A stretch of DNA of 64,000 bases, taken from positions 33,695 through 97,694 of IMG/VR virus record IMGVR_UViG_3300013014_000024; one strand, given 5' to 3'. Origin of the DNA: a virus. The translations under genes were made by a program, and so were the position numbers. The notes under the pieces were generated by a model. The model had not been told where the DNA came from. It made no database searches and saw only the letters and a list, made by a program, of their open reading frames with translations. How positions within the stretch are numbered: position 1 is the first letter of the stretch; the number at the start of each line of letters is the position of its first letter. Shown here one piece after another: positions 1 through 64,000 of the stretch.

Positions 1-1
1 T

Positions 2-730
2 AAGGTTGTAACAACTTCAACAAGTGATTTCTACCCATTAAGAGTGGAAAGTATGATACAATTAAAAGACTTTTTGTCTTTAATGGGTGAAGAAAGACCT
101 GTAATGTGTATTGGGATAGAAAATGTTTATAGTAAGGAGATTAATGAAAACATAAAAGAAATACTAACTGAGGATGTTTATGATAATATAACTAATAAAA
201 TAGTTCATGATATTATCTATCTCGTAAAATACCAAAGAAGTGGAGATTTTGAATTACCTTCGGATATAAGTGGGGGCGAATTTTATAAATTTGATAACTT
301 ACTAAATAATTTTAATATTGAATTATTTTTAAGAGAATCAGATAAAGTGGATACTTTTGATGCTGATGCGGACTATTATAGAGATGATGATGTAATACAG
401 ATAATGATAGTTACCAATCCCAATTCAAAAAATACAATACTACAAGACCTTGTTTATGAATTAAATGAATTGGTTAGACATGAACTTGAACATGTTAAAC
501 AACATGAATCAGGATATGAATTCCCTAAAAGTCCTAAATCTTCTCATAAATATTATGGTCAATCTCACGAATTGGAGGCACTTAGAGCCGGATTCAGAAA
601 GAGGGCAAAAAAAGAAAGAAAAGATTTGGAATTTGTTGTTAGAGACTGGTTTAAAAAAAACCAACACAAGTACACTATGAAACCAAAACAAACTGAAAAT
701 ATAATTAATAAAATATTGGGGAAAAACTAA
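2..730 (+). CDS. hypothetical protein with HExxH motif, 5' end outside the window
   Basis: Frame is open from position 2. HELEH zincin-like motif. Confidence 0.6.
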   Translation, partial: KVVTTSTSDFYPLRVESMIQLKDFLSLMGEERPVMCIGIENVYSKEINENIKEILTEDVYDNITNKIVHDIIYLVKYQRSGDFELPSDISGGEFYKFDNLLNNFNIELFLRESDKVDTFDADADYYRDDDVIQIMIVTNPNSKNTILQDLVYELNELVRHELEHVKQHESGYEFPKSPKSSHKYYGQSHELEALRAGFRKRAKKERKDLEFVVRDWFKKNQHKYTMKPKQTENIINKILGKN

Positions 731-732
731 AA

Positions 733-1473
733 ATGGAAGGTATATTTAATGGAGTTTCAAAGTATTTGAAAAGAAAAAAATGGATTTATGGTGGAACTCA
801 ATATGTGTTCAGAACCGTAGAACCAAGAGATTCATATATTAAATGTGAAATAGATTGTGTTTTACCTAAAGAAGGTCAATCATACACTGTATTAAAATTT
901 AGATATGATTTAGATACTATTATGGAAGACGTTCATGATATGTTCGGTGAAAAAATTGCTTATCAATCTGATTTTTTTGTTGATGGTAAAAAACCCGAAG
1001 ATGTTTATTTAAGTGAGGAAACAAAAAATAAAATAAGAACTGAACTTAAATCTTTGACTGGATTCAAAAGACAAATGTCTGGTAACAGTCCCATCAATAT
1101 TAAATTTTCTTGTGATACAAACGTATTTCCGGCTTTCAATAAAAAAACATATATGGAATCTGATAATATCAGCCTTCCTTTCTTTGTTGACATTTCCAAT
1201 TTAATTTATGATGATAGACATGTTACCTTGAAAGACTCTTTTACTTCCGAGGGTAAATCATGGATTGAATCTTTTATGTGGGACAATGATTTTGCCACAG
1301 ATGTTGCTGACATATTTTATACTGCATGCGAACCAGATTTTAAATTCTATGACACTGAATTATTCATAAATGCTTCAGGATACGTTAGAAAAATTGATGG
1401 AGTTGTTGCAGGTGATAAGTGGAGTAATTGGTGGGATGAGTCCAGAGTGCCTACTTTTTTTGAAGATATCTAA
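733..1473 (+). CDS. hypothetical protein
   Basis: 246-aa ORF directly following the previous gene. Confidence 0.7.
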   Translation: MEGIFNGVSKYLKRKKWIYGGTQYVFRTVEPRDSYIKCEIDCVLPKEGQSYTVLKFRYDLDTIMEDVHDMFGEKIAYQSDFFVDGKKPEDVYLSEETKNKIRTELKSLTGFKRQMSGNSPINIKFSCDTNVFPAFNKKTYMESDNISLPFFVDISNLIYDDRHVTLKDSFTSEGKSWIESFMWDNDFATDVADIFYTACEPDFKFYDTELFINASGYVRKIDGVVAGDKWSNWWDESRVPTFFEDI

Positions 1474-1476
1474 ATT

Positions 1477-2097
1477 TTACGATACTCTTTTGAGTATTTT
1501 GTTAATAACTTCAATCAAAATCTGTCCCGAAACTATAACAACACCAGAAGCTAATAATCTTTCAACTATCATTTCTGATGCTCCCAAAAAATTTTGTGTA
1601 CCGTGTGCTACGTTGATTAAATCTGTAACTAAAGGAAGTAAAAATGCGTATGAAATAATTTCTTGTACAGAACCTAATGTTAATGAAAGACCTTCTAAAA
1701 AAGAAACAAAAGAATTTTTTAATTTATCTGACTTTTCTAACACGGATTTAAAATAATCAGATAATCCTTCTTCTTTTATTTTGTTAATTATATTTGACAC
1801 ATTTCTTTTGTTATTGTAAAATGTAATTGATGCAATACCTGTTAAAATTAGAGCGATTTGGTCATCATTTAATTCAAATGAACCTTCTTTTAAATACCTG
1901 TCCAATGGAAGCAAAAATCCACCTATTGCAGTTCCCATAGTTAGTAAAAATCTTACATTAAGTCCATATTTTTTCTTAGAGATTGAAGCAATTTTATAAG
2001 TAAACGAATACATTTCTTTCATGTAGTTAGTTAACTTTGAATCTTTCTCTTCTTTAATGATAATTCTTAATTGTTCTTCAGTTATTAAATAATTCAT
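1477..2097 (-). CDS. hypothetical late protein (N-terminal LITEEQL motif, hydrophobic segments)
   Basis: ORF with TATTTAT just upstream of ATG 2097. Confidence 0.7.
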   Translation of the reverse strand: MNYLITEEQLRIIIKEEKDSKLTNYMKEMYSFTYKIASISKKKYGLNVRFLLTMGTAIGGFLLPLDRYLKEGSFELNDDQIALILTGIASITFYNNKRNVSNIINKIKEEGLSDYFKSVLEKSDKLKNSFVSFLEGLSLTLGSVQEIISYAFLLPLVTDLINVAHGTQNFLGASEMIVERLLASGVVIVSGQILIEVINKILKRVS

Positions 2098-2132
2098 ACA
2101 CAATAAATACTTAATAATATATATTTATTATC

Positions 2133-2735
2133 ATGATAAATCCAGAATTAAAAGAAGGTGACAGAATAGTCTGTTATTTAATGGAAGGTGAAATATCAGT
2201 TCCTCCAGGAACTAAAGGAACTGTAACGAAAATACAAAGGGACCCATATGATGAAAACGATAAGCTTATTAGCGTAAAGTGGGATAATGGGAGTACAATG
2301 TCATTAATATCCTCAGTAGACAAATGGAAACTAGTAAAACAAAAAATCCAAGAACAACCTAACAGAGAAGATGACCCTCACACTCACTTTATGGCTACAA
2401 ATAGAGAGTTAAGAAGGTCAATGGACTTACCTTATTTTCTTGAATATTTCAAATTATTACAAAAAAGTGGTATTACCAATATGTTTGGTTCGTCCCCTTT
2501 TGTTTATATGGATTCTGAACATTTGGATAGGTATTATGGTGAAAAAAGAGGAGATAATGAAGATTTTCAAAATCTCCTTGAGATTCAGGATGAGGCTAGA
2601 AGTAAATTTTTGAGCGGATTGGTTAAATTTGCTGAGTTAAAAAATATTGAGTTATCCGATGATTCAAAAATCAATTCATTGGCGAGAAAATTGGGTATTA
2701 GTTTGCTTCAATACTATATGACATTTTACCATTAA
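2133..2735 (+). CDS. DUF4314-like domain protein
   Basis: GDRI...PPGTKGTV...VKWDNGSTMSLI pattern. TATTTAT at 2122-2128. Confidence 0.6.
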   Translation: MINPELKEGDRIVCYLMEGEISVPPGTKGTVTKIQRDPYDENDKLISVKWDNGSTMSLISSVDKWKLVKQKIQEQPNREDDPHTHFMATNRELRRSMDLPYFLEYFKLLQKSGITNMFGSSPFVYMDSEHLDRYYGEKRGDNEDFQNLLEIQDEARSKFLSGLVKFAELKNIELSDDSKINSLARKLGISLLQYYMTFYH

Positions 2736-2989
2736 AGTTGTTCTACATCCAAATCCTTATCTTCCCACTCATAAATACTATTCTGTGTTTCTAAAATATT
2801 GAATTGTACGTATTCTTCCATTTCTTCCATCAAAGATATTAATTTTTTTCTTTTATCATGAAACTCTTCATCTTTGATTTCTTCAAAATGACTATAGTGT
2901 TTGAAGCAATATTCAATACCTTCATTTTCCATTCTATATCTAACGGCTTTCCAATTATCTAATTGTTCTTCTAATTGTTCTATTTTCAT
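2732..2989 (-). CDS. hypothetical protein
   Basis: 85-aa ORF at the end of a minus-strand operon. Confidence 0.6.
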   Translation of the reverse strand: MKIEQLEEQLDNWKAVRYRMENEGIEYCFKHYSHFEEIKDEEFHDKRKKLISLMEEMEEYVQFNILETQNSIYEWEDKDLDVEQL

Positions 2990-2994
2990 AATTT

Positions 2995-4125
2995 TTAATT
3001 TGATAAAGGTGCTTTAATACTTGGATGTGATTCGTAACCTATCAATTCAAAACAATCCGGTCTATAACTCATTATTTTTTCATTGAATTTTTTTTCACCC
3101 AAGTGTTCCTTAACTGATTCGTGCATGTACCAATTTCTTTCAGTAATTTTTACTTTAGGTAATTCGTATGGGGTCCTAAGAATTTGTTCTTTTGCTTGTT
3201 CGATATGATTCGAATATAAATGAACATCTCCTAAGTTACCAATCAATTCATCGGGAACCATGTTTACTTCTTTAGCAATAATCTCTAGTAGTAAACCGTA
3301 GGATGCTATGTTAAATGGTAAACCTAAAAATGTATCTACTGAGCGTTGATTCCACATTAATGAGATTGCTCGTTTAGGAATAGTGTTATCCATATCAACT
3401 GTCTCCTTTATCATATTCCATCCTATGCCGCCTCTATTTTCATAGTCGTACCCTGCAAGAATGATTCTTTCTTTCTCACTCAACTCTCTTGTATAAACTT
3501 GAAATCCATAATGACAAGGCGGTAATACCATTTGGTCTAACTCACCTACATTCCAAGCACTAACCATTAATCTTCTACTATCAGGATTTGTTTTGAGTTC
3601 GTTGATTAGGTTTGCGATTTGGTCTACCTTTCCATTTACGTAAGCAATTTGTTCTCCATTTGTAAACTTATCTGTGAACTTCCAACTTCTCCATTGCTTA
3701 CCATAAATTGGACCTAATTCACCCCACTTCTTAGCAAACTTATCATCGGTTTTAATTTTATTTATGAATTCTTCTTTAGTCATTTTCCTTACTTCAATAT
3801 CACTACCTTCATATTTAAATGTTTTTTCTACATTGGGGTAAGCATTGCAATAATTCTTATAAGCATCACCATCCCAAATATGACAACCATTATCAACAAG
3901 GAATTTGATATTAGTATCTCCTCTCAAGAACCATAACAATTCAGTCACCATAGTTTTCCAAGCCATCTTCTTTGTGGTTAGTAATGGAAAACCTTCACTC
4001 ATTTTATGACGGATTTGTCTTCCGAATACTGATATAGTACCAGTTCCTGTCCTATCTGTTTTTTCAACACCCCAATGAAGAATGTCTTCAAGTAATGCTT
4101 GATATCTTGCGTCTAAATTATTCAT
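2995..4125 (-). CDS. thyA: thymidylate synthase
   Basis: DRTGTGT, FPLLTTKK, LPPCH (catalytic Cys), QRSVDTFLGLPFNIASY, GDVHLY motifs. Confidence 0.97.
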   Translation of the reverse strand: MNNLDARYQALLEDILHWGVEKTDRTGTGTISVFGRQIRHKMSEGFPLLTTKKMAWKTMVTELLWFLRGDTNIKFLVDNGCHIWDGDAYKNYCNAYPNVEKTFKYEGSDIEVRKMTKEEFINKIKTDDKFAKKWGELGPIYGKQWRSWKFTDKFTNGEQIAYVNGKVDQIANLINELKTNPDSRRLMVSAWNVGELDQMVLPPCHYGFQVYTRELSEKERIILAGYDYENRGGIGWNMIKETVDMDNTIPKRAISLMWNQRSVDTFLGLPFNIASYGLLLEIIAKEVNMVPDELIGNLGDVHLYSNHIEQAKEQILRTPYELPKVKITERNWYMHESVKEHLGEKKFNEKIMSYRPDCFELIGYESHPSIKAPLSN

Positions 4126-4131
4126 AACTTC

Positions 4132-4902
4132 TTATTGTTTTTTTTTAAAAAAACTTTTTAATAAAGATAATTCTTTTTTTCCATCTGACAAACCAAAATA
4201 GTTAGTTTTTCTACCATTCCAATTTTTACCCATTTCATTAATTGTAGAATTTTCTGAATCTAAATGAACGCCAATTATTTCGGGTATCAACCCTCTATCT
4301 TTTCTTGCCCATTTTTTGGCGAAAAGAACATCGGTTCTATCCGCAGCTCCGTGAAATTCGGGGTATAAGTATATTCCCGAAGCTTTAGGATTCCACATTT
4401 GAAAAAACCCAATTGGTTCATACCCTTCAGACATATATTCTCCAATCCTAACACCTATTGGAAATGCGGTAGGATGAATATAAACCCAACCCGTATGAGT
4501 TTGTCTTGGACAAGAAATGAACTTAATCCATTCTTCAAAATTTGGACACATCATACGGTCTATTCCGTATATATTTTTTGGCTCCAAAGATATTCTTTCT
4601 AAGATTCCTCTGGTTAATGGAGGTAAGTACATATCAGCATCCAAATGAATTACCCAATCTTTTCTTGATAATTTATTTAGTCCGGCATTAATACCTTTAG
4701 CCTTATTAAATGAGTCACCATTTTTAGTGAATTCATCGGTTACCAAACATTCAACATTGTAATACTCACATAAATTTTTAGTTTTTTCGTCTTCAGGTGA
4801 AGTAACAACAATTAAATGATTAAATAATGGCTTGTTAAATGGTAATGTGTGTGATAAAAAATCACTGTAATTTACACACACTATAATTCCTTCTAAATAC
4901 AT
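4132..4902 (-). CDS. GT-A fold glycosyltransferase (GT2-like)
   Basis: FNKAKGINAG...WVIHLDAD (DxD) pattern. Confidence 0.7.
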   Translation of the reverse strand: MYLEGIIVCVNYSDFLSHTLPFNKPLFNHLIVVTSPEDEKTKNLCEYYNVECLVTDEFTKNGDSFNKAKGINAGLNKLSRKDWVIHLDADMYLPPLTRGILERISLEPKNIYGIDRMMCPNFEEWIKFISCPRQTHTGWVYIHPTAFPIGVRIGEYMSEGYEPIGFFQMWNPKASGIYLYPEFHGAADRTDVLFAKKWARKDRGLIPEIIGVHLDSENSTINEMGKNWNGRKTNYFGLSDGKKELSLLKSFFKKKQ

Positions 4903-4963
4903 AAAATATTGGTTTAATTAATCATAAATAGGGTAGGAATTTAACTCAAATATTAATTTATTA

Positions 4964-5209
4964 TCAATAAATCCCCGCCCTTTTTTCCCAATCTTCCATG
5001 AATAGAGTTAATGCTTTATTTGGTCTACAAGTGTGAGCGTGCTCATGTAGTAATGATTGAAATGTTTCTTTCAGTTGAGTAAACTCTCCATCGGAACTTT
5101 TTTTCCCAATATTGTAGGATTCTTCAAGTGCAACTAAAATTGAGCCTTCATCCAAGAAAGAATTATGGGTCTGATGTTTTTTTAATAATTTTTTAAAATC
5201 TGGTTTCAT
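4964..5209 (-). CDS. hypothetical protein
   Basis: ATG overlaps the stop of the RNA ligase. Confidence 0.55.
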   Translation of the reverse strand: MKPDFKKLLKKHQTHNSFLDEGSILVALEESYNIGKKSSDGEFTQLKETFQSLLHEHAHTCRPNKALTLFMEDWEKRAGIY

Positions 5210-6330
5210 TCTGTTTCTTTTTGCCAAAACGGTTTAGAGTATTTAGGTTTTATTAACTTAAAAATTAATTCATTTACTTTATCTCTCTTACCATCCCACA
5301 TTGCAAACATAATTGCATGTAGGTTAGGGTCAACAACTTTTTTAAGATGTTCCGCAAATTCTTTTTTAGAAGGCTCAGGGTCAACGTCACTATACTTACC
5401 ATATCTAAAATAATCGTGGGCTTTCCCACAATATTCAGAGACACTAAAATGACCATATTTCAAAGCACTTACCTGTTCTTTAACCCATTTATCAAATTCA
5501 TCAGGAACTTTTTCTACCAATTCCATAACGTCTTTACCATCCTTCAAATATTCCCAAATATCATAGGTAGAAAATCCAGTTAATATTCTATGTAATCTAA
5601 CATATTCTTCTCCCTTGATTTTCATTCTAACACCATTTTCAAATTTGATAACAAATCCTTCCGCGTTTTGCAAAATTTTGGACTTTAATTCGGAATAATC
5701 CCGAACTCCATCATATTTTTTAACAACTTTGAATCCCAAGTTATTATATAGGTTTCTGAATCTTATTCCTTCAAGATGAATATTATCATCGTGTATTCTT
5801 AATTCATAACCATCTTTATTATCCACAACAGCAAGAAGTATCAAATCTTCAAAATCATATTCGCAAACTATTCTATTTTCAGGATAGATTATTTCAAATA
5901 GATAGGTAAATCCTTTGATTAATTTTTCATATCTATATTTTTTAAGTATTTCCATACCTCTGATTGCTTGTTTAGAAGTGAAAGAACCCTTGGTTGCCAA
6001 TATCCATTCGTTATTGTAATTAAACAATATACCCAAAGACCCATCCATCTTTTCAAATACTTCAAAAGGTTCATTTGGTATTTTGGACTCAACCCATTTA
6101 TTACCAACCAACTCCTCATAGTTAAAGAACTTATCAAAAGCCTTTGCCACAACGTTTCCCTCATTATCTAAAACGAGTCCACGAGTTTTCAAAGTTATAT
6201 CATCCCACTTTCCTTCGTATTGAGTTTTACGAGAGTAGTTGTAGATTGATATAGGTAAAGATGGGTGGTCATTTCTTTCCACCCATCCATCTTTGACATA
6301 TTGGTTCAATATTTCTAAATCAAATTTCAT
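5206..6330 (-). CDS. rnlA: RNA ligase, T4 Rnl1 family
   Basis: RGLV, KFFN, motif I EKMDGSLG, FEIIYP, EGFV, KIKGEEY. Confidence 0.9.
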   Translation of the reverse strand: MKFDLEILNQYVKDGWVERNDHPSLPISIYNYSRKTQYEGKWDDITLKTRGLVLDNEGNVVAKAFDKFFNYEELVGNKWVESKIPNEPFEVFEKMDGSLGILFNYNNEWILATKGSFTSKQAIRGMEILKKYRYEKLIKGFTYLFEIIYPENRIVCEYDFEDLILLAVVDNKDGYELRIHDDNIHLEGIRFRNLYNNLGFKVVKKYDGVRDYSELKSKILQNAEGFVIKFENGVRMKIKGEEYVRLHRILTGFSTYDIWEYLKDGKDVMELVEKVPDEFDKWVKEQVSALKYGHFSVSEYCGKAHDYFRYGKYSDVDPEPSKKEFAEHLKKVVDPNLHAIMFAMWDGKRDKVNELIFKLIKPKYSKPFWQKETE

Positions 6331-6536
6331 TATCTTTTTATCTCCATATTGGTGTTAGAAATTGGCAACCTAAATACAGGAAAATTCTTGTCTTCAAATT
6401 CATCTTTTTGCATTACCTCATAAAACCCTTCTTCTCGCACTTTAACGGTAGGAACGTCATTGTAATTCTTTATCAATCCGTCTTCAAAGGTAATCTCTAC
6501 GGTCTTTGTCGTTGTGTTAAATACTAATTTTTGCAT
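6330..6536 (-). CDS. hypothetical protein
   Basis: Small ORF in operon. Confidence 0.55.
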   Translation of the reverse strand: MQKLVFNTTTKTVEITFEDGLIKNYNDVPTVKVREEGFYEVMQKDEFEDKNFPVFRLPISNTNMEIKR

Positions 6537-6547
6537 ATGTGTTTGTT

Positions 6548-6778
6548 TTAAATTTCTTCATATCTTATTGTTGCATCACCGGCAACGTGGTCAAAACTAA
6601 CCCATCGCGTAAATCCTTCATGTTTGGGTAATAAATGATGTTCTCTGTGTCCGCAAGAAACACATTCTCTAACAGGAACCCTTACACAATCTCTCCCTAA
6701 AGGATGATTTGTAACTTTATGTTTTTCTCTTTTATATTTCCAAAAATGTAATCCAAAAAAACAAAAAAATCTCTTCAT
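6548..6778 (-). CDS. small Cys/His protein (CFFGLHFW...CVSCG)
   Basis: DUF1660-like N-terminus plus CxxC. Confidence 0.55.
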   Translation of the reverse strand: MKRFFCFFGLHFWKYKREKHKVTNHPLGRDCVRVPVRECVSCGHREHHLLPKHEGFTRWVSFDHVAGDATIRYEEI

Positions 6779-6780
6779 TG

Positions 6781-7227
6781 TTAAAGTTTAATTTCAAAAC
6801 GATTTTTCATTATTTCCAATTTGTCTTCAGGAACCCCATGAACATTCTTACCACCGTGACGATTTTCAACAATCAAAGATACAACTTTATAGTTATACTT
6901 TTCAGCCAATTTATAATAATCTTCCATTTCCCATTCTTGGGTAAAGGTATTTGAAACCGCAATTTCAGGGTAATACTGTTCATTGAGTTGGTGGTCTCCC
7001 ATCATAGTCTCAACTTTATTCTTACACCAAGCATGAGCATCTTTAATCTTTGAGGGGTCAAAATTATAATTCCCTTCTTTATCATAAAAATATTGGTCTG
7101 CCTCCACAACAGCATACTCGTTCCAAATGTGTATTGCAAAAGATGTTTTACCTGACCCTAGTTACGGAACCCCTCTAATCAGGAATAAAATTCCTGTAGA
7201 GGGGTTCTTAATTTTTTCATTATTCAT
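6781..7227 (-). CDS. P-loop polynucleotide kinase-like (AAA_33) protein with in-frame TAA at codon 22 (candidate recoded gene or pseudogene)
   Basis: ATG 7227 reads MNNEKIKNPSTGILFLIRGVP-TAA-CTA-GSGKTSFA...EADQYF...AHAWC...VSNTF...NVHGVP. Removing 6 nt restores Walker A GVPGSGKT. Confidence 0.8.
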
Positions 7228-7296
7228 AATATTTATTGTTAGAGGTTTTCCTGACTATGAATACAAAAATAGTAATTAATTTATTAAAATCAAAAT

Positions 7297-8187
7297 ATGT
7301 TTTATAGAAATTGTCCTTCTTGTAATAATGTTATAGAATATAAATCAAAATATACTCACGAAAAAGGTTTAAAATCAAACACTGAATGTAAAAAATGTTA
7401 CCTTAAAAAAATAATTACACCAGAAAGAAGAAAAAAGATGTCTGAAAATATGAAAGGGGATAAAAATCCAATGTTTGGTAAAACTGGTGAAAAAAATCCT
7501 TTTTTTGGTAAAAATCATACCGAAGAAACTAAGAAAAAAATGAATAGTAATAAGGATTATTCGGTATACAAAACCGATGAATTCAGAAATAAAATGTCAA
7601 AAACAACCAAAGGAAATAAAAATCCTATGTACGGAAAAAACTTCTATCAAGTATGGGTTGAAAACTTTGGAGAAACAATTGCGAACGAAAAATTAGCTCA
7701 ATTCAAACTAAAGGTATCAACTAATTCTTCAGGAAATAGAAATCCTATGTATGGAAAAATAACTCCACAAGGTTCTGGAAATGGATGGAGTGGATGGTAT
7801 AATGGATGGTTTTTTAGAAGTATTAAAGAATTAACTTATATGATAAAAATCATAGAGAGATTTAACTTATCCTGGAAAACCGCCGAAAGTTCGGAGTATT
7901 CAATTAACTATATGTTTAACAATAGTTCAAGAACTTACCATCCTGACTTTGTCATTAACAATAAATATTTGGTTGAAATTAAACCCAAAAGACTATGGAA
8001 TAGTCTTTTGGTTAATCAAAAAACAATCGCGGCAAAATTGTTTTGTGAAAAAAATGGGTTGATATACAAACTTGTAGATATTACTTCAATAGATGAAAAA
8101 TTGATAATTGAATTATATAATTCAAAAAAAATAAAATTTACAGAACGATATGAAAAAAAATTTCGTGAACGTTTTTTAACAAAATAA
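7297..8187 (+). mobile_element. free-standing homing endonuclease (Zn ribbon, NUMOD3-like repeats, TnsA-like PD-(D/E)xK domain)
   Basis: Repeated KNPMFGK/KNPMYGK and HTEETKKKM. YHPDF...VEIKP catalytic motif. Inserted against the direction of the surrounding operon. Confidence 0.8.
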
Positions 8188-8195
8188 TATTCCGC

Positions 8196-8441
8196 TCATT
8201 TGTAATAATTTTTTATTTTTCTAAAATTAATCTCAACTAACTTTCCGTCGGGTCTTATTGACCCATAGTGCAAACTACTATCTTCTTCAACCCTAACTAC
8301 AACATCGTAGGTTAGGACTTGATTAAATCCATTTTTGTTAGACTCGATTGTATCTATAACAACATATTCATTTTTTTCTAAAACTGCCTCAGAGCAACTT
8401 GTAAAAAAGATAAGACCTAAAATACATAAAAATTTATTCAT
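8196..8441 (-). CDS. putative lipoprotein
   Basis: Signal peptide ending FTSC. Confidence 0.55.
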   Translation of the reverse strand: MNKFLCILGLIFFTSCSEAVLEKNEYVVIDTIESNKNGFNQVLTYDVVVRVEEDSSLHYGSIRPDGKLVEINFRKIKNYYK

Positions 8442-8452
8442 AATTACTTTTT

Positions 8453-8647
8453 TTAATATCCTTTTTGAATAGTTAATCCGTATGTAAAGTTAAGAAAAGA
8501 AATTTGAATTACAAAAGCCGGAGAGGTAACTCCTGTCTCAAGAAAATAATCTTTAAAATACAACATTGAAACACAGGGTATTATCCAATACATTCCTTTA
8601 ATTTTTCTAATTCTATTACTTGCTATAAACCATTTTTTCATCACCAA
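8453..8647 (-). CDS. hypothetical membrane protein
   Basis: Small hydrophobic ORF in operon. Confidence 0.5.
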   Translation of the reverse strand: MVMKKWFIASNRIRKIKGMYWIIPCVSMLYFKDYFLETGVTSPAFVIQISFLNFTYGLTIQKGY

Positions 8648-8832
8648 GTTTCTATTTCTGTTAAATCTAATTTTTTATTCGGAACCAAACTACATTCTAC
8701 TGTAACCACATCACCGATACCTGTTGGTCTAAAACAATACGTGTAAGAACCATATTCACCATAAATGGTTTTAATGGCTTCATTCCATTCTTTCAATTTA
8801 GACATTTGAGTTTCAGATAATTCAAATTTCAT
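8641..8832 (-). CDS. hypothetical protein
   Basis: YTYCFRPTGIG pattern seen in small phage proteins. Confidence 0.6.
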   Translation of the reverse strand: MKFELSETQMSKLKEWNEAIKTIYGEYGSYTYCFRPTGIGDVVTVECSLVPNKKLDLTEIETW

Positions 8833-8850
8833 CTTAATGTTTTTTTATGT

Positions 8851-9045
8851 TTATAACTCAATATAATATTCAATATCAGATATTATTGTTTTATCTATTG
8901 GATATATTGCAACTTCTCTAAAATTAAGACTTTCTTTTTGATAAATCAAAAAATGGTAACATCCATTACTAATTTTAAATTCTTCCGCAATAACTTCTTT
9001 AATTGGCCATTGAGACCCCATTACTTCAATATGGTATTTATTCAT
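8851..9045 (-). CDS. hypothetical protein
   Basis: Small ORF in operon. Confidence 0.5.
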   Translation of the reverse strand: MNKYHIEVMGSQWPIKEVIAEEFKISNGCYHFLIYQKESLNFREVAIYPIDKTIISDIEYYIEL

Positions 9046-9413
9046 AATTTTTGTTTTACTATTTCAATCAACTTTTTTAAGCAAGCAAGTTCTGCTTGTT
9101 CGTAGGTTTCATACTCATCAATACTAAAATTTTCAACTGATGAATATACAATGGCAACATATTTTTTATTATGTTGAATTGTTGAATCAAACTTATACTT
9201 CTCTCTAAACCATCTAAATGCTTGTTGGTATAGTGGTGCTTTTGTATTTTTTGCGGGTATAATTGAATTTCCAACCCATTTCCATCCATTTTCAGACGTT
9301 GAAGGGAAAGTTATGGTTAAATTATTATCTTCATAATACCCAAAGCATGGTTCATCAAACCCTAAACCTTTAAGAGATAATGATTGTTCGTATGGGACAA
9401 ATTCTTTATCCAT
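9042..9413 (-). CDS. hypothetical phage protein
   Basis: KEFVPYE...LGFDEPC...APLYQQAFRWFR...YEQAELACL pattern. Confidence 0.65.
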   Translation of the reverse strand: MDKEFVPYEQSLSLKGLGFDEPCFGYYEDNNLTITFPSTSENGWKWVGNSIIPAKNTKAPLYQQAFRWFREKYKFDSTIQHNKKYVAIVYSSVENFSIDEYETYEQAELACLKKLIEIVKQKL

Positions 9414-9418
9414 TTTTA

Positions 9419-10087
9419 TTATTTTGAGTTTAACAATCTTTCAACATGGTGGTCTTCTGGCATTTCAGACAATTTTTCTCTATGTCTCAACAAAGGAACA
9501 ACTTCTCTATACACATTATAAGGTCTGAACTCAGGATGACCATCCATACCCACGTCCATTCTTTGTCCCCTACCAAACCTCATATGAGTTGGCAAATGGC
9601 AGTGTCCGTGTAAGTGCATTACACCCTTATTAAGACCATCCCAAGAACTTATGGGATAATGCATCAAACGGAACTTAAATTGTCCCATTTCAAGTGTATT
9701 GTAGTGTGAAACGGATTTAAACAAACCCTGGCTACCTTGCCTATTGTTTTCTATGTGGTGGTCGTGGTTCCCCAATACCAAATGTATGTTCTTACATACC
9801 AATCTATCCCAAAATTCACGTATTTGCTCAAATCCACCGAAAGACCAGTCACCAAGATGTATCAATATATCATCTTGTTCAACAACTTCATTTATGTTAT
9901 TGACTATGGCGGCATTCATTTTTTCTACAGTAGCAAAATCACGAGTTTGAGATATGGGAACTTGTCCGTCTTGAGTTCTCCAAGCGGTTGTACCACGACA
10001 TATGTTATTATGGGAAAAGTGAGTATCGGAGGTTATCCATACATTAACTTCTGGTACATTTTTTGTATCTACAGGTATCTTTATCAT
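9419..10087 (-). CDS. calcineurin-like metallophosphoesterase
   Basis: SDTHFSH, HLGD, GNHD, HGHCH motifs. Confidence 0.9.
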   Translation of the reverse strand: MIKIPVDTKNVPEVNVWITSDTHFSHNNICRGTTAWRTQDGQVPISQTRDFATVEKMNAAIVNNINEVVEQDDILIHLGDWSFGGFEQIREFWDRLVCKNIHLVLGNHDHHIENNRQGSQGLFKSVSHYNTLEMGQFKFRLMHYPISSWDGLNKGVMHLHGHCHLPTHMRFGRGQRMDVGMDGHPEFRPYNVYREVVPLLRHREKLSEMPEDHHVERLLNSK

Positions 10088-10104
10088 GACACAAAGATAA
10101 AAAA

Positions 10105-10362
10105 TTATTTCATTGTAACCAAAAAAACTGCATTCTGTTCTCCGGCATGAAGACCTAAAATATTGTAGTCATAATATTCTTCTGCCTCTTGCTCGGTCAT
10201 TAAATCTCTTTCTTGTAAAATTTGTAAAATCTTGGATTTACAATATAATATTCTTGGAGAATTACCAAACTCCTCTACTATACCGACAATTGCGTCTTCT
10301 AATCCGTCTAACATTATTGCACCTTCGCAATAAGATTCTATATCGTAGTTATTGATTATCAT
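10105..10362 (-). CDS. hypothetical protein
   Basis: DGLEDAIVG...EAEEYYDYNI pattern. Confidence 0.6.
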   Translation of the reverse strand: MIINNYDIESYCEGAIMLDGLEDAIVGIVEEFGNSPRILYCKSKILQILQERDLMTEQEAEEYYDYNILGLHAGEQNAVFLVTMK

Positions 10363-10500
10363 AATAAAAAAAAAACAAGTGAATTCAAAAATAAGATAAG
10401 TAAATTACCAAGATACTACCAAGAAATTTGAATTTCACTTGTTATACACAATATTAGTTATTTTATTCCATTACGTCAATATTTATTAAAAACATTTAAT

Positions 10501-11631
10501 ATGAAACAATGGTCAATAGGATTAATGTCTAACGATGAAAAAAGAAACATCTTAGACCAACATAAAACTCTATACGATGGTTACAGAACCATGCAACCTC
10601 AAGTGTCAAATACACAACCACTTTATACTCAAGATTTTGCTAACGATAAAGTTGGTGTAACCGTAACTAATAAAGGCGATGTTAAGAGATACACGAATAT
10701 GGGTATTAACGAACAAGTTAAAAAAGAATCAATGTGTTCTGAGTGCGGAGGAATGGTATATGAAGGTGAATGTATGGAATGTGGTTATGGGGGTAGAGGA
10801 ATGGGAGAAGAAATGGGAGAGGAGACACAACAAGTTAAAAACTTAAAAAAAGTTTATGATATAGACAAAAATAATAAGTTTGATTACGTTGAAGGTGAAA
10901 TTGATGAGCTTAGCTCAAGTGAGCTTAAAAGAGGTAAAAAATATAAATATAAACACCCTGAATTTGACGATGATTTAGAATATGAAGATGAGTTTGAAGA
11001 TAAACATGGAGGTGATACCATGTATAAATTCAAATCAAAAGATAATACAACACACATGATGCCAAATAAATCTATTGAATACTTTATGGGTGATTTGGAC
11101 GAAGATGATGCTTTTGATGCAGACGCTTTACAAAATTTGACAGGTCAGGAAGCTCCACATATGTCAGATGATATGGCTCCTGATGGAATGGATGATGACA
11201 GCGATAACGATAGAAAAATGATGGCGGATGGAGAAATGGAAGAAACATATCAAGGAAATCCTTACGATAATAGAGAAAGAGCATATACTTTCACATCCAA
11301 AGGACCAAAAGATAGTGGAGATACATATTCAATCAAAGCCGATGATATGGACTTGGATGATTCTGAAATTGAAAGACCATTTAATTTTTCATCAAATGGA
11401 GCGGTAAGAGAATTTGACCAAATGGAATCTGCCTTTGATGATGAGGATGATGATTTGGCAATTTTAGATTATAATCAAGATGAAGAAGATGATTATGATG
11501 ATAATGATTCTTGGGAAGAAATTACTTCTGACAAAGATTCATTAGACATTGATGACGATATCAGAGAAAGTGTAAATAAACAAAAAGGTCTGATTTTAGA
11601 GATGATGAATAGAATGAAAGGAAGAAATTAA
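10501..11631 (+). CDS. acidic protein with CxxC...CxxC zinc ribbon
   Basis: 376-aa D/E-rich ORF preceded by TATTTAT. Confidence 0.7.
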   Translation: MKQWSIGLMSNDEKRNILDQHKTLYDGYRTMQPQVSNTQPLYTQDFANDKVGVTVTNKGDVKRYTNMGINEQVKKESMCSECGGMVYEGECMECGYGGRGMGEEMGEETQQVKNLKKVYDIDKNNKFDYVEGEIDELSSSELKRGKKYKYKHPEFDDDLEYEDEFEDKHGGDTMYKFKSKDNTTHMMPNKSIEYFMGDLDEDDAFDADALQNLTGQEAPHMSDDMAPDGMDDDSDNDRKMMADGEMEETYQGNPYDNRERAYTFTSKGPKDSGDTYSIKADDMDLDDSEIERPFNFSSNGAVREFDQMESAFDDEDDDLAILDYNQDEEDDYDDNDSWEEITSDKDSLDIDDDIRESVNKQKGLILEMMNRMKGRN

Positions 11632-11637
11632 AAATAA

Positions 11638-11664
11638 ATCCCCTATAAATTAGGGGATTTTTTT
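11638..11664 (+). terminator. intrinsic terminator
   Basis: ATCCCCTA...TAGGGGAT followed by a T run. Confidence 0.75.
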
Positions 11665-11715
11665 GTTATATATGGATTTTCATCTTTTTTAAGATATTTC
11701 TTAATAAAAAAGTTT

Positions 11716-12009
11716 ATGGAAATCAAAGAAGTAGTTAATTATTTTCTTAATTCTGACAAGAATATTTTAGAGGTTACTTTCAGAACAATAGAAGATGATG
11801 AAGAAAATGTTAGAATAGATAATATTGATTATAACCTTGTTGAAGAATATGGATATGAATTAGAATCATTCTCTTTATTTGATGAAGACGAAGATAGTGA
11901 AGAATATAATGAAGATATTGTAGAACTAGATGAAGATGATTTAATTTCATTTTTAAATGAATACTATGAAGTTAATCCAAAGGCAATACCAAAATCCGAA
12001 CCTTATTAA
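11716..12009 (+). CDS. acidic hypothetical protein
   Basis: 97-aa ORF. Confidence 0.65.
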   Translation: MEIKEVVNYFLNSDKNILEVTFRTIEDDEENVRIDNIDYNLVEEYGYELESFSLFDEDEDSEEYNEDIVELDEDDLISFLNEYYEVNPKAIPKSEPY

Positions 12010-12029
12010 CATATGAAGTATTTATTATC

Positions 12030-12272
12030 ATGGAACTAAATGTAGACACGTTAATTTTAATATACGAGAAATATACCTCTTCTAAAAAAGTAGAAGTAGA
12101 TGAGCAAGACGCCGCCGCAGCAGGTGCAAGTACAGGTGGAGCATCAGCAAGTAGTGTACCTAAATGGGCTGATTTATACTCAATAAAAAGAGGTAAAGGT
12201 AATATGCTTGGTAAAGCTGGTGAAAAATGGAGTACTGGACTAAATAGAGGACTTGCCAATCAGATTTGGTAA
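12030..12272 (+). CDS. small late protein
   Basis: TATTTAT at 12019-12025. Repeated W...RG.(G/A)N motif. Confidence 0.6.
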   Translation: MELNVDTLILIYEKYTSSKKVEVDEQDAAAAGASTGGASASSVPKWADLYSIKRGKGNMLGKAGEKWSTGLNRGLANQIW

Positions 12273-12504
12273 TCAACTTAAGTTCGTAATCCAAATTGTT
12301 ATTTATTAAGTTTGTTCTTGATAAAACTCTACAAACAATTTCATCTTCTTCATCGGTTGGGATTTGAGAATTAAAAACTTTGAGTAGTGCTCGGGAAAAA
12401 ACTTTACCATCTTTCAAAGATTGTACTTTTATTGTACCTGTTGTCATTTTTTTCATGATGTAAAGATGATGTTTAATTTTGAAAAAAACAAATATTTATA
12501 AAAA

Positions 12505-13362
12505 ATGAACAAAAATTATCTATTATATAAAGAAACGGAAAGAATAAAAGTTTTAATGTCCGAACAAATATTTTTGGGTGGTCCTACAATTGGGTTTTCA
12601 CCTAAAAATGCCGTAAAAACTATTGACTGGATGAAAACTTGGAACAAGCATGATTGGTTGTCATTTATTGAAGTTACAAGTGGTATATTAGGGATGGTAC
12701 CTACTCCCGCAACTCCAATTTTAATGTTTATATCCACAGCTGCGGCGGTATCAAATGCAACAGGATATTGGAAAGAGGGTCATCATTTTGAGGCTGGTTT
12801 AATATTATCATTTAGTCTTTTAAGTACGGGAGTACTAATTAATCTTTTGAAGAATTCTGAAATTTTTATGAAATTGGGAGCAAAGGGTAGTACGGAGTTA
12901 ATTGAGAATGTGGCATCTGGAACCGCATCAAGGGCCGAACAAGAAATGGCTAAGAAATTGGTTAAAGAAATTACTCCAGTTGCGGATAAATTAGCAAAGG
13001 AAACTTCGAAAGAAATTGTTAAAAGATTTATTGCTGAATTACCTAAAAAAAGTTTGATAGAACTTATAAAAATTTTAAGAGGTATATCTAAATTAGGTAT
13101 CTACGGAATAAAAGAGGGTGTTGTGATTGCCGGAACTTTCATAACTTATGATAAAATGTATAGGGCTCTTAATTATAAAAACGAAAAAAATTTATCTGAA
13201 AGAGATAAAAACCAATTGGTCAATTTGTATCAGTTGATTTTTAATAATCAAGATGAAATACAACAATCTATGTTAAGGGAAGTAAAAAAAGCACAACCAA
13301 AACTTTTTGAAAATCCTGATACCATCATACATAATGACACAACATTTAAAATCACATTTTAA
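12505..13362 (+). CDS. hypothetical protein with hydrophobic helices (possible virion or ejected protein)
   Basis: 285-aa ORF after TATTTAT. Confidence 0.65.
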   Translation: MNKNYLLYKETERIKVLMSEQIFLGGPTIGFSPKNAVKTIDWMKTWNKHDWLSFIEVTSGILGMVPTPATPILMFISTAAAVSNATGYWKEGHHFEAGLILSFSLLSTGVLINLLKNSEIFMKLGAKGSTELIENVASGTASRAEQEMAKKLVKEITPVADKLAKETSKEIVKRFIAELPKKSLIELIKILRGISKLGIYGIKEGVVIAGTFITYDKMYRALNYKNEKNLSERDKNQLVNLYQLIFNNQDEIQQSMLREVKKAQPKLFENPDTIIHNDTTFKITF

Positions 13363-13371
13363 AAAAAAAAT

Positions 13372-14724
13372 ATGGAAAAAAAACTGATTACAGAAGTAGA
13401 AAAAATTAAAAAAATGATGGGATTATTATTAGAAAATACAGGATTTTTTAATGGGATTACTGATGATATGGTGAAAGATATAATGTCAATATCTAAAGTA
13501 AGAGGTTTTAAATCTTGGTTTAAACAAAAGGATGTAAACCTTATGAAGGACCTTGAAAAACTTGAAGGAATTACAAGTGGTAAAATAAAATTAGATACAC
13601 CGGCAGATGTGGCCGCAAAGGACGGAATTATTAAAAGATTAATTCAAAATGAAGCTATCGCGGATTATTTGATACCAGAATTGTTAACCAAACATTTACC
13701 GACATTTAATAATATGAATTTAATCAAAGATGCAATCAAAAAAAACATTAAAAGTGGTGTAAAACCAAATGTCATTCTTAACGGAATACCAAACATAGTT
13801 CGAGTAAGATTTCCGCAAACCGATGATATAGTTAAAAAATATATCGTAAATGACCTGAAAAATTATACGGTATATATTACTGATTATATACCTGGTTCTG
13901 AATTTTTAAGTTCAAAATGGGGAAAACTTAAACAAGGTTGGTCAATTGGTAAAGACGCTAAATCAGGTGGATTAGCGGGAACAAAAAGTTTAATTGTGAG
14001 GGTACCACCAATCAACTTTATAACAAAAGCAAGTGATAAATATTTCAAAACTTCTTTTAGAAAAAAATTGAACGAAGAAGAAGTAGAAATAGTTCGTAGA
14101 TTTTTTTTGACTGGAGTTGCAGATTACCCATTATTAAGGAGGGTTTTTAAATCTTACGGTTTTGTTGGTGCAACAGGAAACTTAGCCAGACAACTTGTAA
14201 AAAAAATAGCTTATTTAACACTTGTTAAATCGGCTTTAAATTTTTTGTACCAATCATTAGTTGATAATAAAGATAATCTTTCGGAATATGATGAAGAGAA
14301 TATGCACTGGTTTTTTGTAGTTTGTTATAGATTAGTTCATTCTATTGAATTTCCATCTTTAGGATGGGTAAGTCCGGCGGGTTGGCTTGCAGGTCTTTTA
14401 GGTTTTACACTTAAACCCGCTGTTTATGGTAAGGGTAGAGATGCGATGTTGAAAGAATTTGAAAACTATTTGAAAGGAGGAAATGAAAAAAATTATCCTA
14501 AACTTTGGCATGGATATAAACTCAGTGATATTTATCAAGCAATTATGAATAGTATAAATTCGGAAATAGAAAAAATAGATGTAGAAATAAAACAACTTGA
14601 ATCTGGTAAAAATATAGAACCACAAACTTTATCAAGACACGGAGTTAGGATAAATAATAATTCAAAACAAAAGACTAATGATGACGATGCAATAAATAAT
14701 ACTCCAGGTTGGAAGAAAAAATAA
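13372..14724 (+). CDS. hypothetical protein (N-terminal LITEVEKIKKMM)
   Basis: 450-aa ORF. Confidence 0.7.
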   Translation: MEKKLITEVEKIKKMMGLLLENTGFFNGITDDMVKDIMSISKVRGFKSWFKQKDVNLMKDLEKLEGITSGKIKLDTPADVAAKDGIIKRLIQNEAIADYLIPELLTKHLPTFNNMNLIKDAIKKNIKSGVKPNVILNGIPNIVRVRFPQTDDIVKKYIVNDLKNYTVYITDYIPGSEFLSSKWGKLKQGWSIGKDAKSGGLAGTKSLIVRVPPINFITKASDKYFKTSFRKKLNEEEVEIVRRFFLTGVADYPLLRRVFKSYGFVGATGNLARQLVKKIAYLTLVKSALNFLYQSLVDNKDNLSEYDEENMHWFFVVCYRLVHSIEFPSLGWVSPAGWLAGLLGFTLKPAVYGKGRDAMLKEFENYLKGGNEKNYPKLWHGYKLSDIYQAIMNSINSEIEKIDVEIKQLESGKNIEPQTLSRHGVRINNNSKQKTNDDDAINNTPGWKKK

Positions 14725-14731
14725 AATTAAA

Positions 14732-15943
14732 ATGAATAAATTTCAAGTTGGTAAATTATGGTATTCAATAGTTGCAAAGTTCCCAAACTTCATGACTCTA
14801 TCACAATTTGAAGATGGTATGAGTACAAAGGAAGGTAGAAAACAATTTTATGATAACCAAAAAGAAAGATTAAAAAAAAGAGGAATAGATTTAGGAAATG
14901 ATTACACTGCTTATGAAAAAAAATATGGAGGAGGTTCTCCAACACCTACACCATCTCCAACACCAGTAGCCAAAACAGTATGGTCTTGTATTGAAAAGTC
15001 AGAAGAAAAACATGGAGTTAAAGATGAATATAAAACAAAACCTGTTAACAATACACAAAAAAAAATGACCCAACCAAGTGGAAATATATTTTACTATAAT
15101 ATTGATTATACGTTTAAAATTGTGTTTAATGACGACAAAAAGAGTGAATTAGATGGTACATGGAAATGTGATGGAAATTCGGATTTTACAATACTAATGG
15201 ACACTGGGGAAACATTTACAAGTACAACAGGAAAATGGACAATACCTGAACAAAATAAAACATCATTTTTTGGAAAAAAACTAATTGAAGAAAACATTAA
15301 AAATAAAAATTTTTCATTTAAATCTTTAATTAAGAAACATATTGTTGAAACAAAAGAAAAAAAAGATTCCTCAATTATTGAAAATAACTTAATTAATTCA
15401 AGATTAAAATTTGTTTTAGGTAATGATGATTTTAACAAATTATCAGGACATAAAAAGGTTAAAGTTAGTTTTGAACTATTTGAAGAAATTTCAACTTTAT
15501 CAAATCAAGGATTCATTAATGAAGAAAATTTATTGAGTACATTTAAAGGTCTTTTTGGTAATGATGTACATTCTTTACCTGAAACTTTTTATAAACCTTG
15601 GATAGATACAGTTTTGAAAACTTTGAATATGAGTGATTCATATTTAAAAAAATATTTAATTTCACAATTAACAAAAAATCCATCCGAAGTTTGGAATTCT
15701 TTTGAAGATTGTGAAAAAATGACCAATATGGTTGCAAAGGCTCTATCAGAAACATTAATTTTCCACTTAAAAATGGATAAAGATTTTAGTAGTCTTTCAG
15801 AAATTAGAAATTCTTTGGAAGAAACTATGAGAGAAGAAGTATTTATTAATAAAATAGAAGACAAAATAAGTGATATGATTTGTTCCTCATTTGAGAAATA
15901 TTCATCAAAAGCTTCTAATGTTTTGGATAAGTTAAAACAATGA
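14732..15943 (+). CDS. hypothetical protein with PT linker
   Basis: 403-aa ORF. Confidence 0.7.
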   Translation: MNKFQVGKLWYSIVAKFPNFMTLSQFEDGMSTKEGRKQFYDNQKERLKKRGIDLGNDYTAYEKKYGGGSPTPTPSPTPVAKTVWSCIEKSEEKHGVKDEYKTKPVNNTQKKMTQPSGNIFYYNIDYTFKIVFNDDKKSELDGTWKCDGNSDFTILMDTGETFTSTTGKWTIPEQNKTSFFGKKLIEENIKNKNFSFKSLIKKHIVETKEKKDSSIIENNLINSRLKFVLGNDDFNKLSGHKKVKVSFELFEEISTLSNQGFINEENLLSTFKGLFGNDVHSLPETFYKPWIDTVLKTLNMSDSYLKKYLISQLTKNPSEVWNSFEDCEKMTNMVAKALSETLIFHLKMDKDFSSLSEIRNSLEETMREEVFINKIEDKISDMICSSFEKYSSKASNVLDKLKQ

Positions 15944-16020
15944 TAAATCTCAGAGCTAATCGCTCTTTGACTATAAATTAGAAAACAAAAAGGGGGTGTT
16001 CTAAATTCTAAAAAGAAGGG

Positions 16021-16701
16021 TTATTTACCCTTCTTTTTTGTTTTAACAATCTCGTCAATAATTCCGTATTGAAGAGCTTCTTCAGCATCCAACCACAAAT
16101 CTCTTTGAGCATCATTCATAACTTGTTCTGTGGTTTTACCACAAAATTCACCCAAAAGGTCAAACAAAATCTTGTTTACTTTTTCCCACTCAATCATATT
16201 GATACGAGCGTCTTGAATGTTACCTCCAGTACCACCAGAACTTTGGTGTAACATCGTTTTAGAATATTTTAGAGAACTACGTTTTCCTTTGGTTCCCGCT
16301 CCGAGGAGAACCGAACCCATAGAAGCCGCCATACCCGTATTTACCGTTTTAATATCACAAGCGATATATTGCATTACATCTACCATAGACAATCCTGATT
16401 TAACACTACCACCAGGAGAGTCAATATGCATTGTGATATCTGTTTTGTCTGAAGAATCCAAGAACATTAACTGAGCCTGAACAACAGTTGACATCCTGTC
16501 ATCAACTTCACCCGCAACCCACAGCAAACGGTCTCTCATGAGACGTGAGAATATATCCATCTGAGTTACTCTCATTTCTCTTTCTTCCAAAATGTATGGA
16601 GTCATTGAGTTTTTAATGTGAGCTCCAACATAATGAAGGTCAAGTGAGTTTTTCCCAAGATGTTTTGTGTAATAACTTTGAAATTCATTTCCCAAATTCA
16701 T
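16021..16701 (-). CDS. clpP: ATP-dependent Clp protease proteolytic subunit
   Basis: DIFSRLMRDR, IDSPGGSV, GMAASMGS (catalytic Ser), MLHQ, RDLWLDAEEA. Confidence 0.97.
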   Translation of the reverse strand: MNLGNEFQSYYTKHLGKNSLDLHYVGAHIKNSMTPYILEEREMRVTQMDIFSRLMRDRLLWVAGEVDDRMSTVVQAQLMFLDSSDKTDITMHIDSPGGSVKSGLSMVDVMQYIACDIKTVNTGMAASMGSVLLGAGTKGKRSSLKYSKTMLHQSSGGTGGNIQDARINMIEWEKVNKILFDLLGEFCGKTTEQVMNDAQRDLWLDAEEALQYGIIDEIVKTKKKGK

Positions 16702-16733
16702 AATTTATATTTTATCAAAGGTATAAAAAATAA

Positions 16734-17222
16734 TTAATTAAAAAAACTCTTTTGGAGGTCATCCCAAACATTTTGTAAAACATAATTATCGTTCATAATA
16801 GTAGGAACAAATGGTATGTGGTTCATTTTCATTTTGGCTTCTTCAGGAGTTCTATTTGCCTTTTTCAGATTACAACTGAAACAAGATGTTACCAGATTTT
16901 CCCAAGTATTTGCACCTCCTCTTGATTTAGGTATTACATGGTCAAGTGTTAATGATTTTTTTGACCCACAATAAACACATTCGTATCCATCTCTTTTATA
17001 AATCCTTGTTCTGTTTGCTCTATACGCTCTTTTATGAAACTTAATATATGTCAATAATCTTATAACTATTGGTCTCACATATTTCTTAACCCCACTAATC
17101 ATATCTTTCATGTCCGATTTAATAATTTCGGCTTTACCTTTATAAACAAGGTTAAATCCCCTCTGTATTGTTGTTACATTGATTGGGCTATAGTCAAAAT
17201 TTAATACAAGTACTTGTTCCAT
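16734..17222 (-). CDS. McrA-like HNH endonuclease
   Basis: VLVLN..Y.P, RDGYECVYCG, TLDHVIPKSRGG..TWENLVTSCFSCN. Confidence 0.9.
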   Translation of the reverse strand: MEQVLVLNFDYSPINVTTIQRGFNLVYKGKAEIIKSDMKDMISGVKKYVRPIVIRLLTYIKFHKRAYRANRTRIYKRDGYECVYCGSKKSLTLDHVIPKSRGGANTWENLVTSCFSCNLKKANRTPEEAKMKMNHIPFVPTIMNDNYVLQNVWDDLQKSFFN

Positions 17223-17251
17223 TTTGATAAAAATAAAGTTTATTTTTGAAT

Positions 17252-17278
17252 AAAAAAAGGGTCAGATAATTCCGACCC
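17252..17278 (-). terminator. intrinsic terminator (attenuator candidate) upstream of HNH-clpP
   Basis: GGGTCGGA-ATTA-TCTGACCC-T7 on the minus strand. Confidence 0.8.
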
Positions 17279-17297
17279 AATTTTTAATATATCACTT

Positions 17298-17390
17298 TTA
17301 ACAATAGTTTATGGTTCGGGACTTTCCACGTCTCGTATTAACCAAGTTCTCATACGTAATCATCATATCCAAAAGACTACATTTTATCAT
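17298..17390 (-). CDS. putative leader peptide MIKCSLLDMMITYENLVNTRRGKSRTINYC
   Basis: 30-codon ORF starting just after TATTTAT and ending 20 nt before the terminator. Confidence 0.55.
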   Translation of the reverse strand: MIKCSLLDMMITYENLVNTRRGKSRTINYC

Positions 17391-17453
17391 AACAATAAAT
17401 ATCCAAAATATTTTTGGAAAATCAAAATAGTTTATTACATTTGTAATCAATTA

Positions 17454-17489
17454 GGACTTGTAGCTCAGACGGTTAGAGCAGGAAACTCA
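17454..17489 (+). pseudogene. 5' half of a tRNA truncated in the anticodon loop (probably CAT)
   Basis: GGACTTG-TA-GCTC-AGACGGTTA-GAGC-A-GGAAA-CTCA then AT-rich sequence. TACATTTG promoter at 17436-17443. Confidence 0.75.
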
Positions 17490-17527
17490 ATAAAACTATA
17501 TAATAATATATTTATAAATAAAAATAT

Positions 17528-18193
17528 ATGGAATGTAAATATTGTGAAAAATCTTGCAAAAATCGTAATAGTTTGATAAACCACGAGAGGTTATGTAATT
17601 TTAATACTAACAGACAAATTATGGTAAGTAATTTAATAAATTACAATATTAAACGAAAGGAGTTAAAACTAAAAGGTACTAATCAATATATTAAATCCGA
17701 AAAATTAGGCTTACCAAAACCAATAGTTTCAGAAGAAACAAAGAAAAAAATATCTCAGAAAAAAAAAGGTATCAAATATTCTGAAGAACAAAAAATTAGA
17801 TGGTCAGAAATAATGAAGTTGGCGGTTCAGAAATATCCGGAAAGTTATACTAAAAATAATGTAGTTGGGAGAGTTAAGAATATTGATTATAAAGGTATTA
17901 AATTAAAAGGTAGTTGGGAAGTTTTGGTTGCAAAATGGTTAGATAATAATCATATTGTTTGGGAACACGAAACAAAGTGTTTTGATTACGTTTGGAATGG
18001 AAATAGGAAATATTATCCTGATTTTTATCTACCTGATTTTAACATTTATATAGAAGTAAAAGGATATGAAACAGAAAGAGATTTGGAAAAATGGAAAAAT
18101 ATTCCTAATTTAGTTGTGTTCAAGTTAAATGAAATAAATCAAATAAAAAATAATCCTTTAGGACTCTTATCGGCTCTCGCTCATAACGAGTAG
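17528..18193 (+). mobile_element. free-standing PD-(D/E)xK endonuclease with zinc finger and NUMOD3-like segment
   Basis: CKYC..H..C, SEETKKKIS, GSWE, YYPDFY...IEVKG. Confidence 0.8.
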
Positions 18194-18237
18194 AAACCGT
18201 AATTGGTTACATACAGGTTCAAGTCCTGTAGAGTCCA
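18161..18237 (+). tRNA. atypical tRNA-like RNA, anticodon CAT, no D arm at the normal position
   Basis: Acceptor GGACTCT/AGAGTCC. Anticodon arm CTCG-CTCATAA-CGAG. T arm ACAGG-TTCAAGT-CCTGT. Confidence 0.7.
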
Positions 18238-18253
18238 CTAAATTTTTTTAAAA

Positions 18254-18628
18254 ATGTCATACAATCATTATCAAAACGAGTTGAATAAAATAGACCGTTC
18301 GGTTTCAAGAATGTTTTTAGTACTAACAATTACCGTGTCATCTTTGGTTATAATGTCGTCAGGATATTATTTATTAAATTTTAATTCAAAAAAAGAAATG
18401 AGTGGTATAAATACGGTTACAAACAAAGTGGACACCGTATTAGTAAATCAATCTTCAATTGGAAGTAATTTAGAGTTAATTAATCAAAAACTAGATGAGA
18501 GTCTCCTTAATAATGAAATGGTTATGGATTCTATTGTTACAATTAAAAATGGTATTAGTAGGATTAATTATTCTGTAGGTAAAGTGAGCAAAAATATAGA
18601 CACGATTGTTCTTTACATAAAAAAATAA
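18254..18628 (+). CDS. membrane-anchored coiled-coil protein
   Basis: One TM segment. DTV, DSI, DTI sequons. Confidence 0.6.
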   Translation: MSYNHYQNELNKIDRSVSRMFLVLTITVSSLVIMSSGYYLLNFNSKKEMSGINTVTNKVDTVLVNQSSIGSNLELINQKLDESLLNNEMVMDSIVTIKNGISRINYSVGKVSKNIDTIVLYIKK

Positions 18629-18699
18629 TTAATTTTAAATTAATCGTTTAGTTTCAAGGGGTTTATTATTATTTATATAATAAACCCCTTTTTTATTAC

Positions 18700-19755
18700 A
18701 TGAAAAAAAACAAAATACTCTTCATTTTAAAAAGAAGAGAGGATTATAATCCTGATAAACATTCCCATGTCGGTTTAAGTACTGGCTTATATAATTCTGC
18801 ATCTTTCATGAATAATATGTTAGTTGATGCAGGATTTGAATCAAATTTAGTTGTTGTTACTGATAACAATGATATTGACAGAGAAGTAACAAAGTATAAA
18901 CCAACACATGTAATTATTGAGGCTCTGTGGGTTGTTCCAACAAAGTTTAATGTTTTAACTGAATTACACCCAAATGTTAAATGGGTGATTCGTTTACATA
19001 GTGAAATGCCATTCTTGGCAAATGAAGGAATGGCGATTGATTGGATTGGAGACTATGTTAATTTTGAAAACCTTATTATTGGTGTTAATGCCCCAAGAGC
19101 ATTAGACGAAGTTAAATATTTTATCAAATCATCAACAGGTTGGAGTGATTCCCAAGTAGATGAAAAAATAATATACCTTCCTAATTATTATCCTGAAGCG
19201 GTTATTCGTAAAAAATATGAATTAGATAGTGAATATGTTAACATTTCTTGTTTTGGGGCAATCAGACCTTTAAAAAATCACATAATTCAAGCAATAGCCG
19301 CAATAAAATTTGCAGAAAAAATTGGTAAAAAATTAAGGTTTCACATCAATGGAGGCAGAATTGAAATGAAAGGAGAACCTGTCATGAACAATTTGAAAGC
19401 CTTATTTTTGCATGTTTCAGATAGAGGACATCAACTTGTTAAACATGAATGGACACCAAGAGAAGAGTTTTTAAAGATTTGTGCTCAAATAGACATAGGT
19501 ATGCAAGTTTCATTCTCTGAGACTTTCAATATTGTCGGAGCCGATTTAATAAGTCAAGGAGTTCCTTTGGTTGGTTCCGTAGAAATACCTTGGATAGAAC
19601 AAAAATTTGCAGCACCTGCAACAGAAACTGAAATTATTTATGAAAAATTGTTACTAACAAATAGGAAATCTAAAAAAAATGTTGAGTCCAATCAATATTT
19701 ATTAAATAGATATACAAATAAATCCAAAAAAATATGGCTGAAGTATTTTAGCTGA
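18700..19755 (+). CDS. GT-B fold glycosyltransferase (GT4-like)
   Basis: GAIRPLKN and SFSETFNIVGAD motifs. Confidence 0.75.
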   Translation: MKKNKILFILKRREDYNPDKHSHVGLSTGLYNSASFMNNMLVDAGFESNLVVVTDNNDIDREVTKYKPTHVIIEALWVVPTKFNVLTELHPNVKWVIRLHSEMPFLANEGMAIDWIGDYVNFENLIIGVNAPRALDEVKYFIKSSTGWSDSQVDEKIIYLPNYYPEAVIRKKYELDSEYVNISCFGAIRPLKNHIIQAIAAIKFAEKIGKKLRFHINGGRIEMKGEPVMNNLKALFLHVSDRGHQLVKHEWTPREEFLKICAQIDIGMQVSFSETFNIVGADLISQGVPLVGSVEIPWIEQKFAAPATETEIIYEKLLLTNRKSKKNVESNQYLLNRYTNKSKKIWLKYFS

Positions 19756-19760
19756 AAATT

Positions 19761-19979
19761 ATGAAAAACGAAAAATCATTTAAAGTTAAGTTTGTTGAAT
19801 GGAAGAGAGGGATTTTTTCCATTGCAGAAAAAATGTTTAGTTGTGAGGAAGATGCTGTAAAAGAGTCAGAAAAGTATAATGGTCAAGTTAAAATATATAA
19901 CTCAAAAGGTCATTTAATTAAAAACAAACCTGAAAAACAGAAAGAGGATAAAAAACACAATGAAGATTCTTATTGTTGA
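19761..19979 (+). CDS. hypothetical protein
   Basis: Small ORF after the glycosyltransferase. Confidence 0.5.
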   Translation: MKNEKSFKVKFVEWKRGIFSIAEKMFSCEEDAVKESEKYNGQVKIYNSKGHLIKNKPEKQKEDKKHNEDSYC

Positions 19980-20061
19980 TTTTTTTCAAATAATTTATTT
20001 ATATTTGTAACGTAGTTTTTAATAGAATCACACTATAACGTTGACATTTACAAATAAAATT

Positions 20062-20415
20062 ATGGCACATCCAAACATTCATGCAAAATCATCTGTTAAA
20101 AAATTTGGTGGAAAACCTGAAGATTATATCCATTTACATGAGTGGTTAGACGAAACAAAGGCTTGGTTTGGTGATTCACTTCATAGAATGTTTAGACATC
20201 ATAGTGAAGGCATTTTTGAAATGGAAAAAAGGTTTGGGACTGAGTTTAAAAACTCTGATGGAAAGACCGTATACACTAGATATGTAGGAGAACAACATGT
20301 AAAAGAAGATTGTTACAATTACATTCCTTCCGCAAAAGAATGGGTAGAGAATATTACAAAAAATCAGAGACCCCAATGGATGATGAGGACTGTTAAACTT
20401 GAATTTGAAGATTAA
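20062..20415 (+). CDS. DUF6915-like protein
   Basis: MAHP..HAKSSVKKFGG..EDY..H...D...HRMFRHHSEGIF...GEQHVKED. Confidence 0.7.
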   Translation: MAHPNIHAKSSVKKFGGKPEDYIHLHEWLDETKAWFGDSLHRMFRHHSEGIFEMEKRFGTEFKNSDGKTVYTRYVGEQHVKEDCYNYIPSAKEWVENITKNQRPQWMMRTVKLEFED

Positions 20416-20432
20416 ATACTATATTTATTACT

Positions 20433-21149
20433 ATGGAAAAAAATTTTATGTCAGAAGAAGATAAAGTGGTGCTTCGCAAGGTTGCAAAATACATTAAATC
20501 AAACAATATTAATTCTGGAATTATTGAAATAGTAAATGACTTTTATCATGACCCTCAAAGAGCTCTTAATAATGTGGGAAATTTTAGTAATCATTGGGGT
20601 GTTGAAGTACCTAACTTTTTTAAACATTATTTGGGTGAAATAATTGAAAGGGTACTGTCAAAAGTTGATTATTTGGATGAGGATGATGTTAATTATGACA
20701 ACATAGAAATTGAAATAATTGCAGATAGTTCTATGTTAGAGGTTACTCGTCATTGGGGTTATGAACAACCTGGGGATAGCCGTGGTTTAACTTGGGGTGA
20801 TGATACTGAAGATACTGAATTAGTTAAAAGACTTATGGATGAAATAAGAGAATCTGGTGCAAGACCTGATAGTAATGGTATATTACAATTAGACTATAGT
20901 GGTGGTGGTGATAGTGGTTATATTGAATCGTCGTTTGTTGATGGTGGAAGAGTTCCTGCAAATATTGAAGATTGGTGTTATGAGGTGCTAGAAAACAATT
21001 ACGGAGGTTGGGAAATTAATGAGGGGTCTCAAGGTTACTTTGTTTTTGATACACGAAAAAATACAATTGAGTTAGAGCTTACTTACAATGAATTGACTGA
21101 AGAAACCGAAAACATTTTATCAGTTTATTTTGGAAAACCAAAAGAATAA
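20433..21149 (+). CDS. DUF6878-like protein
   Basis: YSGGGDSG...GWEINEGSQG pattern. Confidence 0.6.
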   Translation: MEKNFMSEEDKVVLRKVAKYIKSNNINSGIIEIVNDFYHDPQRALNNVGNFSNHWGVEVPNFFKHYLGEIIERVLSKVDYLDEDDVNYDNIEIEIIADSSMLEVTRHWGYEQPGDSRGLTWGDDTEDTELVKRLMDEIRESGARPDSNGILQLDYSGGGDSGYIESSFVDGGRVPANIEDWCYEVLENNYGGWEINEGSQGYFVFDTRKNTIELELTYNELTEETENILSVYFGKPKE

Positions 21150-21172
21150 TATTACATTTGTATTGTATAGAT

Positions 21173-21258
21173 ACCAGGGTGTCGTAAAGGTAGCCGAGGA
21201 GGACTTAAAATCCTTTGGACAGAAAAAGTCCGTGCGGGTTCGAATCCCGCTCCTGGTA
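21173..21258 (+). tRNA. tRNA-Leu(TAA)
   Basis: Cloverleaf with long variable arm. Loop CTTAAAA. Confidence 0.9.
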
Positions 21259-21297
21259 CACTTGACTTTTTATATTTTTTAGACTATTTATTATAAC

Positions 21298-21393
21298 ATG
21301 AACAACAGAGTGAAACATATTGTCATTAATAAACAACAATTTGGTTGTTGGTTTCGCAATATGCTCAAACGTAGTTCATCATTAGTTAGTTAA
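21298..21393 (+). CDS. putative leader peptide MNNRVKHIVINKQQFGCWFRNMLKRSSSLVS
   Basis: 31-codon ORF after TATTTAT (21285-21291), ending 22 nt before the terminator. Confidence 0.6.
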   Translation: MNNRVKHIVINKQQFGCWFRNMLKRSSSLVS

Positions 21394-21415
21394 GTTCCTG
21401 AAGACTTATATACAT

Positions 21416-21454
21416 AACCCCGGACTACAGAAATGAGTTCGGGGTTTTTTTTTT
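21416..21454 (+). terminator. intrinsic terminator (attenuator candidate) upstream of the tRNA array
   Basis: AACCCCGGACT-ACAGAAATG-AGTTCGGGGTT followed by a T run. Confidence 0.85.
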
Positions 21455-21492
21455 GGTTCTTTGAAATATTGGTTGTAAATTTGTAAAACAAT

Positions 21493-21564
21493 TGTCTCGT
21501 AGCTCAGTGGTAGAGTTCTATTCTGATACGATAGATGTCGTCGGTTCGATTCCGACCGAGACAA
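21493..21564 (+). tRNA. tRNA-Ile(GAT)
   Basis: Cloverleaf, loop CTGATAC. Confidence 0.9.
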
Positions 21565-21569
21565 CATTT

Positions 21570-21642
21570 GGTAATCAAGCTAACTTAGTAGAAGCGCTAG
21601 ACTGAAAATCTAGAAGAGTTGGAGCGTAACCAACGATTACCA
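21570..21642 (+). tRNA. tRNA-Phe(GAA) with non-canonical T loop
   Basis: GGTAATC/GATTACC. CTAGA-CTGAAAA-TCTAG. T loop AGCGTAA. A8. Confidence 0.8.
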
Positions 21643-21692
21643 CAAAGGTCCGTTCCTTTTTAAAAACCGTTGGTTGTAACATAAGAACAGGA

Positions 21693-21794
21693 TGTTAGGT
21701 AGTGGATATGTAAGCGGGCTCAAGCTCGGTAAGTCAAAAAGGTTATGATTCTCTTTACGAGACCACGTTGTCGGTTCGAGTCCGACCTTAACAA
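21693..21794 (+). ncRNA. tRNA-like RNA with non-canonical interior
   Basis: Acceptor TGTTAGG/CTTAACA and T arm GTCGG-TTCGAGT-CCGAC intact. D and anticodon region expanded. Confidence 0.6.
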
Positions 21795-21807
21795 CAAAAA
21801 ATAAAAT

Positions 21808-21993
21808 ATGAAAGTAGAAATAAAATTTGATAGTACGGATATATGTCCGTATCTTTACGAAGGTTCAGTACTACAACATGTGAGAGAGACAAAGAAAAAT
21901 TATATCGGAATTTTTTCATCATTTGCAGGGTCTTATGAAGTAAAGGTTCCAAAAAAACGAGCTAAAATATTAAAAGATGAAAGCAATACTTGA
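21808..21993 (+). CDS. hypothetical protein
   Basis: Small ORF inside the tRNA array. Confidence 0.5.
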   Translation: MKVEIKFDSTDICPYLYEGSVLQHVRETKKNYIGIFSSFAGSYEVKVPKKRAKILKDESNT

Positions 21994-22210
21994 ATTTAAC
22001 TTACCTGATGACCAACAAGATTTTGAAATGGCTAGTAATGCTATGAAATTTTGGTCTGTATTGTATGAGTTGGACCAAGACCTCAGGTCTAAAACCAAAT
22101 ATGCCCCTGATAGCTTGCCACAAGACAAATATGATGCATATGAGGAAGTTAGGGAAATGTTGCATGAGCTGATGAGAAATGAAAACATCAGTTTGGATAT
22201 GGTGAGATAA
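21977..22210 (+). CDS. hypothetical protein
   Basis: MKAILEFNLPDDQ pattern. Confidence 0.65.
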   Translation: MKAILEFNLPDDQQDFEMASNAMKFWSVLYELDQDLRSKTKYAPDSLPQDKYDAYEEVREMLHELMRNENISLDMVR

Positions 22211-22223
22211 AAAAATAGATATT

Positions 22224-22439
22224 ATGGAGAGAACATTTAATAGTGATGATTTATCTTGGATTGCACTAAGCTTATTAGAATATAGTCGTTCAATGGAGTA
22301 TGAAGGTGATTTCAGTGATTGTGGTAATGAAATTGGGAATATGGTTGGACTTAGATATAAAAATATGACTGAGGGTGAGATTGAAGATTTCATTACGGGA
22401 ATAAGACATGGGATTTCATTAACAAATGGAACTCATTAA
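22224..22439 (+). CDS. hypothetical protein
   Basis: Small ORF. Confidence 0.55.
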   Translation: MERTFNSDDLSWIALSLLEYSRSMEYEGDFSDCGNEIGNMVGLRYKNMTEGEIEDFITGIRHGISLTNGTH

Positions 22440-22445
22440 AATAAT

Positions 22446-22516
22446 GGTCGGGTGGCCGAGTGGTTAGGCTGAAGTCTGCAAAACTTCCTACCCCAGTTCA
22501 AATCTGGGTCCGACCT
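22446..22516 (+). tRNA. tRNA-Cys(GCA)
   Basis: Cloverleaf, loop CTGCAAA, U73. Confidence 0.9.
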
Positions 22517-22523
22517 CAAAAAT

Positions 22524-22609
22524 ACGTGTGTGGCCGAGAGGTTTAGGCAACAGTCTCCAAAACTGTACGGACGAAAGTCCTAACGTGGGTTCGAATCCTA
22601 CCATACGTG
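22524..22609 (+). tRNA. tRNA with anticodon CCA (Trp) and long variable arm
   Basis: ACAGT-CTCCAAA-ACTGT. Variable arm GGAC-GAAA-GTCC. G73. Confidence 0.85.
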
Positions 22610-22809
22610 CAAAAGGTTGATTGGGGAATGGGATATCGCAACCTGATGATGGAGGTTGGAGATTCTCGGAGTTGAAATCATCAAGTAATGCCAATCGTAA
22701 AAGGAGTTGTCCACTCGACCATCTTCTCCTTTCCTAACTTTTGGAAGTATTGTTTATTTTGAGTTATCCGCGGTTTGAGTATAGATACTCAACAATTAGT
22801 TCTTTGAAT

Positions 22810-22894
22810 TGCTTCGTTGCCGTAGTGGCCGAACGGTCCAGACTGTTAATCTGGTGTGTAAAAACCATCGTAGGTTCGAATCCTACCGAAGCAG
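22810..22894 (+). tRNA. tRNA with anticodon GTT (Asn) and 15-nt variable region
   Basis: CCAGA-CTGTTAA-TCTGG. TGCTTCG/CGAAGCA. G73. Confidence 0.85.
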
Positions 22895-22979
22895 CTTTAA
22901 ATACGGAGATAAAAAAATAAAACTATACAAAGTATAGTTTTAGGGTTCAACTTACATATTTATATGTAAAGACTTAGTT

Positions 22980-23609
22980 ATGAAACATTGTGTAAAATGT
23001 AATAGAGAATTTGAACCAAAAAAGGGCCTCATAAATTATTGTAGTTTAGAGTGTAGAAACAGTAGAAGTTGGACAGAAAATGACAAAATTAAAAAATCTA
23101 TTTCAGCAAAAAATTCAGATAAAGTAAAAATTGCAAATAAAAAAATAGGTTTATTAAATCATGAAAAGGCCACAATAAAAACTATGTGTCTACATTGTCA
23201 AGAACTAATAGTTCACACTAGATGGAAATCAAGAAAATATCACAAAGAATGCTGGTTGAAGTCATCTGGGGGATATAGGGAAAATTCAACTGTAAAACAC
23301 AAATGTTTTTATAAAGGGGTTTGTATGGATTCTGGCTCTGAAAAAGAATTTGCCATAAAATGTGATGAACATAATATTGCTTGGGAAAAAAACAATATAA
23401 TATACTTTGAATACATAGGGGTTGATGGTAAAAAACATAAATATTATCCTGATTTTTATATAAAAAAAAGTAATAAATGGGTTGAAATAAAAGGAAAATT
23501 ATATGGTGAAAAAGATGTAAATTTGGAAAAAAAATTATTGTCAGTAGATAACATTATTTTGATATATTCTAAAGAAATTAAAAAATTTGATTTTGGTCTA
23601 TTGGTGTAA
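22980..23609 (+). mobile_element. free-standing PD-(D/E)xK endonuclease with Cys-rich N-terminus
   Basis: CVKC..YCSLEC, DSGSE, YYPDFY...WVEIKG. Confidence 0.8.
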
Positions 23610-23667
23610 GGGCTAACATGTCGCACTGTCGATGCGAAGACTCTCGGTTCGAATCCGTGATAGACCG
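23595..23667 (+). tRNA. tRNA-Asp(GTC)
   Basis: TCGCA-CTGTCGA-TGCGA. G73. Confidence 0.85.
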
Positions 23668-23712
23668 CAGTGAGTAAGAGATACTCAGAGTCTTTAATCC
23701 AAGACTTAAACA

Positions 23713-23924
23713 ATGGGTAGATGTTTGGTAGTATCAGTCGTAAATGACTACTCATGGGAATAACGTTGATAAACCTATCCTCGCCCAGTAAAGGTTGACA
23801 GGTTTTTATGTGGTAAGACACTAATGAAAAAGACCTAATTCATGAGGTAACTATATGGGTTATCAAACAGATATAGGGGATATGGTTCTCGAACAGTCAG
23901 AGAAACCCGTTAAAATCTACTCAT
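23713..23924 (+). ncRNA. unclassified multibranch structured RNA
   Basis: Nested helices ATGGGTAGAT/ATCTACTCAT, TGTTTGGTAG/TTATCAAACA, CTCATG/CATGAG, AGGTTTTT/AAAGACCT. Confidence 0.55.
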
Positions 23925-23947
23925 CATCAATCTCATGATGGGGACAT

Positions 23948-24020
23948 GCGGAAGTAGCTCATTCGGTAGAGCACAACCTTGCCAAGGTTGGGGTGGCCAG
24001 TTCGAGCCTGGTCTTCCGCT
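23948..24020 (+). tRNA. tRNA-Gly(GCC)
   Basis: Canonical cloverleaf. Confidence 0.95.
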
Positions 24021-24070
24021 CAAGGGGTGGTGGGAACCCATGAATATGTGATGAATATATACCCACAAAT

Positions 24071-24144
24071 GCGGATTTCGCCTAGTTGGTATGGCATCAC
24101 ACTTCCAATGTGAAATAGGGTCGGTTCGAGCCCGATAATCCGCT
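24071..24144 (+). tRNA. tRNA-Gly(TCC)
   Basis: Cloverleaf, loop CTTCCAA. Confidence 0.9.
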
Positions 24145-24200
24145 CAAGTGGGCCTTTGTGGACGGCCGAAAGGAAAATAGGTTTTTTTCATCCACTATAT

Positions 24201-24325
24201 GGTCAGGTGGCGGAATTGGTATACGATGAAAAACTGCAATGAGGTAGGTCGAACCTCACATTAAACAAAAAAGGCATCAACGCAGGAGTGCGGAAGCGTT
24301 GCAGGTTCGAATCCTGTCCTGACTA
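24201..24325 (+). ncRNA. Leu-like tRNA body with replaced anticodon domain
   Basis: GGTCAGG-TGGCGGAATTGGTATACG...GCAGG-TTCGAAT-CCTGT-CCTGACT-A. Confidence 0.65.
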
Positions 24326-24450
24326 CAGACTCTCGTCTATTGCTGTGAATAGAACTGACGAGAACCATTGAGGGACACAGACCTTATGAATGGTGGTTTA
24401 GGGCGAAGATAGCACCCCTATCACGAAGAGTACCTAAGCTCTTTAAACAT

Positions 24451-24609
24451 AGTCAGGTGGCGGAATGTTATTAACCCGTTCTAGACGTAAAAATAATGTG
24501 GTTAAAATCCACTACGGGGTCAATGTAACTTGGTAGACGCTCGCTAGAAGGTGCGGTTAGTCAACGATAAGGTAAAGCTAACATACAGGTTCAAATCCTG
24601 TCCTGACTA
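24451..24609 (+). ncRNA. Leu-like tRNA body with about 64-nt D-loop insertion
   Basis: AGTCAGG-TGGCGGAA[insert]TTGGTAGACGC...ACAGG-TTCAAAT-CCTGT-CCTGACT-A. Confidence 0.65.
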
Positions 24610-24862
24610 CACGTTCCGTCTAATCAACGGATAGTTCAATCCTGAACGATGAGAAATGGTGTGATAACCATATGGGTCAGTTCACCCTGAGTGGGGCGGT
24701 AAAGGGTACGGTTGACTGCCGTTAGATTGTATCTACAAAAGTCTATTCCTAACCTGTATGATAGAGAGTTGGTTGTATTAACACACCTTCATCAAAAATG
24801 CTAAACTCTTTCTTAGGGACAGCCATAATACCTGTAAGTTGGATAAATTAGGGTGTTAGTTT

Positions 24863-24935
24863 GGTCTTATAGTATAATGGATTAATACACTTCGATACGG
24901 ACGAAGAAATTTGGGTTCAAATCCTAATAGGACCT
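24863..24935 (+). tRNA. tRNA-Arg(ACG)
   Basis: CTTCG-ATACGGA-CGAAG. Confidence 0.85.
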
Positions 24936-24940
24936 CATAT

Positions 24941-25017
24941 GGTGGATATAGCTTAATTGGTAGAGCACTAGCTTGTGGCGCTAGTTGTTGCGGGTTCGAG
25001 TCCCGCTATTCACACCA
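24941..25017 (+). tRNA. tRNA-His(GTG)
   Basis: Encoded G-1, loop TTGTGGC, A73, encoded CCA. Confidence 0.9.
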
Positions 25018-25044
25018 TTTTTGATTTGCCGCATATTTATCAAT

Positions 25045-25494
25045 ATGGAAAAATTAACATTAACTAAAGAACAATTATTTAAGGCAATGTACTTAAATGA
25101 GGAGGAAAATAAAATTGAAATTAAAAGTAATTCGGGTTTCAAAAATATGGTCTCAGTTTTATTGCATTCACAAACTCAAGTACACATATTTCATTTACAA
25201 ACTAAATCATTTTCTGAACATAAAGCATTACAAAAATATTATGAAGAAATTGATGGTTTAGTTGATGGAATTATTGAAAGTTACCAAGGTAAATACGAAA
25301 TTATTAAAAATTATGATTCTGTGAAAACTGAGGATTATAAAAGTCTTGACCAAGTAATTAACTATTTCAAATCATTAGATACTATGATTGAAAAGGTTAG
25401 AAAAAATGTTAAAGAGTCATTTATTCAAAATCAAATTGATACTGTTCAAGAATTAATATACTCCACATTGTACAAATTAAGATTTTTAAAATAA
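25045..25494 (+). CDS. ferritin/Dps-like protein (DUF5856-like)
   Basis: HIFHLQTKSFSEHKALQKYYE...E.YQGKY...LYKLRFL. ATG 25045 follows TATTTAT. Confidence 0.7.
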   Translation: MEKLTLTKEQLFKAMYLNEEENKIEIKSNSGFKNMVSVLLHSQTQVHIFHLQTKSFSEHKALQKYYEEIDGLVDGIIESYQGKYEIIKNYDSVKTEDYKSLDQVINYFKSLDTMIEKVRKNVKESFIQNQIDTVQELIYSTLYKLRFLK

Positions 25495-25548
25495 TATTTG
25501 ACTAAATGGGATTTTCTCAGTATATTTACTTTATATAAAAACATAATT

Positions 25549-25710
25549 ATGAAAAAATTAGTCGCTTTCCTTGCAATTGTATCATTGGTATCATGTGGTG
25601 GAGATAGTTCCACAAATTCAAATGTAGACTCAACTGTAGTTGTAGATACTGTAATTGTTGATTCAACAGTGGTAGATTCAGTATCTGTTGATACTGTAGT
25701 TACTCAGTAA
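25549..25710 (+). CDS. small lipoprotein rich in D-S/T-x sequons
   Basis: MKKLVAFLAIVSLVS-C lipobox. DST, DTV, DST, DSV, DTV. Confidence 0.75.
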   Translation: MKKLVAFLAIVSLVSCGGDSSTNSNVDSTVVVDTVIVDSTVVDSVSVDTVVTQ

Positions 25711-25759
25711 TTTTTAATTACTAAAAAGAAATTTAAAACCCATCCTAAGATGGGTTTTT

Positions 25760-27001
25760 TTATTTTAATAGTTTTCTAATTTTGTTGATATCTTTTTGTA
25801 TTTTATATTCTTCTTTAAAATTGGCTGGATAATATACGGCATTAGGATTTATTTCACGAGATGGAAAATATACAGCATTAGCATCCGGTATTTTACTTGG
25901 ATAATACACTTTATTAGGGTCAATAATGGTTTTTCTTTTATAAGAACCTTTTTTACCGTCTCTTGAATATTTTTTATTATCACCCGAATATTCTTTTTCT
26001 CTATAATAATCAATTCTACTTCTTTCTTTTGATGAATTATACAAAGTAACAGTTACATCATCATCACCAATTTCACCAATCATTTCGCCTTTAAAAACAT
26101 CACCACTATCTTTTGTATTTTTTAATCCACAATATTCTAAATAAAAATTTTTACCATCAATTTCGTGTGTAATATTTATTTTGTTTTTACAACCATAAGA
26201 AAATCCTTGTTTTGTTATTACCCCATCTACGGGTGATTTAATTTTAGAATTCTTATCTTTTGGTATTACAAGGACATAACCATTACTTGAAACTCCATTT
26301 CCAAAACCACCATAAATTTTTTCTTCAAATATTATGTCATAACTTTCCGTTTTTACTGAACTTTGGTAATAAGTTTGGTTAGGGTCAATTAATTTTGGTT
26401 GATAATATGTTTGGTTAGGGTTAATTACTTTTGGTGTAAACGATGTAGTATCCGATGTTGTATTATTTGTGGATGTGGTACCCGTAGATGTACTATCTGT
26501 TGTATTTGAAACGTGTAGATGATTGTAATGGTTTCCATCTACATTTGTTTGCCATATAACGGCTTTATCGTTTCCCCTCTCAGAGTTCAGAGAATATCTC
26601 ATAGAGACTAAGATATCTTTTAATTTATTACCTAAATCTCTAAATTGAGCGTTTCCATTTGATGGACTAGTTGCATCTCCAGAATCTTGGTTATTTATTT
26701 TTCCAATATCAACAGCGGTTTTTTGTCCATGTCGGCTTTCAGCTCCTGATGTTGTTCTAGTGTTGTGACCTGTTGATGCGGTTGTTATTGTAACAGTTAC
26801 ACCAGCTTTAGCTGCGGCAGTTTGTAAATCATCTAAAAGTGCCTTATTAACCGAATCTGAAGCCGCTTTAGTGTCGTAAAATACATTTTTATATCTAACA
26901 GTATTTAATGTGATTGGTTTAATCTCATTTAAAGTAATTATTTTTTTATTTTCTAAAATTGAATTATATATTGAAAGTATATTATTTATTTCATTTATCA
27001 T
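25760..27001 (-). CDS. putative peptidoglycan peptidase (M15-like domain plus degenerate M23-like domain)
   Basis: SRH...AVDI...HYNHLHV and IKSPVDGVI...GEMIG. I(N/D)PN..YY repeats. Confidence 0.55.
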   Translation of the reverse strand: MINEINNILSIYNSILENKKIITLNEIKPITLNTVRYKNVFYDTKAASDSVNKALLDDLQTAAAKAGVTVTITTASTGHNTRTTSGAESRHGQKTAVDIGKINNQDSGDATSPSNGNAQFRDLGNKLKDILVSMRYSLNSERGNDKAVIWQTNVDGNHYNHLHVSNTTDSTSTGTTSTNNTTSDTTSFTPKVINPNQTYYQPKLIDPNQTYYQSSVKTESYDIIFEEKIYGGFGNGVSSNGYVLVIPKDKNSKIKSPVDGVITKQGFSYGCKNKINITHEIDGKNFYLEYCGLKNTKDSGDVFKGEMIGEIGDDDVTVTLYNSSKERSRIDYYREKEYSGDNKKYSRDGKKGSYKRKTIIDPNKVYYPSKIPDANAVYFPSREINPNAVYYPANFKEEYKIQKDINKIRKLLK

Positions 27002-27230
27002 GAATATAAATATGTTATAAATAAAAAAAGTGGTCAGGGACAAGTGGGAACAACCCTTGGAGTCGACTTCCTTTCACTGCTGCAGGCAGTTACACTTGTA
27101 TGACCACTACACGTTAAAAATAGATAATGTCTCCTAATTCCCAATCTTCTTGGGAATCTTCTTGTGGTTCCGGGTCAAGTTCTACCTTGGTTTGCAAAAT
27201 CACTAACATACTATACTAACGGATTTTATG

Positions 27231-27302
27231 AGCCCCCGCCCGGAATCGAACCGAGTTATCATGATTACAAGTCATGCGCATCGCCTGCAATGCTTAAAGG
27301 GC
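27231..27302 (-). tRNA. tRNA-Thr(TGT)
   Basis: CATGA-CTTGTAA-TCATG. T arm CTCGG-TTCGATT-CCGGG. Confidence 0.85.
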
Positions 27303-27311
27303 TTGTTTTTA

Positions 27312-27509
27312 TTAAGTATCTTGAAAATTTAATTTGTTCATCTCCTCGATACTTTTAAGACCATTTTTCCACTCTCTCCATATTTCAAAATCCTGAAGGT
27401 CTTGTAAGGTTTTTTCGTGTACCAAGACAAAACCTTCAGGTGCCACTCCTACAAATCTACGAACATTTCCCTCTTCTTCCAAAATTTTTTCAATATTTAT
27501 TTTACTCAT
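27312..27509 (-). CDS. hypothetical protein
   Basis: Small ORF. Confidence 0.55.
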   Translation of the reverse strand: MSKINIEKILEEEGNVRRFVGVAPEGFVLVHEKTLQDLQDFEIWREWKNGLKSIEEMNKLNFQDT

Positions 27510-28101
27510 CTTTTTTATTTAAATATTTTAGAATAGATTCTTTAATTCCTGTTTGTTTAATCCCCTCATTATCTTTTTCGGTCAATACAAAGTTATCTAA
27601 TCCCCACTCATGTTCGAACTCCATAGAGTAATATAAACCCGTTTTACCCATGTTTAAATCATCTACAGCCACCCAATTTGTTATCTCAGGATGGTCAACT
27701 AAATATTGTTTAATTTCAATAGACCTAGATTGTTCTAAATCCCATTGTCTTTCCCAAGGAAACACATTATTGTCATACCACTTACATTCATACGATTTAA
27801 GAGTAAACGAAATAGGTTTTTTTATAATTCCTTGTGATTCATAGTATTCACCCATTTCTTCAAGATTACAATGAAGTTTCCAATCAGAACTAACAACAAT
27901 CTCAGCTCCAGTTTCTTCTAAAATCTCATTTAAAACTTTTACCGCTTTTTTGTTAAAGTTATCAAACCTATATTCAAGTGGAATTTCTCCATTAGACATA
28001 GACAATTTTCTACCGCCCCATTTTTTTTGTTTTTTATAACGACCACCCCATTCTGTTGATAAACAGATTACTCCGTCATGGTCTAAAAATAGAATTTTCA
28101 T
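27502..28101 (-). CDS. HAD phosphatase, Swiss-Army-Knife RNA-repair-like (HAD_SAK_2)
   Basis: FLDHDGV, IVVSSDW, RSIEI, WVAVDD. Confidence 0.85.
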   Translation of the reverse strand: MKILFLDHDGVICLSTEWGGRYKKQKKWGGRKLSMSNGEIPLEYRFDNFNKKAVKVLNEILEETGAEIVVSSDWKLHCNLEEMGEYYESQGIIKKPISFTLKSYECKWYDNNVFPWERQWDLEQSRSIEIKQYLVDHPEITNWVAVDDLNMGKTGLYYSMEFEHEWGLDNFVLTEKDNEGIKQTGIKESILKYLNKKDE

Positions 28102-28176
28102 AACACAAAAGTAGATATTTATTATTAAAACACCAAAAGTCTTAGGACATAAATTTTAAACCCACACAGATGGAAG

Positions 28177-28401
28177 ATGGAGAAAAACAAGTTTACGTGG
28201 CAGAGAACGTTTCAAGACAACCTGTCACAAATATTTCTAATGTTAGCACTATTTTTCAACCCATTCGGGTTCGATGCCGTTCAATATTCTATAATATCAT
28301 GGACAGGAAGTTTATGGAAAGCCAACTTCGTTTTGTATTGTATTGCGGGATTCTTTTTTGGTCTTTATTTCTACTTTCGCAAGTTATCTAACAAACCTTA
28401 A
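28177..28401 (+). CDS. small two-TM membrane protein
   Basis: Two hydrophobic helices and a basic C-terminus. Confidence 0.55.
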   Translation: MEKNKFTWQRTFQDNLSQIFLMLALFFNPFGFDAVQYSIISWTGSLWKANFVLYCIAGFFFGLYFYFRKLSNKP

Positions 28402-29867
28402 AGTGCTTTAAGTTCACCGTTTTTATATGCTTCAAAATTAGGTCCTTTCATTAAAAAAAATTGGTTTCCTATTTTTCTATATTTCAAAATGCCAGCATTT
28501 TTTGCTGATGCAAAAAAGGATGAAAAATGACCTCTCCATTTTGAGGATTGATGCCAATTATTCATACCTTGTTGGGAGTACCAAACTGAACCATTCTCTG
28601 AAACCTTTCCTTCAAGTTTACCAATCTCAACAAGAAAATCTAACTTTGTTCCAATTTTTCCTTCATCTAACCAATCAACTAACTTTTTAATCAAACCTTT
28701 ATTTTTTTCAAAAGTATATCCGTAATGGAGTCTATCAGGTGTCCATACGGGTGTCTTATGAATATGTTGTAAAAGAATTGAATTATTTTCTAAGATTCGT
28801 CTAACAGAATTTAAGATGTAAGTTGCTATTGTAGAACTAATATTAGTTGTGTGATGTACAATAACATTAAAACTACCCCCAAAACCATCAAAACCTAAAT
28901 CAACTTTAAATTCTGAACCAACGTCACCAAAGTTATAATTAATCTCTAAACCGTATGACGAATCTCTTTTTCTTAAATTAGCACTAATAATAATTAAATA
29001 TTCATCCAACAAACCTTGTTGTTTTTCTTTTCTTTCATATATCTTCAAACCAGAATGAACTATGAAGGTGTTTTCATAATGGTCCATAAGTTCAAATCCG
29101 TTTATTGTTGTCGTTATTATAACATCAGAAATTATAATACTTTCAGTAAAAACATCGTTTGTTGTAAGTGATTGTTTTATTTTATCGACTGTTTCATCTG
29201 GATGAGCATCATCGTGATATTCTTTAATGGTTTTCCACATTTCAGAATATGCATTTTTAAAAAATACTTTTTCTCTACTACTTAAAGTGCTATCGGCAGC
29301 ATCGTAGAATGTTTCCTCACCTTGATTACTAATGTGAATTGCAATTTTATATAGATTTTCATCCATATCTTTTTTTGAAATTACATAGTAAAGACCTTGA
29401 TTACCTGAAGTATACCTGTTAAAGTAATCATCGTTATTTTTATTTGTTGTACACCATCTTGTTTTTGAACCGTATTTACAAGATGCCGCAAAGTTTTGAG
29501 GTTCAACAACAACAAATTTATCATCTTCGTATATTTTTTTTGATTTTGGTTTCTCTTTGTTTCTAGTGTATTCACTAATTCTTGAAATCAAATCAAAAAA
29601 TCCTGTATAATCATTTATGTCTTTTTTTTCTAAATTGTTTTGTACTTTATCAAACTTTTGTAATGCCTCAATTACCTCTTCAAGTTCTCTAAATGAATAA
29701 TTAGAATTTAAATTTTTTAAAATAAAATCGGCGTATTTGTAGTTAGTTTGCTTAATGAATTGGTCCGCAAAAACGTTACTAAGACCCTCATCTGAGAATT
29801 TTGATTCGTATTTTTTCATGAGGTCTTCTTTTCTTCCCTCCCTTAATAAAATGGTCATGAATTTCAT
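28398..29867 (-). CDS. hypothetical protein (ASCKYG..TRWC domain)
   Basis: 489-aa ORF sharing a domain with 34414-35778. Confidence 0.7.
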   Translation of the reverse strand: MKFMTILLREGRKEDLMKKYESKFSDEGLSNVFADQFIKQTNYKYADFILKNLNSNYSFRELEEVIEALQKFDKVQNNLEKKDINDYTGFFDLISRISEYTRNKEKPKSKKIYEDDKFVVVEPQNFAASCKYGSKTRWCTTNKNNDDYFNRYTSGNQGLYYVISKKDMDENLYKIAIHISNQGEETFYDAADSTLSSREKVFFKNAYSEMWKTIKEYHDDAHPDETVDKIKQSLTTNDVFTESIIISDVIITTTINGFELMDHYENTFIVHSGLKIYERKEKQQGLLDEYLIIISANLRKRDSSYGLEINYNFGDVGSEFKVDLGFDGFGGSFNVIVHHTTNISSTIATYILNSVRRILENNSILLQHIHKTPVWTPDRLHYGYTFEKNKGLIKKLVDWLDEGKIGTKLDFLVEIGKLEGKVSENGSVWYSQQGMNNWHQSSKWRGHFSSFFASAKNAGILKYRKIGNQFFLMKGPNFEAYKNGELKAL

Positions 29868-29910
29868 ATGATATAAATATGCGAAAAGGGAGATTACTCT
29901 CCCTTTTATG

Positions 29911-29982
29911 TGGTCTCGTCAAGAATCGAACTTGAATCTGGAGATTAGAAGTCACCCGTTCTATCCGTTGAACTACGAGACC
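29911..29982 (-). tRNA. tRNA-Arg(TCT)
   Basis: Cloverleaf, loop CTTCTAA. Confidence 0.9.
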
Positions 29983-29983
29983 A

Positions 29984-30331
29984 TTATTTCCAAAATAATT
30001 GTATCAACAATATACAAAAACTTAAAGATAAACAAATAATTGTTTTAATAGTAAAACTTTCTTTAAATAAAATAACGGACATAAATGTAAACACAACCAT
30101 ACCAATTGAAAATCCTAACAACCTTCCTGGCCATATCTGACCACCAAACCCATCCGCAATAAAACTAACTGATTTAATATATAACCAACTTGTAAAAATA
30201 CTACTAAAAAGTATTACCCATAAATATTTTTCATACCAATTATACTTTATTGCAACCTGTAATTGTATAAAGGAACCTATTTGTCCTAATAAGGCAAAAA
30301 ATATTCCAATCAGTATTTTATTTATATCCAT
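29984..30331 (-). CDS. four-TM membrane protein
   Basis: Hydrophobic ORF with TATATTTG upstream. Confidence 0.6.
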   Translation of the reverse strand: MDINKILIGIFFALLGQIGSFIQLQVAIKYNWYEKYLWVILFSSIFTSWLYIKSVSFIADGFGGQIWPGRLLGFSIGMVVFTFMSVILFKESFTIKTIICLSLSFCILLIQLFWK

Positions 30332-30405
30332 TTGTAACAAATATAGTAAAAATTTGTAACAAAAAAACCCCACCGAAGTGAGGGTTTTAAATTATATGAT
30401 TTTTA

Positions 30406-30726
30406 TTATTTTTTGTTCTTTATAATTAATTCACCTAAAACTTCTAATCTCCCCACTTCAGTTTGAAACTCTTTTTGTGTCATATCAAGTGAGATAGAAT
30501 TTAATGTTTTTTTAAACTCTTCAATAGATTTATTTTCATCAAATTTACCCTCACCAGCTTTTTTATAATATGGTAATTTCACAACAAAGTGTTGATATGT
30601 TAGTATTGAAGGTCCACCTTTCTCTTTTGCGGTATTAGCAATTTTTTCAGCACCAGAAAATCTTTTCTTCGCAAATTCTTCTAAATTTAATTTTTTTAGT
30701 TGTGATTCGGTTATAATTATTTTCAT
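30406..30726 (-). CDS. late protein (MKIIITESQL)
   Basis: ORF after TATTTAT. Confidence 0.65.
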   Translation of the reverse strand: MKIIITESQLKKLNLEEFAKKRFSGAEKIANTAKEKGGPSILTYQHFVVKLPYYKKAGEGKFDENKSIEEFKKTLNSISLDMTQKEFQTEVGRLEVLGELIIKNKK

Positions 30727-30819
30727 ATATTATAAATATATTGAAATTATAAATGTAAATTACACAACAATAAAAGAGATATGGATATGATTAATGACCA
30801 AATAATATCTCTTTCAAAA

Positions 30820-31611
30820 TTAATCTTCTTTCCTGTGTTCCAATTCAGTAGTAATTCTATTAGTTTCATATTTTTTTAATTCTATTTGTCCATTATTATC
30901 AACAACAAGTGCGGTCATATTCTCAACCCAATCACCTGAATTTAAGTATCTTTTATTGTTAATCATTCTATCTGCAGGTTGATGAATATGTCCACAAATA
31001 ACACCTTCACATCCAGCTTTCTCGGCCATATTGATGGCAGTAGTTTCAAAGTCGTTAATATATAAAGTTGCGGTTTTTACTCCCTCTTTAATTTTTTGTG
31101 AAATTGATTGATAAGATAAACCCCTCCACGCCCTGTATTTGTTATACACTCTATTTAACCAAAGAGCCATATCGTATCCTATTGAACCTATTCTTGATAA
31201 CCACTTATATTTTGTTATAAAAACATCAATAACATCTCCATGAAAAACATAAAAATTTCTACTGATAAAAACATCTCTGGTTTTCCATTCTTGGGTTTTC
31301 AGAATAAAGTTTTCTTTAAATTGTATATTTCCAAATGAGGTATCAATAAATTCAGATAAAAATTCATCATGATTTCCTCTAATCCAAATAACATTTGTGT
31401 CATTTGACATTGTTAAAATTTTAGAAATTACTTTGGTGTGTTTTTTCTTCCACTTGCTACCCCTATTTAATGCCCAAGCATCAACTATATCACCATTCAA
31501 TACTAAAGTATCGCACGGATGTTGTTCTAAAAACTCTAAAAACTCATTACATTTACTATCCTTAGTTCCTAAATGTAAATCAGAAACAATAACATATTGA
31601 TATTTTTTCAT
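30820..31611 (-). CDS. LpxH-like metallophosphoesterase (UDP-2,3-diacylglucosamine hydrolase family)
   Basis: SDLHLG, LNGDIVD, GNHD, HGD, CGHIH, NSGDWVE. Confidence 0.85.
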   Translation of the reverse strand: MKKYQYVIVSDLHLGTKDSKCNEFLEFLEQHPCDTLVLNGDIVDAWALNRGSKWKKKHTKVISKILTMSNDTNVIWIRGNHDEFLSEFIDTSFGNIQFKENFILKTQEWKTRDVFISRNFYVFHGDVIDVFITKYKWLSRIGSIGYDMALWLNRVYNKYRAWRGLSYQSISQKIKEGVKTATLYINDFETTAINMAEKAGCEGVICGHIHQPADRMINNKRYLNSGDWVENMTALVVDNNGQIELKKYETNRITTELEHRKED

Positions 31612-32309
31612 TTCCAATAATTGTGGTCTTTTTCAAAGAAGGCAGGATTATTTTTATTTAACATAGAAAGAAACATCATTTTAATCATATATAAAAGACC
31701 TTTTTTCTTTAATCTTCTATCTGTTGTATAAACTTTATGATTAGAAATGAAAATTTTATCAGGATGTATTTTACTACTTAAATCATAGTCCTCGGCAAAT
31801 AGAACTTTAGAATTGAATCCACCAAGCTCAAAAAACTTGTTTCTATTAAACAACATAAATCCACCTAAAACAAATGGAAAATGATTCATAGTCCAATCTC
31901 TAAAAAACTCAAATATTGGATATACGTATGAATATTTTCCTCTACATCTAAATTTAGCAGTTACTAACTCTAAATCACCACCCTCAATTATTTTTAAAAT
32001 ATTATGTGTTGTATTGGTATCTGTTAAAAATATATCAGCATCTAAAAATAAGATATATTTTGTTTCTGATAAAATTGCTCCGTTATTCCTTGCAATAGAC
32101 GGAACACCTCCTTGAGTAAATTCTATATTAATATTTTCGTATTTTTTTGATAGAACTACTTCTTTTGTGTTATCGGTAGAGTTATCACAGATAATAACTC
32201 TTGTATTTGAGATATGTTTTTGTTTGTTAAGTAAATCCAAAGTAGTACTTATGACTTCAGATTCATTTTTACAAGGTATTACAATAGTTAATAACTCATT
32301 GATTTTCAT
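31608..32309 (-). CDS. GT2 glycosyltransferase
   Basis: IVIPCKNE, ARNNGA, FLDAD, GGF...AED. Confidence 0.9.
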   Translation of the reverse strand: MKINELLTIVIPCKNESEVISTTLDLLNKQKHISNTRVIICDNSTDNTKEVVLSKKYENINIEFTQGGVPSIARNNGAILSETKYILFLDADIFLTDTNTTHNILKIIEGGDLELVTAKFRCRGKYSYVYPIFEFFRDWTMNHFPFVLGGFMLFNRNKFFELGGFNSKVLFAEDYDLSSKIHPDKIFISNHKVYTTDRRLKKKGLLYMIKMMFLSMLNKNNPAFFEKDHNYWK

Positions 32310-32359
32310 TCTGATAAATATGGAATGAAACCGACTTTCGTTTTAATAAATTATTAAAT

Positions 32360-32842
32360 TTATGGTGTTACAAAACTATTATTTAGCGACCCATCATTTC
32401 TATCTGACGGAGGAGGATATAATAAAGTTTTATTACTTTTAATAATTTTTAACACCATATTTTTATAACCCTTAGTTGTTGAATAGTATTTGTCTAAATA
32501 GTTCAAATATGATGCCCTTGTAAATTTATGAGTTGAAAACAACATTTTTTGGAACAAATAATAATCTTCAATACTTTCCCTCCAAGAGTTGTAAATTGCG
32601 TATCCATGAAAAGAACCAACAGAAGTTGTTGTTCTTTTCATAGGATTTCGCATACCAAAAATATTGTTATTTTTTTGGGTTAACCTACTGGTAAATCCAC
32701 CCGACTCAAGAACCGCTTGAGCAAATACAATATCAGGAAATTCAAGACCCTGCTCAAGTATTTCATTATATACTCCTAAATGCGTTGCACTGTCTTTTAC
32801 CGGTGTAATCACCGACAAAAGAAAAATCAATATTAACTTCAT
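32360..32842 (-). CDS. glucosaminidase (GH73-like) with N-terminal signal
   Basis: AQAVLESG...NNIFGM...Y.SW.ES...Y pattern. Confidence 0.8.
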   Translation of the reverse strand: MKLILIFLLSVITPVKDSATHLGVYNEILEQGLEFPDIVFAQAVLESGGFTSRLTQKNNNIFGMRNPMKRTTTSVGSFHGYAIYNSWRESIEDYYLFQKMLFSTHKFTRASYLNYLDKYYSTTKGYKNMVLKIIKSNKTLLYPPPSDRNDGSLNNSFVTP

Positions 32843-32843
32843 G

Positions 32844-32915
32844 TAGCCTTGCACGGAGTCGAACCGAAATCTCTACCGTGAAAGGGTAGCGTCCTAACCA
32901 TTAGACGACGAGGCC
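32844..32915 (-). tRNA. tRNA-Glu(TTC)
   Basis: CTACC-CTTTCAC-GGTAG. Some stem mismatches. Confidence 0.85.
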
Positions 32916-32925
32916 AAAATAAAAA

Positions 32926-33110
32926 AAACAGACTTTTCGTACCCGTTTGTACATCATAACCAATTTTACTCGGCGGTCATATTTTCGTAAATGGGTTAAT
33001 TACTCCCGGTACTTATAATGACTCTACCCTCACCGCTTTAATATCGCGAATCAAGACGGCCTATTTGGGATTCATATACCGTGGGGTTCCACCACCGTCG
33101 TTGTCTGTTT
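32926..33110 (-). ncRNA. unclassified 185-nt structured RNA
   Basis: Ends pair (AAACAGAC/GTCTGTTT). Internal GACGG/CCGTC, GTGG/CCAC, GCGGT/ACCGC. TATCTTTG promoter at 33117-33124. Confidence 0.55.
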
Positions 33111-33189
33111 AGAATACAAAGATAATAAATATTTTTAAAAAAACTAACCACCTCCATATTTTTTTTATCATCTCCATATATTTATAAAT

Positions 33190-33738
33190 ATGAACAAAAG
33201 GAAAATAAAACATAAAATGGGTAAATGTACCTGTAAAAATTGTGGTATTGAGTTTGAAAAACCATTGACGGAAATTAGAAGAAATGAAAAATTAAATAGA
33301 CCTAATTTTTGTAGTAGAACTTGTGTCGGAAAAAATAATGCTAAAAATTTTGGTGACAGAAAAAATAATTATGACATTTCACAACATTCAAGTAACCGCT
33401 TAGACGGATATACTAAGTTTAGATACCATTATAGAAATATGAAAAAAAGGTATCATGATATTGACGTAACTATTGATGATTTAAATGAACAATGGAAAAA
33501 ACAAGATGGTATTTGTGAATTTAGTGGAGTTAAATTAAATTTATCATCTTACACTAAAATAAATAAAAATCCAATATATACGGCATCTTTAGATAGAATT
33601 GATAATTCTAAAGGATATATTAAAGGAAATATTAGGTGGGTGTCAAGAGCAATGAATTGGATGAAAAATACTATGTCGGATGAAATGGTTGAGGAACTAC
33701 TCCAAATTATTGTTGAATATAAAAAAACCCCCAATTAA
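33190..33738 (+). mobile_element. free-standing HNH-like endonuclease
   Basis: CKNC...FCSRTC and SLDRIDNSKGYIKGNIRWV...N.MK. Confidence 0.75.
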
Positions 33739-33754
33739 GGGGGTTTTAGTTAAG

Positions 33755-34341
33755 TGGAGGTGGCGGGAATCGACATTTTTGGACTATCTCATCATCTTTT
33801 TTAGATGTCGGACGCTCTTGATGGTTTTACGATAGAAGCGTCTATCACCCATTAGTCTCTGCACCTTCTTCTTCCTACGAAGCTTGGCTCAGGATTGTTC
33901 CGTAATTGGAGTTTTCCCTGAATTCATCCGATTTTTCAATCAGTATTCCTACTGAAAGGGGCTCGATTTAACCCGCGTCTTTCCTGTTCAGCAATAAGTC
34001 ACTACAAGTTTAGTTCAACATTTGTTCTAAATGTTCCGAAATATTAGATTTGATGTAAGTGAGAAACAAATCTACAAATAACTTGGTCTCAGAATTATTT
34101 AAGGGAGCTCTGACCTGTGACCCCCATAACGGACTCCTGTTCCTGAGTATATGTCCTAACCGACTCGTAGTTGTTCTCTACAATTATGCAGCAACAACAA
34201 CAGCTTCTCTGGTCAAACCAAGAGCAGCCATTTTAGCAAAAGTTTTGCCTGTTATCTTTACCACCAATGATTAAAGTCGTATGTGACATCCGACTACTTG
34301 CGACTTATCCCTGATACCTGAAATCAATACCTGTCACCCCC
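33755..34341 (-). ncRNA. ssrA: tmRNA interrupted by a group I intron
   Basis: 5' GGGGGTGA pairs with 3' CACCTCC-A with G3-U70. T arm GCGGG-TTCGATT-CCCGC after splicing. Tag frame GKTFAKMAALGLTREAVVVAA-stop. Confidence 0.92.
33774..33970 (-). mobile_element. 197-nt ORF-less group I intron (IC3-like) in the tmRNA T loop
   Basis: Exon ends in U and intron ends in G. IGS TCGAGCCC. P AATTCAGGGAAA, Q AATCCTGAGC, R GTGCAGAGACT, S GAGATAGTCC. Confidence 0.92.
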
Positions 34342-34413
34342 ATATTTTCAAAGAACATTACAAAGGTAAGAATAGATAAATACATAAACAAATTTAAAAG
34401 TATTTATTTCATT

Positions 34414-35778
34414 ATGGATGAGGAACAAATTCAAGACCCTAAAGACCAAGTTGAAAAACTTTTTGAAGACGATAATGTTTTAATTGTTAGTCCTTTAACA
34501 ATTGAGGCTAATAGTTATTATGGAAAAAATACCCCATGGCATTATGATGGTTATCAGGGTACTAAAGATTTTGAAAGAAAATTAGCGTCTGGTGGTAAAA
34601 TATATTATATAATTAATAAAAAAACTAATGAAAAAGATAGTTTTTATAGAACCAAAGATGGTGATACAGGACTTTCAAAAAATGATATTGATAACTTATT
34701 CAAATTAGCCCCTACCGCAAGAAAAGTTTTAAATGATATCACAGGTAGCGATGTTTTCAAAAAACTTAGACAATATGCAAAAGGAAATATAGACGTAACT
34801 ACATTAGTAAATTCTGATGATTTAATTTATGACGTAATACAAAATAGAAAAAGTCCCGGTGATTCAAAAATAGTATTAAGTTTTGAAGAAGATGAGGACT
34901 TATATAAAATATTGGATTTTAATGATGATGATATTTGGTTCCTTAATATCATAGAGTCAAGAGATTATGAATTCACAGATTCAGATAGAATGTGGGAGGA
35001 TAACAAAGAAGGATATGGAATTTTTCGTTGGTTTAACGATTCAAATACAAATAAGTTAAGAGAAATCTCACAAATTGTTATGCCCGATAGGGAATTTGAT
35101 ACAAATTCCGAAAGTTTTATGGGTGAACTTTATAAAAAATTAGATGAACCTTTTGATAGTCAACTTGATAGGATGAATTGGGCATATATTGATGAATTTA
35201 ACGAAAAATCATCTGAACATGCCAGAACTGAAATTACTCATGAGATTGAAACGTACTTAAAAAGTAAAGAATTCACTCTGGTTAGAAAATACGATAGGTT
35301 ATCAATTGCTATTTCAGATTTAATTTATTTGTATTCAATAACAGGAAATAGGTATGCCGATTTAAAAACTTTATTAGAAATTGTTTTAAAACCTGGTAGA
35401 GGAGAAAATATTGGAGGATGGGGTGAAAATTATTATGAATACGAAGGTAAGGTAGATACAGATATGCTCAATAATGAATTTGAAACTCAATTAGATAAAA
35501 TATTTGATACTCTATCTGAAGACGAGAATTTGCAAGGATATTTTAAATTATACGAAGAAATTACATCAAAATATAAACTAAATACTTGGTATTCAACTCC
35601 TAAAGATGATAATATTATTTTTAGAATAAAAAAAATTAACCAAGATACATTATCGATAGTAGTTGATTTAAATCTAAAAGATAAGTCAGTTTGGGGTAAA
35701 ACCCATTCTTTTTCTGAAGAAAACTTTAATAAATTTTTATATCAACCAGAATTATTTAGTATTTTTCATGAGGATTAG
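34414..35778 (+). CDS. hypothetical protein
   Basis: 454-aa ORF. KLFEDDNVLIVSP...YYG..TPW resembles 28398-29867. Confidence 0.7.
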   Translation: MDEEQIQDPKDQVEKLFEDDNVLIVSPLTIEANSYYGKNTPWHYDGYQGTKDFERKLASGGKIYYIINKKTNEKDSFYRTKDGDTGLSKNDIDNLFKLAPTARKVLNDITGSDVFKKLRQYAKGNIDVTTLVNSDDLIYDVIQNRKSPGDSKIVLSFEEDEDLYKILDFNDDDIWFLNIIESRDYEFTDSDRMWEDNKEGYGIFRWFNDSNTNKLREISQIVMPDREFDTNSESFMGELYKKLDEPFDSQLDRMNWAYIDEFNEKSSEHARTEITHEIETYLKSKEFTLVRKYDRLSIAISDLIYLYSITGNRYADLKTLLEIVLKPGRGENIGGWGENYYEYEGKVDTDMLNNEFETQLDKIFDTLSEDENLQGYFKLYEEITSKYKLNTWYSTPKDDNIIFRIKKINQDTLSIVVDLNLKDKSVWGKTHSFSEENFNKFLYQPELFSIFHED

Positions 35779-35814
35779 AAAATTTTTTCCTATATTTGTG
35801 GAAATTATTTTATA

Positions 35815-36654
35815 ATGTCAGACTTAAATTTTCTAAAACAGGTTCTAAGCGTACCCACCGTAACTTACAACGAAGGATTAATGGTGGACTTCATCACAAC
35901 TTTTTTGGAAAAAAATAACATTGAGTATTTTGTGGATACGAATAACAATGTTTATGCCACAAAACATGATGGAAGTGATTTACCTCAGGATTTTTATTAC
36001 CCATGTGTTATTTCACACACCGACACGGTTCATGCCATTGATTCAATTAATGTTATTGAAGGTAAATTACCTAATGCTCAGGGTGATGTAAAAGACGCTC
36101 TACTCGCAATTAATAACGAAGGCAAACCAACAGGTATCGGTGGTGATGATAAATGTGGTGTTTTCGCATGTCTTACTCTACTAAAAGAACTCCCATTTTT
36201 AAAGGCCGCTTTTTTCGTATCTGAAGAAACTGGTTGCCACGGTTCAAAAGATGCGGATGATGAGTTTTTCTCAAATGTCGGATACGGAATCCAATTTGAT
36301 GCACCTGAGAATTGGATGATTACTGAAAAATGTTTTGGTTCCAAACTTTTTGATAGAGAAAGTGAGTTTTTCACCAAAATAGATAAGGTTCTTACTGAGA
36401 ATATGGTGGTTAAAGATATGGACTATATGACCCACCCTTACACAGATGTTTGGGCTCTTCGTAATCTATATAATTTTGCTTGTATTAATTTCTCAATTGG
36501 TTATTACAACTATCATACCCGTAATGAATATGTAATTCCTGAAGATGTATATAATGGAATTAAAATGGGTCGTGAAATGATTGAGAGTTTGGGATATACC
36601 TTACACTATAAGGAGAAACAAAAAGCTCAAATGAGATATGGTTTATGGGATTAA
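35815..36654 (+). CDS. M20/M28-clan metallopeptidase
   Basis: SHTDTV, GGDDKCG, SEETG, YH motifs. Confidence 0.85.
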   Translation: MSDLNFLKQVLSVPTVTYNEGLMVDFITTFLEKNNIEYFVDTNNNVYATKHDGSDLPQDFYYPCVISHTDTVHAIDSINVIEGKLPNAQGDVKDALLAINNEGKPTGIGGDDKCGVFACLTLLKELPFLKAAFFVSEETGCHGSKDADDEFFSNVGYGIQFDAPENWMITEKCFGSKLFDRESEFFTKIDKVLTENMVVKDMDYMTHPYTDVWALRNLYNFACINFSIGYYNYHTRNEYVIPEDVYNGIKMGREMIESLGYTLHYKEKQKAQMRYGLWD

Positions 36655-36719
36655 AAAAAAGGGAGTTTTTCTCCCTTTTTTTATGCCCCAAAAAAAGGGG
36701 GTCAATTGACCCCCATGTT

Positions 36720-38732
36720 TTATCTACCCTTCTTCACTATTTTAACTTCCTCATTGTCAACAAGTATGTTGTAGGTTTTACCTTCAATCATTCTACCTGT
36801 AAGAACCTCCTCCGACAAGAAGTCCTCAACTTTGTCTTGGATTGCTCTTTTCATCGGTCTTGCTCCGTAGGTTGCATCATATCCAATCTTGGAGATATAA
36901 TCAACAAGAGTCTCTTCATAAGTGATTTTGTATTTCATCTCAACTAAACGAGCCATTAACCTATCAAGTTCAAGTCTTGTGATTTTCTTGATGTCTTCTT
37001 CAGACAAAGTGTTAAACATTATTGTATCATCAATCCTGTTCAAGAATTCAGGTGCAAAGAAGTTTTTCATCTCCTTCATTAACATTTGTTTTTTGGCTTC
37101 CTCATTTGAGTATGAATTTGAACCAAATCCAATACCGACTCCGAACTCTTGGAATTTCTTAACTCCGAGATTTGATGTAAGGATGATTAAGGTGTTTTTG
37201 AAGTTAATCTTTCTACCTAAACTATCGGTAACAAATCCATCATCCATGATTTGAAGGAGAATTGAGAAGATATCTTTGTGTGCTTTCTCAACCTCATCAA
37301 AAAGAATTACAGAGTAAGGTTTGTTTTTAACCTTTTCGGTAAGTTGACCACCTTCATCATATCCGACATAACCTGGAGGAGCTCCAACCAATTTTGAAAT
37401 GGTATGTTTTTCTTGGTATTCACACATATCTACACGAATAAGTGATTCTTCACTTCCAAACATTTCTTTTGCCAAAGTTTTAGCCAAGTGAGTTTTACCA
37501 ACACCCGTTGAACCCAAGAAAATAAATGAACCGATTGGACGATTTGGGTCTTTGATACCAAGTCTGTTTCTCTTGATAGATTTAACAATTTTAATAACCG
37601 CCTCATCTTGACCGATAATCCTACCAATCATTTGTTTATCAAGATTTATCAAAGATTTTGTATCATCAACACTCATTTTATTTACCGGTATTTTGGTCAT
37701 GTTAGATACAACATCATAAACATCTGTAAGGTTTATGACTTGTTTGTCTTTTTGCATTTGGTCTTCAAACTTCTTCTTTTCTGATTCAAGTTTGGTAACC
37801 AATTTCTTTTCCTTATCCCTAAGTTCAGCGGCTTGTTCGTAATTCTGTTTCTTTACGACTTCCATTTTCATCAGCCTCAATTCAGAAGCTTTCTTTTTTA
37901 GGTCTTCAATGGCCTCAGGAACTTTGAGTTCGGTTTGCATACGAGCCCCAACTTCATCCATAATATCAAGCGCTTTATCAGGAAACTCCCTATCGGTAAT
38001 GTATCTATCAGCAAGTTTTACACAGGCTTCAATGACTTCATTACTATAAGTTACCTTATGGAAGGCCTCATATTTATCCCTAACATTATTCAAGATTTCA
38101 ATTGTTTCTGCAATAGTTGATGGCTCAACCGTAACTTTTTGGAATCTACGTTCAAGGGCTCCGTCTTTTTCAAAAGATTTACGATACTCATCCAAAGTAG
38201 TTGCTCCGATACATTGGAGTTCTCCACGAGCCAAGGCTGGTTTAAAAATGTTTGAGCCGTCCATAGAACCTGCGGCATTACCGGAACCAACAAGGGTATG
38301 GATTTCATCAATGAATATGATGATACTTGGATTTGCAGCCAACTCTTCCATAATAACCTTCATTCTTTCTTCAAATTGACCACGATATTTTGTACCGGCA
38401 ACAACTGAAGTCAAATCAAGTGCAACAATTCGTTTATCAACCAAATTACGAGGACAATCACCATTAAAAATTTTCATGGCCAAACCTTCAACAATTGCGG
38501 TCTTACCACAACCAGGTTCTCCGATAATAATAGGGTTATTTTTCTTCCTACGAGATAGGATTTGGGCAATACGAATAATCTCTCGTTCTCTACCTACCAC
38601 AGGGTCAAGTTTACCCATTTCGGCAAGCTTAATTAGGTCTCTACTAAAGTTATCCAATACAGGGGTTGGACTATCGTTCTGTTTCTGTTTCTTACTTGTT
38701 TTCATATCATCGTCATCCATTAGTTCGTTCAT
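36720..38732 (-). CDS. clpC: ClpC-like AAA+ chaperone lacking the N-terminal domain
   Basis: GEPGCGKT and GSTGVGKT Walker A motifs. UVR-type middle domain ([11 protein letters not shown]). IGF ClpP-docking loop. Confidence 0.9.
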
Positions 38733-38835
38733 ATTTTATGATTTTTTTGGTTTATTGATTTCAGACACAAATATCCATCAATTTTTGGACACTAACAAAC
38801 AAATTGTCAAATTTGCAGGAAAAAATATTTTTATA

Positions 38836-38906
38836 TGACTATATGTCAGTATGTATATATTTTATATGACAATATGTCGTAATAAATTTAATGGCATTTT
38901 GTTTGA
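38836..38906 (+). promoter_or_regulatory. two TGAC-N5-GTC(A/G) operators and a sigma54-like TGGCA-N6-TTGA element
   Basis: Palindromes at 38836-38848 and 38867-38879. TGGCATTTTGTTTGA at 38892-38906. Lies between divergent clpC and hsp20. Confidence 0.5.
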
Positions 38907-38949
38907 CTTATTTACGTAAAATAAATAAATTAAAAAAAAAAAAACTATT

Positions 38950-39366
38950 ATGAATTATTATGAAGATTTAGACAGAATGTTTGAACAATTATTTAATCCA
39001 AACGGTACTACTAGCAGTACGTATAAAACATACAGAATTGTTCCTACAAGTAAAAATGAAAAAATTGAAGACTACGAGATTAATACTGTGAAAGATGGTG
39101 CATATCTTCACTTTGAGGTTCCCGGATTTAACAAGACTAATTTAGATGTTCTAATTGAAGGTTCTGAACTTGTAATTGAGGGTATCAGAAAGTATAAAAT
39201 GAATGGTGAAGAAAAAGAAAAAAAGATTAATCGTAGAATTGAACTTAATAATCTTTATGAATCTTCAACATTGGAGGCAACAGTAGAAGACGGAATTCTT
39301 ACCGTGTATATCCCAAGTTTCAAAAAAGAAGCCCAAAAAAAGAAAAATAGGATTAACCTTATGTAA
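38950..39366 (+). CDS. small heat-shock protein (Hsp20)
   Basis: EVPGFNK...IEG...ATVEDGILTVYIP. Confidence 0.9.
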   Translation: MNYYEDLDRMFEQLFNPNGTTSSTYKTYRIVPTSKNEKIEDYEINTVKDGAYLHFEVPGFNKTNLDVLIEGSELVIEGIRKYKMNGEEKEKKINRRIELNNLYESSTLEATVEDGILTVYIPSFKKEAQKKKNRINLM

Positions 39367-39395
39367 AACAAAACCCTCCGTAATGGAGGGTTTTT

Positions 39396-39947
39396 TTATA
39401 AATCTAAACATTTAATTTTTCCATCTGACCCGTAACCAAAGTTATATTTGTGAGCATCAACAATTGTGTCTTTTCCTTTAACTTTTAGTATCGCCCTTTC
39501 ACAATTTTTAATCACAGTTAAAAACTCTATGAAAAAATTATAAACTTCTTTATCATGTTTGGCCAATTTTTTACCTACTTCAACAAATACGGACGAGTTT
39601 GAACCATTATTCATATATAAATCAACAAAACTTTCGCCCGTATCAACATCAAGTACCCCAACATCTTCCATTGCCAATTCTAAATCATCCCAATCATTCT
39701 CAAATTTCTTGGTATCCAATTTTTCTAACTCAACATAATATATGTCCTCATCCTGCATTTTACCTGCCCTAAAAACTTTTGGAAAAATTTCAGGATTAGA
39801 TTTGAACACTTCAAACCATTCATCCACAGTATCTTTGTGACCTACTTTAAAAATAACATTTGGATTACTTTTTGACGCATAAATGGTATGTTCAATACCA
39901 CTACCGAACATTTCTTTTTCTTTAGTACCTAATTCTTGTATTTGCAT
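39396..39947 (-). CDS. minimal protein-kinase-like fold protein
   Basis: FGSG...VIFKV...DAHKYNFG...KCLD. Confidence 0.6.
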   Translation of the reverse strand: MQIQELGTKEKEMFGSGIEHTIYASKSNPNVIFKVGHKDTVDEWFEVFKSNPEIFPKVFRAGKMQDEDIYYVELEKLDTKKFENDWDDLELAMEDVGVLDVDTGESFVDLYMNNGSNSSVFVEVGKKLAKHDKEVYNFFIEFLTVIKNCERAILKVKGKDTIVDAHKYNFGYGSDGKIKCLDL

Positions 39948-39957
39948 ATTTATAATT

Positions 39958-40290
39958 ATGAAGATGTGGCAAAAATATATTGAAAAAACCGACGCAATTA
40001 AACCTATTCTTGAAGTATATCTTAAATTAAGGAGATGGTTTCAATTAAATGAATGGACTCAGTCAGATTTGGAAAACCCACCGTATTATGGTACCGAAAT
40101 GATGGAATTAAGAGGTGATTTTCGCTATAATATGGTAAAAATTTTTCAAAATATTAGTGATTTAGGTCTCGATATTACCCAACAAGAATTTAATAATTAC
40201 TTACGCCCATTTCTTACTAAAATTGATGAATTAACACCTTTAAAAAATGGCAATAACAAGAGAAGAAATAAGAGGGACGAAGATAATTAA
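39958..40290 (+). CDS. hypothetical protein
   Basis: ATG after TATTTAT. Confidence 0.55.
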   Translation: MKMWQKYIEKTDAIKPILEVYLKLRRWFQLNEWTQSDLENPPYYGTEMMELRGDFRYNMVKIFQNISDLGLDITQQEFNNYLRPFLTKIDELTPLKNGNNKRRNKRDEDN

Positions 40291-40489
40291 CGAAATTAAA
40301 TCTTCAAACATTAAGAAGACAGAATACGACACCGAGACAAAAAAATTGGTTATAGAATTTAATAACAATTTAAAGTACGAATACGATGAGGTTCCCCACC
40401 AAATCTATACTAAATTCAGAAAATCAGAATCTCAGGGTAAATTTTTCACAACAGAAATTTCAAAAAATTTCAAATATAAAAAACTCTGA
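40247..40489 (+). CDS. KTSC domain protein
   Basis: SSNI...YD...L.IEF...YEY..VP...S.GKFF. Confidence 0.85.
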   Translation: MAITREEIRGTKIINEIKSSNIKKTEYDTETKKLVIEFNNNLKYEYDEVPHQIYTKFRKSESQGKFFTTEISKNFKYKKL

Positions 40490-40510
40490 TTTTTTGGGTA
40501 TTTATATGTC

Positions 40511-42109
40511 ATGGGAGAATTTACTAAAATACTAAAAAGCTTTTCGTTACAAGATACTCTAAATCCTAAGATTTGGGATAATCCCGATGATGTAGAAACT
40601 TCAAAAATGAAGTCCAAGGTGAAAAGTGCCTTGATGAAAATTGCCGAAAAATTTATTGATTATTTGGGTGAAGATATTTTTGTTGATGATATTATTTTAA
40701 CGGGGTCTTTATCCAACTATAATTGGTCTGAATATTCTGATTTTGATTTACACATTATAATTGATTTTAAACAATTCGGTAAAAAGGATAAAGTTCATAA
40801 AGAACTATTTGATGCAAGAAAATTCATATTTAATGAATCTCATGACATCAAAATTTATGGATATGATGTTGAGTTATATGCTCAAGATTCAGAAGAAGAA
40901 CACACAAGTTCTGGAGTATATTCAATAATTAATGATGAGTGGTTGCATAAACCAAAAAAAGAATCTCCCGATATTGATAAAAAAATCCTTGTTCAAAAAA
41001 TAGATTGTTGGATTGAAAAAATAGAAAAAACTATTTCAAATTCTAAAGATAGAGATGGTAAGAAACTAGAAACTTTAAAGTCTAAACTTAAAGAATATAG
41101 AAAGTCTGGATTGGATAAAGAAGGTGAATTATCTTATGAAAATTTGGTCTTTAAATTTTTAAGAAGGTCAGGACATATTGAAAAACTATTTGACGCTTTA
41201 AATAAAAATATAGATAAAGAATTATCTGTTGAGAGAAATATACAAGAACAAATCATTTCAACCAAAGACGACATTTTAAAAATATTTAATGATTCAGAAT
41301 ATCTGAAAGACCTTAAAGATTTTGCCGATGATAGATTAAAATACGAATACACCCCAGGTCAAAAAATACCTTATTCTGAAATTGTTAGACTAATACAAAA
41401 AGGATTAGAGTTTCTTAAATTTAAATTACCTAAATGGGGGGTTGATGGTAAATTTGGACCTGAAACAAAAAAATCTGTTGAAAATTTTCAAAAAGCAAAT
41501 AATTTATCAGTAACAGGTGTTGTTAATACTGATTTTGTTAAAACATTAATTTCTTTACTAGTGATTAATCGTTTTAAAGATTCAGACATTAGTACCAAAA
41601 TAGAGCAATACGGTACAGTTGGTGATTTTACCTATTTGGACTTAACAACTGAACAAGGGTATAGCTCGTATAGAGATATTTGTCAGTCTTTTATTGATTC
41701 AAGAAATAGTAGTGCAGGTGTGACAGGAGATATGATGGCAAGATGTGCTAAACTACATCTATCAAAAGGATATGTTCCACCTGAATTGGCTTTAGCTCAA
41801 TTATCATTAGAGGGAGGTTTATCAACTGACCCAAATGTAAGACCAAGAAAAACTAAAAATCCTTTTAATGTTGGTAATGTTGATACCGGGTCAAATAGTT
41901 ATCAAACATCGGTTAGAGATGGTGTTTGTTTATACTACGATTTAATAACCAGAAAATATTTGACAAATAAAAAACCTGAGGATTTGTTAAATAATTTTGT
42001 AAATAGTTCAGGACATAGATATGCGTCAGGTGAAAACTATGAATCAAAATTAAAACAATTGGTTAGAGGAATATCAAAATTTACTGAACCAGTTCTATCT
42101 AAATATTAA
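40511..42109 (+). CDS. Pol-beta nucleotidyltransferase fused to PG-binding and glucosaminidase-like domains
   Basis: TGS..NYNW...SDFDLH, then VDGKFGPETKKSVENFQ..NL..TGVV, then LAQLSLEG...NPFNVG...YA. Confidence 0.75.
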   Translation: MGEFTKILKSFSLQDTLNPKIWDNPDDVETSKMKSKVKSALMKIAEKFIDYLGEDIFVDDIILTGSLSNYNWSEYSDFDLHIIIDFKQFGKKDKVHKELFDARKFIFNESHDIKIYGYDVELYAQDSEEEHTSSGVYSIINDEWLHKPKKESPDIDKKILVQKIDCWIEKIEKTISNSKDRDGKKLETLKSKLKEYRKSGLDKEGELSYENLVFKFLRRSGHIEKLFDALNKNIDKELSVERNIQEQIISTKDDILKIFNDSEYLKDLKDFADDRLKYEYTPGQKIPYSEIVRLIQKGLEFLKFKLPKWGVDGKFGPETKKSVENFQKANNLSVTGVVNTDFVKTLISLLVINRFKDSDISTKIEQYGTVGDFTYLDLTTEQGYSSYRDICQSFIDSRNSSAGVTGDMMARCAKLHLSKGYVPPELALAQLSLEGGLSTDPNVRPRKTKNPFNVGNVDTGSNSYQTSVRDGVCLYYDLITRKYLTNKKPEDLLNNFVNSSGHRYASGENYESKLKQLVRGISKFTEPVLSKY

Positions 42110-42170
42110 ACAGACTCAAGATAAACTTAAATTATTCTCTTTAATCATATATTTATAAAGAAAAAATAAA

Positions 42171-43091
42171 ATGGCTTTAGTCACATATCTCGTCGCCCCT
42201 TGTGCTGGAGGGTCAGCATTGAATATAGAATTCAGTTCTACTACTCTTCCAGTAGTCGGTGGTAATTATTATCTTAATTTCACAGGAGCAACCGCTAAAG
42301 GTTGTTATGAAATTGTGGACACAGCAGAACCTTCAACAGGAGTTGACGAAGTTTCGGGTCCTTTAGGTACGAATTATGGAGATTGTCAAACTTGTTTGGC
42401 CGCAAACCCAACTCCGACACCAACACCAACTCCTACAATTACTCCTACAATTACTCCTACAACAACGAGAACTCCAACTCCAACGCCAACTGTAACTACA
42501 ACTAGTACACCAACTATAACACCAACAAGAACATTAACTCCCACACCAAGTATTACACCAAGTATTACACCAAGTATTACACCAAGTATTACACCAACAA
42601 GAACAGTAACACCTACAGTTACAGCAACTAATACCCCAACACCAAGTATAACACCAAGTATAACACCAACAAGAACAGTAACTCCTACACCAAGTATTAC
42701 ACCAAGTATTACACCAACAAGAACAGTAACACCTACAGTTACACCAACAACAACAGTAACACCTACAGTTACACCAACAACAACAGTAACACCTACAGTT
42801 ACATCAACTAACACCCCAACACCAACAAAGACCTCAACTCCAACACCAACAAAGACCGCAACTCCAACACCAACACCAACGATAACACCAAGTCAAACTA
42901 GTATAGGTACAACCTACGTTAACGTACAATATGAATATACAAATCAGATGGAAGGTAGCTATAGTGGTGGTACATGGGATGCAACTTTGGGAAATGTTCC
43001 ACATCCTCAGGCTTACGTTGAGGGAACTAGAGGTTGGGTAATTGACTTAAGTGCCGTGAAATTGGGTGGATTTAATGGATTAAATAACTAA
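42171..43091 (+). CDS. Thr/Pro-repeat (mucin-like) protein, probably virion-associated
   Basis: About 165 aa of TPTPT/TPSI repeats. Confidence 0.75.
42408..42900 (+). repeat. low-complexity tandem repeats encoding TPS/TPT
   Basis: For example (acaccaagtatt)n. Confidence 0.85.
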
Positions 43092-43113
43092 AAATAAAAA
43101 AAATTATAATAAT

Positions 43114-44337
43114 ATGGCAGACTTAAAACCAATAGGAAGCGAAAAATTAACAGGTCAAGATAAAATTAAAAGAATAATGGAGATTGCCAGATATAATGAA
43201 GTTGTCCCTGTTAATCTTAATGAACATAGTACAACCGAATTTTCAATTGGATTTTCTGATGGAAATGAATATCAAATTGTAAAAGAAAAATCAGGATATA
43301 TCATAAAAAAAACCATTTCAGAATCTAAAACAGATTATATTGAGCCTATGAAGAATAGAAAGTATTATTCTTCATATTCTCAGGCGTTAAAAAGATTAAA
43401 TTTAATGTCAAAAGAAATTAATCGTTTAACAGAAACCGAAGAAGGTACTAGCCTATTTGGAGAACAAAAGAAATTTGTTTTAAAAAGACCAACTCCGGCT
43501 GAGCCTGAAATGGACGATGTTCCTGCACCGCCAGCAGCACCTCCGGCAGTTCCTTCACCCGAATTACCACCTTCACCTGAATCTGGAGTACCTTCAGAAG
43601 AAATGCCTTCAGATAATGAAATGGTAGGAATGGATGATGAAATGCCTTTAGATGATGAAATGCCTTCAGATGATGAAATGGGTGGAATGAATAATGGAAT
43701 GACATCAGATGAAGTTACTTTTAAAATGATTCAAAAGTTAACAGGAAAGTTAACTCAAAAAATAAGAGAATATGAAGGTGACAAGGGTCTAACATCTGAA
43801 AACATAAAATATGTAATAAACATGGTATTGTCTTCAGTTGATTTGGCTAATTTGTCTGAAGAAGATAAAGAAGATATTCTTTCTAAATTTGAATCAGATG
43901 AGGACATGGATATGGGTGATGACGATATGGATATGAGTGATGAAGATATTACGGGGGATTCTGAAGTTGAAGATGTTCAAGCTGATATGGATGTTCCTGT
44001 TGAATCTGAAATGGAAGAAGATTATGGCCACGGAGCAATTTTAGACCACATTTTTGGTGAATCTAAAATTGATAAAGTACTTTCAAAGTATTTTGAAATT
44101 AGTGAGTCAGAAAAAAGAATTTCAAATCAAAAAAAAGTTGCCAAAAAATCTAATATAAAAAATAAAATGGATTCTGTTAAAAAAATGAGTGAGACTATAG
44201 AACAAGAATTGTCTTCTCAAAAATTTTTAGAAGAAAATTCAAATTTTAATTTTTTAGGAAAAACAAACAAGAAAAACTTAGTTTTTGAAGGTAAAACAGG
44301 TCAATTTAAAATAACACCTGAGGGATTTGTAATATGA
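43114..44337 (+). CDS. acidic head-region protein
   Basis: 407-aa ORF upstream of the terminase. Confidence 0.7.
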   Translation: MADLKPIGSEKLTGQDKIKRIMEIARYNEVVPVNLNEHSTTEFSIGFSDGNEYQIVKEKSGYIIKKTISESKTDYIEPMKNRKYYSSYSQALKRLNLMSKEINRLTETEEGTSLFGEQKKFVLKRPTPAEPEMDDVPAPPAAPPAVPSPELPPSPESGVPSEEMPSDNEMVGMDDEMPLDDEMPSDDEMGGMNNGMTSDEVTFKMIQKLTGKLTQKIREYEGDKGLTSENIKYVINMVLSSVDLANLSEEDKEDILSKFESDEDMDMGDDDMDMSDEDITGDSEVEDVQADMDVPVESEMEEDYGHGAILDHIFGESKIDKVLSKYFEISESEKRISNQKKVAKKSNIKNKMDSVKKMSETIEQELSSQKFLEENSNFNFLGKTNKKNLVFEGKTGQFKITPEGFVI

Positions 44338-44723
44338 GTTATTTGATATATATAAATGGGTTAGGACCAAATTATAAAGGCGATAATATGTATGAATTCA
44401 TATTCTCAGATTCTTTAGAAGTTTGGGGCGAATTATGGGAAAGTAAACCATGTAATTCGTATCCAAATCCTCCTGAATTAAAATATATTAAAAAAGTTGG
44501 AATTTTGAAAAACACAGATATAAAATTAGAGTTAATTCAAAATTCAGATTTTTTTTCTATGATGGACGCAATGGATGATATAATTGCATTAGCATGGGAA
44601 ACAGATGAATCAAATAATTCAAAAAGAATTGTTTTTAAATTTGGAGAAGAAGAAAAAACAATAAAAGATAAATTATACGAGAAAGATTTAATTCTTGAAT
44701 TTGAAAAAAAAAATGATATATGA
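44334..44723 (+). CDS. hypothetical protein
   Basis: Overlapping start/stop in operon. Confidence 0.65.
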   Translation: MSYLIYINGLGPNYKGDNMYEFIFSDSLEVWGELWESKPCNSYPNPPELKYIKKVGILKNTDIKLELIQNSDFFSMMDAMDDIIALAWETDESNNSKRIVFKFGEEEKTIKDKLYEKDLILEFEKKNDI

Positions 44724-45556
44724 AAATTAACAAAAAATCTCTAGAACTAATTGAAATGGGTTTATCATCTAAAACCGTTTTAAAATTAACAGAATCACAG
44801 ATTAGTACATTACATAATAGAATGGTAGTGGAAGCAATGACACAAAGTACCACAACCTCTTATAACGTACCAACAGATGATGTTAAAAAAGGAGTTAAGT
44901 TACCTCCAGCCCCTAAAGGGATGAATATACAACAAACATCTACAGGAATTAAAGCAACTCCTACTGAAGAAGTTAAAGAAAATGATGACAATAAAAACAA
45001 TCCATATGCAATTTGTCGCAAACAATTAGGTCCAAGAAAAAACGCAAAATTTGAAAGTTGTGTTAAACAAGTTAAAAAATCTTTGAAAGAAGGTAAAAAT
45101 CCAATATCTTTGTTTTTAGAAAACAAAATTATGCAAATAGTTGAATCTCATTTACCTCCAAGAATTACTAAACAAGATTTAGTTCAATATTTGTCAGAAC
45201 AAAATCCCGCAACAGCACCTGTTAAAGAACCTAAAACAAAACCAGGAACCAAACAACCACCATCACCGGTAAAAACTCCTTTACGTCCTGGAAAAAATCC
45301 AAATCCGGGAGTTAAAGAAGCTCCTAAAGCAAATAAAAAAAATAAAGAAGTTTCCGAAAATTCTCCTACTACAGCCCCTGCTGGTCCAAAAACAAAACCA
45401 GGAACTAAGCAACCACCATCACCGGTAAAAACTCCTTTACGCCCTGGAAAAAATCCAAATCCCGGAGTTAAAGAAGCCCCTAAGGCTAAGAATATTAACC
45501 CTGAAGAAGCTAAGGAAAAAATAATTGACACAATAATGAAAATGTTAAAAAAATGA
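44720..45556 (+). CDS. hypothetical protein with duplicated Pro/Lys segment
   Basis: 34-aa repeat at about 45230-45331 and 45386-45487. Confidence 0.7.
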   Translation: MKINKKSLELIEMGLSSKTVLKLTESQISTLHNRMVVEAMTQSTTTSYNVPTDDVKKGVKLPPAPKGMNIQQTSTGIKATPTEEVKENDDNKNNPYAICRKQLGPRKNAKFESCVKQVKKSLKEGKNPISLFLENKIMQIVESHLPPRITKQDLVQYLSEQNPATAPVKEPKTKPGTKQPPSPVKTPLRPGKNPNPGVKEAPKANKKNKEVSENSPTTAPAGPKTKPGTKQPPSPVKTPLRPGKNPNPGVKEAPKAKNINPEEAKEKIIDTIMKMLKK

Positions 45557-46884
45557 GAAAAATAAAAGAACAAATAGATTACGGTGGTAGACGTGAAAGA
45601 ATGGACCCTAACCTTGAAAGAAAATTAATGTCTGGTCAAGACATATATTCTTCTAATCCGGCAATGAGAAAAGGTTCGGAAGATGTGCAGAGATTAGTTT
45701 CTAAAAGATTTGGTGACGTTGTTGACGCTTTGAAACAAGTTACAGGTATTAATGACTTGTCTCCAGCTAACGTTAAACAAATGTTAATGGGTGAAATGAT
45801 GAATGCCACTTACGATGTAATGAGACGTGAGAGCAGACACAAAGAAGAATTAAAAGAACTTGCCAAAAGAATATGTTTTGATGAAACAGAATTTGACGAA
45901 TCTTGGGTTAATTTAGAAATGTTTTTAAATGAAACACCGATTGATACTTCTAATTTTAGGTATCAACCTGAAGAAGACGAAGATGAAGAAGATGAGGAAG
46001 AAAAACAAAAATTAGAAATTCCATCATTTGATATTGAAGATTTAACTCCTCAGGAACAATTTGAGTTAGAAAAACATAAGAGAAATATTATTAACGCACT
46101 TGTTCAGGGAGCCGCTAAAAAAGGCCACTATGTTTTCAAAAAACCTGAAGTAAAAGGAGAGTTAGATTCTATTGACCCCCAACTATACCCTCTTTATAAT
46201 AAGATAATGTCAATCAATGATTTTTTCTATTTCACAATGGAACAAATGATTGAAATGATGAGTCAAACAGGACAAGGTGTTGCCGGTAAAGTTGAATTAG
46301 ATGGTGGAGACGATGAAGGCGAAGATGAGGGTGGAGATGAGGGTGGAGAAGATAGTGCCGATACTACAATTAAAGCTTATGGTATGATTTTTCCAATACT
46401 TTGCCATGAGATAATAAAAGGTATTAAATCGGTGAATGCAAGACATGGATATCCTAAAGACACAGAAATGGCTAGAAAAGTGTTAGGTCAAACTGATTTA
46501 TTATCAAACGAACCAATGCAATTGATAGTTGGCCCTGGAGTACAAGAAAAGCTCAGAATGGCAATGCCTGACGCAATATTTGACCCATCAAACAAAGGTT
46601 TGATAAATTGGTTTGAAATAGAGCTTTTCAAAATAGAAGCGAAAGAACTTTTAGGAATTATTGCAGATGTGATTGATACCAGACCAGAAAAAAATAAAAT
46701 AGCCACTGCTAGATTTGAAGAAATCATGAAAGAAGCTCAAACACTCAAAAGAGAGTATGAAGAATACAAAAAACAACAAGGTAATACCAATAAAAAACAA
46801 GGTAATACTAGTGATGACTCTGATGATTTGAATGATGATGACTTGGACGATTTCCTATCTAGTATGGGTATCTCAAGAGAATAA
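45553..46884 (+). CDS. hypothetical protein
   Basis: 443-aa ORF immediately before the terminase. Confidence 0.7.
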   Translation: MRKIKEQIDYGGRRERMDPNLERKLMSGQDIYSSNPAMRKGSEDVQRLVSKRFGDVVDALKQVTGINDLSPANVKQMLMGEMMNATYDVMRRESRHKEELKELAKRICFDETEFDESWVNLEMFLNETPIDTSNFRYQPEEDEDEEDEEEKQKLEIPSFDIEDLTPQEQFELEKHKRNIINALVQGAAKKGHYVFKKPEVKGELDSIDPQLYPLYNKIMSINDFFYFTMEQMIEMMSQTGQGVAGKVELDGGDDEGEDEGGDEGGEDSADTTIKAYGMIFPILCHEIIKGIKSVNARHGYPKDTEMARKVLGQTDLLSNEPMQLIVGPGVQEKLRMAMPDAIFDPSNKGLINWFEIELFKIEAKELLGIIADVIDTRPEKNKIATARFEEIMKEAQTLKREYEEYKKQQGNTNKKQGNTSDDSDDLNDDDLDDFLSSMGISRE

Positions 46885-46889
46885 TTATT

Positions 46890-48647
46890 TTGACAAAAGA
46901 ACAATTAATAATAGAAGTTACGAAGTGCATGAGAAATACTCCATATGCACTTCGTACTTATTTACAGACATACGATAATACGGTATCAAAATACGTACCA
47001 TTGGACTTATTTCCAGACCAAGTTAGTCTTATTGAAGACTATGAAAAGTTCAATGAAAATATTGCATTAAAATATAGACAAGCCGGGGTATCCACAGTAA
47101 CCGCGGCATGGGCATCAAAAAAATTAGTTTTTGCAAAAAAACAAAAACCTGAAAAAATTCTAATTATTGCCAACAAATTAGATACCTCTGTTGAGATGGC
47201 AAATAAGATTAGGTCTTTTACTGAACAATGGCCTACTTGGGTAGGTGTAGGATTTTCACAAGAAAAAAACGCACAAAGACATTTTAAGTTAACTAATGAT
47301 TGTGAAGTTAAAGCGGTTGCAACATCAAAAGATGCCTTGAGGGGATATACTCCCACCATTCTTATTTTTGATGAGGCGGCGTTCATTGATGCGGACGGAG
47401 ATTTCTGGTCTGCGTGTATGGCATCACTTTCAACAGGGGGTAAAGTTATTGTGGTATCTACACCTAACGGATATGACCCAATTTATTATGAAATTTATGA
47501 CCAAGCATTAAGAAACATGAATGATTTTAAAATATCTGAAATGTTTTGGTATCGTGACCCAAGATATACAAGAGATTTGTATATGGTTAAAACAAATGAT
47601 TTGGTTCATTTCTTACTTAATAGAGAAGAATATTCTACTGATGTGGTAATTAATTTACCTGTAGATAATCCATACGAAAGGGACCATTCTATCGTTACAG
47701 AATACATTAAACAAGGATATAAACCTTGTTCTGCGTGGTTTGAAGGGATGGTTAAAAAACTCAAATACGATAGGAGAAAAGTGGCTCAGGAGTTGGAGTG
47801 TAATTTCTTAGGTTCAGGTGATAATGTATTTGAATCTGAAATACTACAAAGTATTGCTCAAAATACTTTACAAGAACCTGGTGCAAAACTTATGGGTAAT
47901 GCGTTATGGATATGGAAAGAACCTATAGTTGGACATAAATACGTTATGGGTGTGGATGTGTCAAGAGGTGATTCTGAAGATTTTTCTTGTATTGAGATAA
48001 TAGACTTTGATGAGAATGAACAAGTTCTTGAATACGTCGCCAAAGTCCCTCCTGACGTTGTTGCCGAAATTGCATATAAGTGGGGTACAATGTATGATGC
48101 GTTTTGTGTTGTTGATTTAACAGGAGGAATGGGAGTTGCAACTGCAAGAAAATTACAAGAACTTAACTATAAGGGATTATACATTGATAATACTACTGAT
48201 ACTTCAAATAAATGGAAATGGGACCCAAAGATAAATGAGAAAATACCAGGAATTAATTTTAATAGTAAACGTGTTCAAATTATTGCATCTTTTGAAGAGT
48301 CGGTAAGACATGGATTTAAGGTTAGGTCTCATAGATTATATAACGAAATGAATACTTTTGTTTATATTAACGGAAGACCAGACCATCAAAAAGGACACCA
48401 TGATGATTGTATTATGGGATTATCAATGGCAACCTATGTGGCCGAAAAATCATTCCAACAATTAACTAAAAATTTGAATCACACAAAGGCTATGATAGAT
48501 TCATGGTCTGTTTCTGTAAATGAAAATAAAAATTCTTCGCAGTTTTTTAATCCAATGATATCACAAACAGACTCAAAAAGACAATATTTTCCTAATCAAG
48601 GACCTAGTAGAAGTGATTATGAAAAATATAGATGGTTGTTCTTTTAA
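46890..48647 (+). CDS. terL: terminase large subunit (T4 gp17-like)
   Basis: KYRQAGVST, LIFDEAAF, STPNG, QELEC.F, GVDVSRG...D, HDD. Confidence 0.95.
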   Translation: MTKEQLIIEVTKCMRNTPYALRTYLQTYDNTVSKYVPLDLFPDQVSLIEDYEKFNENIALKYRQAGVSTVTAAWASKKLVFAKKQKPEKILIIANKLDTSVEMANKIRSFTEQWPTWVGVGFSQEKNAQRHFKLTNDCEVKAVATSKDALRGYTPTILIFDEAAFIDADGDFWSACMASLSTGGKVIVVSTPNGYDPIYYEIYDQALRNMNDFKISEMFWYRDPRYTRDLYMVKTNDLVHFLLNREEYSTDVVINLPVDNPYERDHSIVTEYIKQGYKPCSAWFEGMVKKLKYDRRKVAQELECNFLGSGDNVFESEILQSIAQNTLQEPGAKLMGNALWIWKEPIVGHKYVMGVDVSRGDSEDFSCIEIIDFDENEQVLEYVAKVPPDVVAEIAYKWGTMYDAFCVVDLTGGMGVATARKLQELNYKGLYIDNTTDTSNKWKWDPKINEKIPGINFNSKRVQIIASFEESVRHGFKVRSHRLYNEMNTFVYINGRPDHQKGHHDDCIMGLSMATYVAEKSFQQLTKNLNHTKAMIDSWSVSVNENKNSSQFFNPMISQTDSKRQYFPNQGPSRSDYEKYRWLFF

Positions 48648-48690
48648 TGATAACTATTTATATTATCAAACATAAATCTAAATTTATATC

Positions 48691-50529
48691 ATGGCAGAAA
48701 ATAATTTAACGGTTTGGCAAAGGTTAGGAAAAGCATTCGGACCTAATTCATTATTGGGTCAAGACTACCCTACATTCAAATTTGACAAAAAAGAACTTTT
48801 AAGAACTCAAGATAAATCAGAATACGAAAGAGAAAAGTTACAAGCACAACAAAGTTATTACCTTGCAAATCAATGGGCAAAGGTTGAAAATAATTTATAT
48901 TCACAAGCGATTTATTATGAACCAACAAGACTTTCGGCAACTTATGATTACGAAAGTATGGAGTATACTCCTGAGATTGCTGCAGCACTAGACATTTATT
49001 CGGAAGAATCTACAACAGTAAATGAAGACGGATATATGTTACAAATATATTCAGAGTCAAAAAGAATTAAGTCAGTTTTAGCTGACTTGTTTAATAACAC
49101 TTTGGATATAAACACAAATTTATCAATGTGGACAAGGAATGTTTGCAAATTTGGAGATAATTTTATTTATCTAAAATTAGACCCTGAAAAGGGTATTGTG
49201 GGTTGTCAACAATTACCAAACATTGAAATAGAGAGACATGAGATTGGAACTACTGATACTCAAACAGTGGACTTAGGAAAGAAAGAGGCCAAAAAAGGGT
49301 TAACATTCCAATGGAAACAAAAAAATATGACTTTCCAAACTTGGGAAGTTGCTCACTTTAGATTATTAGGGGATGATAGAAAACTTCCTTACGGAACTTC
49401 AATGCTTGATAAGGCTAGAAGAATTTGGAAACAATTATTACTTTCTGAAGACGCAATGATGATTTATAGAACATCAAGAGCACCCGAAAGAAGAGTTTTC
49501 AAAGTATTTGTTGGAAACATGAATGATGAGGATGTTGAAGCATATGTAAACCGTGTTGCCGATAAATTTAAAAGACAGCAGGTTGTGGACCAAAAAACAG
49601 GTAATGTTGATTTAAGATTTAATCAGATGGCGGTTGACCAAGATTACTTTATTCCTGTTAGAGACCCAGCAACACCATCACCAATTGAAACATTGCCAGG
49701 TGCTCAAAATTTATCAGAAATTGCCGATATTGAATATATTCAGAAAAAATTATTAACCGCTCTTCGCGTACCTAAAGCATTTTTGGGGTTTGAAGAAGTT
49801 GTTGGAGATGGAAAAAACCTGTCTTTACAGGATATTCGTTTTGCGCGAACAATTAATAGAATACAAAAATGTATGCTGGCCGAATTAAATAAAATTGCCA
49901 TTGTACATTTATTTTTATTGGGGTTTGAAGACGAAATTTCAAATTTTACATTAGGTCTTTCAAATCCATCAACACAGTCGGATTTGTTAAAAATTGATGT
50001 TTGGAAAGAAAAAGTACTATTATATAAAGATTTGGTTGCAGACCCAGGAAATGGTATTTCGGCAACCTCATCAACGTGGGCTAAAAAACATATATTTAAT
50101 TTCTCAGATGATGAAATCAGAACTGATTTGTTACAACAAAGATTTGAAAGGGCTCTTGGTGAAGAATTAAAACAAACACCGACAGTGATTACAAAAACAG
50201 GTATATTTGACAATATTGATAAATTATATGGTGGTATGAGTGGTGCAACAGGAGGAGCTTCAGCACCATCTACAAGTGAACCAGATATGGGTGGTGGATT
50301 TGGTGGAGGTTCACCTGAGCCATCTTTAGGACCTGAAACAGGAGGAGCACCTCCACCTGGTCCTGAAGAAACCACAACATCGGAAGTAACACCTGAGTCT
50401 CAAAGTGACAGACTTAATTTATTGGTGGAAAATAATTATTTGGTGGGTTCTAGATTTATTAATTTAGAACAAGGTCAAGATTCTTTGGGAGAAATTGAAA
50501 AAGAATTGGATAAGTTATTAAACTCGTAA
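48691..50529 (+). CDS. portal protein (T4 gp20-like)
   Basis: EDAMMIYRTSRAPERRVF, DYFIPVR, IETLPG, DIEYIQKKL..ALRVP. Confidence 0.95.
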   Translation: MAENNLTVWQRLGKAFGPNSLLGQDYPTFKFDKKELLRTQDKSEYEREKLQAQQSYYLANQWAKVENNLYSQAIYYEPTRLSATYDYESMEYTPEIAAALDIYSEESTTVNEDGYMLQIYSESKRIKSVLADLFNNTLDINTNLSMWTRNVCKFGDNFIYLKLDPEKGIVGCQQLPNIEIERHEIGTTDTQTVDLGKKEAKKGLTFQWKQKNMTFQTWEVAHFRLLGDDRKLPYGTSMLDKARRIWKQLLLSEDAMMIYRTSRAPERRVFKVFVGNMNDEDVEAYVNRVADKFKRQQVVDQKTGNVDLRFNQMAVDQDYFIPVRDPATPSPIETLPGAQNLSEIADIEYIQKKLLTALRVPKAFLGFEEVVGDGKNLSLQDIRFARTINRIQKCMLAELNKIAIVHLFLLGFEDEISNFTLGLSNPSTQSDLLKIDVWKEKVLLYKDLVADPGNGISATSSTWAKKHIFNFSDDEIRTDLLQQRFERALGEELKQTPTVITKTGIFDNIDKLYGGMSGATGGASAPSTSEPDMGGGFGGGSPEPSLGPETGGAPPPGPEETTTSEVTPESQSDRLNLLVENNYLVGSRFINLEQGQDSLGEIEKELDKLLNS

Positions 50530-50554
50530 TATTTATTTGAAAACAAACCCCCAT

Positions 50555-51259
50555 ATGACGTTCGGTTTAATAAAATCCATAATTGAGAAAAATCTTTTAG
50601 AGACTTACAAAGATGAAAAATCTTTTAAGCGTGCAATAAATGAATTCAGGCATAATATTTTGAATAATAAAGATATATCTAAAATATATTCTTTATATGA
50701 TGATTTATCAAAATCACAAGGATTAAATCAAGAAGATGCAAAAGAATTTGTTTCTGAGGGGATTTATTTAATTCAAAAACTCTTACCAAAAATTAAATTA
50801 CCAAAAATAATTGGTGAATCAGAAGTTGAAAACAAATATAAACTTATTGATGAACTGGTTTATACAAATAATATAATTAATTTAACTGAAAGGGTTCAAA
50901 TTAGAAAACAACTTGTTAAGAATATACAAGAGTCTGTAAAACCAACTCTTGATAATATCAATATACCAATTAGTAGTATGGTAAAAATAGCCAATCAAAC
51001 TATTAATAGTTATCTTGAAACTTTGGATGAGGAGTCCAAAAAAGAATTTTTTGAAATTATCAAAGAAGATACTACCGAACTTGAAACTAAATTCAATTTA
51101 ATTAAAGAAGAGTCAATAAATAAATTGACAATTTTAATAGAATCTGAAAATGATTCTGATATTAAAGTTAAATTAAAAGACACAATTAATAAAATTCAAG
51201 AAGATAGTTTCAATCAAATTAATTTATTAAAACTTAGAAAATTAAATAAATCACTTTAA
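50555..51259 (+). CDS. hypothetical head-region protein
   Basis: ORF between portal and bS21. Confidence 0.7.
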   Translation: MTFGLIKSIIEKNLLETYKDEKSFKRAINEFRHNILNNKDISKIYSLYDDLSKSQGLNQEDAKEFVSEGIYLIQKLLPKIKLPKIIGESEVENKYKLIDELVYTNNIINLTERVQIRKQLVKNIQESVKPTLDNINIPISSMVKIANQTINSYLETLDEESKKEFFEIIKEDTTELETKFNLIKEESINKLTILIESENDSDIKVKLKDTINKIQEDSFNQINLLKLRKLNKSL

Positions 51260-51441
51260 AAATCTTTTTTACTCTGAATGTAAATTGCTTTAAGTAATTT
51301 ACTTCTATTTTTAATTGATTTTTTTATATATTCTTTTTTACTATTCAGAATTTTTTGCTGTTTTGTTTTAATTACTTTAGACTTAAGAGTCTTTAGCGCT
51401 TTTTCAATAGAATCGTTATTTTTAAGTTCAATTATTAACAT
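51256..51441 (-). CDS. rpsU: ribosomal protein bS21 homolog
   Basis: MLII.....SIEKALK.LK.KV.KT.....L...KEY.K.S...R pattern. 61 aa, basic. Confidence 0.8.
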   Translation of the reverse strand: MLIIELKNNDSIEKALKTLKSKVIKTKQQKILNSKKEYIKKSIKNRSKLLKAIYIQSKKDF

Positions 51442-51535
51442 ATATTAAAAATATATTGATATTAGTTTTTTTTGACTACAAACATATTATATGTTATGTT
51501 TATCACAACATAAACAATTAATAATATGAAAATTA

Positions 51536-51964
51536 ATGAAAAAAGGAAAAAGTGTAAAAATGAATGTATCAAATACATTTAAATCAGTGTATGGTACGGT
51601 AGACTCCAAAAATCTCAAATCCTTATATATAAACATACAATCATGGGTATCCCCAAAATACGAGTTAGATAGTTGGAATAGGGTTGTTGGGAATCTAAGT
51701 AGGGAATTAAAACACACAATCTTTGATTCAATCAATACAAAAATTTTTACAAAAAATTCAATAGTAGATTTAGACTTACGAACAAGTGGAATTTCATCAG
51801 GAAAAAAATCTTTTTTTAATTTAGAAATAAACCTATATCTTGATAAAGAAATAGACTTTAAATCAAATGAAATTAAAGATTCAATAAAATCTATTGTAAA
51901 AAATATTCAAAGAAGTAATATAAACAATAATGATTATTTTGAGTTTTCTTTAACTAAAAAGTAA
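51536..51964 (+). CDS. hypothetical protein
   Basis: 142-aa ORF divergent from bS21. Confidence 0.7.
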   Translation: MKKGKSVKMNVSNTFKSVYGTVDSKNLKSLYINIQSWVSPKYELDSWNRVVGNLSRELKHTIFDSINTKIFTKNSIVDLDLRTSGISSGKKSFFNLEINLYLDKEIDFKSNEIKDSIKSIVKNIQRSNINNNDYFEFSLTKK

Positions 51965-52012
51965 AATTGATGAACTATTACTTACATCAAATATTTATTT
52001 AAAAACTATTTG

Positions 52013-52729
52013 ATGAAAAAATTAAGAATACTTGAAGCTCATGAACTTGGTCATGGTATATTAGTGGAAATGGATGCCGGATTGATTGACCCAAGAAACC
52101 ATTCTAACTTACCAATATTAGAACAAAAACAATTTGATTATCGTAATCCATTTGAATTTTATGCCGTCTTACAGAAATATGATACTCCAAATAGAAATGG
52201 TAGATTTTATCCTGAAAGACTTTTAAAAAGAGAAGCGGAAAAATATAAAACCGTAATTAAAAAAGGATTATCAACATCAGAACTTAATCACCCTGAATCA
52301 TCATTGATTGACCTTGATAGGGTTTCTCATATCATAAACGATATTTGGTGGGACAAAAATATTTTAATGGGTAAATTAAAATTATTAACATCACCAGGAT
52401 TTCATGAGAGAGGTGTTGTAACTACTAAAGGAGACATTGCGGCCAACCTATTAAGACAAGGAGTTAGTTTAGGAATTTCCTCAAGGGGTGTTGGTTCTTT
52501 AAAGAAGGTAGGTGAAAGAAATGAAGTACAAGACGATTTTGAATTAATTTGTTTTGATTTGGTTTCTTCTCCATCCACACCAGGAGCTTACTTGTTTGAC
52601 AATGTTGACGACAGACAAAAATATGAAGAAAATTTAGAAGAAGAAAAAAAAATTCAGATGTCATCATCACCTAAAATTAACCAGTCTATTGATTTAATGA
52701 AAAAATTATCCGATTATTTAGGTAAATAA
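52013..52729 (+). CDS. prohead protease (T4 gp21-like)
   Basis: NRNGRFYP, ELNHP, GISSRGVGS, DLVSSPSTPGA. Confidence 0.95.
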   Translation: MKKLRILEAHELGHGILVEMDAGLIDPRNHSNLPILEQKQFDYRNPFEFYAVLQKYDTPNRNGRFYPERLLKREAEKYKTVIKKGLSTSELNHPESSLIDLDRVSHIINDIWWDKNILMGKLKLLTSPGFHERGVVTTKGDIAANLLRQGVSLGISSRGVGSLKKVGERNEVQDDFELICFDLVSSPSTPGAYLFDNVDDRQKYEENLEEEKKIQMSSSPKINQSIDLMKKLSDYLGK

Positions 52730-52734
52730 TAAAC

Positions 52735-52947
52735 ATGAACGAAAAATATTTTGTAGCAAAAATTACCTACGATTTACCTGACGATAATTCAGGGAAAATT
52801 AAAAAAATTAGAGAAGAAAAACTTGTAAGGGGATTTAGTGTAACTGATGTAGAAGCTAAAATAACAAAAGTTTACGAATCTTTTTCTTATGATTGGAGAA
52901 TAACTTCGGTTTCGGAAAGTAAAATAGATGAGGTTATTGAAAAATAA
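52735..52947 (+). CDS. DUF4494-like small protein
   Basis: KKIREEKLV.GFSVTDVEA...I.SVSESKI. Confidence 0.6.
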   Translation: MNEKYFVAKITYDLPDDNSGKIKKIREEKLVRGFSVTDVEAKITKVYESFSYDWRITSVSESKIDEVIEK

Positions 52948-53057
52948 TTTTTAAAGTGGTCAAATTTGACCACTTTTTTTATGCTTATTATTTAAAATAA
53001 ATGTAAGAAGTAATCTTTTTTCAATAAAGACACTATTTATTGTTTAAAGAAAATAAT

Positions 53058-54572
53058 ATGCAAGAAAATAAGAATCTTGTTGAAGAGGCTCTAATTCAAA
53101 TGAAAAATGTTGAAGAAGCTATAGCCGAAAATGCAAAAGGAATACTTGCTTCTACAATGAAGGAAGAAATCAGCCAATTAGTAAAAGAATCTCTATCTGA
53201 ACAAGAAGAGTTGGACGTAGATTCTGAGGTAGATGATATCTCAGATGATAATCTTAGCATGGATTCTGATATGGAAGATGATTCTGATATGGAAGATGAT
53301 TCTGATATGGAAGATGATTCTGATATGGAAGATGATTCTGATATGGAAGATGATTTTGACATGGAAGATGATTCTGATATGGAAGATGATTTTGACATGG
53401 AAGATGATTCTGATATGGAAGAACCAATTGATTTAACTGATGCTTCTGATGAAGAAATTCTTAAAGTATTCAAAGCGATGGGTGAAGAAGATGGAATTAT
53501 TGTTAAAAAAGACGGTAATGACATACACTTATCAGATAATGATTCTGATGTAGAATATCTTGTTAAATTAGGTGAATCCGAAGAAGAAAATTATGAAAGT
53601 ATGGAATACAACGAAGAAATAGAAGAGAATAACACTCAAGATGTTATTGATGCAATTTTTGGCGATTCAAGTAATAACATGAAAACTACTGATGAAGACG
53701 TTGTTTATGAAATTGAATTCACTGAAGAAGATGACATGGATGAAATGTATGAATACATGGATAAAATGGACGGCCATGACATGGATGAAATGTATGAATA
53801 TGATGACATGGATGAAATGGAAGGTCACGACATGTATGAATCTTATGGTCATAAGAAGTCAAAAAAAGTAGAAACAAAAGAAAGTAAAATGTCTGTTAAA
53901 CCTAAAGGTGTTGGAATTGGTAGCGGACCTAAGTTTAACTATAAAAAAGGACCTTCTAAAGGATTTAAAGAAGACAGAAAAGAAGGACCTAAAACTATGG
54001 GAACTGGTAAAGCTAAATTTGAATACAAAGAGGGTGAAAACATGGAAGGTAAAATGAAACCTTTAAAAAAGAAAGTTGAGACTAAAGAGGCGGCACGTAC
54101 TTATGGTTTCGGTTCTAAAGACAAATCAAGAGGTCTTAGAAAAGGAATTACGCCTAATAGAAACTTAACTTTTGAATCATTAGAAACAGAAGTTAGTTCT
54201 TTGAGAGATAAGAATGAAGAGTATAGAAAGGCATTGAATGTTTTTAGAGAAAAATTGAACGAAGTTGCAATTTTCAATTCTAATCTTGCATATGCCACGA
54301 GACTTTTCACCGAACACTCAACAACTAAAAAAGAAAAAATAAACATTCTTAGAAGATTTGACAATGTTGAAACTTTAAAAGAGTCCAAAGGACTTTATAG
54401 AGTAGTAAAAGACGAATTGTCTAAGACAGAAACAAAATCGTTGAATGAAACTGTAGGTAACAAATTAAATAAAAGTGTTCAAACAGGTTCTTCATCAACT
54501 CTAATTGAAAGTAAAACATATGAAAACCCTCAATTTTTGAGGATTAAAGATTTGATTACAAAGATTAGATAA
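53058..54572 (+). CDS. prohead scaffold/core protein (gp22-like position)
   Basis: Acidic coiled-coil ORF between protease and capsid protein. Confidence 0.75.
   Translation: MQENKNLVEEALIQMKNVEEAIAENAKGILASTMKEEISQLVKESLSEQEELDVDSEVDDISDDNLSMDSDMEDDSDMEDDSDMEDDSDMEDDSDMEDDFDMEDDSDMEDDFDMEDDSDMEEPIDLTDASDEEILKVFKAMGEEDGIIVKKDGNDIHLSDNDSDVEYLVKLGESEEENYESMEYNEEIEENNTQDVIDAIFGDSSNNMKTTDEDVVYEIEFTEEDDMDEMYEYMDKMDGHDMDEMYEYDDMDEMEGHDMYESYGHKKSKKVETKESKMSVKPKGVGIGSGPKFNYKKGPSKGFKEDRKEGPKTMGTGKAKFEYKEGENMEGKMKPLKKKVETKEAARTYGFGSKDKSRGLRKGITPNRNLTFESLETEVSSLRDKNEEYRKALNVFREKLNEVAIFNSNLAYATRLFTEHSTTKKEKINILRRFDNVETLKESKGLYRVVKDELSKTETKSLNETVGNKLNKSVQTGSSSTLIESKTYENPQFLRIKDLITKIR
53262..53423 (+). 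repeat. 9 x 18-bp tandem repeat encoding D(S/F)DME(D/E)
   Basis: gattctgatatggaagat units. Confidence 0.9.
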
Positions 54573-54606
54573 TAAAATAAATAAACAATTAAATAAAACA
54601 AACAAC

Positions 54607-56400
54607 ATGGGAGCTTTATTAGAATCAGGTCTTGTTGGTAATATTGGTCTTAAGCACCTTAAAGTTATCAAAGAAGACACAATCAACAAATGGGACAGCT
54701 TAGGTTTCTTAGAAAGCCTTAAGGGTCACATGAAAGAAAATGTAGCACAGCTATATGAAAACCAAGCATCATATCTTATTAACGAAGCATCATCAACAGG
54801 TGATGTAGGTGCTTTTGAAACTGTAGTTTTTCCAATTATCAGAAGAGTTTTCTCTAAGTTATTGGCTAACGACATCGTATCAGTACAAGCAATGAATTTA
54901 CCTATCGGTAAATTGTTCTACTTTGTACCAAACGTTCAAAGTTATGCAGACGCAGCAAACCAGCACTACGCACCTTACGGTTCTCCAAATATGGTTGATG
55001 GTCAGACACCTAATAGTGGATATAACTATAATAGTGGAAGAACCCTTTATGACAGATTTTATGAAGGTAATGAACCGGCTTTAGACCCACCAGGTCTTTT
55101 TGATTATTCTAAAGGTCAGTTCTCAGCAATTACTGCAACTGTATATACTGCGGCTTGGAATAGTACAACACTTAATCTTGAGCAATCGGCTTACGCTCTT
55201 GATTCTTATAGAAAAGTTTTGATTATTATGTCAGGATTTGCTACAGCTGGAGCGGGTAAGTTAATTGGACCAGATGGTAATCCGATAGATAACGAATCTT
55301 TCCTTTCTGATTTGACTATATATGGTGCATCTGGTAACGTATACACTTCTGCAAACACGACAAATCCTTATCTATTTAGAGTTGTAACTCAAAGATATGG
55401 TAAAGGTATTGTACAATACGGTAACAACAACACTACATTAACATTCCCTGATTCAAAAACAGGTGGTGGACAGTATGACAATATTTGTGATGTTAATGGA
55501 AATATCTATCTTGAAGTTGACCTTCAAGTACCTTGTACTGTAGGACAAAATTCTCTTGATGGTTATTCAGGTTCATCTTTCTCATCTTCTACAGTTGCAA
55601 ATAGTGCATTTGGCGCAACTTATAGAATCTATAAGAATCTTGAATTTGAAGATAAAATTGGTGAGGTTTCTTTTGACCTTCAATCAGTAACAGTTTCTGT
55701 AACTGAAAGAAAATTAAGAGCACAATGGTCACCAGAAATGGCACAAGACGTTGCTGCATTCCACAACATTGACGCTGAAGCTGAATTGACAGCTTTATTA
55801 TCTGAACAAGTTGCTGCTGAAATTGATAGAGAAATCTTGAGAGACCTTAGAAAAGGTGCAGCTTGGAACTTGAGATGGGATTACAACGGTTGGAAGAGAC
55901 TAGGTACTAACGCAGTTCCTTACACTCAGAAAGACTGGAACCAAACTCTTATCACTGCAATCAATCAAATTTCAGCTCAAATCCATAAGTCTACTCTTAG
56001 AGGTGGTGCTAACTGGATTGTTGTATCTTCTGAAATCAGTGCAATTTTTGATGACTTGGAGTATTTCCACGTTTCAAACGCAGCTCCTGAGCAAGACCAG
56101 TACAACATGGGTATTGAAAGAGTTGGTACACTTGCTGGTAGATATCAAGTTTACAGAGACCCTTACTTCCCAGCAAACCAAGTTTTGATGGGTCACAAAG
56201 GAACTTCTTTGTTAGACACTGGATACATCTACGCACCGTATGTACCACTACAATTAACTCCAACAATGTACAATCCGTTTAACTTTACACCAATCAAGGG
56301 TATTATGACGAGATACGCAAAAAAGATGGTGAACAATCGCTTTTATGGCAGAATTACAGTTGATGGTGTTAGAACATTTGATTTAAAAGAATTGAGATAA
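54607..56400 (+). CDS. major capsid protein (T4 gp23-like)
   Basis: VSVQAMNLP.GKLFY, RKLRAQWSPEMAQD, EIDREI, YAPYVP, P.KGIMTRY. Confidence 0.97.
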   Translation: MGALLESGLVGNIGLKHLKVIKEDTINKWDSLGFLESLKGHMKENVAQLYENQASYLINEASSTGDVGAFETVVFPIIRRVFSKLLANDIVSVQAMNLPIGKLFYFVPNVQSYADAANQHYAPYGSPNMVDGQTPNSGYNYNSGRTLYDRFYEGNEPALDPPGLFDYSKGQFSAITATVYTAAWNSTTLNLEQSAYALDSYRKVLIIMSGFATAGAGKLIGPDGNPIDNESFLSDLTIYGASGNVYTSANTTNPYLFRVVTQRYGKGIVQYGNNNTTLTFPDSKTGGGQYDNICDVNGNIYLEVDLQVPCTVGQNSLDGYSGSSFSSSTVANSAFGATYRIYKNLEFEDKIGEVSFDLQSVTVSVTERKLRAQWSPEMAQDVAAFHNIDAEAELTALLSEQVAAEIDREILRDLRKGAAWNLRWDYNGWKRLGTNAVPYTQKDWNQTLITAINQISAQIHKSTLRGGANWIVVSSEISAIFDDLEYFHVSNAAPEQDQYNMGIERVGTLAGRYQVYRDPYFPANQVLMGHKGTSLLDTGYIYAPYVPLQLTPTMYNPFNFTPIKGIMTRYAKKMVNNRFYGRITVDGVRTFDLKELR

Positions 56401-56421
56401 TCAATCTTTTACAAATACACT

Positions 56422-56451
56422 AAAAGGGACAAGAAATTGTCCTTTTTTTTT
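56422..56451 (+). terminator. intrinsic terminator after the capsid gene
   Basis: AAAGGGACAA-GAAA-TTGTCCCTTT followed by a T run. Confidence 0.8.
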
Positions 56452-56505
56452 ATAATTTTTTGTAATAAAAGATTTTTTGGTATAATTGTTATATATTTAT
56501 ATTAT

Positions 56506-57189
56506 ATGAGGAAATTTATACCAACAGAAGAAGAATTAAAAAATATACTTAAAATGTATAATGAGGAACTATTAGGGTCTCAAACTATTTCTGAAAAAAC
56601 AGGAATTAGTAAACCAACAGTTCTAAGAATATTAAAAGAGAATGGTGTTGAAATGGGACCATCCGGTAGACGATTTATTGGTGGTAAAAAAATTGCAGAT
56701 AAAAAATGGAGAGATGGTAATAAAGAATATATATCACAAAAACATAAAAAATGGTCTGAAGGTAAACAAGAACAACTAAAAGAATATCATCAAAAATGGA
56801 GAGATAAAAATATTGATAGACATAGAGAATATAAACGTAACTACGAAAAGACCCGTAAACACAATGACCCAATCTATAAACTCATAGCCAATTTCAGGAC
56901 TGCGATTTATACTGTATTAAAGGAAAATAATATGGATAAGTATGGTCATTACTTTGATATTTTGAAATATTCCCCTGACGAGTTAGTAGTTCATTTAGAG
57001 AATCAATTCACAGAGGATATGACGTGGGATAATTACGGGGAATGGCATGTTGACCACAGATTACCCATTACATCATTTAAGTTCCAAGAAGTGGGTGATA
57101 ATGAGTTTATGAGATGTTGGGAATTAAATAATCTTCAACCTATGTGGGGTGATGAAAATATTATTAAAGGAGATAAGATTATTTACTAA
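56506..57189 (+). mobile_element. free-standing HNH-like endonuclease with N-terminal HTH
   Basis: MTWDNYGEWHVDHRLP...NLQPMW..EN..K. ATG 56506 follows TATTTAT. Confidence 0.75.
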
Positions 57190-57398
57190 AAAAGGGTCCC
57201 GTGAGACCCTTTTTTTATTGAACAATACTTAGTACTGTATCCAAAATACAAACAACGTAATAATGTTAATTCTTGTCTTTTAGGTTCAAAAAAATCATCG
57301 TGGATGGGTTTATGACCATCAAATATTAATTTTGTATTTTCAAGTTCCAATTCAATTATCCTTGACATTATTTGATTCCTGTCCTGTTGTGTCATCAT
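57186..57398 (-). CDS. hypothetical protein
   Basis: Small ORF. Confidence 0.45.
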   Translation of the reverse strand: MMTQQDRNQIMSRIIELELENTKLIFDGHKPIHDDFFEPKRQELTLLRCLYFGYSTKYCSIKKGSHGTLF

Positions 57399-57615
57399 AT
57401 GAATAAGTTTCTTTATTAATTATCCTTAAGCATTTAGAAAGTAATTCAGATTCCGTCAAATTAAAAACATTTTTTGAATGTGCGTATTCCAAAGCTTGTG
57501 TTAATAAGTAGGGTACGTTTTTTTTATCTAAATTATCAATCATATTTTCAATAGATTCATCTGAAAAATATGCTATTGTTTCAAATAAAAAACCTTTAGG
57601 TTGTTTCTCTTGCAT
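57352..57615 (-). CDS. hypothetical protein
   Basis: 87-aa ORF. Confidence 0.6.
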   Translation of the reverse strand: MQEKQPKGFLFETIAYFSDESIENMIDNLDKKNVPYLLTQALEYAHSKNVFNLTESELLSKCLRIINKETYSYDDTTGQESNNVKDN

Positions 57616-57642
57616 AATATTATTTTTGGATATTTATAATAT

Positions 57643-58338
57643 ATGAAAAAAATAAGTATTAGTGAAGCGACTACTTCAGGTTCTTCGGGTAAATTTAAGG
57701 TACCAATAGTACTTGCACCCCAACTATGGAAAGACGACCAAGTAGGTCCGTTTACAGAACCTGTTTATCATTATAAGAATGCAGAATTGGCATATGAAGA
57801 AGCTGATGGTGATTATAAAGAAAGTCCTGCCGAAAGAGCAAAAATAGAAAGAAAAACTAATAAAGTTTCTCAGGTTGATATGTATTTAAAAAAATTTTAT
57901 ACAGGTCAGAATGATGAGGATGGAAGCAATATTGCCGACATTGAAGCTCCAAAAGAAGTTATTAATAAAATTACTAATATGAAAGAAAGTTTTCTTAAAG
58001 AAGATTTAGGTGTTTGGTTTGGTACCAAGAAAAAACCTAAAGGCAGTAAACAACCTGCAGGTCCGTGGGTTAATATATGTAGAAAAAAAGAAGGTGGAGG
58101 TCATCCTCCGTGTGGTAGACCTGAAGCTGAAAGTAAAGGATATCCTAAATGTAGGGCAAGAAGTGTTGCATCAAATATGACTGATTCACAAAAGAAATCG
58201 GCGTGTTCTCAAAAAAGAAAAGCGGAAAAATCACACTCAAAATTAGGTACAGGAAACAAACCTAAAATGGTTTCATATAAACCAAAGAACGAAGGATTAA
58301 GAGATTTGATTTTAAAGGTTTTGAAAGAGAGTTTTTAA
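57643..58338 (+). CDS. late protein with Cys-containing basic domain
   Basis: LGVWF...WVNIC...PPCGR...YPKCR. Confidence 0.65.
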   Translation: MKKISISEATTSGSSGKFKVPIVLAPQLWKDDQVGPFTEPVYHYKNAELAYEEADGDYKESPAERAKIERKTNKVSQVDMYLKKFYTGQNDEDGSNIADIEAPKEVINKITNMKESFLKEDLGVWFGTKKKPKGSKQPAGPWVNICRKKEGGGHPPCGRPEAESKGYPKCRARSVASNMTDSQKKSACSQKRKAEKSHSKLGTGNKPKMVSYKPKNEGLRDLILKVLKESF

Positions 58339-58742
58339 TTTGGTTTCATATTATCCAAAATATTTTTTAAAGAATGCTGTATGTTTTTCTTTATTTCTTT
58401 CTCAAAATTGTCTCTTTTTTTCTCTAATGTTTGATTAAAAAAATCAATTAAAGTGTTATATAGTTCATCACTTTCAATATAAACACTATAACTATATATG
58501 TGATTTATTATTAAAATATTACGAACATCAATAACAACGTATATATTTTTATTGTCGTGTCTTATAAATCTTTTATTAGAAATAGGTGCTATATATAATA
58601 TAGAATCTTCTAATTTTATTAGATTTTTCGCAATTTCAACTGCATATTTTTCTTCGTCAGATACTATAGGTTTAGGGTTAAATTTATCTCTTAAGTAAAG
58701 ATAAATTTTAAATATGGGTTTAAACGGTTTGTTTACTTTCAT
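58335..58742 (-). CDS. hypothetical protein
   Basis: 135-aa ORF with TATATTTG upstream. Confidence 0.6.
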   Translation of the reverse strand: MKVNKPFKPIFKIYLYLRDKFNPKPIVSDEEKYAVEIAKNLIKLEDSILYIAPISNKRFIRHDNKNIYVVIDVRNILIINHIYSYSVYIESDELYNTLIDFFNQTLEKKRDNFEKEIKKNIQHSLKNILDNMKPN

Positions 58743-58769
58743 GATGCAAATATAGATATAATCTATAAA

Positions 58770-59234
58770 TTAACAATATGCCCCTGAACAATGTTTTTTA
58801 CCATCTAATCCTTTTATTTTTCCTTGACACACTTGTACGGCGAACCCATTTCCATAAGCTGAGGGCCAAACTTTATATTTCGCCTTTGCCGCCGCCTTTC
58901 CTCTTTCGCATAGTTTAGTTCCAGCTTTTTTTCTACCCTCATTAATATCCTCATAATCCAAATAATCAGATTCTTTTGACATTTCATTCTTAAAAAAATC
59001 AAACACTTGGTCAATATTTGTTTTAGCTTCTGATATATGGTCATCAGCCCAATCATGCCCGTGTTGAATTATTTCATCAATTTTATTAGGGTCCATTTCT
59101 AACATCATTTCACATTGTCTTTTTATTTGTTCTAAATTACTGAAGAACATATAATTACTCTGTTCTTGTTCATTTAAAACTTTCTTAACTAATCTTGTAA
59201 TGTCCGATTCTTTTAATTTTATTATTTTTCTCAT
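58770..59234 (-). CDS. late protein (IKLKESD motif, C-terminal WPSAY Cys domain)
   Basis: 154-aa ORF. Confidence 0.65.
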   Translation of the reverse strand: MRKIIKLKESDITRLVKKVLNEQEQSNYMFFSNLEQIKRQCEMMLEMDPNKIDEIIQHGHDWADDHISEAKTNIDQVFDFFKNEMSKESDYLDYEDINEGRKKAGTKLCERGKAAAKAKYKVWPSAYGNGFAVQVCQGKIKGLDGKKHCSGAYC

Positions 59235-59235
59235 A

Positions 59236-59979
59236 TTATTTCCAACTATCTAAGTTTAGTGTTTTTATTTGGCTTAAAATTTGGTCGTTAATTGTTGAAT
59301 ATTTTTTAAAATGATAAAGTGAATTATCAATAAGAGACATCAAAGCGGTTTTTCTTTGCTGTGGTATGTTTAAGGACGTTACTTTTGTCTTTAACTGAGA
59401 TAACTCATTCATCACACTTTCGTTTGGAATATCCAATTTTTTTAGTTTTTTAATAAGGATTTCTAGTCTACTCATACTTTTAAAGTAATCCATACCATAT
59501 CCTCTTTTAACTCCCTTAATACCTCTATATAAATCTTTAGCATCATCAAAAATACCTTCTTCAACTTCTTGTTCAGATATTATTTTTTTTACTAACCTAT
59601 TTAAATCCGATTCTTTTAATTTAATATAATTTTCATTTATATTATGTTCAACTTTTACTGCTTTAACTGAAACACTTACAAAACCAATTTTTTCATCTGT
59701 TTTAAGTTCAAATTCTTTTTCAGATGGATTATTTGCAAAGTTTATCAATTGATTTAAACGGGATATATCCAAAACTTTACTTCTACCTGACCTTCCAGTT
59801 ATTTTTAAACCTTCTTTAGTTAATTCTAAATTTGATACATTAATTTCAAAATTTCCTGGTTTACCGGTTAGTTTTATATGTACCGGCACATTTTGTTTAT
59901 TAAAAATAATTAAATTTCCTGTTTTAAGGTCAAGTGAAATTTTTGTTTGACCGGGTCCTACAACTATTGATGACGCCAT
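59236..59979 (-). CDS. hypothetical protein (internal IKLKESDL motif)
   Basis: 247-aa ORF. Confidence 0.65.
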   Translation of the reverse strand: MASSIVVGPGQTKISLDLKTGNLIIFNKQNVPVHIKLTGKPGNFEINVSNLELTKEGLKITGRSGRSKVLDISRLNQLINFANNPSEKEFELKTDEKIGFVSVSVKAVKVEHNINENYIKLKESDLNRLVKKIISEQEVEEGIFDDAKDLYRGIKGVKRGYGMDYFKSMSRLEILIKKLKKLDIPNESVMNELSQLKTKVTSLNIPQQRKTALMSLIDNSLYHFKKYSTINDQILSQIKTLNLDSWK

Positions 59980-61481
59980 TATTTTTTATTTACGATTTGA
60001 AAAGTTAATTCTTTTTTATAAGTATCTTCTTCTCCACTAATATTCACTCTCATATCAACATAATATTGATTTGGAATTTTATCTCTTGTATCAAACATAA
60101 AGTAATACTCATTAGGTGTTCTATTAACTTTAGTCCAATCTTGGACTTGAACTTCGGTAGTACCTTCTTTAACGTATATTCTATAGTAGGCTTCAATATT
60201 TTGAAGTAATTGTTGGGTTGTGTACGCCTTTTTAATTGTAATACCAACTTTTCTAACGTCGGTATTTAATATTTTTTCGTCTTGTAATATTCCATAAAAA
60301 TTAAAACCAAATTGAGACGGTTCTTTTGTGTTTGAACCTATCTGTATTTTAGCTTGATAAGGTTTTAATGTAAATTGATTTTCAACATTAGGTATTGATT
60401 GTCCATTAATTGTTAAACCTGACCATATATCATAAAATTGACATGGTGCGGTATATCCTGTTAAACCATTTGGTATTACAACTTCATATACACCTTTAGT
60501 TTTTAAACATGTTTGTAAAGAACCCATGTTTGGTACTAAAGCACCAGACCTATCATTAATTCTCACAAATGGTTTTGAATCTAAATTAATAGGTACTCCA
60601 TTTTCATAAATGTATAAAAACAATTTATTCGTTTGATTTTTAACAAATGTATTTCTATCATCCTGAATCAAATCATCATAATCGGTTAATAGATAAGGTT
60701 GATAGTATGTTTGAGTATGTCTTGTGAAAAACCCTACAGAGTATGATTCGGTTAATCCTGTGAGGTTTTCAACATCAGGCACATACGCTATCCCCCATCC
60801 TGTAACACCTGTTAAAGTTCCTAATAGGATTGAATTAATTTCTTCGGTCATGTCCATATTAATATCTTCATTTCCAAATTCAAAATGTTGTCTATCAATA
60901 ATGGTTAAACCTGAATATTTAACTACGCCCTCATTTTTATTGTTATATATTCCTGGTTGAGACCAGTCGGTGATATTTGTTTTTTTATACCAATTTGAGG
61001 GTCTATCTGAATAACTTCTCGGGTCAACATAATTTATCGGGTATAAACTTCCAAACATACCATTTTGATTCATGTTGGTATCTGTAAAATCATATCCAAC
61101 TCCTTCATCCCAAGATTGAAAATTTCCTGTATTTCCAGATGTTTTTGGTATTCTAAAAAGAATTAAATCAAATGAAGAAGCCCTTCTTCTACCGTCTGAC
61201 ATTTCGGTATTTAATAATTCTTCATCAAATGCACATGTATTTGTCATCTGTAAAGTATGAGTCATGGCAGATGTACACCCTGTTGAGATTTCTCCTGTAT
61301 TAATTTTATCCTGTAGAAGTTCTAAATCTAAATTAAAGATAAATCTTGTGTATCCGTAATTTGGTATTAATAAATCGGACGAACCAAAATTTAATTGTAA
61401 CACCGGATTTCTCCCTGTATTAACATATGAATTAGAGATAATAGTGTTGTTTTTGTTAATATACGACCTAAGTAATGACAT
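59979..61481 (-). CDS. putative virion structural protein
   Basis: Beta-rich 500-aa ORF after the baseplate hub gene. Confidence 0.6.
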   Translation of the reverse strand: MSLLRSYINKNNTIISNSYVNTGRNPVLQLNFGSSDLLIPNYGYTRFIFNLDLELLQDKINTGEISTGCTSAMTHTLQMTNTCAFDEELLNTEMSDGRRRASSFDLILFRIPKTSGNTGNFQSWDEGVGYDFTDTNMNQNGMFGSLYPINYVDPRSYSDRPSNWYKKTNITDWSQPGIYNNKNEGVVKYSGLTIIDRQHFEFGNEDINMDMTEEINSILLGTLTGVTGWGIAYVPDVENLTGLTESYSVGFFTRHTQTYYQPYLLTDYDDLIQDDRNTFVKNQTNKLFLYIYENGVPINLDSKPFVRINDRSGALVPNMGSLQTCLKTKGVYEVVIPNGLTGYTAPCQFYDIWSGLTINGQSIPNVENQFTLKPYQAKIQIGSNTKEPSQFGFNFYGILQDEKILNTDVRKVGITIKKAYTTQQLLQNIEAYYRIYVKEGTTEVQVQDWTKVNRTPNEYYFMFDTRDKIPNQYYVDMRVNISGEEDTYKKELTFQIVNKK

Positions 61482-61501
61482 CAATCTTTTTTAGATAAAT
61501 A

Positions 61502-63010
61502 TCAATTTATTCGTATATTCTCATTTAATATTTTATTTGCCGCATTTTGAAGTTCTGTGAGCATTCCTGTTGTGCTAGAACCATCGTAAGCAATAGGTAC
61601 TGGTGGTAATCCAGGAAATGAGTGTGTGTGGGAGGTTAAGAATCTAACAATAATATTAATTAATTGCATTAGTTCTTCACCTCTAACCATGCTTGAAGTT
61701 TTTGGTATAATCTCTTGGACATATTGTTCATTTGTAATACCATATAAAGTGCCATCAAAATTAATTCCACCCTTTCCTGGTATTTCAGATTTTTGAGATA
61801 ATAAAAATATTTTATCTGCTCCAAAACTTCCCATAGTTACAGGAGTTTTATTAAATTTATAAACGTCCTGACTAGATTTTTTAATTTTAAATGGAATACC
61901 TAATTTATTTTCAGCATAAATTAATTCGTAGCCAAATTTTTTTGTACTACTATTTAATCTTATTTTATTAAAAACGTCATTAACTAACTTATAAGATATT
62001 TTGTCAGTAGATTGATTAACATTTGAACTAATCAAAGAATACATTGATGGAGTTGGTCTATAATATATTGGAAACTTAGAAATAGGATTGAAAATAACTC
62101 TACCATCAATTTTGTTTTTTGAATTAAACAAATAAATTGTTTGATTAATAAAATTAACTGTATCATCAAACCCAAGAGCTCTAAATTCTTGTACTAAAAC
62201 TAAAGATTTTAAATCTTCAATTTCAGAATCAACTTTAATATTTTGTGAGTTAACTCTTAAATCAGGTTTTAATTTATAAAGATAAACATATCCACTATAT
62301 TTGTTTTGAGTATTTTCAGGATTAATTATTTGATATTCAATAACGTAATTTGTCATTACAACGTCCTCATCTAATTCTGTAAAATTTTTTGTTGAATCGT
62401 AAGTTTTATTAATATCAAACTTGGTTAATTGTAAAAATCCTCCCCTGTCGTTACCAACAGGTAAAGTATTTTGTCTTAAGTTACCTTTTATTTTATTTGT
62501 TCTAATTAAAACACCATTTTCTTTAACAATAACATCAGCATTTCCTCTACCTAATAAAGCGTTATCTCCAGGTTCAGGAAATACTCCTTTAGATAAATTA
62601 TTTGCATACGTACCGTCTTGATTTTTTATTGGTAACGGATTCGTAAATTGAACCCCAACACCTGTAAATTTTTGAGCACCTACATAATATTCAAAAGGAG
62701 ATGTGGTTGGCGATGAAAACATTGCTTGCACATAGAATTGATTCCTATATTTGAAATCATTGTTATAATATAGAATATAGATTAATTCTTCTACTTTAGG
62801 TACTTGATATAAAAAATATGGTAATAATGGATTAAAAATGAAAGGGTCTCTTGTTGACCACGGGTCTTTTTTAGGGTTCCATGGTGGATTATCAAAAGAT
62901 TTTAACATATCACTATAGTTGTCCGTCAACAATCTAGCCCTAACCCTACCCAACATTAAAGGGTCTTCATTATCTAAAACAACACATTGATATAATAATT
63001 GTTTACTCAT
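61502..63010 (-). CDS. baseplate hub/spike protein (gp5-like OB fold)
   Basis: DNEDPLMLGRVRA...PKVEE N-terminus. C-terminal HTH(S) spike-tip motif. Confidence 0.7.
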   Translation of the reverse strand: MSKQLLYQCVVLDNEDPLMLGRVRARLLTDNYSDMLKSFDNPPWNPKKDPWSTRDPFIFNPLLPYFLYQVPKVEELIYILYYNNDFKYRNQFYVQAMFSSPTTSPFEYYVGAQKFTGVGVQFTNPLPIKNQDGTYANNLSKGVFPEPGDNALLGRGNADVIVKENGVLIRTNKIKGNLRQNTLPVGNDRGGFLQLTKFDINKTYDSTKNFTELDEDVVMTNYVIEYQIINPENTQNKYSGYVYLYKLKPDLRVNSQNIKVDSEIEDLKSLVLVQEFRALGFDDTVNFINQTIYLFNSKNKIDGRVIFNPISKFPIYYRPTPSMYSLISSNVNQSTDKISYKLVNDVFNKIRLNSSTKKFGYELIYAENKLGIPFKIKKSSQDVYKFNKTPVTMGSFGADKIFLLSQKSEIPGKGGINFDGTLYGITNEQYVQEIIPKTSSMVRGEELMQLINIIVRFLTSHTHSFPGLPPVPIAYDGSSTTGMLTELQNAANKILNENIRIN

Positions 63011-63213
63011 TTACCTCTTGATTGATATTCTTTTAATATTAAATTATACAATTCCTCTATATTATCTAAATAATAAGTTAGATTAATTATATTTTGTTTT
63101 GTGGATTCAAAATCAGTAGTTAGTAAATCCATAGATTTAATTAACTCTGAATTTGGTAGATTTTTTAAATCTGATTGTTGAGCTATAATATTTTCTAATT
63201 CTTCCTTTAACAT
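63007..63213 (-). CDS. small coiled-coil protein
   Basis: 68-aa ORF. Confidence 0.6.
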   Translation of the reverse strand: MLKEELENIIAQQSDLKNLPNSELIKSMDLLTTDFESTKQNIINLTYYLDNIEELYNLILKEYQSRGK

Positions 63214-63216
63214 ATT

Positions 63217-63999
63217 TTAATATTTTTTTCCGGCTGTAGATAGTAATCCATATGGAGGGGGCAATGTTATTGACGTTAATACTTTTCCATTTTGAGTTTC
63301 TTCTTCGTCCATTCCACTGATTATTGACTTTGAAAAGAGATTCATCAGGTTAGGAGAACCGTCAGGCATTGCTCCTGTTGGTAGTCCTAATTTTTCAAGG
63401 TTTTCTATTAAATTTAAAACCGCTCTTTCTGCAGAAAACCCTGGCAATAATGATGCAAATTGATTTAAAAACGCAGGTACTTTAAATATTTTTTTTCCAC
63501 TATAATCGTTAATTAAACTTAACAACATTGCTATTTCATCAAGCAAAGATTTACATTTTCTATAATCAATAAAAATTTTGATAAAAACGTATGAAAGTTG
63601 TAGTAATCTTATTACAATAGCGTATTCCTTACTTAATTTTGATTTTTCAATATCTTTTACAATTGCACTCACTAAATTAAAAAGGTCTTTTTTTAATGTA
63701 TTAAACAATGTTTGAATAAAAATTGTTGAAATTCTTGAAACTAAATTAATAACAAATGACCTATTTTTTTTCACAAAATCAACACTATCGTTAACTGTAC
63801 CTGAAATATTTTGACCAAAAGTTGTTCCTGATTGTAAAACTGAATTAGCTGATTGTATTATTTCATTTTGTGATGAAATTGTTTTGTTTATTTCTTTTTT
63901 TGCCATTTTTTCTAACTCATATATCACAGTATAGAAAGGTAAAAGTACTTTTGGGTTTAATATTGAGGATGCTAAAGCAATTGGTAAATTTTTAATAAA
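63217..63999 (-). CDS. hypothetical structural-region protein, 5' end outside the window
   Basis: Frame is open to the window edge. Confidence 0.65.
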   Translation of the reverse strand, partial: FIKNLPIALASSILNPKVLLPFYTVIYELEKMAKKEINKTISSQNEIIQSANSVLQSGTTFGQNISGTVNDSVDFVKKNRSFVINLVSRISTIFIQTLFNTLKKDLFNLVSAIVKDIEKSKLSKEYAIVIRLLQLSYVFIKIFIDYRKCKSLLDEIAMLLSLINDYSGKKIFKVPAFLNQFASLLPGFSAERAVLNLIENLEKLGLPTGAMPDGSPNLMNLFSKSIISGMDEEETQNGKVLTSITLPPPYGLLSTAGKKY

Positions 64000-64000
64000 A

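Follow-up and report, generated by a model that had tools for sequence, protein, structure and literature searches.

A predicted polynucleotide-kinase-like gene carries a stop codon and three further nucleotides among the codons for its P-loop, and its frame continues intact beyond them. Is a kinase still made from this gene and, if so, how is the interruption passed? The gene lies on the minus strand of the window, by which we mean the whole stretch of 64,000 nucleotides analysed here (positions 33,695 to 97,694 of IMG/VR record IMGVR_UViG_3300013014_000024). A preliminary description of the locus had proposed that ribosomes bypass the insert, and our comparative analyses, which turned out mostly as this proposal predicts, support it overall. 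From these comparisons we think it likely that peptidyl-tRNAPro makes a programmed +6 hop over the insert, within a homing-endonuclease cassette that is not homologous to T4 gene 60/MobA.

A kinase gene interrupted within its P-loop

The features of the locus are as follows.

6781..7158, minus strand: kinase ORF part 2, from GSGKT to the stop, 125 codons, predicted AAA_33 / polynucleotide-kinase-like
7159..7164, minus strand: 6-nt coding gap TAA CTA, with the stop right after the take-off codon and the putative landing triplet CUA right before the Gly codon GGG
7165..7227, minus strand: kinase ORF part 1, with start codon, 11-residue N-terminal extension, beta-1 (GILFLIRG) and the putative take-off codon CCG (7167-7165)
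7167..7207, minus strand: predicted RNA hairpin, whose lower stem (11 bp) is GC-rich and whose upper stem (7 bp) closes a loop of 3 nt
7228..7296, between the two genes: divergent intergenic region, part of the cassette, with an A-rich leader AACAATAAATATT ahead of the ATG and a TAnnTTTG-like motif
7297..8187, plus strand: gene for a free-standing homing endonuclease of 296 aa, with N-terminal CxxC...CxxC, three NUMOD3 repeats and a C-terminal predicted PD-(D/E)XK nuclease domain
about 7140..8200: extent of the mobile cassette, comprising the endonuclease gene, the intergenic region, the new kinase 5' end (hairpin and gap included) and some 17 nt past the gap

The stop within the P-loop codons is real. 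An ATG (7227-7225) starts a 21-codon frame that ends in ...GGG GTT CCG TAA CTA GGG TCA GGT AAA, with TAA at 7164-7162, CTA at 7161-7159 and GGG at 7158-7156, and downstream of the gap the kinase frame is open until a stop at 6783-6781. Deleting 7159-7164 yields the Walker A sequence GVPGSGKT. The part downstream of the gap matches Pfam AAA_33 by itself with an E value of 3.5e-5 (24.6 bits against a cut-off of 27). Intact homologs, which are 137 aa long and up to 98% identical, belong to PF13671, begin MSGILFLVRGLPGSGK and have the P-loop G-L-P-G-S-G-K-T/S; the P-loop DNA of an intact allele reads ...AGAGGNYTNCCNGGNTCAGGTAAR... In a structure model of an intact homolog beta-1 comprises residues 3-10, and the best fold matches of this model (E 3e-5 to 2e-4, TM 0.6) were T4 Pnk (1ly1, E 2.7e-5) and the C. 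thermocellum Pnkp kinase. No PDB sequence matched the kinase, and kinase relatives in cultured phages are at most 52% identical. Because the Walker A motif GxxxxGK[ST] after beta-1 and the Pnk-like fold are obtained only with the six nucleotides skipped, it is on that condition that the gene is predicted to encode an AAA_33 / Pnk-like P-loop kinase.

The endonuclease gene starts on the other strand 69 nt from the kinase ATG, which agrees with the 70 bp given previously. The leader before the kinase ATG is kept in relatives (...CCTCTAAYAATAAATAT ATG), and together with the TAnnTTTG-like motif it may serve as a promoter, an assignment that we leave conditional because TAnnTTTG showed no enrichment upstream of ORFs. 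We note that the source is a lake phage, that the kinase is of the RNA-repair type, and that its gene sits in an RNA-repair module, to which an Rnl1-type ligase (5206-6330) and a phosphoesterase (9419-10087) also belong.

The insert recurs in independent samples and lies in a mobile cassette

The insert is not peculiar to the window, as contigs of four runs from four studies carry it without gaps. Run X1, which may be the sample that the window came from, has the identical sequence here, a 146-nt contig of run X4 is identical across 7035-7180, and the contigs of runs X5 and X6, both at depth 31 and both from diverged strains, span 6934-7450 with 39 substitutions and 6899-7450 with 54 substitutions, respectively, again with no gaps. 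A related strain that is about 90% identical over this part of the locus has TAACCA, that is, the landing triplet CCA where the window has CUA, and a second IMG/VR contig, IMGVR_UViG_3300032227_001790, holds the same cassette. The chance that sequencing or assembly created the insert is therefore negligible, and at the contig level an artefact is refuted.

Comparison with IMGVR_UViG_3300032227_001790 in 60-nt windows gave 51-60 identical positions of 60 (mostly 56-60) over 7139-8218 and 46-55 of 60 in the kinase body, and beyond 8219 the two could not be aligned. A block of 1.06 kb is thus 95-100% identical in two phages with flanks that share 60-85% identity or cannot be aligned, from which we conclude that the cassette moves, as the preliminary description had supposed. 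The kinase tree, in which deep clades contain interrupted genes only and intact genes are sampled just near the window's kinase, demands at least 7-9 gains or losses of the cassette.

The endonuclease is predicted to belong to the PD-(D/E)XK superfamily, since its model has a restriction-endonuclease-like fold and its sequence the motif D...(D/E)-x-K, with D217, E227 and K229 invariant in 25 sequences. It matches NUMOD3 with an E value of 4.7e-21. The AF2 model (pLDDT 85.6) has as its best structural match TnsA (1t0f_A; Z 8.7, rmsd 5.0, 137 residues; VIA search), with Vsr, VRR_NUC, Hjc and I-Bth0305I at Z 4-5.4; Foldseek gave weak matches only (E at best 0.016). A search of 50,697 phage records brought up no full-length relative of the endonuclease, only a partial tblastn match over 31% of the protein in Synechococcus phage S-SRM01, and we found no cultured isolate that carries the element.

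The association of insert and endonuclease that had been put forward holds in one direction. The endonuclease gene adjoins 26 of 39 assessable interrupted genes and none of 49 intact ones, but it is missing from 13 of the 39 interrupted genes, and one has only a 34-aa remnant of it; hairpin, gap and open kinase frame are kept in all of these. In relatives with the same orientation (L088, L090, L091 and L095) a 5' remnant of the target gene is present and breaks off within the P-loop codons. Judged by sequence, a homing-endonuclease cassette has evidently replaced the 5' end of a polynucleotide-kinase-like gene, and the insert presumably disrupts the P-loop coding sequence that the endonuclease family targets. 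An allele that carries the cassette would then be immune to cutting, because the insert breaks up the target sequence.

A common layout of interrupted kinase genes

To compare interruptions, we assembled from public contigs 47 unique interrupted AAA_33 kinase 5' ends of three kinase types, plus one variant with a 5-nt gap. All 47 have the same layout, which consists of a GC-rich co-varying hairpin, a Pro codon with an immediate stop, 0-3 spacer nucleotides, a landing triplet, and the P-loop Gly in the kinase frame. A stop (TAA in 27, TGA in 14, TAG in 6) directly follows the CCN take-off codon in 47/47, a regularity that is partly selected for, since two scans used the nucleotide pattern GGGGT-N-CCN-TRR, which allowed only TRR at the stop position; landing triplet and gap length were left free. 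The 47 variants share ancestry, and the counts given here are not counts of independent events.

The landing triplet is CCA in 13, CUA in 15, CCG in 8, CCU in 5, CUU in 2, UUA in 2, UCA in 1 and UCG in 1, and is thus CCN in 26/47 and another YYN in 21/47. All are YYN, the set that an NGG anticodon should be able to read when G-U pairs are tolerated, and take-off and landing could accordingly be read by the same tRNA throughout. The exception is the 5-nt variant (L090), which was found via the endonuclease: it too has a TGA stop, but its gap is TGACA, with ACA before the Gly, and falls outside the landing rule. That the window itself pairs a CCG take-off with a merely near-cognate CUA landing is a point against a hop; the landing on CUA proposed earlier nevertheless fits the family rule, under which CUA is found in 15/47.

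Gaps are of 6 nt (37 genes), 7 nt (4), 8 nt (1) and 9 nt (5) and comprise 16 types. Extra bases are invariably placed after the stop and ahead of the landing triplet, and the downstream kinase frame tracks the landing triplet at all four lengths. One 9-nt type is a double stop, TAA TAA CCT, and another 9-nt gap (L205) holds an in-frame ATG. An in-frame start and the beta-1 pattern x-L-hydrophobic-L-hydrophobic-R-G-V-P are found in 47/47, the pattern being maintained through synonymous changes (TTA/TTG/CTA, CTG/CTT). The N-terminal extensions are rich in Lys and Asn and have a Pro about 12 residues ahead of the take-off; as this Pro comes from the C-run of a hairpin arm, and the C-run also occurs in other codon phases, constraint on the RNA and constraint on the peptide are inseparable here. 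That 47 differently interrupted relatives obey one rule suggests that ribosomes hop over the gap.

Because the inserts measure 6, 7, 8 and 9 nt, neither readthrough nor any single frameshift covers them all. Recoding of another kind, with readthrough at the 6- and 9-nt gaps and a +1 or -1 frameshift at the 7- and 8-nt gaps, would give a kinase with 2-3 extra P-loop residues. The prfB (RF2) +1 site has a G-rich tract 3 nt upstream of a shift-prone codon, followed by UGA C and slow termination; the kinase element likewise has a G-rich tract 3 nt upstream of the take-off codon, CCU-UGA-C after this tract resembles the prfB site, and a +1 shift in the 7-nt types would give VP-EL-GSGKS. A +1 shift, however, fails to restore the kinase frame for gaps of 6, 8 and 9 nt, and the G-rich tract of the kinase element pairs with a co-varying C-rich arm. 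Such recoding would moreover need a separate mechanism for each gap length and would have to contend with all three stops and a double stop, and with the inserted residues the first Gly would no longer fall within GxxxxGK[ST]. Among the pattern matches we saw no kinase in which a sense codon replaces the stop, and none of the matches with TGG at this position was a kinase. The 97.7-kb record has no suppressor tRNA, and its host is apparently not reliant on Shine-Dalgarno (SD) pairing, given an SD-like motif upstream of only 3 of 74 long ORFs. We regard recoding of this kind as quite improbable.

Even less probable, in our view, is removal of the six nucleotides from the mRNA by cutting or editing, as would happen if the transcript were cut at the base of the hairpin and rejoined by the phage RNA ligase. 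The gene does lie within an RNA-repair module that includes such a ligase and a phosphoesterase, but no Rfam family matched within 6000-9000, and removal does not account for the place of the stop right behind a Pro codon, nor for the Pro-like triplet in which the gap ends. We know of no system that excises 5-9 nt.

Three further candidates were set aside. An alternative genetic code was rejected, as TAA, TAG and TGA are all found at the site and also terminate the neighbouring genes; a suppressor or special tRNAPro is not among the 15 tRNAs of the record, which is about 32% complete; and SD/anti-SD tension of the prfB kind is an unlikely driver in view of the scarcity of SD-like motifs.

A co-varying hairpin abuts the putative take-off codon

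The preliminary description placed an 18-bp hairpin directly 5' of the insert, and 7167-7207 indeed folds into 11 + 7 bp, the last paired base being C1 of the take-off codon CCG. Its 111-nt context has a minimum free energy of -29.5 kcal/mol (z -4.1), and none of 200 shuffled sequences folds equally well. A covariance model (R1) scores the hairpin at 57.4 bits, the sole strong match in the window, and gives at least 48.9 bits for interrupted loci and at most 23 bits for intact kinase 5' ends. Folding energies are -18 to -26 kcal/mol for interrupted genes, compared with a mean of -3.3 and a minimum of -12.9 for 71 intact genes. In a sample chosen by protein similarity alone, the hairpin is present at 9/9 interrupted and 0/71 intact loci, so that hairpin and insert co-occur without exception, and a candidate stimulatory structure is found 5' of the gap in all interrupted genes and is absent from intact ones.

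The compensatory stem changes that had been anticipated among relatives are seen at the Val wobble position (C-G 20, A-U 17), at the Arg wobble position (C-G 19, U-A 23) and further in the upper stem, as read from a covariance-model alignment and a table that takes the fold of each individual sequence as its anchor, both of which lean towards structure; a MAFFT alignment (A1) shifts the 5' arms of two subfamilies by one column against each other. In the 5' arm, the C-run is found in different codon phases. In a similarity-chosen sample, the 3'-arm Gly is encoded by the rare GGG in 3/3 unique interrupted 5' ends and in 2/41 unique intact genes.

Pairwise dN/dS is low among interrupted genes, at 0.13-0.19 compared with 0.11-0.12 for intact genes, values that we ruled out as proof of selection after insertion, since identical cassettes sit in diverged kinase bodies. 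Cassettes with 0 mismatches are found in bodies that differ at 39-46 codons, which means that much of the kinase divergence predates acquisition of the cassette and that its mobility confounds the selection test.

For the same reason the intact downstream frames could be recent acquisitions, as would be expected if the cassette simply kills a dispensable kinase, homing outpaces loss, and hairpin and insert serve only for immunity at the DNA level or to regulate the endonuclease. In most hosts T4 can do without its Pnk, and one relative (L249) is a remnant truncated after 18 codons. But simple disruption leaves unexplained why the cassette brings its own leader, a start codon and an open beta-1 frame in 47/47, and why the insert varies only within a stop, 0-3 nt and YYN, with the kinase frame following the landing over four lengths. 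The 13 copies without an endonuclease keep everything else, and the hairpin co-varies at the RNA/DNA level. We consider simple disruption unlikely, though clearly less so than the alternatives above.

A model for hopping over the gap

In the hop that we favour, a ribosome that arrives at CCG would have peptidyl-tRNAPro in its P site while UAA occupies the A site. In E. coli, termination is slow at a stop right after a Pro codon. The anticodon would release CCG, and the GC-rich lower stem, whose 3' arm is still in the ribosome, would zip up at the mRNA exit and so pull the mRNA forward. The tRNA would then re-pair at CUA, near-cognate for an NGG anticodon via a G-U pair at the middle position, and decoding would restart at GGG to give ...LIRGVP-GSGKT..., an intact P-loop kinase. 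We infer the hop, its efficiency and the hairpin as its driver, as well as the target of the endonuclease. That the insert might also regulate RNA repair, as the preliminary description suggested, is speculative.

On balance we lean, if only slightly, towards a broader reading, in which a Pro codon plus stop, a Pro-like triplet and a GC-rich hairpin ending at the take-off form a recipe that suffices in SD-independent hosts for hops of 5-9 nt at a useful rate. The recipe would be a general self-immunity insert of this PD-(D/E)XK endonuclease family in the P-loops of different kinases, and a second, independently evolved phage bypassing system.

Comparison with known bypassing systems

To our knowledge, natural programmed bypassing is known from very few systems, namely T4 gene 60 with its topoisomerase-gene homologs and the yeast mitochondrial byps. 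The kinase element resembles gene 60 in having a stop right after the take-off and a matched or near-matched landing codon right before the resume codon, and in having its gap within a homing-endonuclease cassette that interrupts a conserved coding site and has often lost the endonuclease while retaining the gap. In T4, a bypass of 50 nt is carried by a MobA homing-endonuclease element (Bonocora et al. 2011, as cited in Manning & Atkins, bioRxiv 10.1101/2022.08.31.505936), the bypass has likewise been retained in the gene 60 family after endonuclease loss (bioRxiv 10.1101/2022.08.31.505936), and pairing of the exiting mRNA has been proposed as the forward driver (bioRxiv 10.1101/2024.12.09.627546).

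The two nonetheless share no sequence homology and differ in gap (50 nt in gene 60, 5-9 nt in the kinase element), tRNA (Gly and Pro), target (a topoisomerase and a kinase P-loop) and endonuclease (MobA and NUMOD3 + PD-(D/E)XK). In contrast to gene 60, we found no SD-like landing aid or 3' barrier in the kinase element and, short of a systematic search, noticed no A-site take-off stem-loop. The 5' stem-loop of gene 60 lies 9 nt upstream of the take-off, whereas the hairpin described here abuts the take-off codon; the nascent chain is just 20-23 residues long in most members, the host appears SD-independent, and the target gene has not been divided between two proteins. By analogy, the kinase element would work like gene 60, but it does not belong to the gene 60/MobA element. 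According to the 2022 survey, bypassing of this sort had not been reported from other phages (bioRxiv 10.1101/2022.08.31.505936), and the literature that we searched contained no report of such a kinase element.

Stop-hopping constructs in E. coli (Weiss et al. 1987; O'Connor et al. 1989) show, at a low level, a +6 hop of peptidyl-tRNA over a stop to a synonymous or near-cognate codon, with nine nucleotides specifying one amino acid, as we propose here. Those hops are unprogrammed, inefficient and synthetic, whereas the kinase element has a conserved hairpin and a strict layout in natural genes of dozens of phages. The mitochondrial byps of Magnusiomyces capitatus are likewise short, mobile and numerous, lie in essential coding sequence where translational bypassing makes them tolerable, and have take-off and landing codons that match, but they measure 27-55 nt, are GC-cluster-like, act in mitochondrial translation and have no link to homing endonucleases.

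If ribosomes do hop over these gaps, the kinase element would show which signals of gene 60 are essential; nothing more appears to be needed here than a stop that follows the take-off, a landing triplet that matches it and a hairpin on the exit side. With gap lengths from 5 to 9 nt, all three stop codons, eight kinds of landing triplet and many different stems, the element would form a natural mutant series that tests the model of an exit hairpin as driver. Bypassing would extend to hosts without Shine-Dalgarno pairing, and homing endonucleases would have joined disruption of a target site with translational repair more than once. We note, finally, that such kinases are under-annotated in viral metagenomes, because gene callers split or truncate interrupted genes.

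A split kinase gene with a hairpin and a six-nucleotide gap in its P-loop

On the minus strand of the window, the kinase frame begins with ATG at 7227-7225 and runs through MNNEKIKNPSTGILFLIRGVP to a TAA codon at 7164-7162, followed by CTA GGG TCA GGT AAA ACA; past the gap it continues without interruption through 125 codons to a stop codon at 6783-6781. On the opposite strand an ORF of 296 aa starts 69 nt from the kinase ATG. The split frame, hairpin and divergent ORF of the preliminary description were all found at the positions given there, arranged as follows.

7227-7165, minus strand: part 1 of the kinase gene, from the ATG to the take-off codon CCG
7207-7167, minus strand: hairpin
7164-7159, minus strand: gap, TAA CTA
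7158-6781, minus strand: part 2 of the kinase gene, from GSGKT to the stop codon
7228-7296: intergenic region
7297-8187, plus strand: gene for the 296-aa protein
6778-6548, minus strand: 76-aa ORF

RNA folding gives the hairpin a GC-rich lower stem of 11 bp and an upper stem of 7 bp, with C1 of the CCG take-off codon as its final paired base. The 111-nt hairpin context has a minimum free energy of -29.5 kcal/mol (z -4.1), and none of 200 shuffled sequences folded equally well. The 76-aa ORF directly downstream of the kinase contains CxxC and HxxHH-like motifs; a Pfam search with it returned no match, and its position is conserved in related loci (e.g. L004:3380-3616).

A protein search recovered 7,369 kinase relatives, the closest of which are 137 aa long, with identity up to 98% and the N-terminus MSGILFLVRGLPGSGKT. 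Relative to its closest intact homologs, the window allele has an N-terminal extension of 11 residues, several substitutions near the P-loop, and six additional bases separating the Pro and Gly codons. Modelling of an intact homolog (pLDDT 80.5) gave a strand beta-1 of residues 3-10 followed by a P-loop of residues 11-15, and part 1 is accordingly predicted to encode one of the core strands. Structurally the kinase model is closest to T4 polynucleotide kinase and the kinase domain of C. thermocellum Pnkp, and the adjoining genes encode an Rnl1-type RNA ligase and a metallophosphoesterase; a putative role in RNA repair is a reasonable inference.

The insert is present in independent samples

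The window belongs to a 97.7-kb IMG/VR virus record. Sequencing runs containing the stretch come from freshwater and lake metagenomes. We compared contigs, rather than reads, from four runs of four studies over 6850-7450. The contig from the possible source sample is identical to the window over the compared stretch, as is a 146-nt contig from a second run over 7035-7180. A 1684-nt contig from the third (depth 31; covering 6934-7450) differs by 39 substitutions and a 1306-nt contig from the fourth (depth 31; covering 6899-7450) by 54, both without any alignment gap; in the latter, TAACCA stands in place of TAACTA, with GGT in place of GGG as the following codon. The presence of the insert in other samples is therefore borne out at contig level, and at that level these ungapped contigs exclude a sequencing or assembly artefact.

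Interrupted kinase genes obey a common layout rule

Among 80 loci collected on protein similarity alone, 71 are intact and nine are interrupted, all nine at exactly one shared position. Searches with the endonuclease and nucleotide-pattern scans of viral and metagenome contigs added further members, giving 47 unique interrupted 5′ ends, which are related by descent, so that the counts below do not represent independent events. The small kinase family of the window accounts for 35 of them, a longer AAA_33 kinase with an additional C-terminal domain for 11, and a third AAA_33 type for one. In all 47 the order is hairpin, CCN, stop codon, 0-3 spacer nucleotides, a triplet, and then the Gly codon that opens the G-S/A/C-G-K motif, in frame with the kinase. 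The stop is TAA in 27, TGA in 14 and TAG in six; the gap measures 6 nt in 37, 7 nt in four, 8 nt in one and 9 nt in five; and the Gly codon is preceded by CTA (15), CCA (13), CCG (8), CCT (5), CTT (2), TTA (2), TCA (1) or TCG (1). The scans fixed GGGGT-N-CCN-TRR and a downstream GG....GG.AAR, leaving gap content and length (3-6 nt after the stop) free, and the landing-triplet and frame rules are thus observations rather than artefacts of the pattern.

The landing triplet is YYN in 47 of 47, which pairs with the tRNAPro anticodon NGG if G-U is tolerated at the first two positions. Since only one of the 47 has the same codon at take-off and landing, a single tRNA for both must read several third-position bases, and we infer that tRNAPro(UGG) serves both codons.

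Three loci are exceptions. L090 (1416-2772) has a 5-nt gap, CCG TGACA GGA, that places ACA, outside the YYN rule, before the Gly codon; its hairpin ends 2 nt earlier, Leu precedes Pro, and the start of the replacement kinase overlaps the 3′ end of the endonuclease ORF. L205 carries an in-frame ATG inside a 9-nt gap. On the reverse strand of L249, starting near 560, the 5′ end of a cassette (hairpin and TAACTA present) is followed by only 18 kinase codons, beyond which lies an unrelated gene of SDR type; at 2.2-fold coverage the contig may be chimeric, the alternative being a decayed remnant.

The longer AAA_33 kinases with the hairpin-stop-landing element are found in L088 (2300-3305), L103, L111, L114, L125, L143, L145, L146, L180, L187 and L194. 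Their hairpin is formed by codons for S-R-P-S-Q and M-R-G-V, and their C-terminal domain has a weak Acb1/2H-like match (E 0.002).

Comparative evidence indicates that the gap is probably bypassed by a translational hop, as the preliminary description had proposed, and such a hop would account for every gap length and every stop by one mechanism. Stop readthrough or frameshifting, which would yield a longer P-loop, requires a separate mechanism for each gap length and conflicts with the double stop of one 9-nt gap type (TAA TAA CCT); suppressor tRNAs are moreover absent from the 97.7-kb record, and we regard this reading as very unlikely. Excision of the gap from the RNA does not predict the codon rule and is, to our knowledge, without precedent; we hold it to be extremely improbable.

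The hairpin is confined to interrupted genes and covaries

For every interrupted gene the folding energy of the 53 nt up to C1 of the take-off codon falls between -18 and -26 kcal/mol. Among the loci picked by protein similarity, the nine with an interruption lie between -23.4 and -24.7 kcal/mol, versus a mean of -3.3 and a minimum of -12.9 kcal/mol for the 71 intact loci. A covariance model of the hairpin scored interrupted loci at 48.9-73.6 bits and intact kinase 5′ ends at no more than 23 bits, and found one strong match in the window; an Rfam search of 6000-9000 matched no family. Because both of our alignments are biased towards structure we treat the covariation effect sizes cautiously: in the model-fitted alignment one stem pair alternates between A-U (16 sequences) and C-G (15), with a covariation score of 0.273 (0.196 for shuffles, none of 500 reaching 0.273), and in a table anchored on each sequence's own fold the Val wobble pair is C-G in 20 and A-U in 17, the Arg wobble pair C-G in 19 and U-A in 23, with additional pair exchanges in the upper stem. 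Hairpin and insert thus co-occur and the stem changes are compensatory, both as anticipated. The C-run of the 5′ arm varies in codon phase (GCA CCC CCC versus ATA ACC CCC CTG), and the Gly codon within the 3′ arm is the rare GGG, used by only two of 41 unique intact genes; these codon patterns suggest that base pairing, and not the peptide, has been under selection.

A model for the proposed hop

In E. coli, a stop codon directly after a Pro codon terminates translation poorly. In the proposed mechanism, peptidyl-tRNAPro would stall at CCN with the stop codon in the A site. By then the ribosome would have cleared the upper stem together with the 5′ arm of the lower one, but would still cover the 3′ arm, the 10-11 nt immediately 5′ of the P site. 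Each lower-stem base pair formed would need about 1 nt of forward mRNA movement, so that a lower stem of 9-11 bp would suit a 6-9-nt slide, at the end of which the anticodon would meet the first YYN triplet before the Gly codon. Pairing of exiting mRNA has been proposed as the forward driver for T4 gene 60 (bioRxiv 10.1101/2024.12.09.627546) and may play that role here.

The G-rich 3′ arm also resembles the context of the prfB shift site. An SD-like core occurs at -20 to -4 in only 3 of the 74 ORFs of at least 150 aa in the 97.7-kb record, below the 8.8% of random 17-mers, and the host, possibly a member of the Bacteroidota with SD-independent initiation, therefore probably lacks SD pairing. 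For this reason the likeness to prfB probably does not explain the element.

The interruption often accompanies an endonuclease gene

The 296-aa protein has CxxC...CxxC at its N-terminus, three NUMOD3 repeats, and a C-terminal domain in which D217, E227 and K229 are invariant. Its model (pLDDT 85.6) is most similar to TnsA (Z 8.7 over 137 residues), followed by Vsr, VRR_NUC, Hjc and the catalytic domain of I-Bth0305I, and on this modelled fold it is a PD-(D/E)XK nuclease. The cassette-borne intergenic region at 7228-7296 is conserved in relatives (e.g. L040:1080-1160), many of which carry the inverted repeat GTATTC-N8-GAATAC just 5′ of an A-rich leader; this could be an operator or promoter element common to both divergent genes.

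The window and a second IMG/VR contig are 95-100% identical from about 7140 to about 8200, whereas their kinase bodies are 77-92% identical and they are unalignable past 8219, which argues that a block of about 1.06 kb moved between diverged phages. The cassette edge lies about 17 nt past the gap. In further pairs 60 nt of cassette match perfectly, yet the kinase bodies differ at up to 39-46 codons. The expected association of insert and endonuclease held in part: an endonuclease gene lies divergently upstream in 26 of 39 assessable interrupted genes (one of them a 34-aa remnant) and adjoins none of 49 unique intact genes, but 13 interrupted genes lack it while keeping leader, start codon, hairpin, gap and open kinase frame.

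The main rival to a hop, selfish disruption of the kinase, draws on this mobility, which also makes low dN/dS uninformative. It leaves unexplained why part 1 keeps its start and beta-1 frame, why gaps of four lengths follow one strict rule, and why copies without endonuclease persist, and we consider it unlikely.

Distant endonuclease relatives have the same orientation as their target and lie directly 3′ of a 5′ remnant of it that is cut off within the P-loop codons (e.g. MRGIPGSG-LK*, MKELILLRGIPG-IE*, FGGPGSG-LK*); past the endonuclease gene, each of these loci has a replacement 5′ end. An example is L091:

1380-2560: same-orientation locus
from about 1490, plus strand: endonuclease gene

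L093, L094 and L095 are further such loci. The replacement 5′ ends of L088 and L090 have hairpin and gap, whereas those of L091, L093, L094 and L095 belong to complete, uninterrupted genes with a recoded P-loop (GGPSAGKS, GAPASGKS, SGPGAGKS), which looks like another route to self-immunity. Judged from these sequences, the loci support, but do not prove, the view that this endonuclease family has P-loop-coding DNA as its target, with the gap as one of several routes to carrier immunity.

Relation to known bypass systems

Of the known systems, T4 gene 60 with MobA comes closest; it shares the take-off, stop and landing logic, the 5′ stem-loop and a homing-endonuclease cassette as carrier; in the gene 60 family, too, the endonuclease can be lost while the gap is kept (bioRxiv 10.1101/2022.08.31.505936). 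However, target gene, endonuclease, tRNA, gap length and signal set all differ, and the kinase element is not a member of the gene 60 system. Short stop-hops had been described solely in E. coli test constructs, where they are inefficient, and our full-text literature search turned up no hop described for a kinase P-loop.

As a separate observation, 11 of the 14 tRNA genes in the window cluster at 21.1-25.0 kb, where ARAGORN predicts a tRNA-Trp of 87 nt (22524-22610) and a tRNA-Asn of 86 nt (22810-22895), both unusually long for their type.

What the first reader, a model, noticed from the sequence alone, without database searches (positions are those of the whole stretch)
18161..18240. Rearranged CAT-anticodon tRNA with a D-loop-like sequence 3' of the anticodon arm
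Seen: perfect acceptor and T arms and a CTCATAA loop, but only about 7 nt between acceptor and anticodon stems, so no D arm. The 21-nt segment after the anticodon arm contains TAATTGGTTA, which resembles a D loop with the conserved GG. CGG (18171-18173) can pair with CCG (18197-18199), enclosing the anticodon arm. Inference: a topologically rewired tRNA that may still form the elbow, either functional and nuclease-resistant or acting as a decoy.
Basis: partly seen in the sequence, partly recalled or inferred. Interest (0 to 1): 0.75.

Follow-up and report, generated by a model that had tools for sequence, protein, structure and literature searches.

The report
Phage CAU tRNA with rewired core
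This 77-base phage gene is very probably a working transfer RNA (anticodon CAU) that has every standard tRNA part, but the D-arm is taken apart and rebuilt around the anticodon arm; at least 120 sequence variants share this layout, gene finders miss it, and I found no paper describing it.

Summary
Window 18161-18237 (+) has a perfect 7-bp acceptor stem, a T arm and a CUCAUAA loop, but no D hairpin.

It is not a decayed tRNA. I found 120 distinct sequences with the same layout in viral and metagenome contigs. All four helices covary, including the 3-bp helix CGG:CCG that encloses the anticodon arm. That helix is paired in 120 of 120 sequences, in 16 different combinations. A 15-48 Levitt-type pair also covaries (A-U 82, G-C 32, other 6).

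Read in standard numbering, segment 10-21 (the 5' D-stem strand plus the D loop with G18G19) sits 3' of the anticodon arm, after an almost invariant GAAA linker. The D/anticodon domain is therefore circularly permuted.

The same scaffold carries GAU and UAU anticodons in other phages, including cultured Bacteroides, Streptomyces and Microbacterium phages, where it is unannotated.

Whether it accepts isoleucine (as tRNA-Ile2) or methionine is unresolved. I lean towards Ile2.

Locally, a homing-endonuclease-like ORF ends 33 nt inside the tRNA, and an orphan canonical tRNA 5' half lies upstream of that ORF. This arrangement recurs in at least 10 loci.

There is no expression evidence. Earlier unchecked notes of this scan report the same layout on other DNA (Arg, Ile, Met). 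I found no paper on it.

The parts
18161..18237 (+). Whole rewired tRNA(CAU) gene, 77 nt, ending at discriminator A73. C follows at 18238; no CCA is encoded.
   Evidence: RF00005 32.6 bits. Family model R1 97.2 bits, the only strong hit in the window or contig. 120 distinct homologues.
18161..18167 (+). Acceptor stem, 5' strand (positions 1-7).
   Evidence: Pairs 7/7 with 18230-18236. All 7 pairs show double changes across 42 sequences, 97.6% paired.
18168..18169 (+). U8 A9.
   Evidence: TA in 120/120 sequences, although neither the search patterns nor my parser fixed it.
18170..18173 (+). U22 C23 G24 G25: equivalent of the 3' strand of the D stem, here joined directly to A9.
   Evidence: Positions 23-25 pair with 12-10 (18199-18197) in 120/120 sequences, in 16 combinations. 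U22.U13 occurs in about 119/120.
18174..18174 (+). C26.
   Evidence: C in 119/120.
18175..18191 (+). Anticodon arm: U27.U43 mismatch, 4 Watson-Crick pairs (18176-18179 with 18187-18190), loop CUCAUAA (18180-18186), anticodon CAU at 18182-18184.
   Evidence: 4/4 stem pairs have double changes. U27.U43 in 120/120. The loop was fixed by my search patterns, so its invariance is not informative.
18192..18196 (+). N44 (A here) plus the GAAA linker that joins the anticodon arm to the relocated D-stem strand.
   Evidence: GAAA in 119/120 although unconstrained in the searches; N44 is T 64, A 54, C 2. In this window U43-A44-G forms the TAG stop of the upstream ORF.
18197..18200 (+). C10 C11 G12 U13: equivalent of the 5' strand of the D stem, relocated 3' of the anticodon arm.
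   Evidence: Covaries with 18170-18173. RNAalifold predicts the helix on its own.
18201..18209 (+). D-loop equivalent: A14 A15 U16 U17 G18 G19 U20 U20a A21.
   Evidence: A14, G18 and G19 are invariant in alignment A2 but were also fixed by the search pattern. R15 covaries with Y48.
18210..18212 (+). C-A-U connector to the T stem. The last base is the equivalent of Y48.
   Evidence: 15-48: A-U 82, G-C 32, other 6 of 120. In A2: AU 28, GC 10, GU 1, other 3.
18213..18229 (+). T arm (5-bp stem, loop TTCAAGT).
   Evidence: 4/5 pairs have double changes.
18230..18237 (+). Acceptor 3' strand plus discriminator A73.
   Evidence: A73 in 120/120. The last 24 nt are identical to canonical CAU and GAU tRNAs in other viral contigs.
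17528..18193 (+). ORF of 221 aa: zinc-finger plus PD-(D/E)XK-type homing-endonuclease-like protein. Its last 11 codons and its stop lie inside the tRNA.
   Evidence: phrog_15137 'endonuclease' E 3.9e-33 over residues 1-208; weak Pfam Phage_endo_I and DUF7487 hits. The same family overlaps the 5' part of the rewired tRNA by 18-41 nt in at least 10 dereplicated loci, in all three reading frames.
17454..17490 (+). Orphan 5' half of a canonical tRNA (acceptor strand, U8 A9, full D arm, A26, 5' anticodon-stem strand, CTCA). It breaks off in the anticodon loop 38 nt before the ORF's ATG.
   Evidence: Read directly. The same is seen in L143 and L138, and shorter remnants lie upstream of most copies of this ORF family. 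Rfam does not score it.

Best explanation
Window 18161-18237 encodes a functional, translation-competent tRNA with anticodon CAU whose D/anticodon domain is circularly permuted.

Proposed strand path: after U8-A9 the chain goes straight into the strand that normally is 22-25, then through C26 and the anticodon arm. It returns through U43, N44 and a GAAA linker into the strand that normally is 10-13, which pairs back onto 22-25. It then runs through a normal-looking D loop (A14 R15 Y16 U17 G18 G19 U20 N A21) and a C-A-Y48 connector into the T arm.

The three changed joints are 9 to 22, 44 to 10 and 21 to 46-48. In the canonical L-shape these connect residues that are close neighbours. So the same tertiary core can form: U8-A14, R15-Y48, G18/G19 with the T loop, and the D stem stacked on the anticodon stem.

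Shown here: the helices, their covariation, the covarying 15-48 pair, and the conservation of the core residues.

Inferred: the L-shape, processing, CCA addition and charging.

Identity, my estimates: about 55% tRNA-Ile2 (C34 turned into lysidine by the host TilS, reading AUA), about 35% elongator tRNA-Met, about 10% other.

Local context: the gene sits at the 3' end of a homing-endonuclease-like ORF that appears to have interrupted a canonical tRNA-Ile2-like gene.
For: Family and covariation:
- I collected 120 distinct 77-78-nt sequences of this layout from about 168 loci.
- On 42 sequences, double changes occur in 7/7 acceptor pairs, 3/3 pairs of the enclosing helix, 4/4 anticodon-stem pairs and 4/5 T-stem pairs. 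The covariation score is 0.712 against 0.190 for shuffles (0 of 500 reach it) and 0.056-0.153 for slid partners.
- RNAalifold predicts the same helices independently.
- The enclosing helix is paired in 120/120 sequences, in 16 combinations.

Conserved residues that neither the search patterns nor the parser fixed: U8A9 120/120, C26 119/120, U27.U43 120/120, GAAA 119/120, U13.U22 about 119/120, A73 120/120.

Tertiary pair 15-48: A-U 82, G-C 32, other 6.

Genomic behaviour:
- The genes sit in phage tRNA arrays.
- In one metagenome contig, homology to the window stops exactly at the tRNA borders, 18158-18238.
- Between the window and L015 the tRNA keeps 71 of 77 bases, while the block it lies in is 80.6% identical, with a compensatory U5-A68 to C5-G68 change.

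The same scaffold with GAU or UAU in normal 7-nt loops scores 74-87 bits. This argues for decoding.

For Ile2:
- The acceptor stems of the window and L015 match 5/7 and 6/7 of E. coli tRNA-Ile2, including C4-G69.
- The canonical CAU tRNA that shares the window's last 24 nt best matches E. coli tRNA-Ile(CAU).
- In L287 a CAU member and a GAU member share the acceptor stem, T stem and D loop.
- ATA accounts for 36% of Ile codons in the contig, which holds no other AUA decoder.
Against: - There is no expression, processing or charging evidence. The one metatranscriptome run covers only 18359-18600.
- No 3D model was computed, so the L-shape is argued from known tRNA geometry.
- CTCATAA, A14, G18G19 and part of the T loop were fixed by my search patterns, so their invariance proves nothing.
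- Related sequences inflate the shuffle controls.
- RNase P cleavage at the tRNA 5' end would remove the ORF's stop codon, so either the overlap has a cost or the tRNA is not efficiently matured here.

Against Ile2 and for Met:
- UAU-type tRNAs, which are also AUA decoders, co-occur with the CAU type in 11 of 40 tRNA-rich loci.
- 24 of those 40 loci have no other CAU tRNA.
- An unmodified CAU would be read as Met (established knowledge).
- No TilS domain is present in the contig, which is only about 32% of the genome.
Confidence: 0.85

Rival explanations
1. The RNA is an elongator tRNA-Met: the host TilS does not modify C34, MetRS charges it through the CAU anticodon, and it reads AUG.
For: In 24 of 40 tRNA-rich loci the rewired gene is the only CAU tRNA found. 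Where others occur, most have U1-A72 or C1.A72 and look like initiators. UAU-type AUA decoders co-occur in 11 of 40 loci, which would make an Ile2 redundant there. MetRS relies mainly on the anticodon (established knowledge), so it should tolerate a rebuilt core.
Against: The acceptor stem is Ile2-like. Canonical relatives sharing the 3' end best match E. coli tRNA-Ile(CAU). The scaffold is shared with GAU and UAU isoleucine tRNAs. The orphan 5' half upstream resembles the 5' half of a tRNA-Ile2-like gene.
Confidence: 0.35
2. It is a tRNA-shaped RNA that does not decode. It could be a decoy for host tRNA nucleases or modification enzymes, a processing signal that ends the endonuclease mRNA, or a structure kept only as the endonuclease's homing site.
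For: There is no expression or charging evidence. The gene is tightly linked to a homing-endonuclease-like ORF in at least 10 loci. The core differs from every tRNA known to work on ribosomes.
Against: Over 100 of the roughly 118 dereplicated loci lack the ORF beside the tRNA, and many of the genes sit inside ordinary tRNA arrays. RNA-level pairing, not DNA sequence, is conserved through compensatory changes. The scaffold carries three different anticodons in canonical 7-nt loops. The discriminator is conserved. In many arrays it fills the place of a missing isoacceptor.
Confidence: 0.1
3. It is a broken canonical tRNA: a recent D-arm deletion or a by-product of endonuclease insertion, with no function.
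For: An orphan canonical 5' half and an inserted ORF lie directly upstream. ARAGORN does not call the gene.
Against: 120 distinct variants keep every helix through compensatory changes, and the linker and core residues are almost invariant. The layout is found in lake, gut and soil phages, including cultured ones.
Confidence: 0.02
4. The transcript is cut and religated into the canonical order, as happens with the permuted tRNA genes of a red alga, so the mature tRNA is ordinary.
For: Phages are known to encode RNA ligases and repair enzymes (established knowledge). All canonical parts are present.
Against: Two cuts and two ligations inside the core would be needed. No bulge-helix-bulge or intron-like motif is conserved. 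The GAAA linker and the C-A-Y connector are conserved as if they were part of the final RNA. Rfam finds no group I intron here.
Confidence: 0.03

Closest known systems
Canonical bacterial and phage tRNA-Ile2(CAU), e.g. the E. coli chromosomal tRNA-Ile with anticodon CAT read
   Same: Both have a 7-bp acceptor stem with C4-G69, A73, a CUCAUAA loop, a T arm with a TTCAAGT loop, a D loop with G18G19, and about the same length (77 nt without CCA). All standard parts are present.
   Different: The order of the parts differs. Segment 10-21 follows the anticodon arm instead of preceding 22-25. There is a GAAA linker, constant U13.U22 and U27.U43 mismatches, and no D hairpin. RF00005 scores only 32.6 bits, against 39-71 for the window's ordinary tRNAs.
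D-armless mitochondrial tRNAs (e.g. nematode mt-tRNA-Ser; review PMC7609411)
   Same: There is no D hairpin between the acceptor stem and the anticodon stem.
   Different: In those tRNAs the D arm is lost and replaced by a short flexible connector. Here the D stem and D loop are kept and rebuilt from non-contiguous strands, and the elbow residues are conserved.
Circularly permuted tRNA genes of Cyanidioschyzon merolae (my knowledge; not read here)
   Same: Both involve a permutation of tRNA gene segments.
   Different: In that case the whole gene is permuted at the acceptor ends, and RNA processing restores a canonical tRNA. Here the acceptor ends are normal, and only the internal D/anticodon domain is permuted, apparently in the mature RNA.
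Other non-canonical tRNAs: tRNA-Sec, allo-tRNA (8/4, 9/3), tRNA-Pyl (PMC7609411, PMC5389517)
   Same: These are natural tRNAs that depart from the 7/5 cloverleaf and were found by metagenome mining.
   Different: They change stem lengths but keep the cloverleaf connectivity. None changes the strand order.
Endonuclease genes associated with tRNA genes: intron-encoded I-Ssp6803I in a cyanobacterial tRNA-fMet anticodon loop, and T4 SegB in the tRNA cluster (my knowledge; not read here)
   Same: A PD-(D/E)XK-type endonuclease gene is associated with the anticodon loop of a CAU tRNA gene, or sits inside a phage tRNA cluster.
   Different: No group I intron is detectable here. The interrupted 5' half cannot pair with the downstream anticodon-stem strand. 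A complete rewired tRNA follows instead of a 3' exon.

Membership tests
Canonical cloverleaf tRNA (Rfam RF00005) | 7-bp acceptor stem with a discriminator base | tested here: met
   7/7 pairs in the window; all 7 pairs covary.
Canonical cloverleaf tRNA (Rfam RF00005) | T arm: 5-bp stem and a 7-nt T-psi-C loop | tested here: met
   18213-18229; 4/5 pairs covary.
Canonical cloverleaf tRNA (Rfam RF00005) | Anticodon arm with a 7-nt loop, U33 and purine 37 | tested here: met
   Loop CUCAUAA; 4 Watson-Crick pairs plus a constant U27.U43.
Canonical cloverleaf tRNA (Rfam RF00005) | D hairpin (10-13 paired to 22-25 around the D loop) lying between position 9 and position 26 | tested here: not met
   Only 5 nt lie between A9 and U27 (18170-18174). 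RF00005 aligns the element with the D arm deleted. The partner strand and the loop lie 3' of the anticodon arm.
Canonical cloverleaf tRNA (Rfam RF00005) | Reaches the Rfam gathering score or is called by a gene finder | tested here: inconclusive
   32.6 bits against a gathering score of 29 in a 201-nt search, but not listed in the whole-window run. ARAGORN of 120 family members.
Class II tRNA (long variable arm) | A base-paired variable-arm hairpin between the anticodon arm and the T arm | tested here: not met
   The hairpin in the window's minimum-energy fold has no double changes and breaks wherever the enclosing helix covaries.
Rewired phage tRNA with permuted D/anticodon domain (named only in earlier notes of this scan; unpublished as far as I found) | Helix 23-25:12-10 encloses the anticodon arm, and a D-loop-like segment with GG follows it | tested here: met
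Rewired phage tRNA with permuted D/anticodon domain (named only in earlier notes of this scan; unpublished as far as I found) | The same layout occurs with other anticodons in phage tRNA arrays | tested here: met
   GAU and UAU occur on the same scaffold (74-87 bits). GAU, UAU, UCU, UCG and ACG occur on a related scaffold (28-56 bits).
tRNA-Ile2 (lysidine tRNA) | CAU anticodon with acceptor pairs C4-G69 and C5-G68 (TilS determinants in E. coli, from my knowledge) | tested here: inconclusive
   The window has C4-G69 and U5-A68; L015 has C4-G69 and C5-G68. Across the family, C4-G69 occurs in 96/120 and C5-G68 in 52/120. E. coli tRNA-Ile(CAT) was read.
tRNA-Ile2 (lysidine tRNA) | C34 converted to lysidine, and charging by IleRS | not testable with these tools
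   Needs mass spectrometry and charging assays. No TilS domain is present in the partial contig.
Homing endonuclease, PD-(D/E)XK type (ORF 17528-18193) | Match to a nuclease family, and mosaic or mobile distribution | tested here: met
   phrog_15137 E 3.9e-33. The family is present beside the tRNA in about 14 of 118 loci and absent from the rest. Cleavage activity and target are untested.

The most novel reading that the evidence does not exclude
The rewired tRNA is an endonuclease-immune replacement allele. In this reading, the PD-(D/E)XK homing endonuclease cuts canonical tRNA-Ile2-type genes in the anticodon-loop region. It then spreads together with a functional tRNA whose DNA upstream of the anticodon loop no longer resembles the target, because the D-arm segments have been moved.

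More broadly, permutation of the tRNA core in phages would be driven by conflict with nucleases that recognise tRNA genes or tRNAs, and would not be neutral drift.
Probability: 0.25. Interest if true: 0.92.

Novelty: new variant of a known kind. Interest (0 to 1): 0.85.

Why it matters
The cloverleaf connectivity of tRNA is treated as universal. Known exceptions shorten or lose arms but keep the strand order.

A large natural family that keeps every part but threads the strands differently would show that the L-shaped core can be built from another topology. It would also mean that phage tRNA sets are systematically under-counted, since ARAGORN of 120 members. It would offer a natural scaffold for orthogonal tRNA design.

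The link to a homing endonuclease and an interrupted canonical tRNA gives a testable idea of how and why such a rearrangement spreads.

Because the same scaffold occurs in cultured Bacteroides, Streptomyces and Microbacterium phages, the question can be tested directly at the bench.

Tried and rejected
- ARAGORN with default, -ps, intron and mitochondrial settings gave either nothing or implausible folds: an alternative acceptor register starting at 18171 with a 6-nt 'anticodon' loop, or a mt-Ser call. I rejected both. The 18161 register pairs 7/7 and covaries.
- The single-sequence minimum-energy fold, with a shifted anticodon stem plus a variable-arm hairpin, has no covariation support.
- Relatives fetched through the downstream 351-aa protein (L008-L014) do not carry the element. 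The 124-aa protein found no relatives.
- blastn of the window's tRNA, and of L167's, against cultured and deposited phages found nothing.
- Group I intron or exon reading of the orphan 5' half: Rfam finds no intron there. The orphan's anticodon-stem strand (GGAAA) has no partner downstream.
- Expression: the only RNA run holding part of the stretch covers 18359-18600, not the tRNA. This counts neither for nor against.
- TilS (PF01171) is not found in the contig, but the contig is only about 32% of the genome.
- The genome-contig scan gave 4 true members, all on MAG contigs, and 3 chance hits. This gives no reliable host assignment.
- Promoter and terminator scans around the gene showed nothing above shuffles on the + strand.
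- Seven literature searches and the 2020 review of non-canonical tRNAs found no description of this layout. Subscription journals are not covered.

Full report
**What is there.** The window is part of a 97.7-kb IMG/VR viral contig with 30% G+C, estimated at about 32% complete. ARAGORN finds 15 tRNA genes on the contig, 14 of them in the window, and Rfam finds a group I intron.
- a 7/7 acceptor stem;
- a T arm with loop TTCAAGT;
- a CTCATAA loop closed by four Watson-Crick pairs;
- only eight bases between the acceptor and anticodon stems;
- TAATTGGTTA after the anticodon arm;
- CGG (18171-18173) complementary to CCG (18197-18199).

ARAGORN does not call it. Rfam's tRNA model gives 32.6 bits (gathering score 29) in a local search, with the D arm treated as deleted and 18 nt treated as an insert. 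The whole-window run at gathering threshold had not listed it.

**Homologues.** An exact search for the last 24 nt found only canonical tRNAs in other viral contigs: CAU in L003 and L004/5, GAU in L006/7. The upstream ORF led to one close relative, L015 (76% protein identity). There the element differs at 6 of 77 positions, including a compensatory U5-A68 to C5-G68 change.

A generic pattern (CAU loop, a long gap, then a T loop), followed by an acceptor-pairing filter, revealed six more contigs with the same layout. Two more specific patterns gave 37 and 47 viral stretches. The second of these left the enclosing helix, the linker and the 5' region unconstrained. In 185,579 species genomes it found only four true members, all on MAG contigs. 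In total I parsed 120 distinct sequences of 77-78 nt from about 168 loci. ARAGORN calls none of them.

**Structure.** On 42 distinct sequences (alignment A2) I counted pairs for a nested structure: acceptor stem, a helix enclosing the anticodon arm, anticodon stem, one long-range pair, and T stem.

| Measure | Result |
|---|---|
| Cells forming standard pairs | 88.1% (shuffles 60.9%; slid partners 29-49%) |
| Covariation score | 0.712 (shuffles 0.190, 0 of 500 reach it; slid partners 0.056-0.153) |
| Acceptor stem | double changes at 7/7 pairs |
| Enclosing helix | double changes at 3/3 pairs |
| Anticodon stem | double changes at 4/4 pairs |
| T stem | double changes at 4/5 pairs |

RNAalifold predicted the same helices without guidance. 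Across the 120 sequences the enclosing helix is paired in every one, in 16 different combinations.

The window's minimum-energy fold, with a shifted anticodon stem and a variable-arm hairpin, has no double changes and breaks where the enclosing helix covaries. I reject it.

**Reading in standard numbering.** The strand after A9 (U-C-G-G) behaves as 22-25, followed by C26 and U27. The strand after the anticodon arm (C-C-G-U) behaves as 10-13. It is followed by A14 R15 Y16 U17 G18 G19 U20 N A21, then C-A-Y, then the T stem.

In members such as L167 the relocated segment begins with G10 C11 and ends, after the GG, in UUA (A21). Its first two and last eleven bases match positions 10-21 of canonical tRNAs such as L004's.

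The following are conserved although no search fixed them:

| Residue(s) | Count |
|---|---|
| U8A9 | 120/120 |
| C26 | 119/120 |
| U27.U43 | 120/120 |
| GAAA linker | 119/120 |
| U13.U22 | about 119/120 |
| A73 | 120/120 |

R15 covaries with the Y before the T stem (A-U 82, G-C 32, other 6), as a Levitt pair would.

The element is therefore a tRNA whose D/anticodon domain is circularly permuted. Positions 44 and 10 are joined through GAAA, and the chain is opened between 21 and 22. In the canonical L-shape these positions lie next to 9 and to 46-48 (established structural knowledge). The same tertiary core is therefore sterically plausible. This last step is inference; I could not build a 3D model.

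**Is it a decoder?** The loop sequence of the CAU set was fixed by my patterns and so proves nothing. However, a covariance model built from A2 (R1) found the same scaffold with GAU and UAU anticodons in ordinary 7-nt loops at 74-87 bits. It also found a related scaffold with GAU, UAU, UCU, UCG and ACG at 28-56 bits, in the same phage tRNA arrays.

The GAU form occurs, unannotated, in cultured phages:
- Kehishuvirus 'tikkala' (Bacteroides), between annotated tRNA-Trp and tRNA-Met;
- about 77 Streptomyces phages, e.g. Mildred21, just downstream of a tRNA nucleotidyltransferase gene;
- Microbacterium phage Magritte, beside a UCU form.

In a metagenome contig from another study, homology to the window stops exactly at the tRNA borders. 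All this fits a working tRNA gene. A pseudogene is excluded. A non-decoding tRNA mimic remains possible at about 10%.

**Which amino acid?**

For tRNA-Ile2:
- The window and L015 acceptor stems match the E. coli tRNA-Ile(CAT) stem at 5/7 and 6/7 positions, including C4-G69.
- The canonical CAU tRNA that shares the window's last 24 nt best matches genes annotated tRNA-Ile in all 5,426 E. coli genomes, and the one I read has anticodon CAT.
- The scaffold is shared with GAU and UAU isoleucine tRNAs, and in L287 a CAU and a GAU copy are near-twins.
- ATA is as frequent as ATG in this phage (26.6 per 1000 codons each), and the contig has no other AUA decoder.

For tRNA-Met:
- UAU-type genes accompany the CAU type in 11 of 40 tRNA-rich loci.
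- In 24 of those 40 loci the rewired gene is the only CAU tRNA.
- Most accompanying canonical CAU tRNAs look initiator-like.
- An unmodified CAU is a methionine anticodon (established knowledge).

I put Ile2 at about 55% and Met at about 35%.

**Local context.** ORF 17528-18193 is a zinc-finger plus PD-(D/E)XK endonuclease-like protein (phrog_15137, E 3.9e-33 over residues 1-208). Its last 11 codons and its TAG stop (U43-A44-G) lie inside the tRNA.

Clustering of ORFs from 118 dereplicated family loci showed that the three commonest neighbour families are endonuclease-like. The window's family overlaps the 5' part of the rewired tRNA by 18-41 nt, on the same strand, in at least 10 loci. All three reading frames are used, and each ends at a stop codon inside the tRNA. 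In two loci the ORF lies just downstream of the tRNA instead.

Following a first-reader note on this genome, I confirmed an orphan canonical tRNA 5' half at 17454-17490 that breaks off in the anticodon loop 38 nt before the ATG. The same is seen in L143 and L138, and shorter remnants (end of the D loop, 3' D-stem strand, position 26, 5' anticodon-stem strand, CTY) precede most copies of this ORF family.

The orphan acceptor strand still pairs with the acceptor 3' strand used by the rewired tRNA: five Watson-Crick pairs and one G-U of seven in the window, four and two in L143, and all seven in L138.

Homology between the window and L143 covers exactly orphan half + ORF + rewired tRNA (17451-18254). 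The segments on both sides are not alike.

This is not an intron. No group I core is detected, and the orphan's anticodon-stem strand has no partner downstream. My reading (inference) is that the endonuclease gene homes into canonical tRNA-Ile2-type genes and travels with the rewired tRNA, which supplies the lost function. Whether the rewired allele is immune to the enzyme is untested.

**Known or new.** Seven full-text searches and the 2020 review of non-canonical tRNAs (PMC7609411) list tRNA-Sec, allo-tRNA, tRNA-Pyl and armless mitochondrial tRNAs. None has a changed strand order.

Earlier notes of this scan, which are AI-written and unchecked, report the same layout for Arg, Ile and Met tRNAs in other phage DNA. 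My searches reproduce that independently, so this window adds a CAU member and the endonuclease link rather than a first sighting.

I class it as a new variant of a known kind. No expression or charging data exist, and the decisive experiments are listed under next steps.

Noticed in passing
window 17454-17490 (+); also L143:1326-1360 and upstream of the ORF in L138, L053, L173, L247, L298, L299, L024, L139, L236: An orphan 5' half of a canonical tRNA, or a shorter remnant ending in the anticodon loop, lies 35-50 nt upstream of the start codon of most copies of the endonuclease-like ORF family. Its acceptor strand still matches the acceptor 3' strand of the rewired tRNA downstream.
   Followed up: partly
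window 22980-23609 (+) and tRNA-Asp 23595-23668: A distant paralogue of the endonuclease-like ORF (32% identity over the nuclease domain) ends 15 nt inside a canonical tRNA-Asp. Ending inside a tRNA is therefore a habit of this ORF type and is not specific to the rewired gene.
   Followed up: partly
OQ198717.1 95577-95653; NC_042008.1 73703-73779; OR553905.1 73536-73612 and 73446-73522: Unannotated rewired tRNAs (GAU, plus one UCU) occur in cultured phages of Bacteroides, Streptomyces (about 77 records) and Microbacterium. They score 84-86 bits with the family model, and the UCU one 43.5.
   Followed up: partly
window 24518-24609, 21704-21794, 24201-24325 (+): These are weak tRNA-like matches (family model 19.2 and 15.3 bits; RF00005 28.5 bits over 125 nt) that ARAGORN does not call. 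They may be further unusual or interrupted tRNA genes.
   Followed up: no
window 22524-22610 (tRNA-Trp, 87 nt) and 22810-22895 (tRNA-Asn, 86 nt): Both are about 12 nt longer than usual for class I tRNAs, which suggests extra arms or inserts.
   Followed up: no
many viral loci, e.g. L027/L074/L090/L095, L021, L017/L084, L024:10648-10734: Canonical-order phage CAU tRNAs with long variable arms are common, with over 100 hits in a single scan. Many have U1-A72 or C1.A72 like initiators.
   Followed up: no
L008:2182-2277, L009:2909-3000, L010:2640-2735 (-): Relatives of this phage carry 92-96-nt genes that ARAGORN calls tRNA-Ile(UAU). They are far longer than normal.
   Followed up: no
window 16734-17222 (-): An HNH endonuclease ORF lies between the ClpP gene and the orphan tRNA half. 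It is absent at the same place in the related contig L143, which marks it as a separate mobile insertion.
   Followed up: partly
L171:4089-4165 and 4761-4837; L287:684-760 and 4178-4254: Some phages carry two rewired genes on the same scaffold. L171 has two different CAU types. L287 has a CAU/GAU pair with identical acceptor stems, T stems and D loops.
   Followed up: partly

Follow-up and report, generated by a model that had tools for sequence, protein, structure and literature searches.

Comparative sequence analysis of uncultured freshwater phages indicates that, within one clade, the tRNA arrays are punctuated by a conserved module ~200 nt in length. The module consists, in this order, of a promoter, a mini-ORF enclosed in a long hairpin, a small hairpin, an intrinsic terminator, and a consensus promoter. 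This last promoter is fused to the U tract of the terminator, and is predicted to start the next unit 4–16 nt before the next gene. All six sequence types of the module contain three mutually exclusive pairings between four segments (1:2, 2:3, and 3:4). As segment 2 can pair with either the 5′ end of the ORF (segment 1) or the 5′ arm of the terminator (segment 3), we tentatively read the module as an attenuator-type switch, in which a leaky, translation-sensitive terminator would set read-through from upstream units.

The analysis concerns a stretch of 64,000 nt (the window) at the 3′ end of a virus record from IMG/VR, a fragment of 97.7 kb that is ~32% complete. Here, a sequence-only reading had proposed a leader-peptide attenuator gating the phage tRNA array. 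All of the features that it listed could be located in the window sequence, among them the 31-codon ORF and, downstream of it, a strong terminator ending in a run of 10 T (Table 1).

Table 1. Features of the module and the adjoining tRNA genes, in window coordinates.
Feature	Position	Strand	Details
tRNA-Leu −7 box, Bacteroidota-type, TACATTTG	21153..21160	+	Sequence and consensus of PMC6847099; predicted start ~21165
tRNA-Leu(UAA)	21173..21259	+	ARAGORN; Rfam tRNA model, 48.3 bits; first tRNA of the array
Mini-ORF promoter-like region	21262..21291	+	TTGACT 21262–21267; degenerate −7 TATATTTT 21271–21278; TATTTAT 21285–21291
Mini-ORF, 31 codons, MNNRVKHIVINKQQFGCWFRNMLKRSSSLVS	21298..21393	+	Frame open in 27 loci
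ORF-spanning hairpin (segments 1:2, "protector")	21298..21379	+	Minimum-energy fold −19.9 kcal/mol, z −3.0
Segment 2 (A C GUAGUUC AU), common to protector and antiterminator	21369..21379	+	GUAGUUC invariant; GUAGCUU in type B
Small hairpin UAAGUU-CCUGAA-GACUUA	21391..21408	+	Holds the stop codon; apex of the antiterminator hairpin
Intrinsic terminator (segments 3:4), U10 tract	21416..21454	+	−18.8 kcal/mol, z −3.4; stem 21416–21446
Segment 3, CCCCGGACUACAG	21418–21430	+	Part of the terminator
Downstream-unit promoter, TTTG-N20-TAAATTTG	21452..21483	+	−33 TTTG 21452–21455; −7 21476–21483; consensus of PMC6847099
tRNA-Ile(GAU)	21493..21565	+	ARAGORN and Rfam tRNA model; first gene of the downstream unit

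The module and its relatives

Relatives of the module were collected from phage or metagenome loci by pattern and profile searches, including a degenerate DNA pattern. The module was found in at least 26 further loci, which fall into six sequence types: type A, which resembles the window (L001, L003, L005/6, L007, L008, L012–L014, and L016), type B, with 25 codons (L010 and L015), and types C–F, with 27–36 codons (within L025–L044), in which the encoded peptides have the core xTTxxHxVFSKQQxxCWYxxMxxCSS. Matches to the pattern that were unrelated (L018–L024, L026, L031, L034, L036, L038, and L040) were set aside. Three other loci (L009, L011, and L017) carry a homologous terminator-promoter cassette without the ORF. 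Compared with a neighboring protein gene (63% identity at the amino acid level), the module is better conserved, at 83% for the DNA of the ORF and more than 90% for the 3′ part; because the 3′ untranslated stretch served as the search pattern for some of the loci, its invariance is partly an effect of ascertainment. Within the 97.7-kb fragment, itself about a third of a genome, the module is present in a single copy when up to 5–7 mismatches are allowed.

The position of the module does not agree with the proposal that the tRNA array lies behind a leader. The gene for tRNA-Leu(UAA) sits directly upstream, 38 nt 5′ of the mini-ORF, so that the array starts before the putative leader, and in large arrays of relatives the module is found mid-array, between tRNA-Leu(UAG) and tRNA-Glu. 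The next gene also differs between relatives: it can encode tRNA-Ile, Glu, Gln, Arg, or Val, an unidentified RNA of ~80 nt, or a protein, in which case the ATG lies 4 nt past the −7 box.

In an Rfam scan of positions 19000–34000, no family covered the module and no leader model matched; the only match at the module was a sub-threshold one of NsiR1 on the terminator (23.7 bits vs a gathering score of 39, E 0.56). A comparison with INPHARED phage records gave matches to the tRNA-Leu only and none to the module. In the metatranscriptome run X19, a 219-nt contig of a relative covers positions 21255–21454 plus 17 nt, at a depth of ~3 and with DNA carry-over possible; its ends fall at neither the promoter nor the terminator.

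Open frame and alternative pairings

The mini-ORF is conserved in related loci as an open frame. In all six sequence types, 27 loci in total, the frame is open over 25–36 codons, and the other two frames contain 2–5 stops. Indels are in frame, and the frame is kept despite heavy divergence between the types; in L007, L008, and L016, deletion of one codon is accompanied by insertion of another, and the total is still 31 codons. Constraint on the peptide itself is weak: dN/dS amounts to 0.3–0.8, and the variable columns are spread evenly over the three codon positions (15/16/15), without a third-position bias. The codons that are conserved show no synonymous change and coincide with strands of RNA helices (AAC/ACUACA, CAU, CAACAA, UGUUGG, and UGUAGUUC). 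Moreover, a frameshift in L044 has kept the RNA GUAGUUCAG, which is read there as V-V-Q instead of C-S-S, so that segment 2 is conserved as RNA. Taken together, the weak peptide constraint, the helix-bound codons, and L044 show that an open frame over an RNA structure is selected, rather than a particular peptide.

These observations bear on the main rival of a translation-sensitive terminator, which is a plain autonomous mini-gene. Here, a promoter would drive the expression of a small, fast-evolving phage peptide of 27–36 aa from a structured mRNA, the terminator would be constitutive and insulating, and the 2:3 complementarity would have no regulatory role. We consider this explanation somewhat unlikely. 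The peptide core of types C–F does recur in distant homologs, as would be expected of a gene, but a dN/dS of up to 0.8, the missing third-position bias, the coincidence of conserved codons with helices, and the retention of RNA rather than peptide in L044 all count against it. Cys/His ligands also vary in number between relatives, with a single Cys in the window and in L012, which led us to reject a zinc-binding peptide too. A type I toxin was rejected as well, since the encoded peptide is not hydrophobic but polar and basic.

The hairpin that the sequence-only reading described as a protector is the minimum-energy fold of the ORF region, and is composed of an outer helix (AUGAAC/GUUCAU), an inner helix (CAUAUUG/CAAUAUG), and an apical helix (AACAAC/GUUGUU). 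Each of the 19 distinct aligned ORF sequences folds into a single long hairpin that spans the start region through UGUAGUUC (z −1.4 to −4.4), and the whole RNAs of type A relatives reach folding z-scores of −3.3 to −4.4. In every type, the 3′ strand of the hairpin has two possible partners, the 5′ end of the ORF and the terminator's 5′ arm. The second of these pairings, proposed as the antiterminator, joins GTAGTTC (21371–21377) to GGACTAC (21422–21428) in the window, over 7 bp with one G-U and with a duplex energy of −9.5.

When imposed on the full RNA, the antiterminator costs 13 kcal/mol (−29.1 vs −42.5). In the nascent RNA of the window, before the 3′ arm of the terminator, it is already part of the minimum-energy fold. 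Among the six types, A, B, D, and E likewise fold the 2:3 helix in the nascent RNA, whereas in C and F masking of segment 1 is required, as the minimum-energy fold at this stage otherwise retains 1:2. In every ORF-bearing type the 2:3 duplex has an energy of −9.5 to −14.4 kcal/mol, compared with −1.2 to −8.3 kcal/mol for segment 2 against the homologous terminators without an ORF (L009 and L017). In these terminators, GAAC of the arm has drifted to AAAA or AAAU, and its retention only where the ORF is present is a further point against a plain mini-gene. The presence of 2:3 complementarity in every ORF-bearing type, and its absence from the ORF-less terminators, argues that the attenuator-like anatomy is, at the level of sequence, real and conserved.

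Support for selection on the 2:3 pairing is limited to this loss of GAAC and to one compensatory lineage. In type B, a change of U to C in segment 2 is matched by a change of A to G in segment 3, by which 9/9 pairs are kept. As segment 2 is otherwise nearly invariant, true covariation of 2:3 comes from this lineage only. Energies of 2:3 within and between types differ little (−11.2 for segments of the same type vs −10.0 for those of other types). In favor of the alternative pairings, segments 1 and 3 of type C share an identical 8-mer, GAACUACA. Covariation in 1:2 is modest: when structures were given by hand, ten cells were changed on both sides, a number that was reached by 9/500 shuffles. 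RNAalifold returned only the apical helix from an alignment of 19 sequences, because the register of the outer helix differs between types. The trp-type geometry that had been proposed is borne out in part. The 1:2, 2:3, and 3:4 pairings are all there, but the stop codon lies anywhere from 5 to 28 nt past segment 2 across relatives, which makes for a poor fit to the strict form of this geometry.

Promoters and terminators

Promoters of the Bacteroidota sigma-A type carry the −7 element TAnnTTTG and a −33 TTTG, and transcription starts 4–5 nt after the G (PMC6847099). The hosts of these phages are probably Bacteroidota; no Shine-Dalgarno sequence is found, and leaders are short or absent. Two motifs recur before the start codons of the genome, TATTTAT, mostly at 4–5 nt from the ATG, and TAnnTTTG, at as little as 4 nt. 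These distances imply that leaderless or near-leaderless mRNAs are widespread. When genes were sorted by the two promoter classes and annotated with Pfam, no clear split between early and late genes was seen.

The sequence-only reading had named TATTTAT as the promoter motif of the mini-ORF, from whose ATG it is 6 nt away, and this is supported by its distribution in the genome. Of the 139 ORFs, 43 have the motif in the 60 nt that precede them, against 4.5 expected. At 31 of its 119 sites the first ATG follows 4–6 nt downstream, and 27 of these 31 open ORFs of at least 80 codons, so that the mini-ORF shares its promoter-start geometry with 27 long genes. This geometry can be counted in favor of the translation-sensitive terminator; as a signature of bona fide genes, it is also in line with a mini-gene. 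In types C–F, a full TTTG-N19-TATCTTTG is present at the equivalent place.

A second mini-ORF with the same signature, which is also a point for a mini-gene, was found on the minus strand at 17298–17390 (30 codons). TATTTAT precedes its ATG by 4 nt, a terminator lies 20 nt past its stop codon, and genes for an HNH protein and clpP follow downstream. In sequence, it does not resemble the module near tRNA-Leu.

Between the terminator and tRNA-Ile, which are 38 nt apart, the window contains a predicted promoter with the −33 TTTG, the −7 TAnnTTTG, and the spacing of the Bacteroidota sigma-A type. Its TTTG is formed by the end of the U tract plus a G, the spacer measures 20 nt, and transcription is predicted to start at ~21488, 5 nt before the tRNA. 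A promoter placed to start at the next gene follows the terminator in every one of the 25 loci long enough to show it, with fixed consensus positions and a variable "nn" (AA, AT, TC, TA, or CT). Throughout the genome, TAnnTTTG is enriched 4–35 nt before ATGs, often right after GGGGTTTTTT terminators; a terminator followed by a promoter is ordinary gene punctuation here, as a mini-gene would have it. Since the predicted promoter stands between the terminator and the next gene, read-through is not needed for downstream expression, which again suits a mini-gene. An independent promoter at this place is what the sequence-only reading had itself named as speaking against a leader that gates the array, and on this prediction that claim is not supported. 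In L028 (minus strand), the post-terminator promoter is duplicated, as TACTTTTG followed by TAAATTTG, with an 18-codon ORF between the copies that overlaps the second one.

The stem of the terminator was missed by a simple terminator scanner because its loop is 9 nt long; changes within the stem in relatives preserve pairing. Among 41 terminator-like hairpins in the genome, the one in the module ranks ninth by upstream complementarity to the 5′ arm, and about 20% of the terminators of the genome show complementarity that is equal or stronger, as would be expected if 2:3 had no function in a mini-gene. The case from the window alone is therefore weak, and it is at the level of the family that the anatomy is conserved.

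Possible functions and known counterparts

From this anatomy we infer, as the likeliest of the readings considered, a translation-sensitive terminator, the direction in which it would switch, and the signal that it would respond to. In an untranslated RNA, hairpin 1:2 would fold and transcription would terminate. A ribosome inside the ORF would open 1:2, segment 2 would then capture segment 3, and RNA polymerase would read on. In this way the switch would set the share of upstream transcription, from the tRNA-Leu promoter and the ORF promoter, that enters the downstream tRNAs. Because these tRNAs carry their own predicted promoter, by which they would be driven in any case, the module would be at most an auxiliary leaky gate, and not the master switch of the array. 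The switch reading is weakened by the downstream promoter in 25/25 loci, the variable next gene, the cassettes without an ORF, the terminator-promoter order usual in this genome, the rank of 9 out of 41, the near-invariance of segment 2, the variable distance to the stop codon, the lack of tandem regulatory codons, and the retention of 1:2 in nascent RNAs of types C and F.

Alternatively, the module could give rise to a trans-acting stable small RNA of ~150–165 nt, possibly with a dual function, whose ends are protected by the 5′ hairpin and the terminator hairpin. Its counterparts would be stable RNAs such as those from the tRNA cluster of T4, or an sRNA derived from an attenuator, such as rnTrpL. 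The transcript would be compact and highly structured, paired at the 5′ end and closed by a terminator at the 3′ end, and conservation is indeed greater at the level of RNA than of peptide and extends beyond that of the flanking protein gene. That a single frame survives indels in six types would not, however, be expected of a purely noncoding RNA; neither a candidate target nor a seed was found, no Rfam family matched, and we think such an RNA improbable.

A further possibility, to which we attach only a small chance, is that the switch acts as a codon sampler. Ribosomes would slow in the ORF when charged tRNAs matching those of the downstream genes (Cys, Trp, Tyr, His, Gln, Lys, Phe, Ile, and Glu, among others) become scarce, for example through a host tRNA-cleaving defense; the antiterminator would form, and polymerase would read through into the replacement tRNA sub-cluster. 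If true, the phage would carry its own feedback sensor for the tRNA pool. Codon usage is suggestive, at the level of sequence, of a mild enrichment for codons read by downstream tRNAs, among loci that are not independent. Such codons number 19/27 in L032 (12.1 expected), 21/31 in L033 (14.0 expected), 12/24 in L010 (3.2 expected), and 14/30 in L013 (5.1 expected), and variable codons summed over 10 related loci are mildly enriched as well (86 vs 63.6 expected). In addition, some loci with fuller arrays are poor in codons for which only upstream tRNAs are available.

The same counts favor the strong form of the sequence-only reading, in which the ORF would sense a shortage of downstream-encoded tRNAs, for instance, and speculatively, under attack by an anticodon nuclease, and would gate the array on; so do the RNA-repair-type HAD domain encoded by the phage and the finding that phage tRNAs counter tRNA-cleaving defenses (PMC11464382). 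This form is very unlikely in view of the universal downstream promoter, the start of the array upstream of the module, and the codons themselves. A run of 7 codons matching downstream tRNAs, as seen in the window, is present in 1.3% of 31-codon segments taken from real ORFs, but the total in the window is not significant (14/30 vs 10.1 expected, P 0.12–0.14). The run is not conserved: only its TGT TGG (Cys-Trp) codons are invariant, and these form, together with the invariant Gln-Gln codons, the two strands of the apical helix. Nor are there tandem regulatory codons in the mini-ORF, in which the Cys and Trp codons are single. Finally, each locus scored little better with its own tRNA set than with swapped sets (z 2.36 vs 1.65, for non-independent loci), which indicates little lineage-specific matching.

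In mechanism, the closest known kind are the leader-peptide attenuators, such as E. coli trpL, pheL, and hisL (Rfam Trp_leader, RF00513). The module shares with these a short ORF that is predicted to be translated, exclusive 1:2, 2:3, and 3:4 pairings, an intrinsic terminator, and an ORF length that is better conserved than the peptide sequence. In contrast to them, it lacks tandem regulatory codons, its stop codon is not at a fixed distance from segment 2, the "regulated" genes are separated from the terminator by a consensus promoter, and these genes are tRNAs or differ between relatives. The probable hosts, Bacteroidota without a Shine-Dalgarno sequence, set it apart as well.

In architecture, the closest kind are the PeSL promoter-terminator cassettes of T4-like phages (PMC2839356, PMC4122927), which likewise fuse a stem-loop terminator to a promoter, are conserved in nucleotide sequence beyond the flanking genes, and have varying cargo next to them. 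Unlike the module, PeSLs are multi-copy and flank genes of hyperplastic regions; with one copy in the 97.7-kb genome fragment, we rejected the idea that the module is an element of this multi-copy kind. The module also differs from them in carrying a hairpin ORF that is predicted to be translated, and no sign of recombination mediated by the cassette was found. A short terminated transcript with a mini-ORF that could act alone is also known from Sinorhizobium meliloti, as rnTrpL with its leader peptide peTrpL (PMC6614838), but that RNA lies ahead of a biosynthetic operon, whereas the module is embedded among phage tRNA genes.

In full-text literature searches, no report of a leader-type switch in the tRNA array of a phage was found. 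Such arrays are usually treated as constitutive passengers. Non-tRNA small products do occur within tRNA transcription units or at their ends, as in the T4 tRNA cluster with its stable RNAs and in E. coli tyrT-tpr/rtT; these are not known to be related to the module in sequence or to have the 1:2/2:3/3:4 anatomy. Leader-peptide attenuators are hardly described in Bacteroidota-type expression systems. A translation-sensitive terminator, if true, would thus be the first sign of phages metering tRNA transcription by the state of translation, and a leader-peptide-type switch in a Bacteroidota-type expression system. Even under a sober reading, a new conserved family of small genes or RNAs is defined, along with a promoter and terminator grammar for a clade of large uncultured lake phages (TATTTAT or TAnnTTTG ~4–6 nt before the ATG) that is of use for annotation.

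Several further features of these arrays were observed. In L001 (6752–7590), tRNA-Leu appears to be split by an insert of ~780 nt with an ORF for an HNH-type endonuclease, which looks like an intron with a homing nuclease, and the tRNA-Leu(UAA) genes of L005, L006, and L013 have an insert of ~23 nt in the anticodon loop. A conserved stretch of ~80 nt, located behind the post-terminator promoter and before tRNA-Gln in L001 (8366–8445), L012, L014, and L016, may be another small RNA. In the window, a weak tRNA-like match (21693–21794, 22.6 bits) follows tRNA-Phe, as the same sequence does in L001, and may represent a degenerate or interrupted tRNA. The window's tRNA-Trp(CCA) (22524–22610, 87 nt) and tRNA-Asn(GUU) (22810–22895, 86 nt) have a long extra arm and a type II shape, compared with an ordinary 72–74 nt in relatives. 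Lastly, a protein encoded at 27505–28101 (−) has a match to Pfam HAD_SAK_2 (E 5.7e-19), which describes the HAD domain of RNA repair proteins of the "Swiss Army Knife" kind, and a metallophosphoesterase is encoded at 9422–10087 (−); together, these may form a toolkit for RNA or tRNA repair beside the tRNA array.
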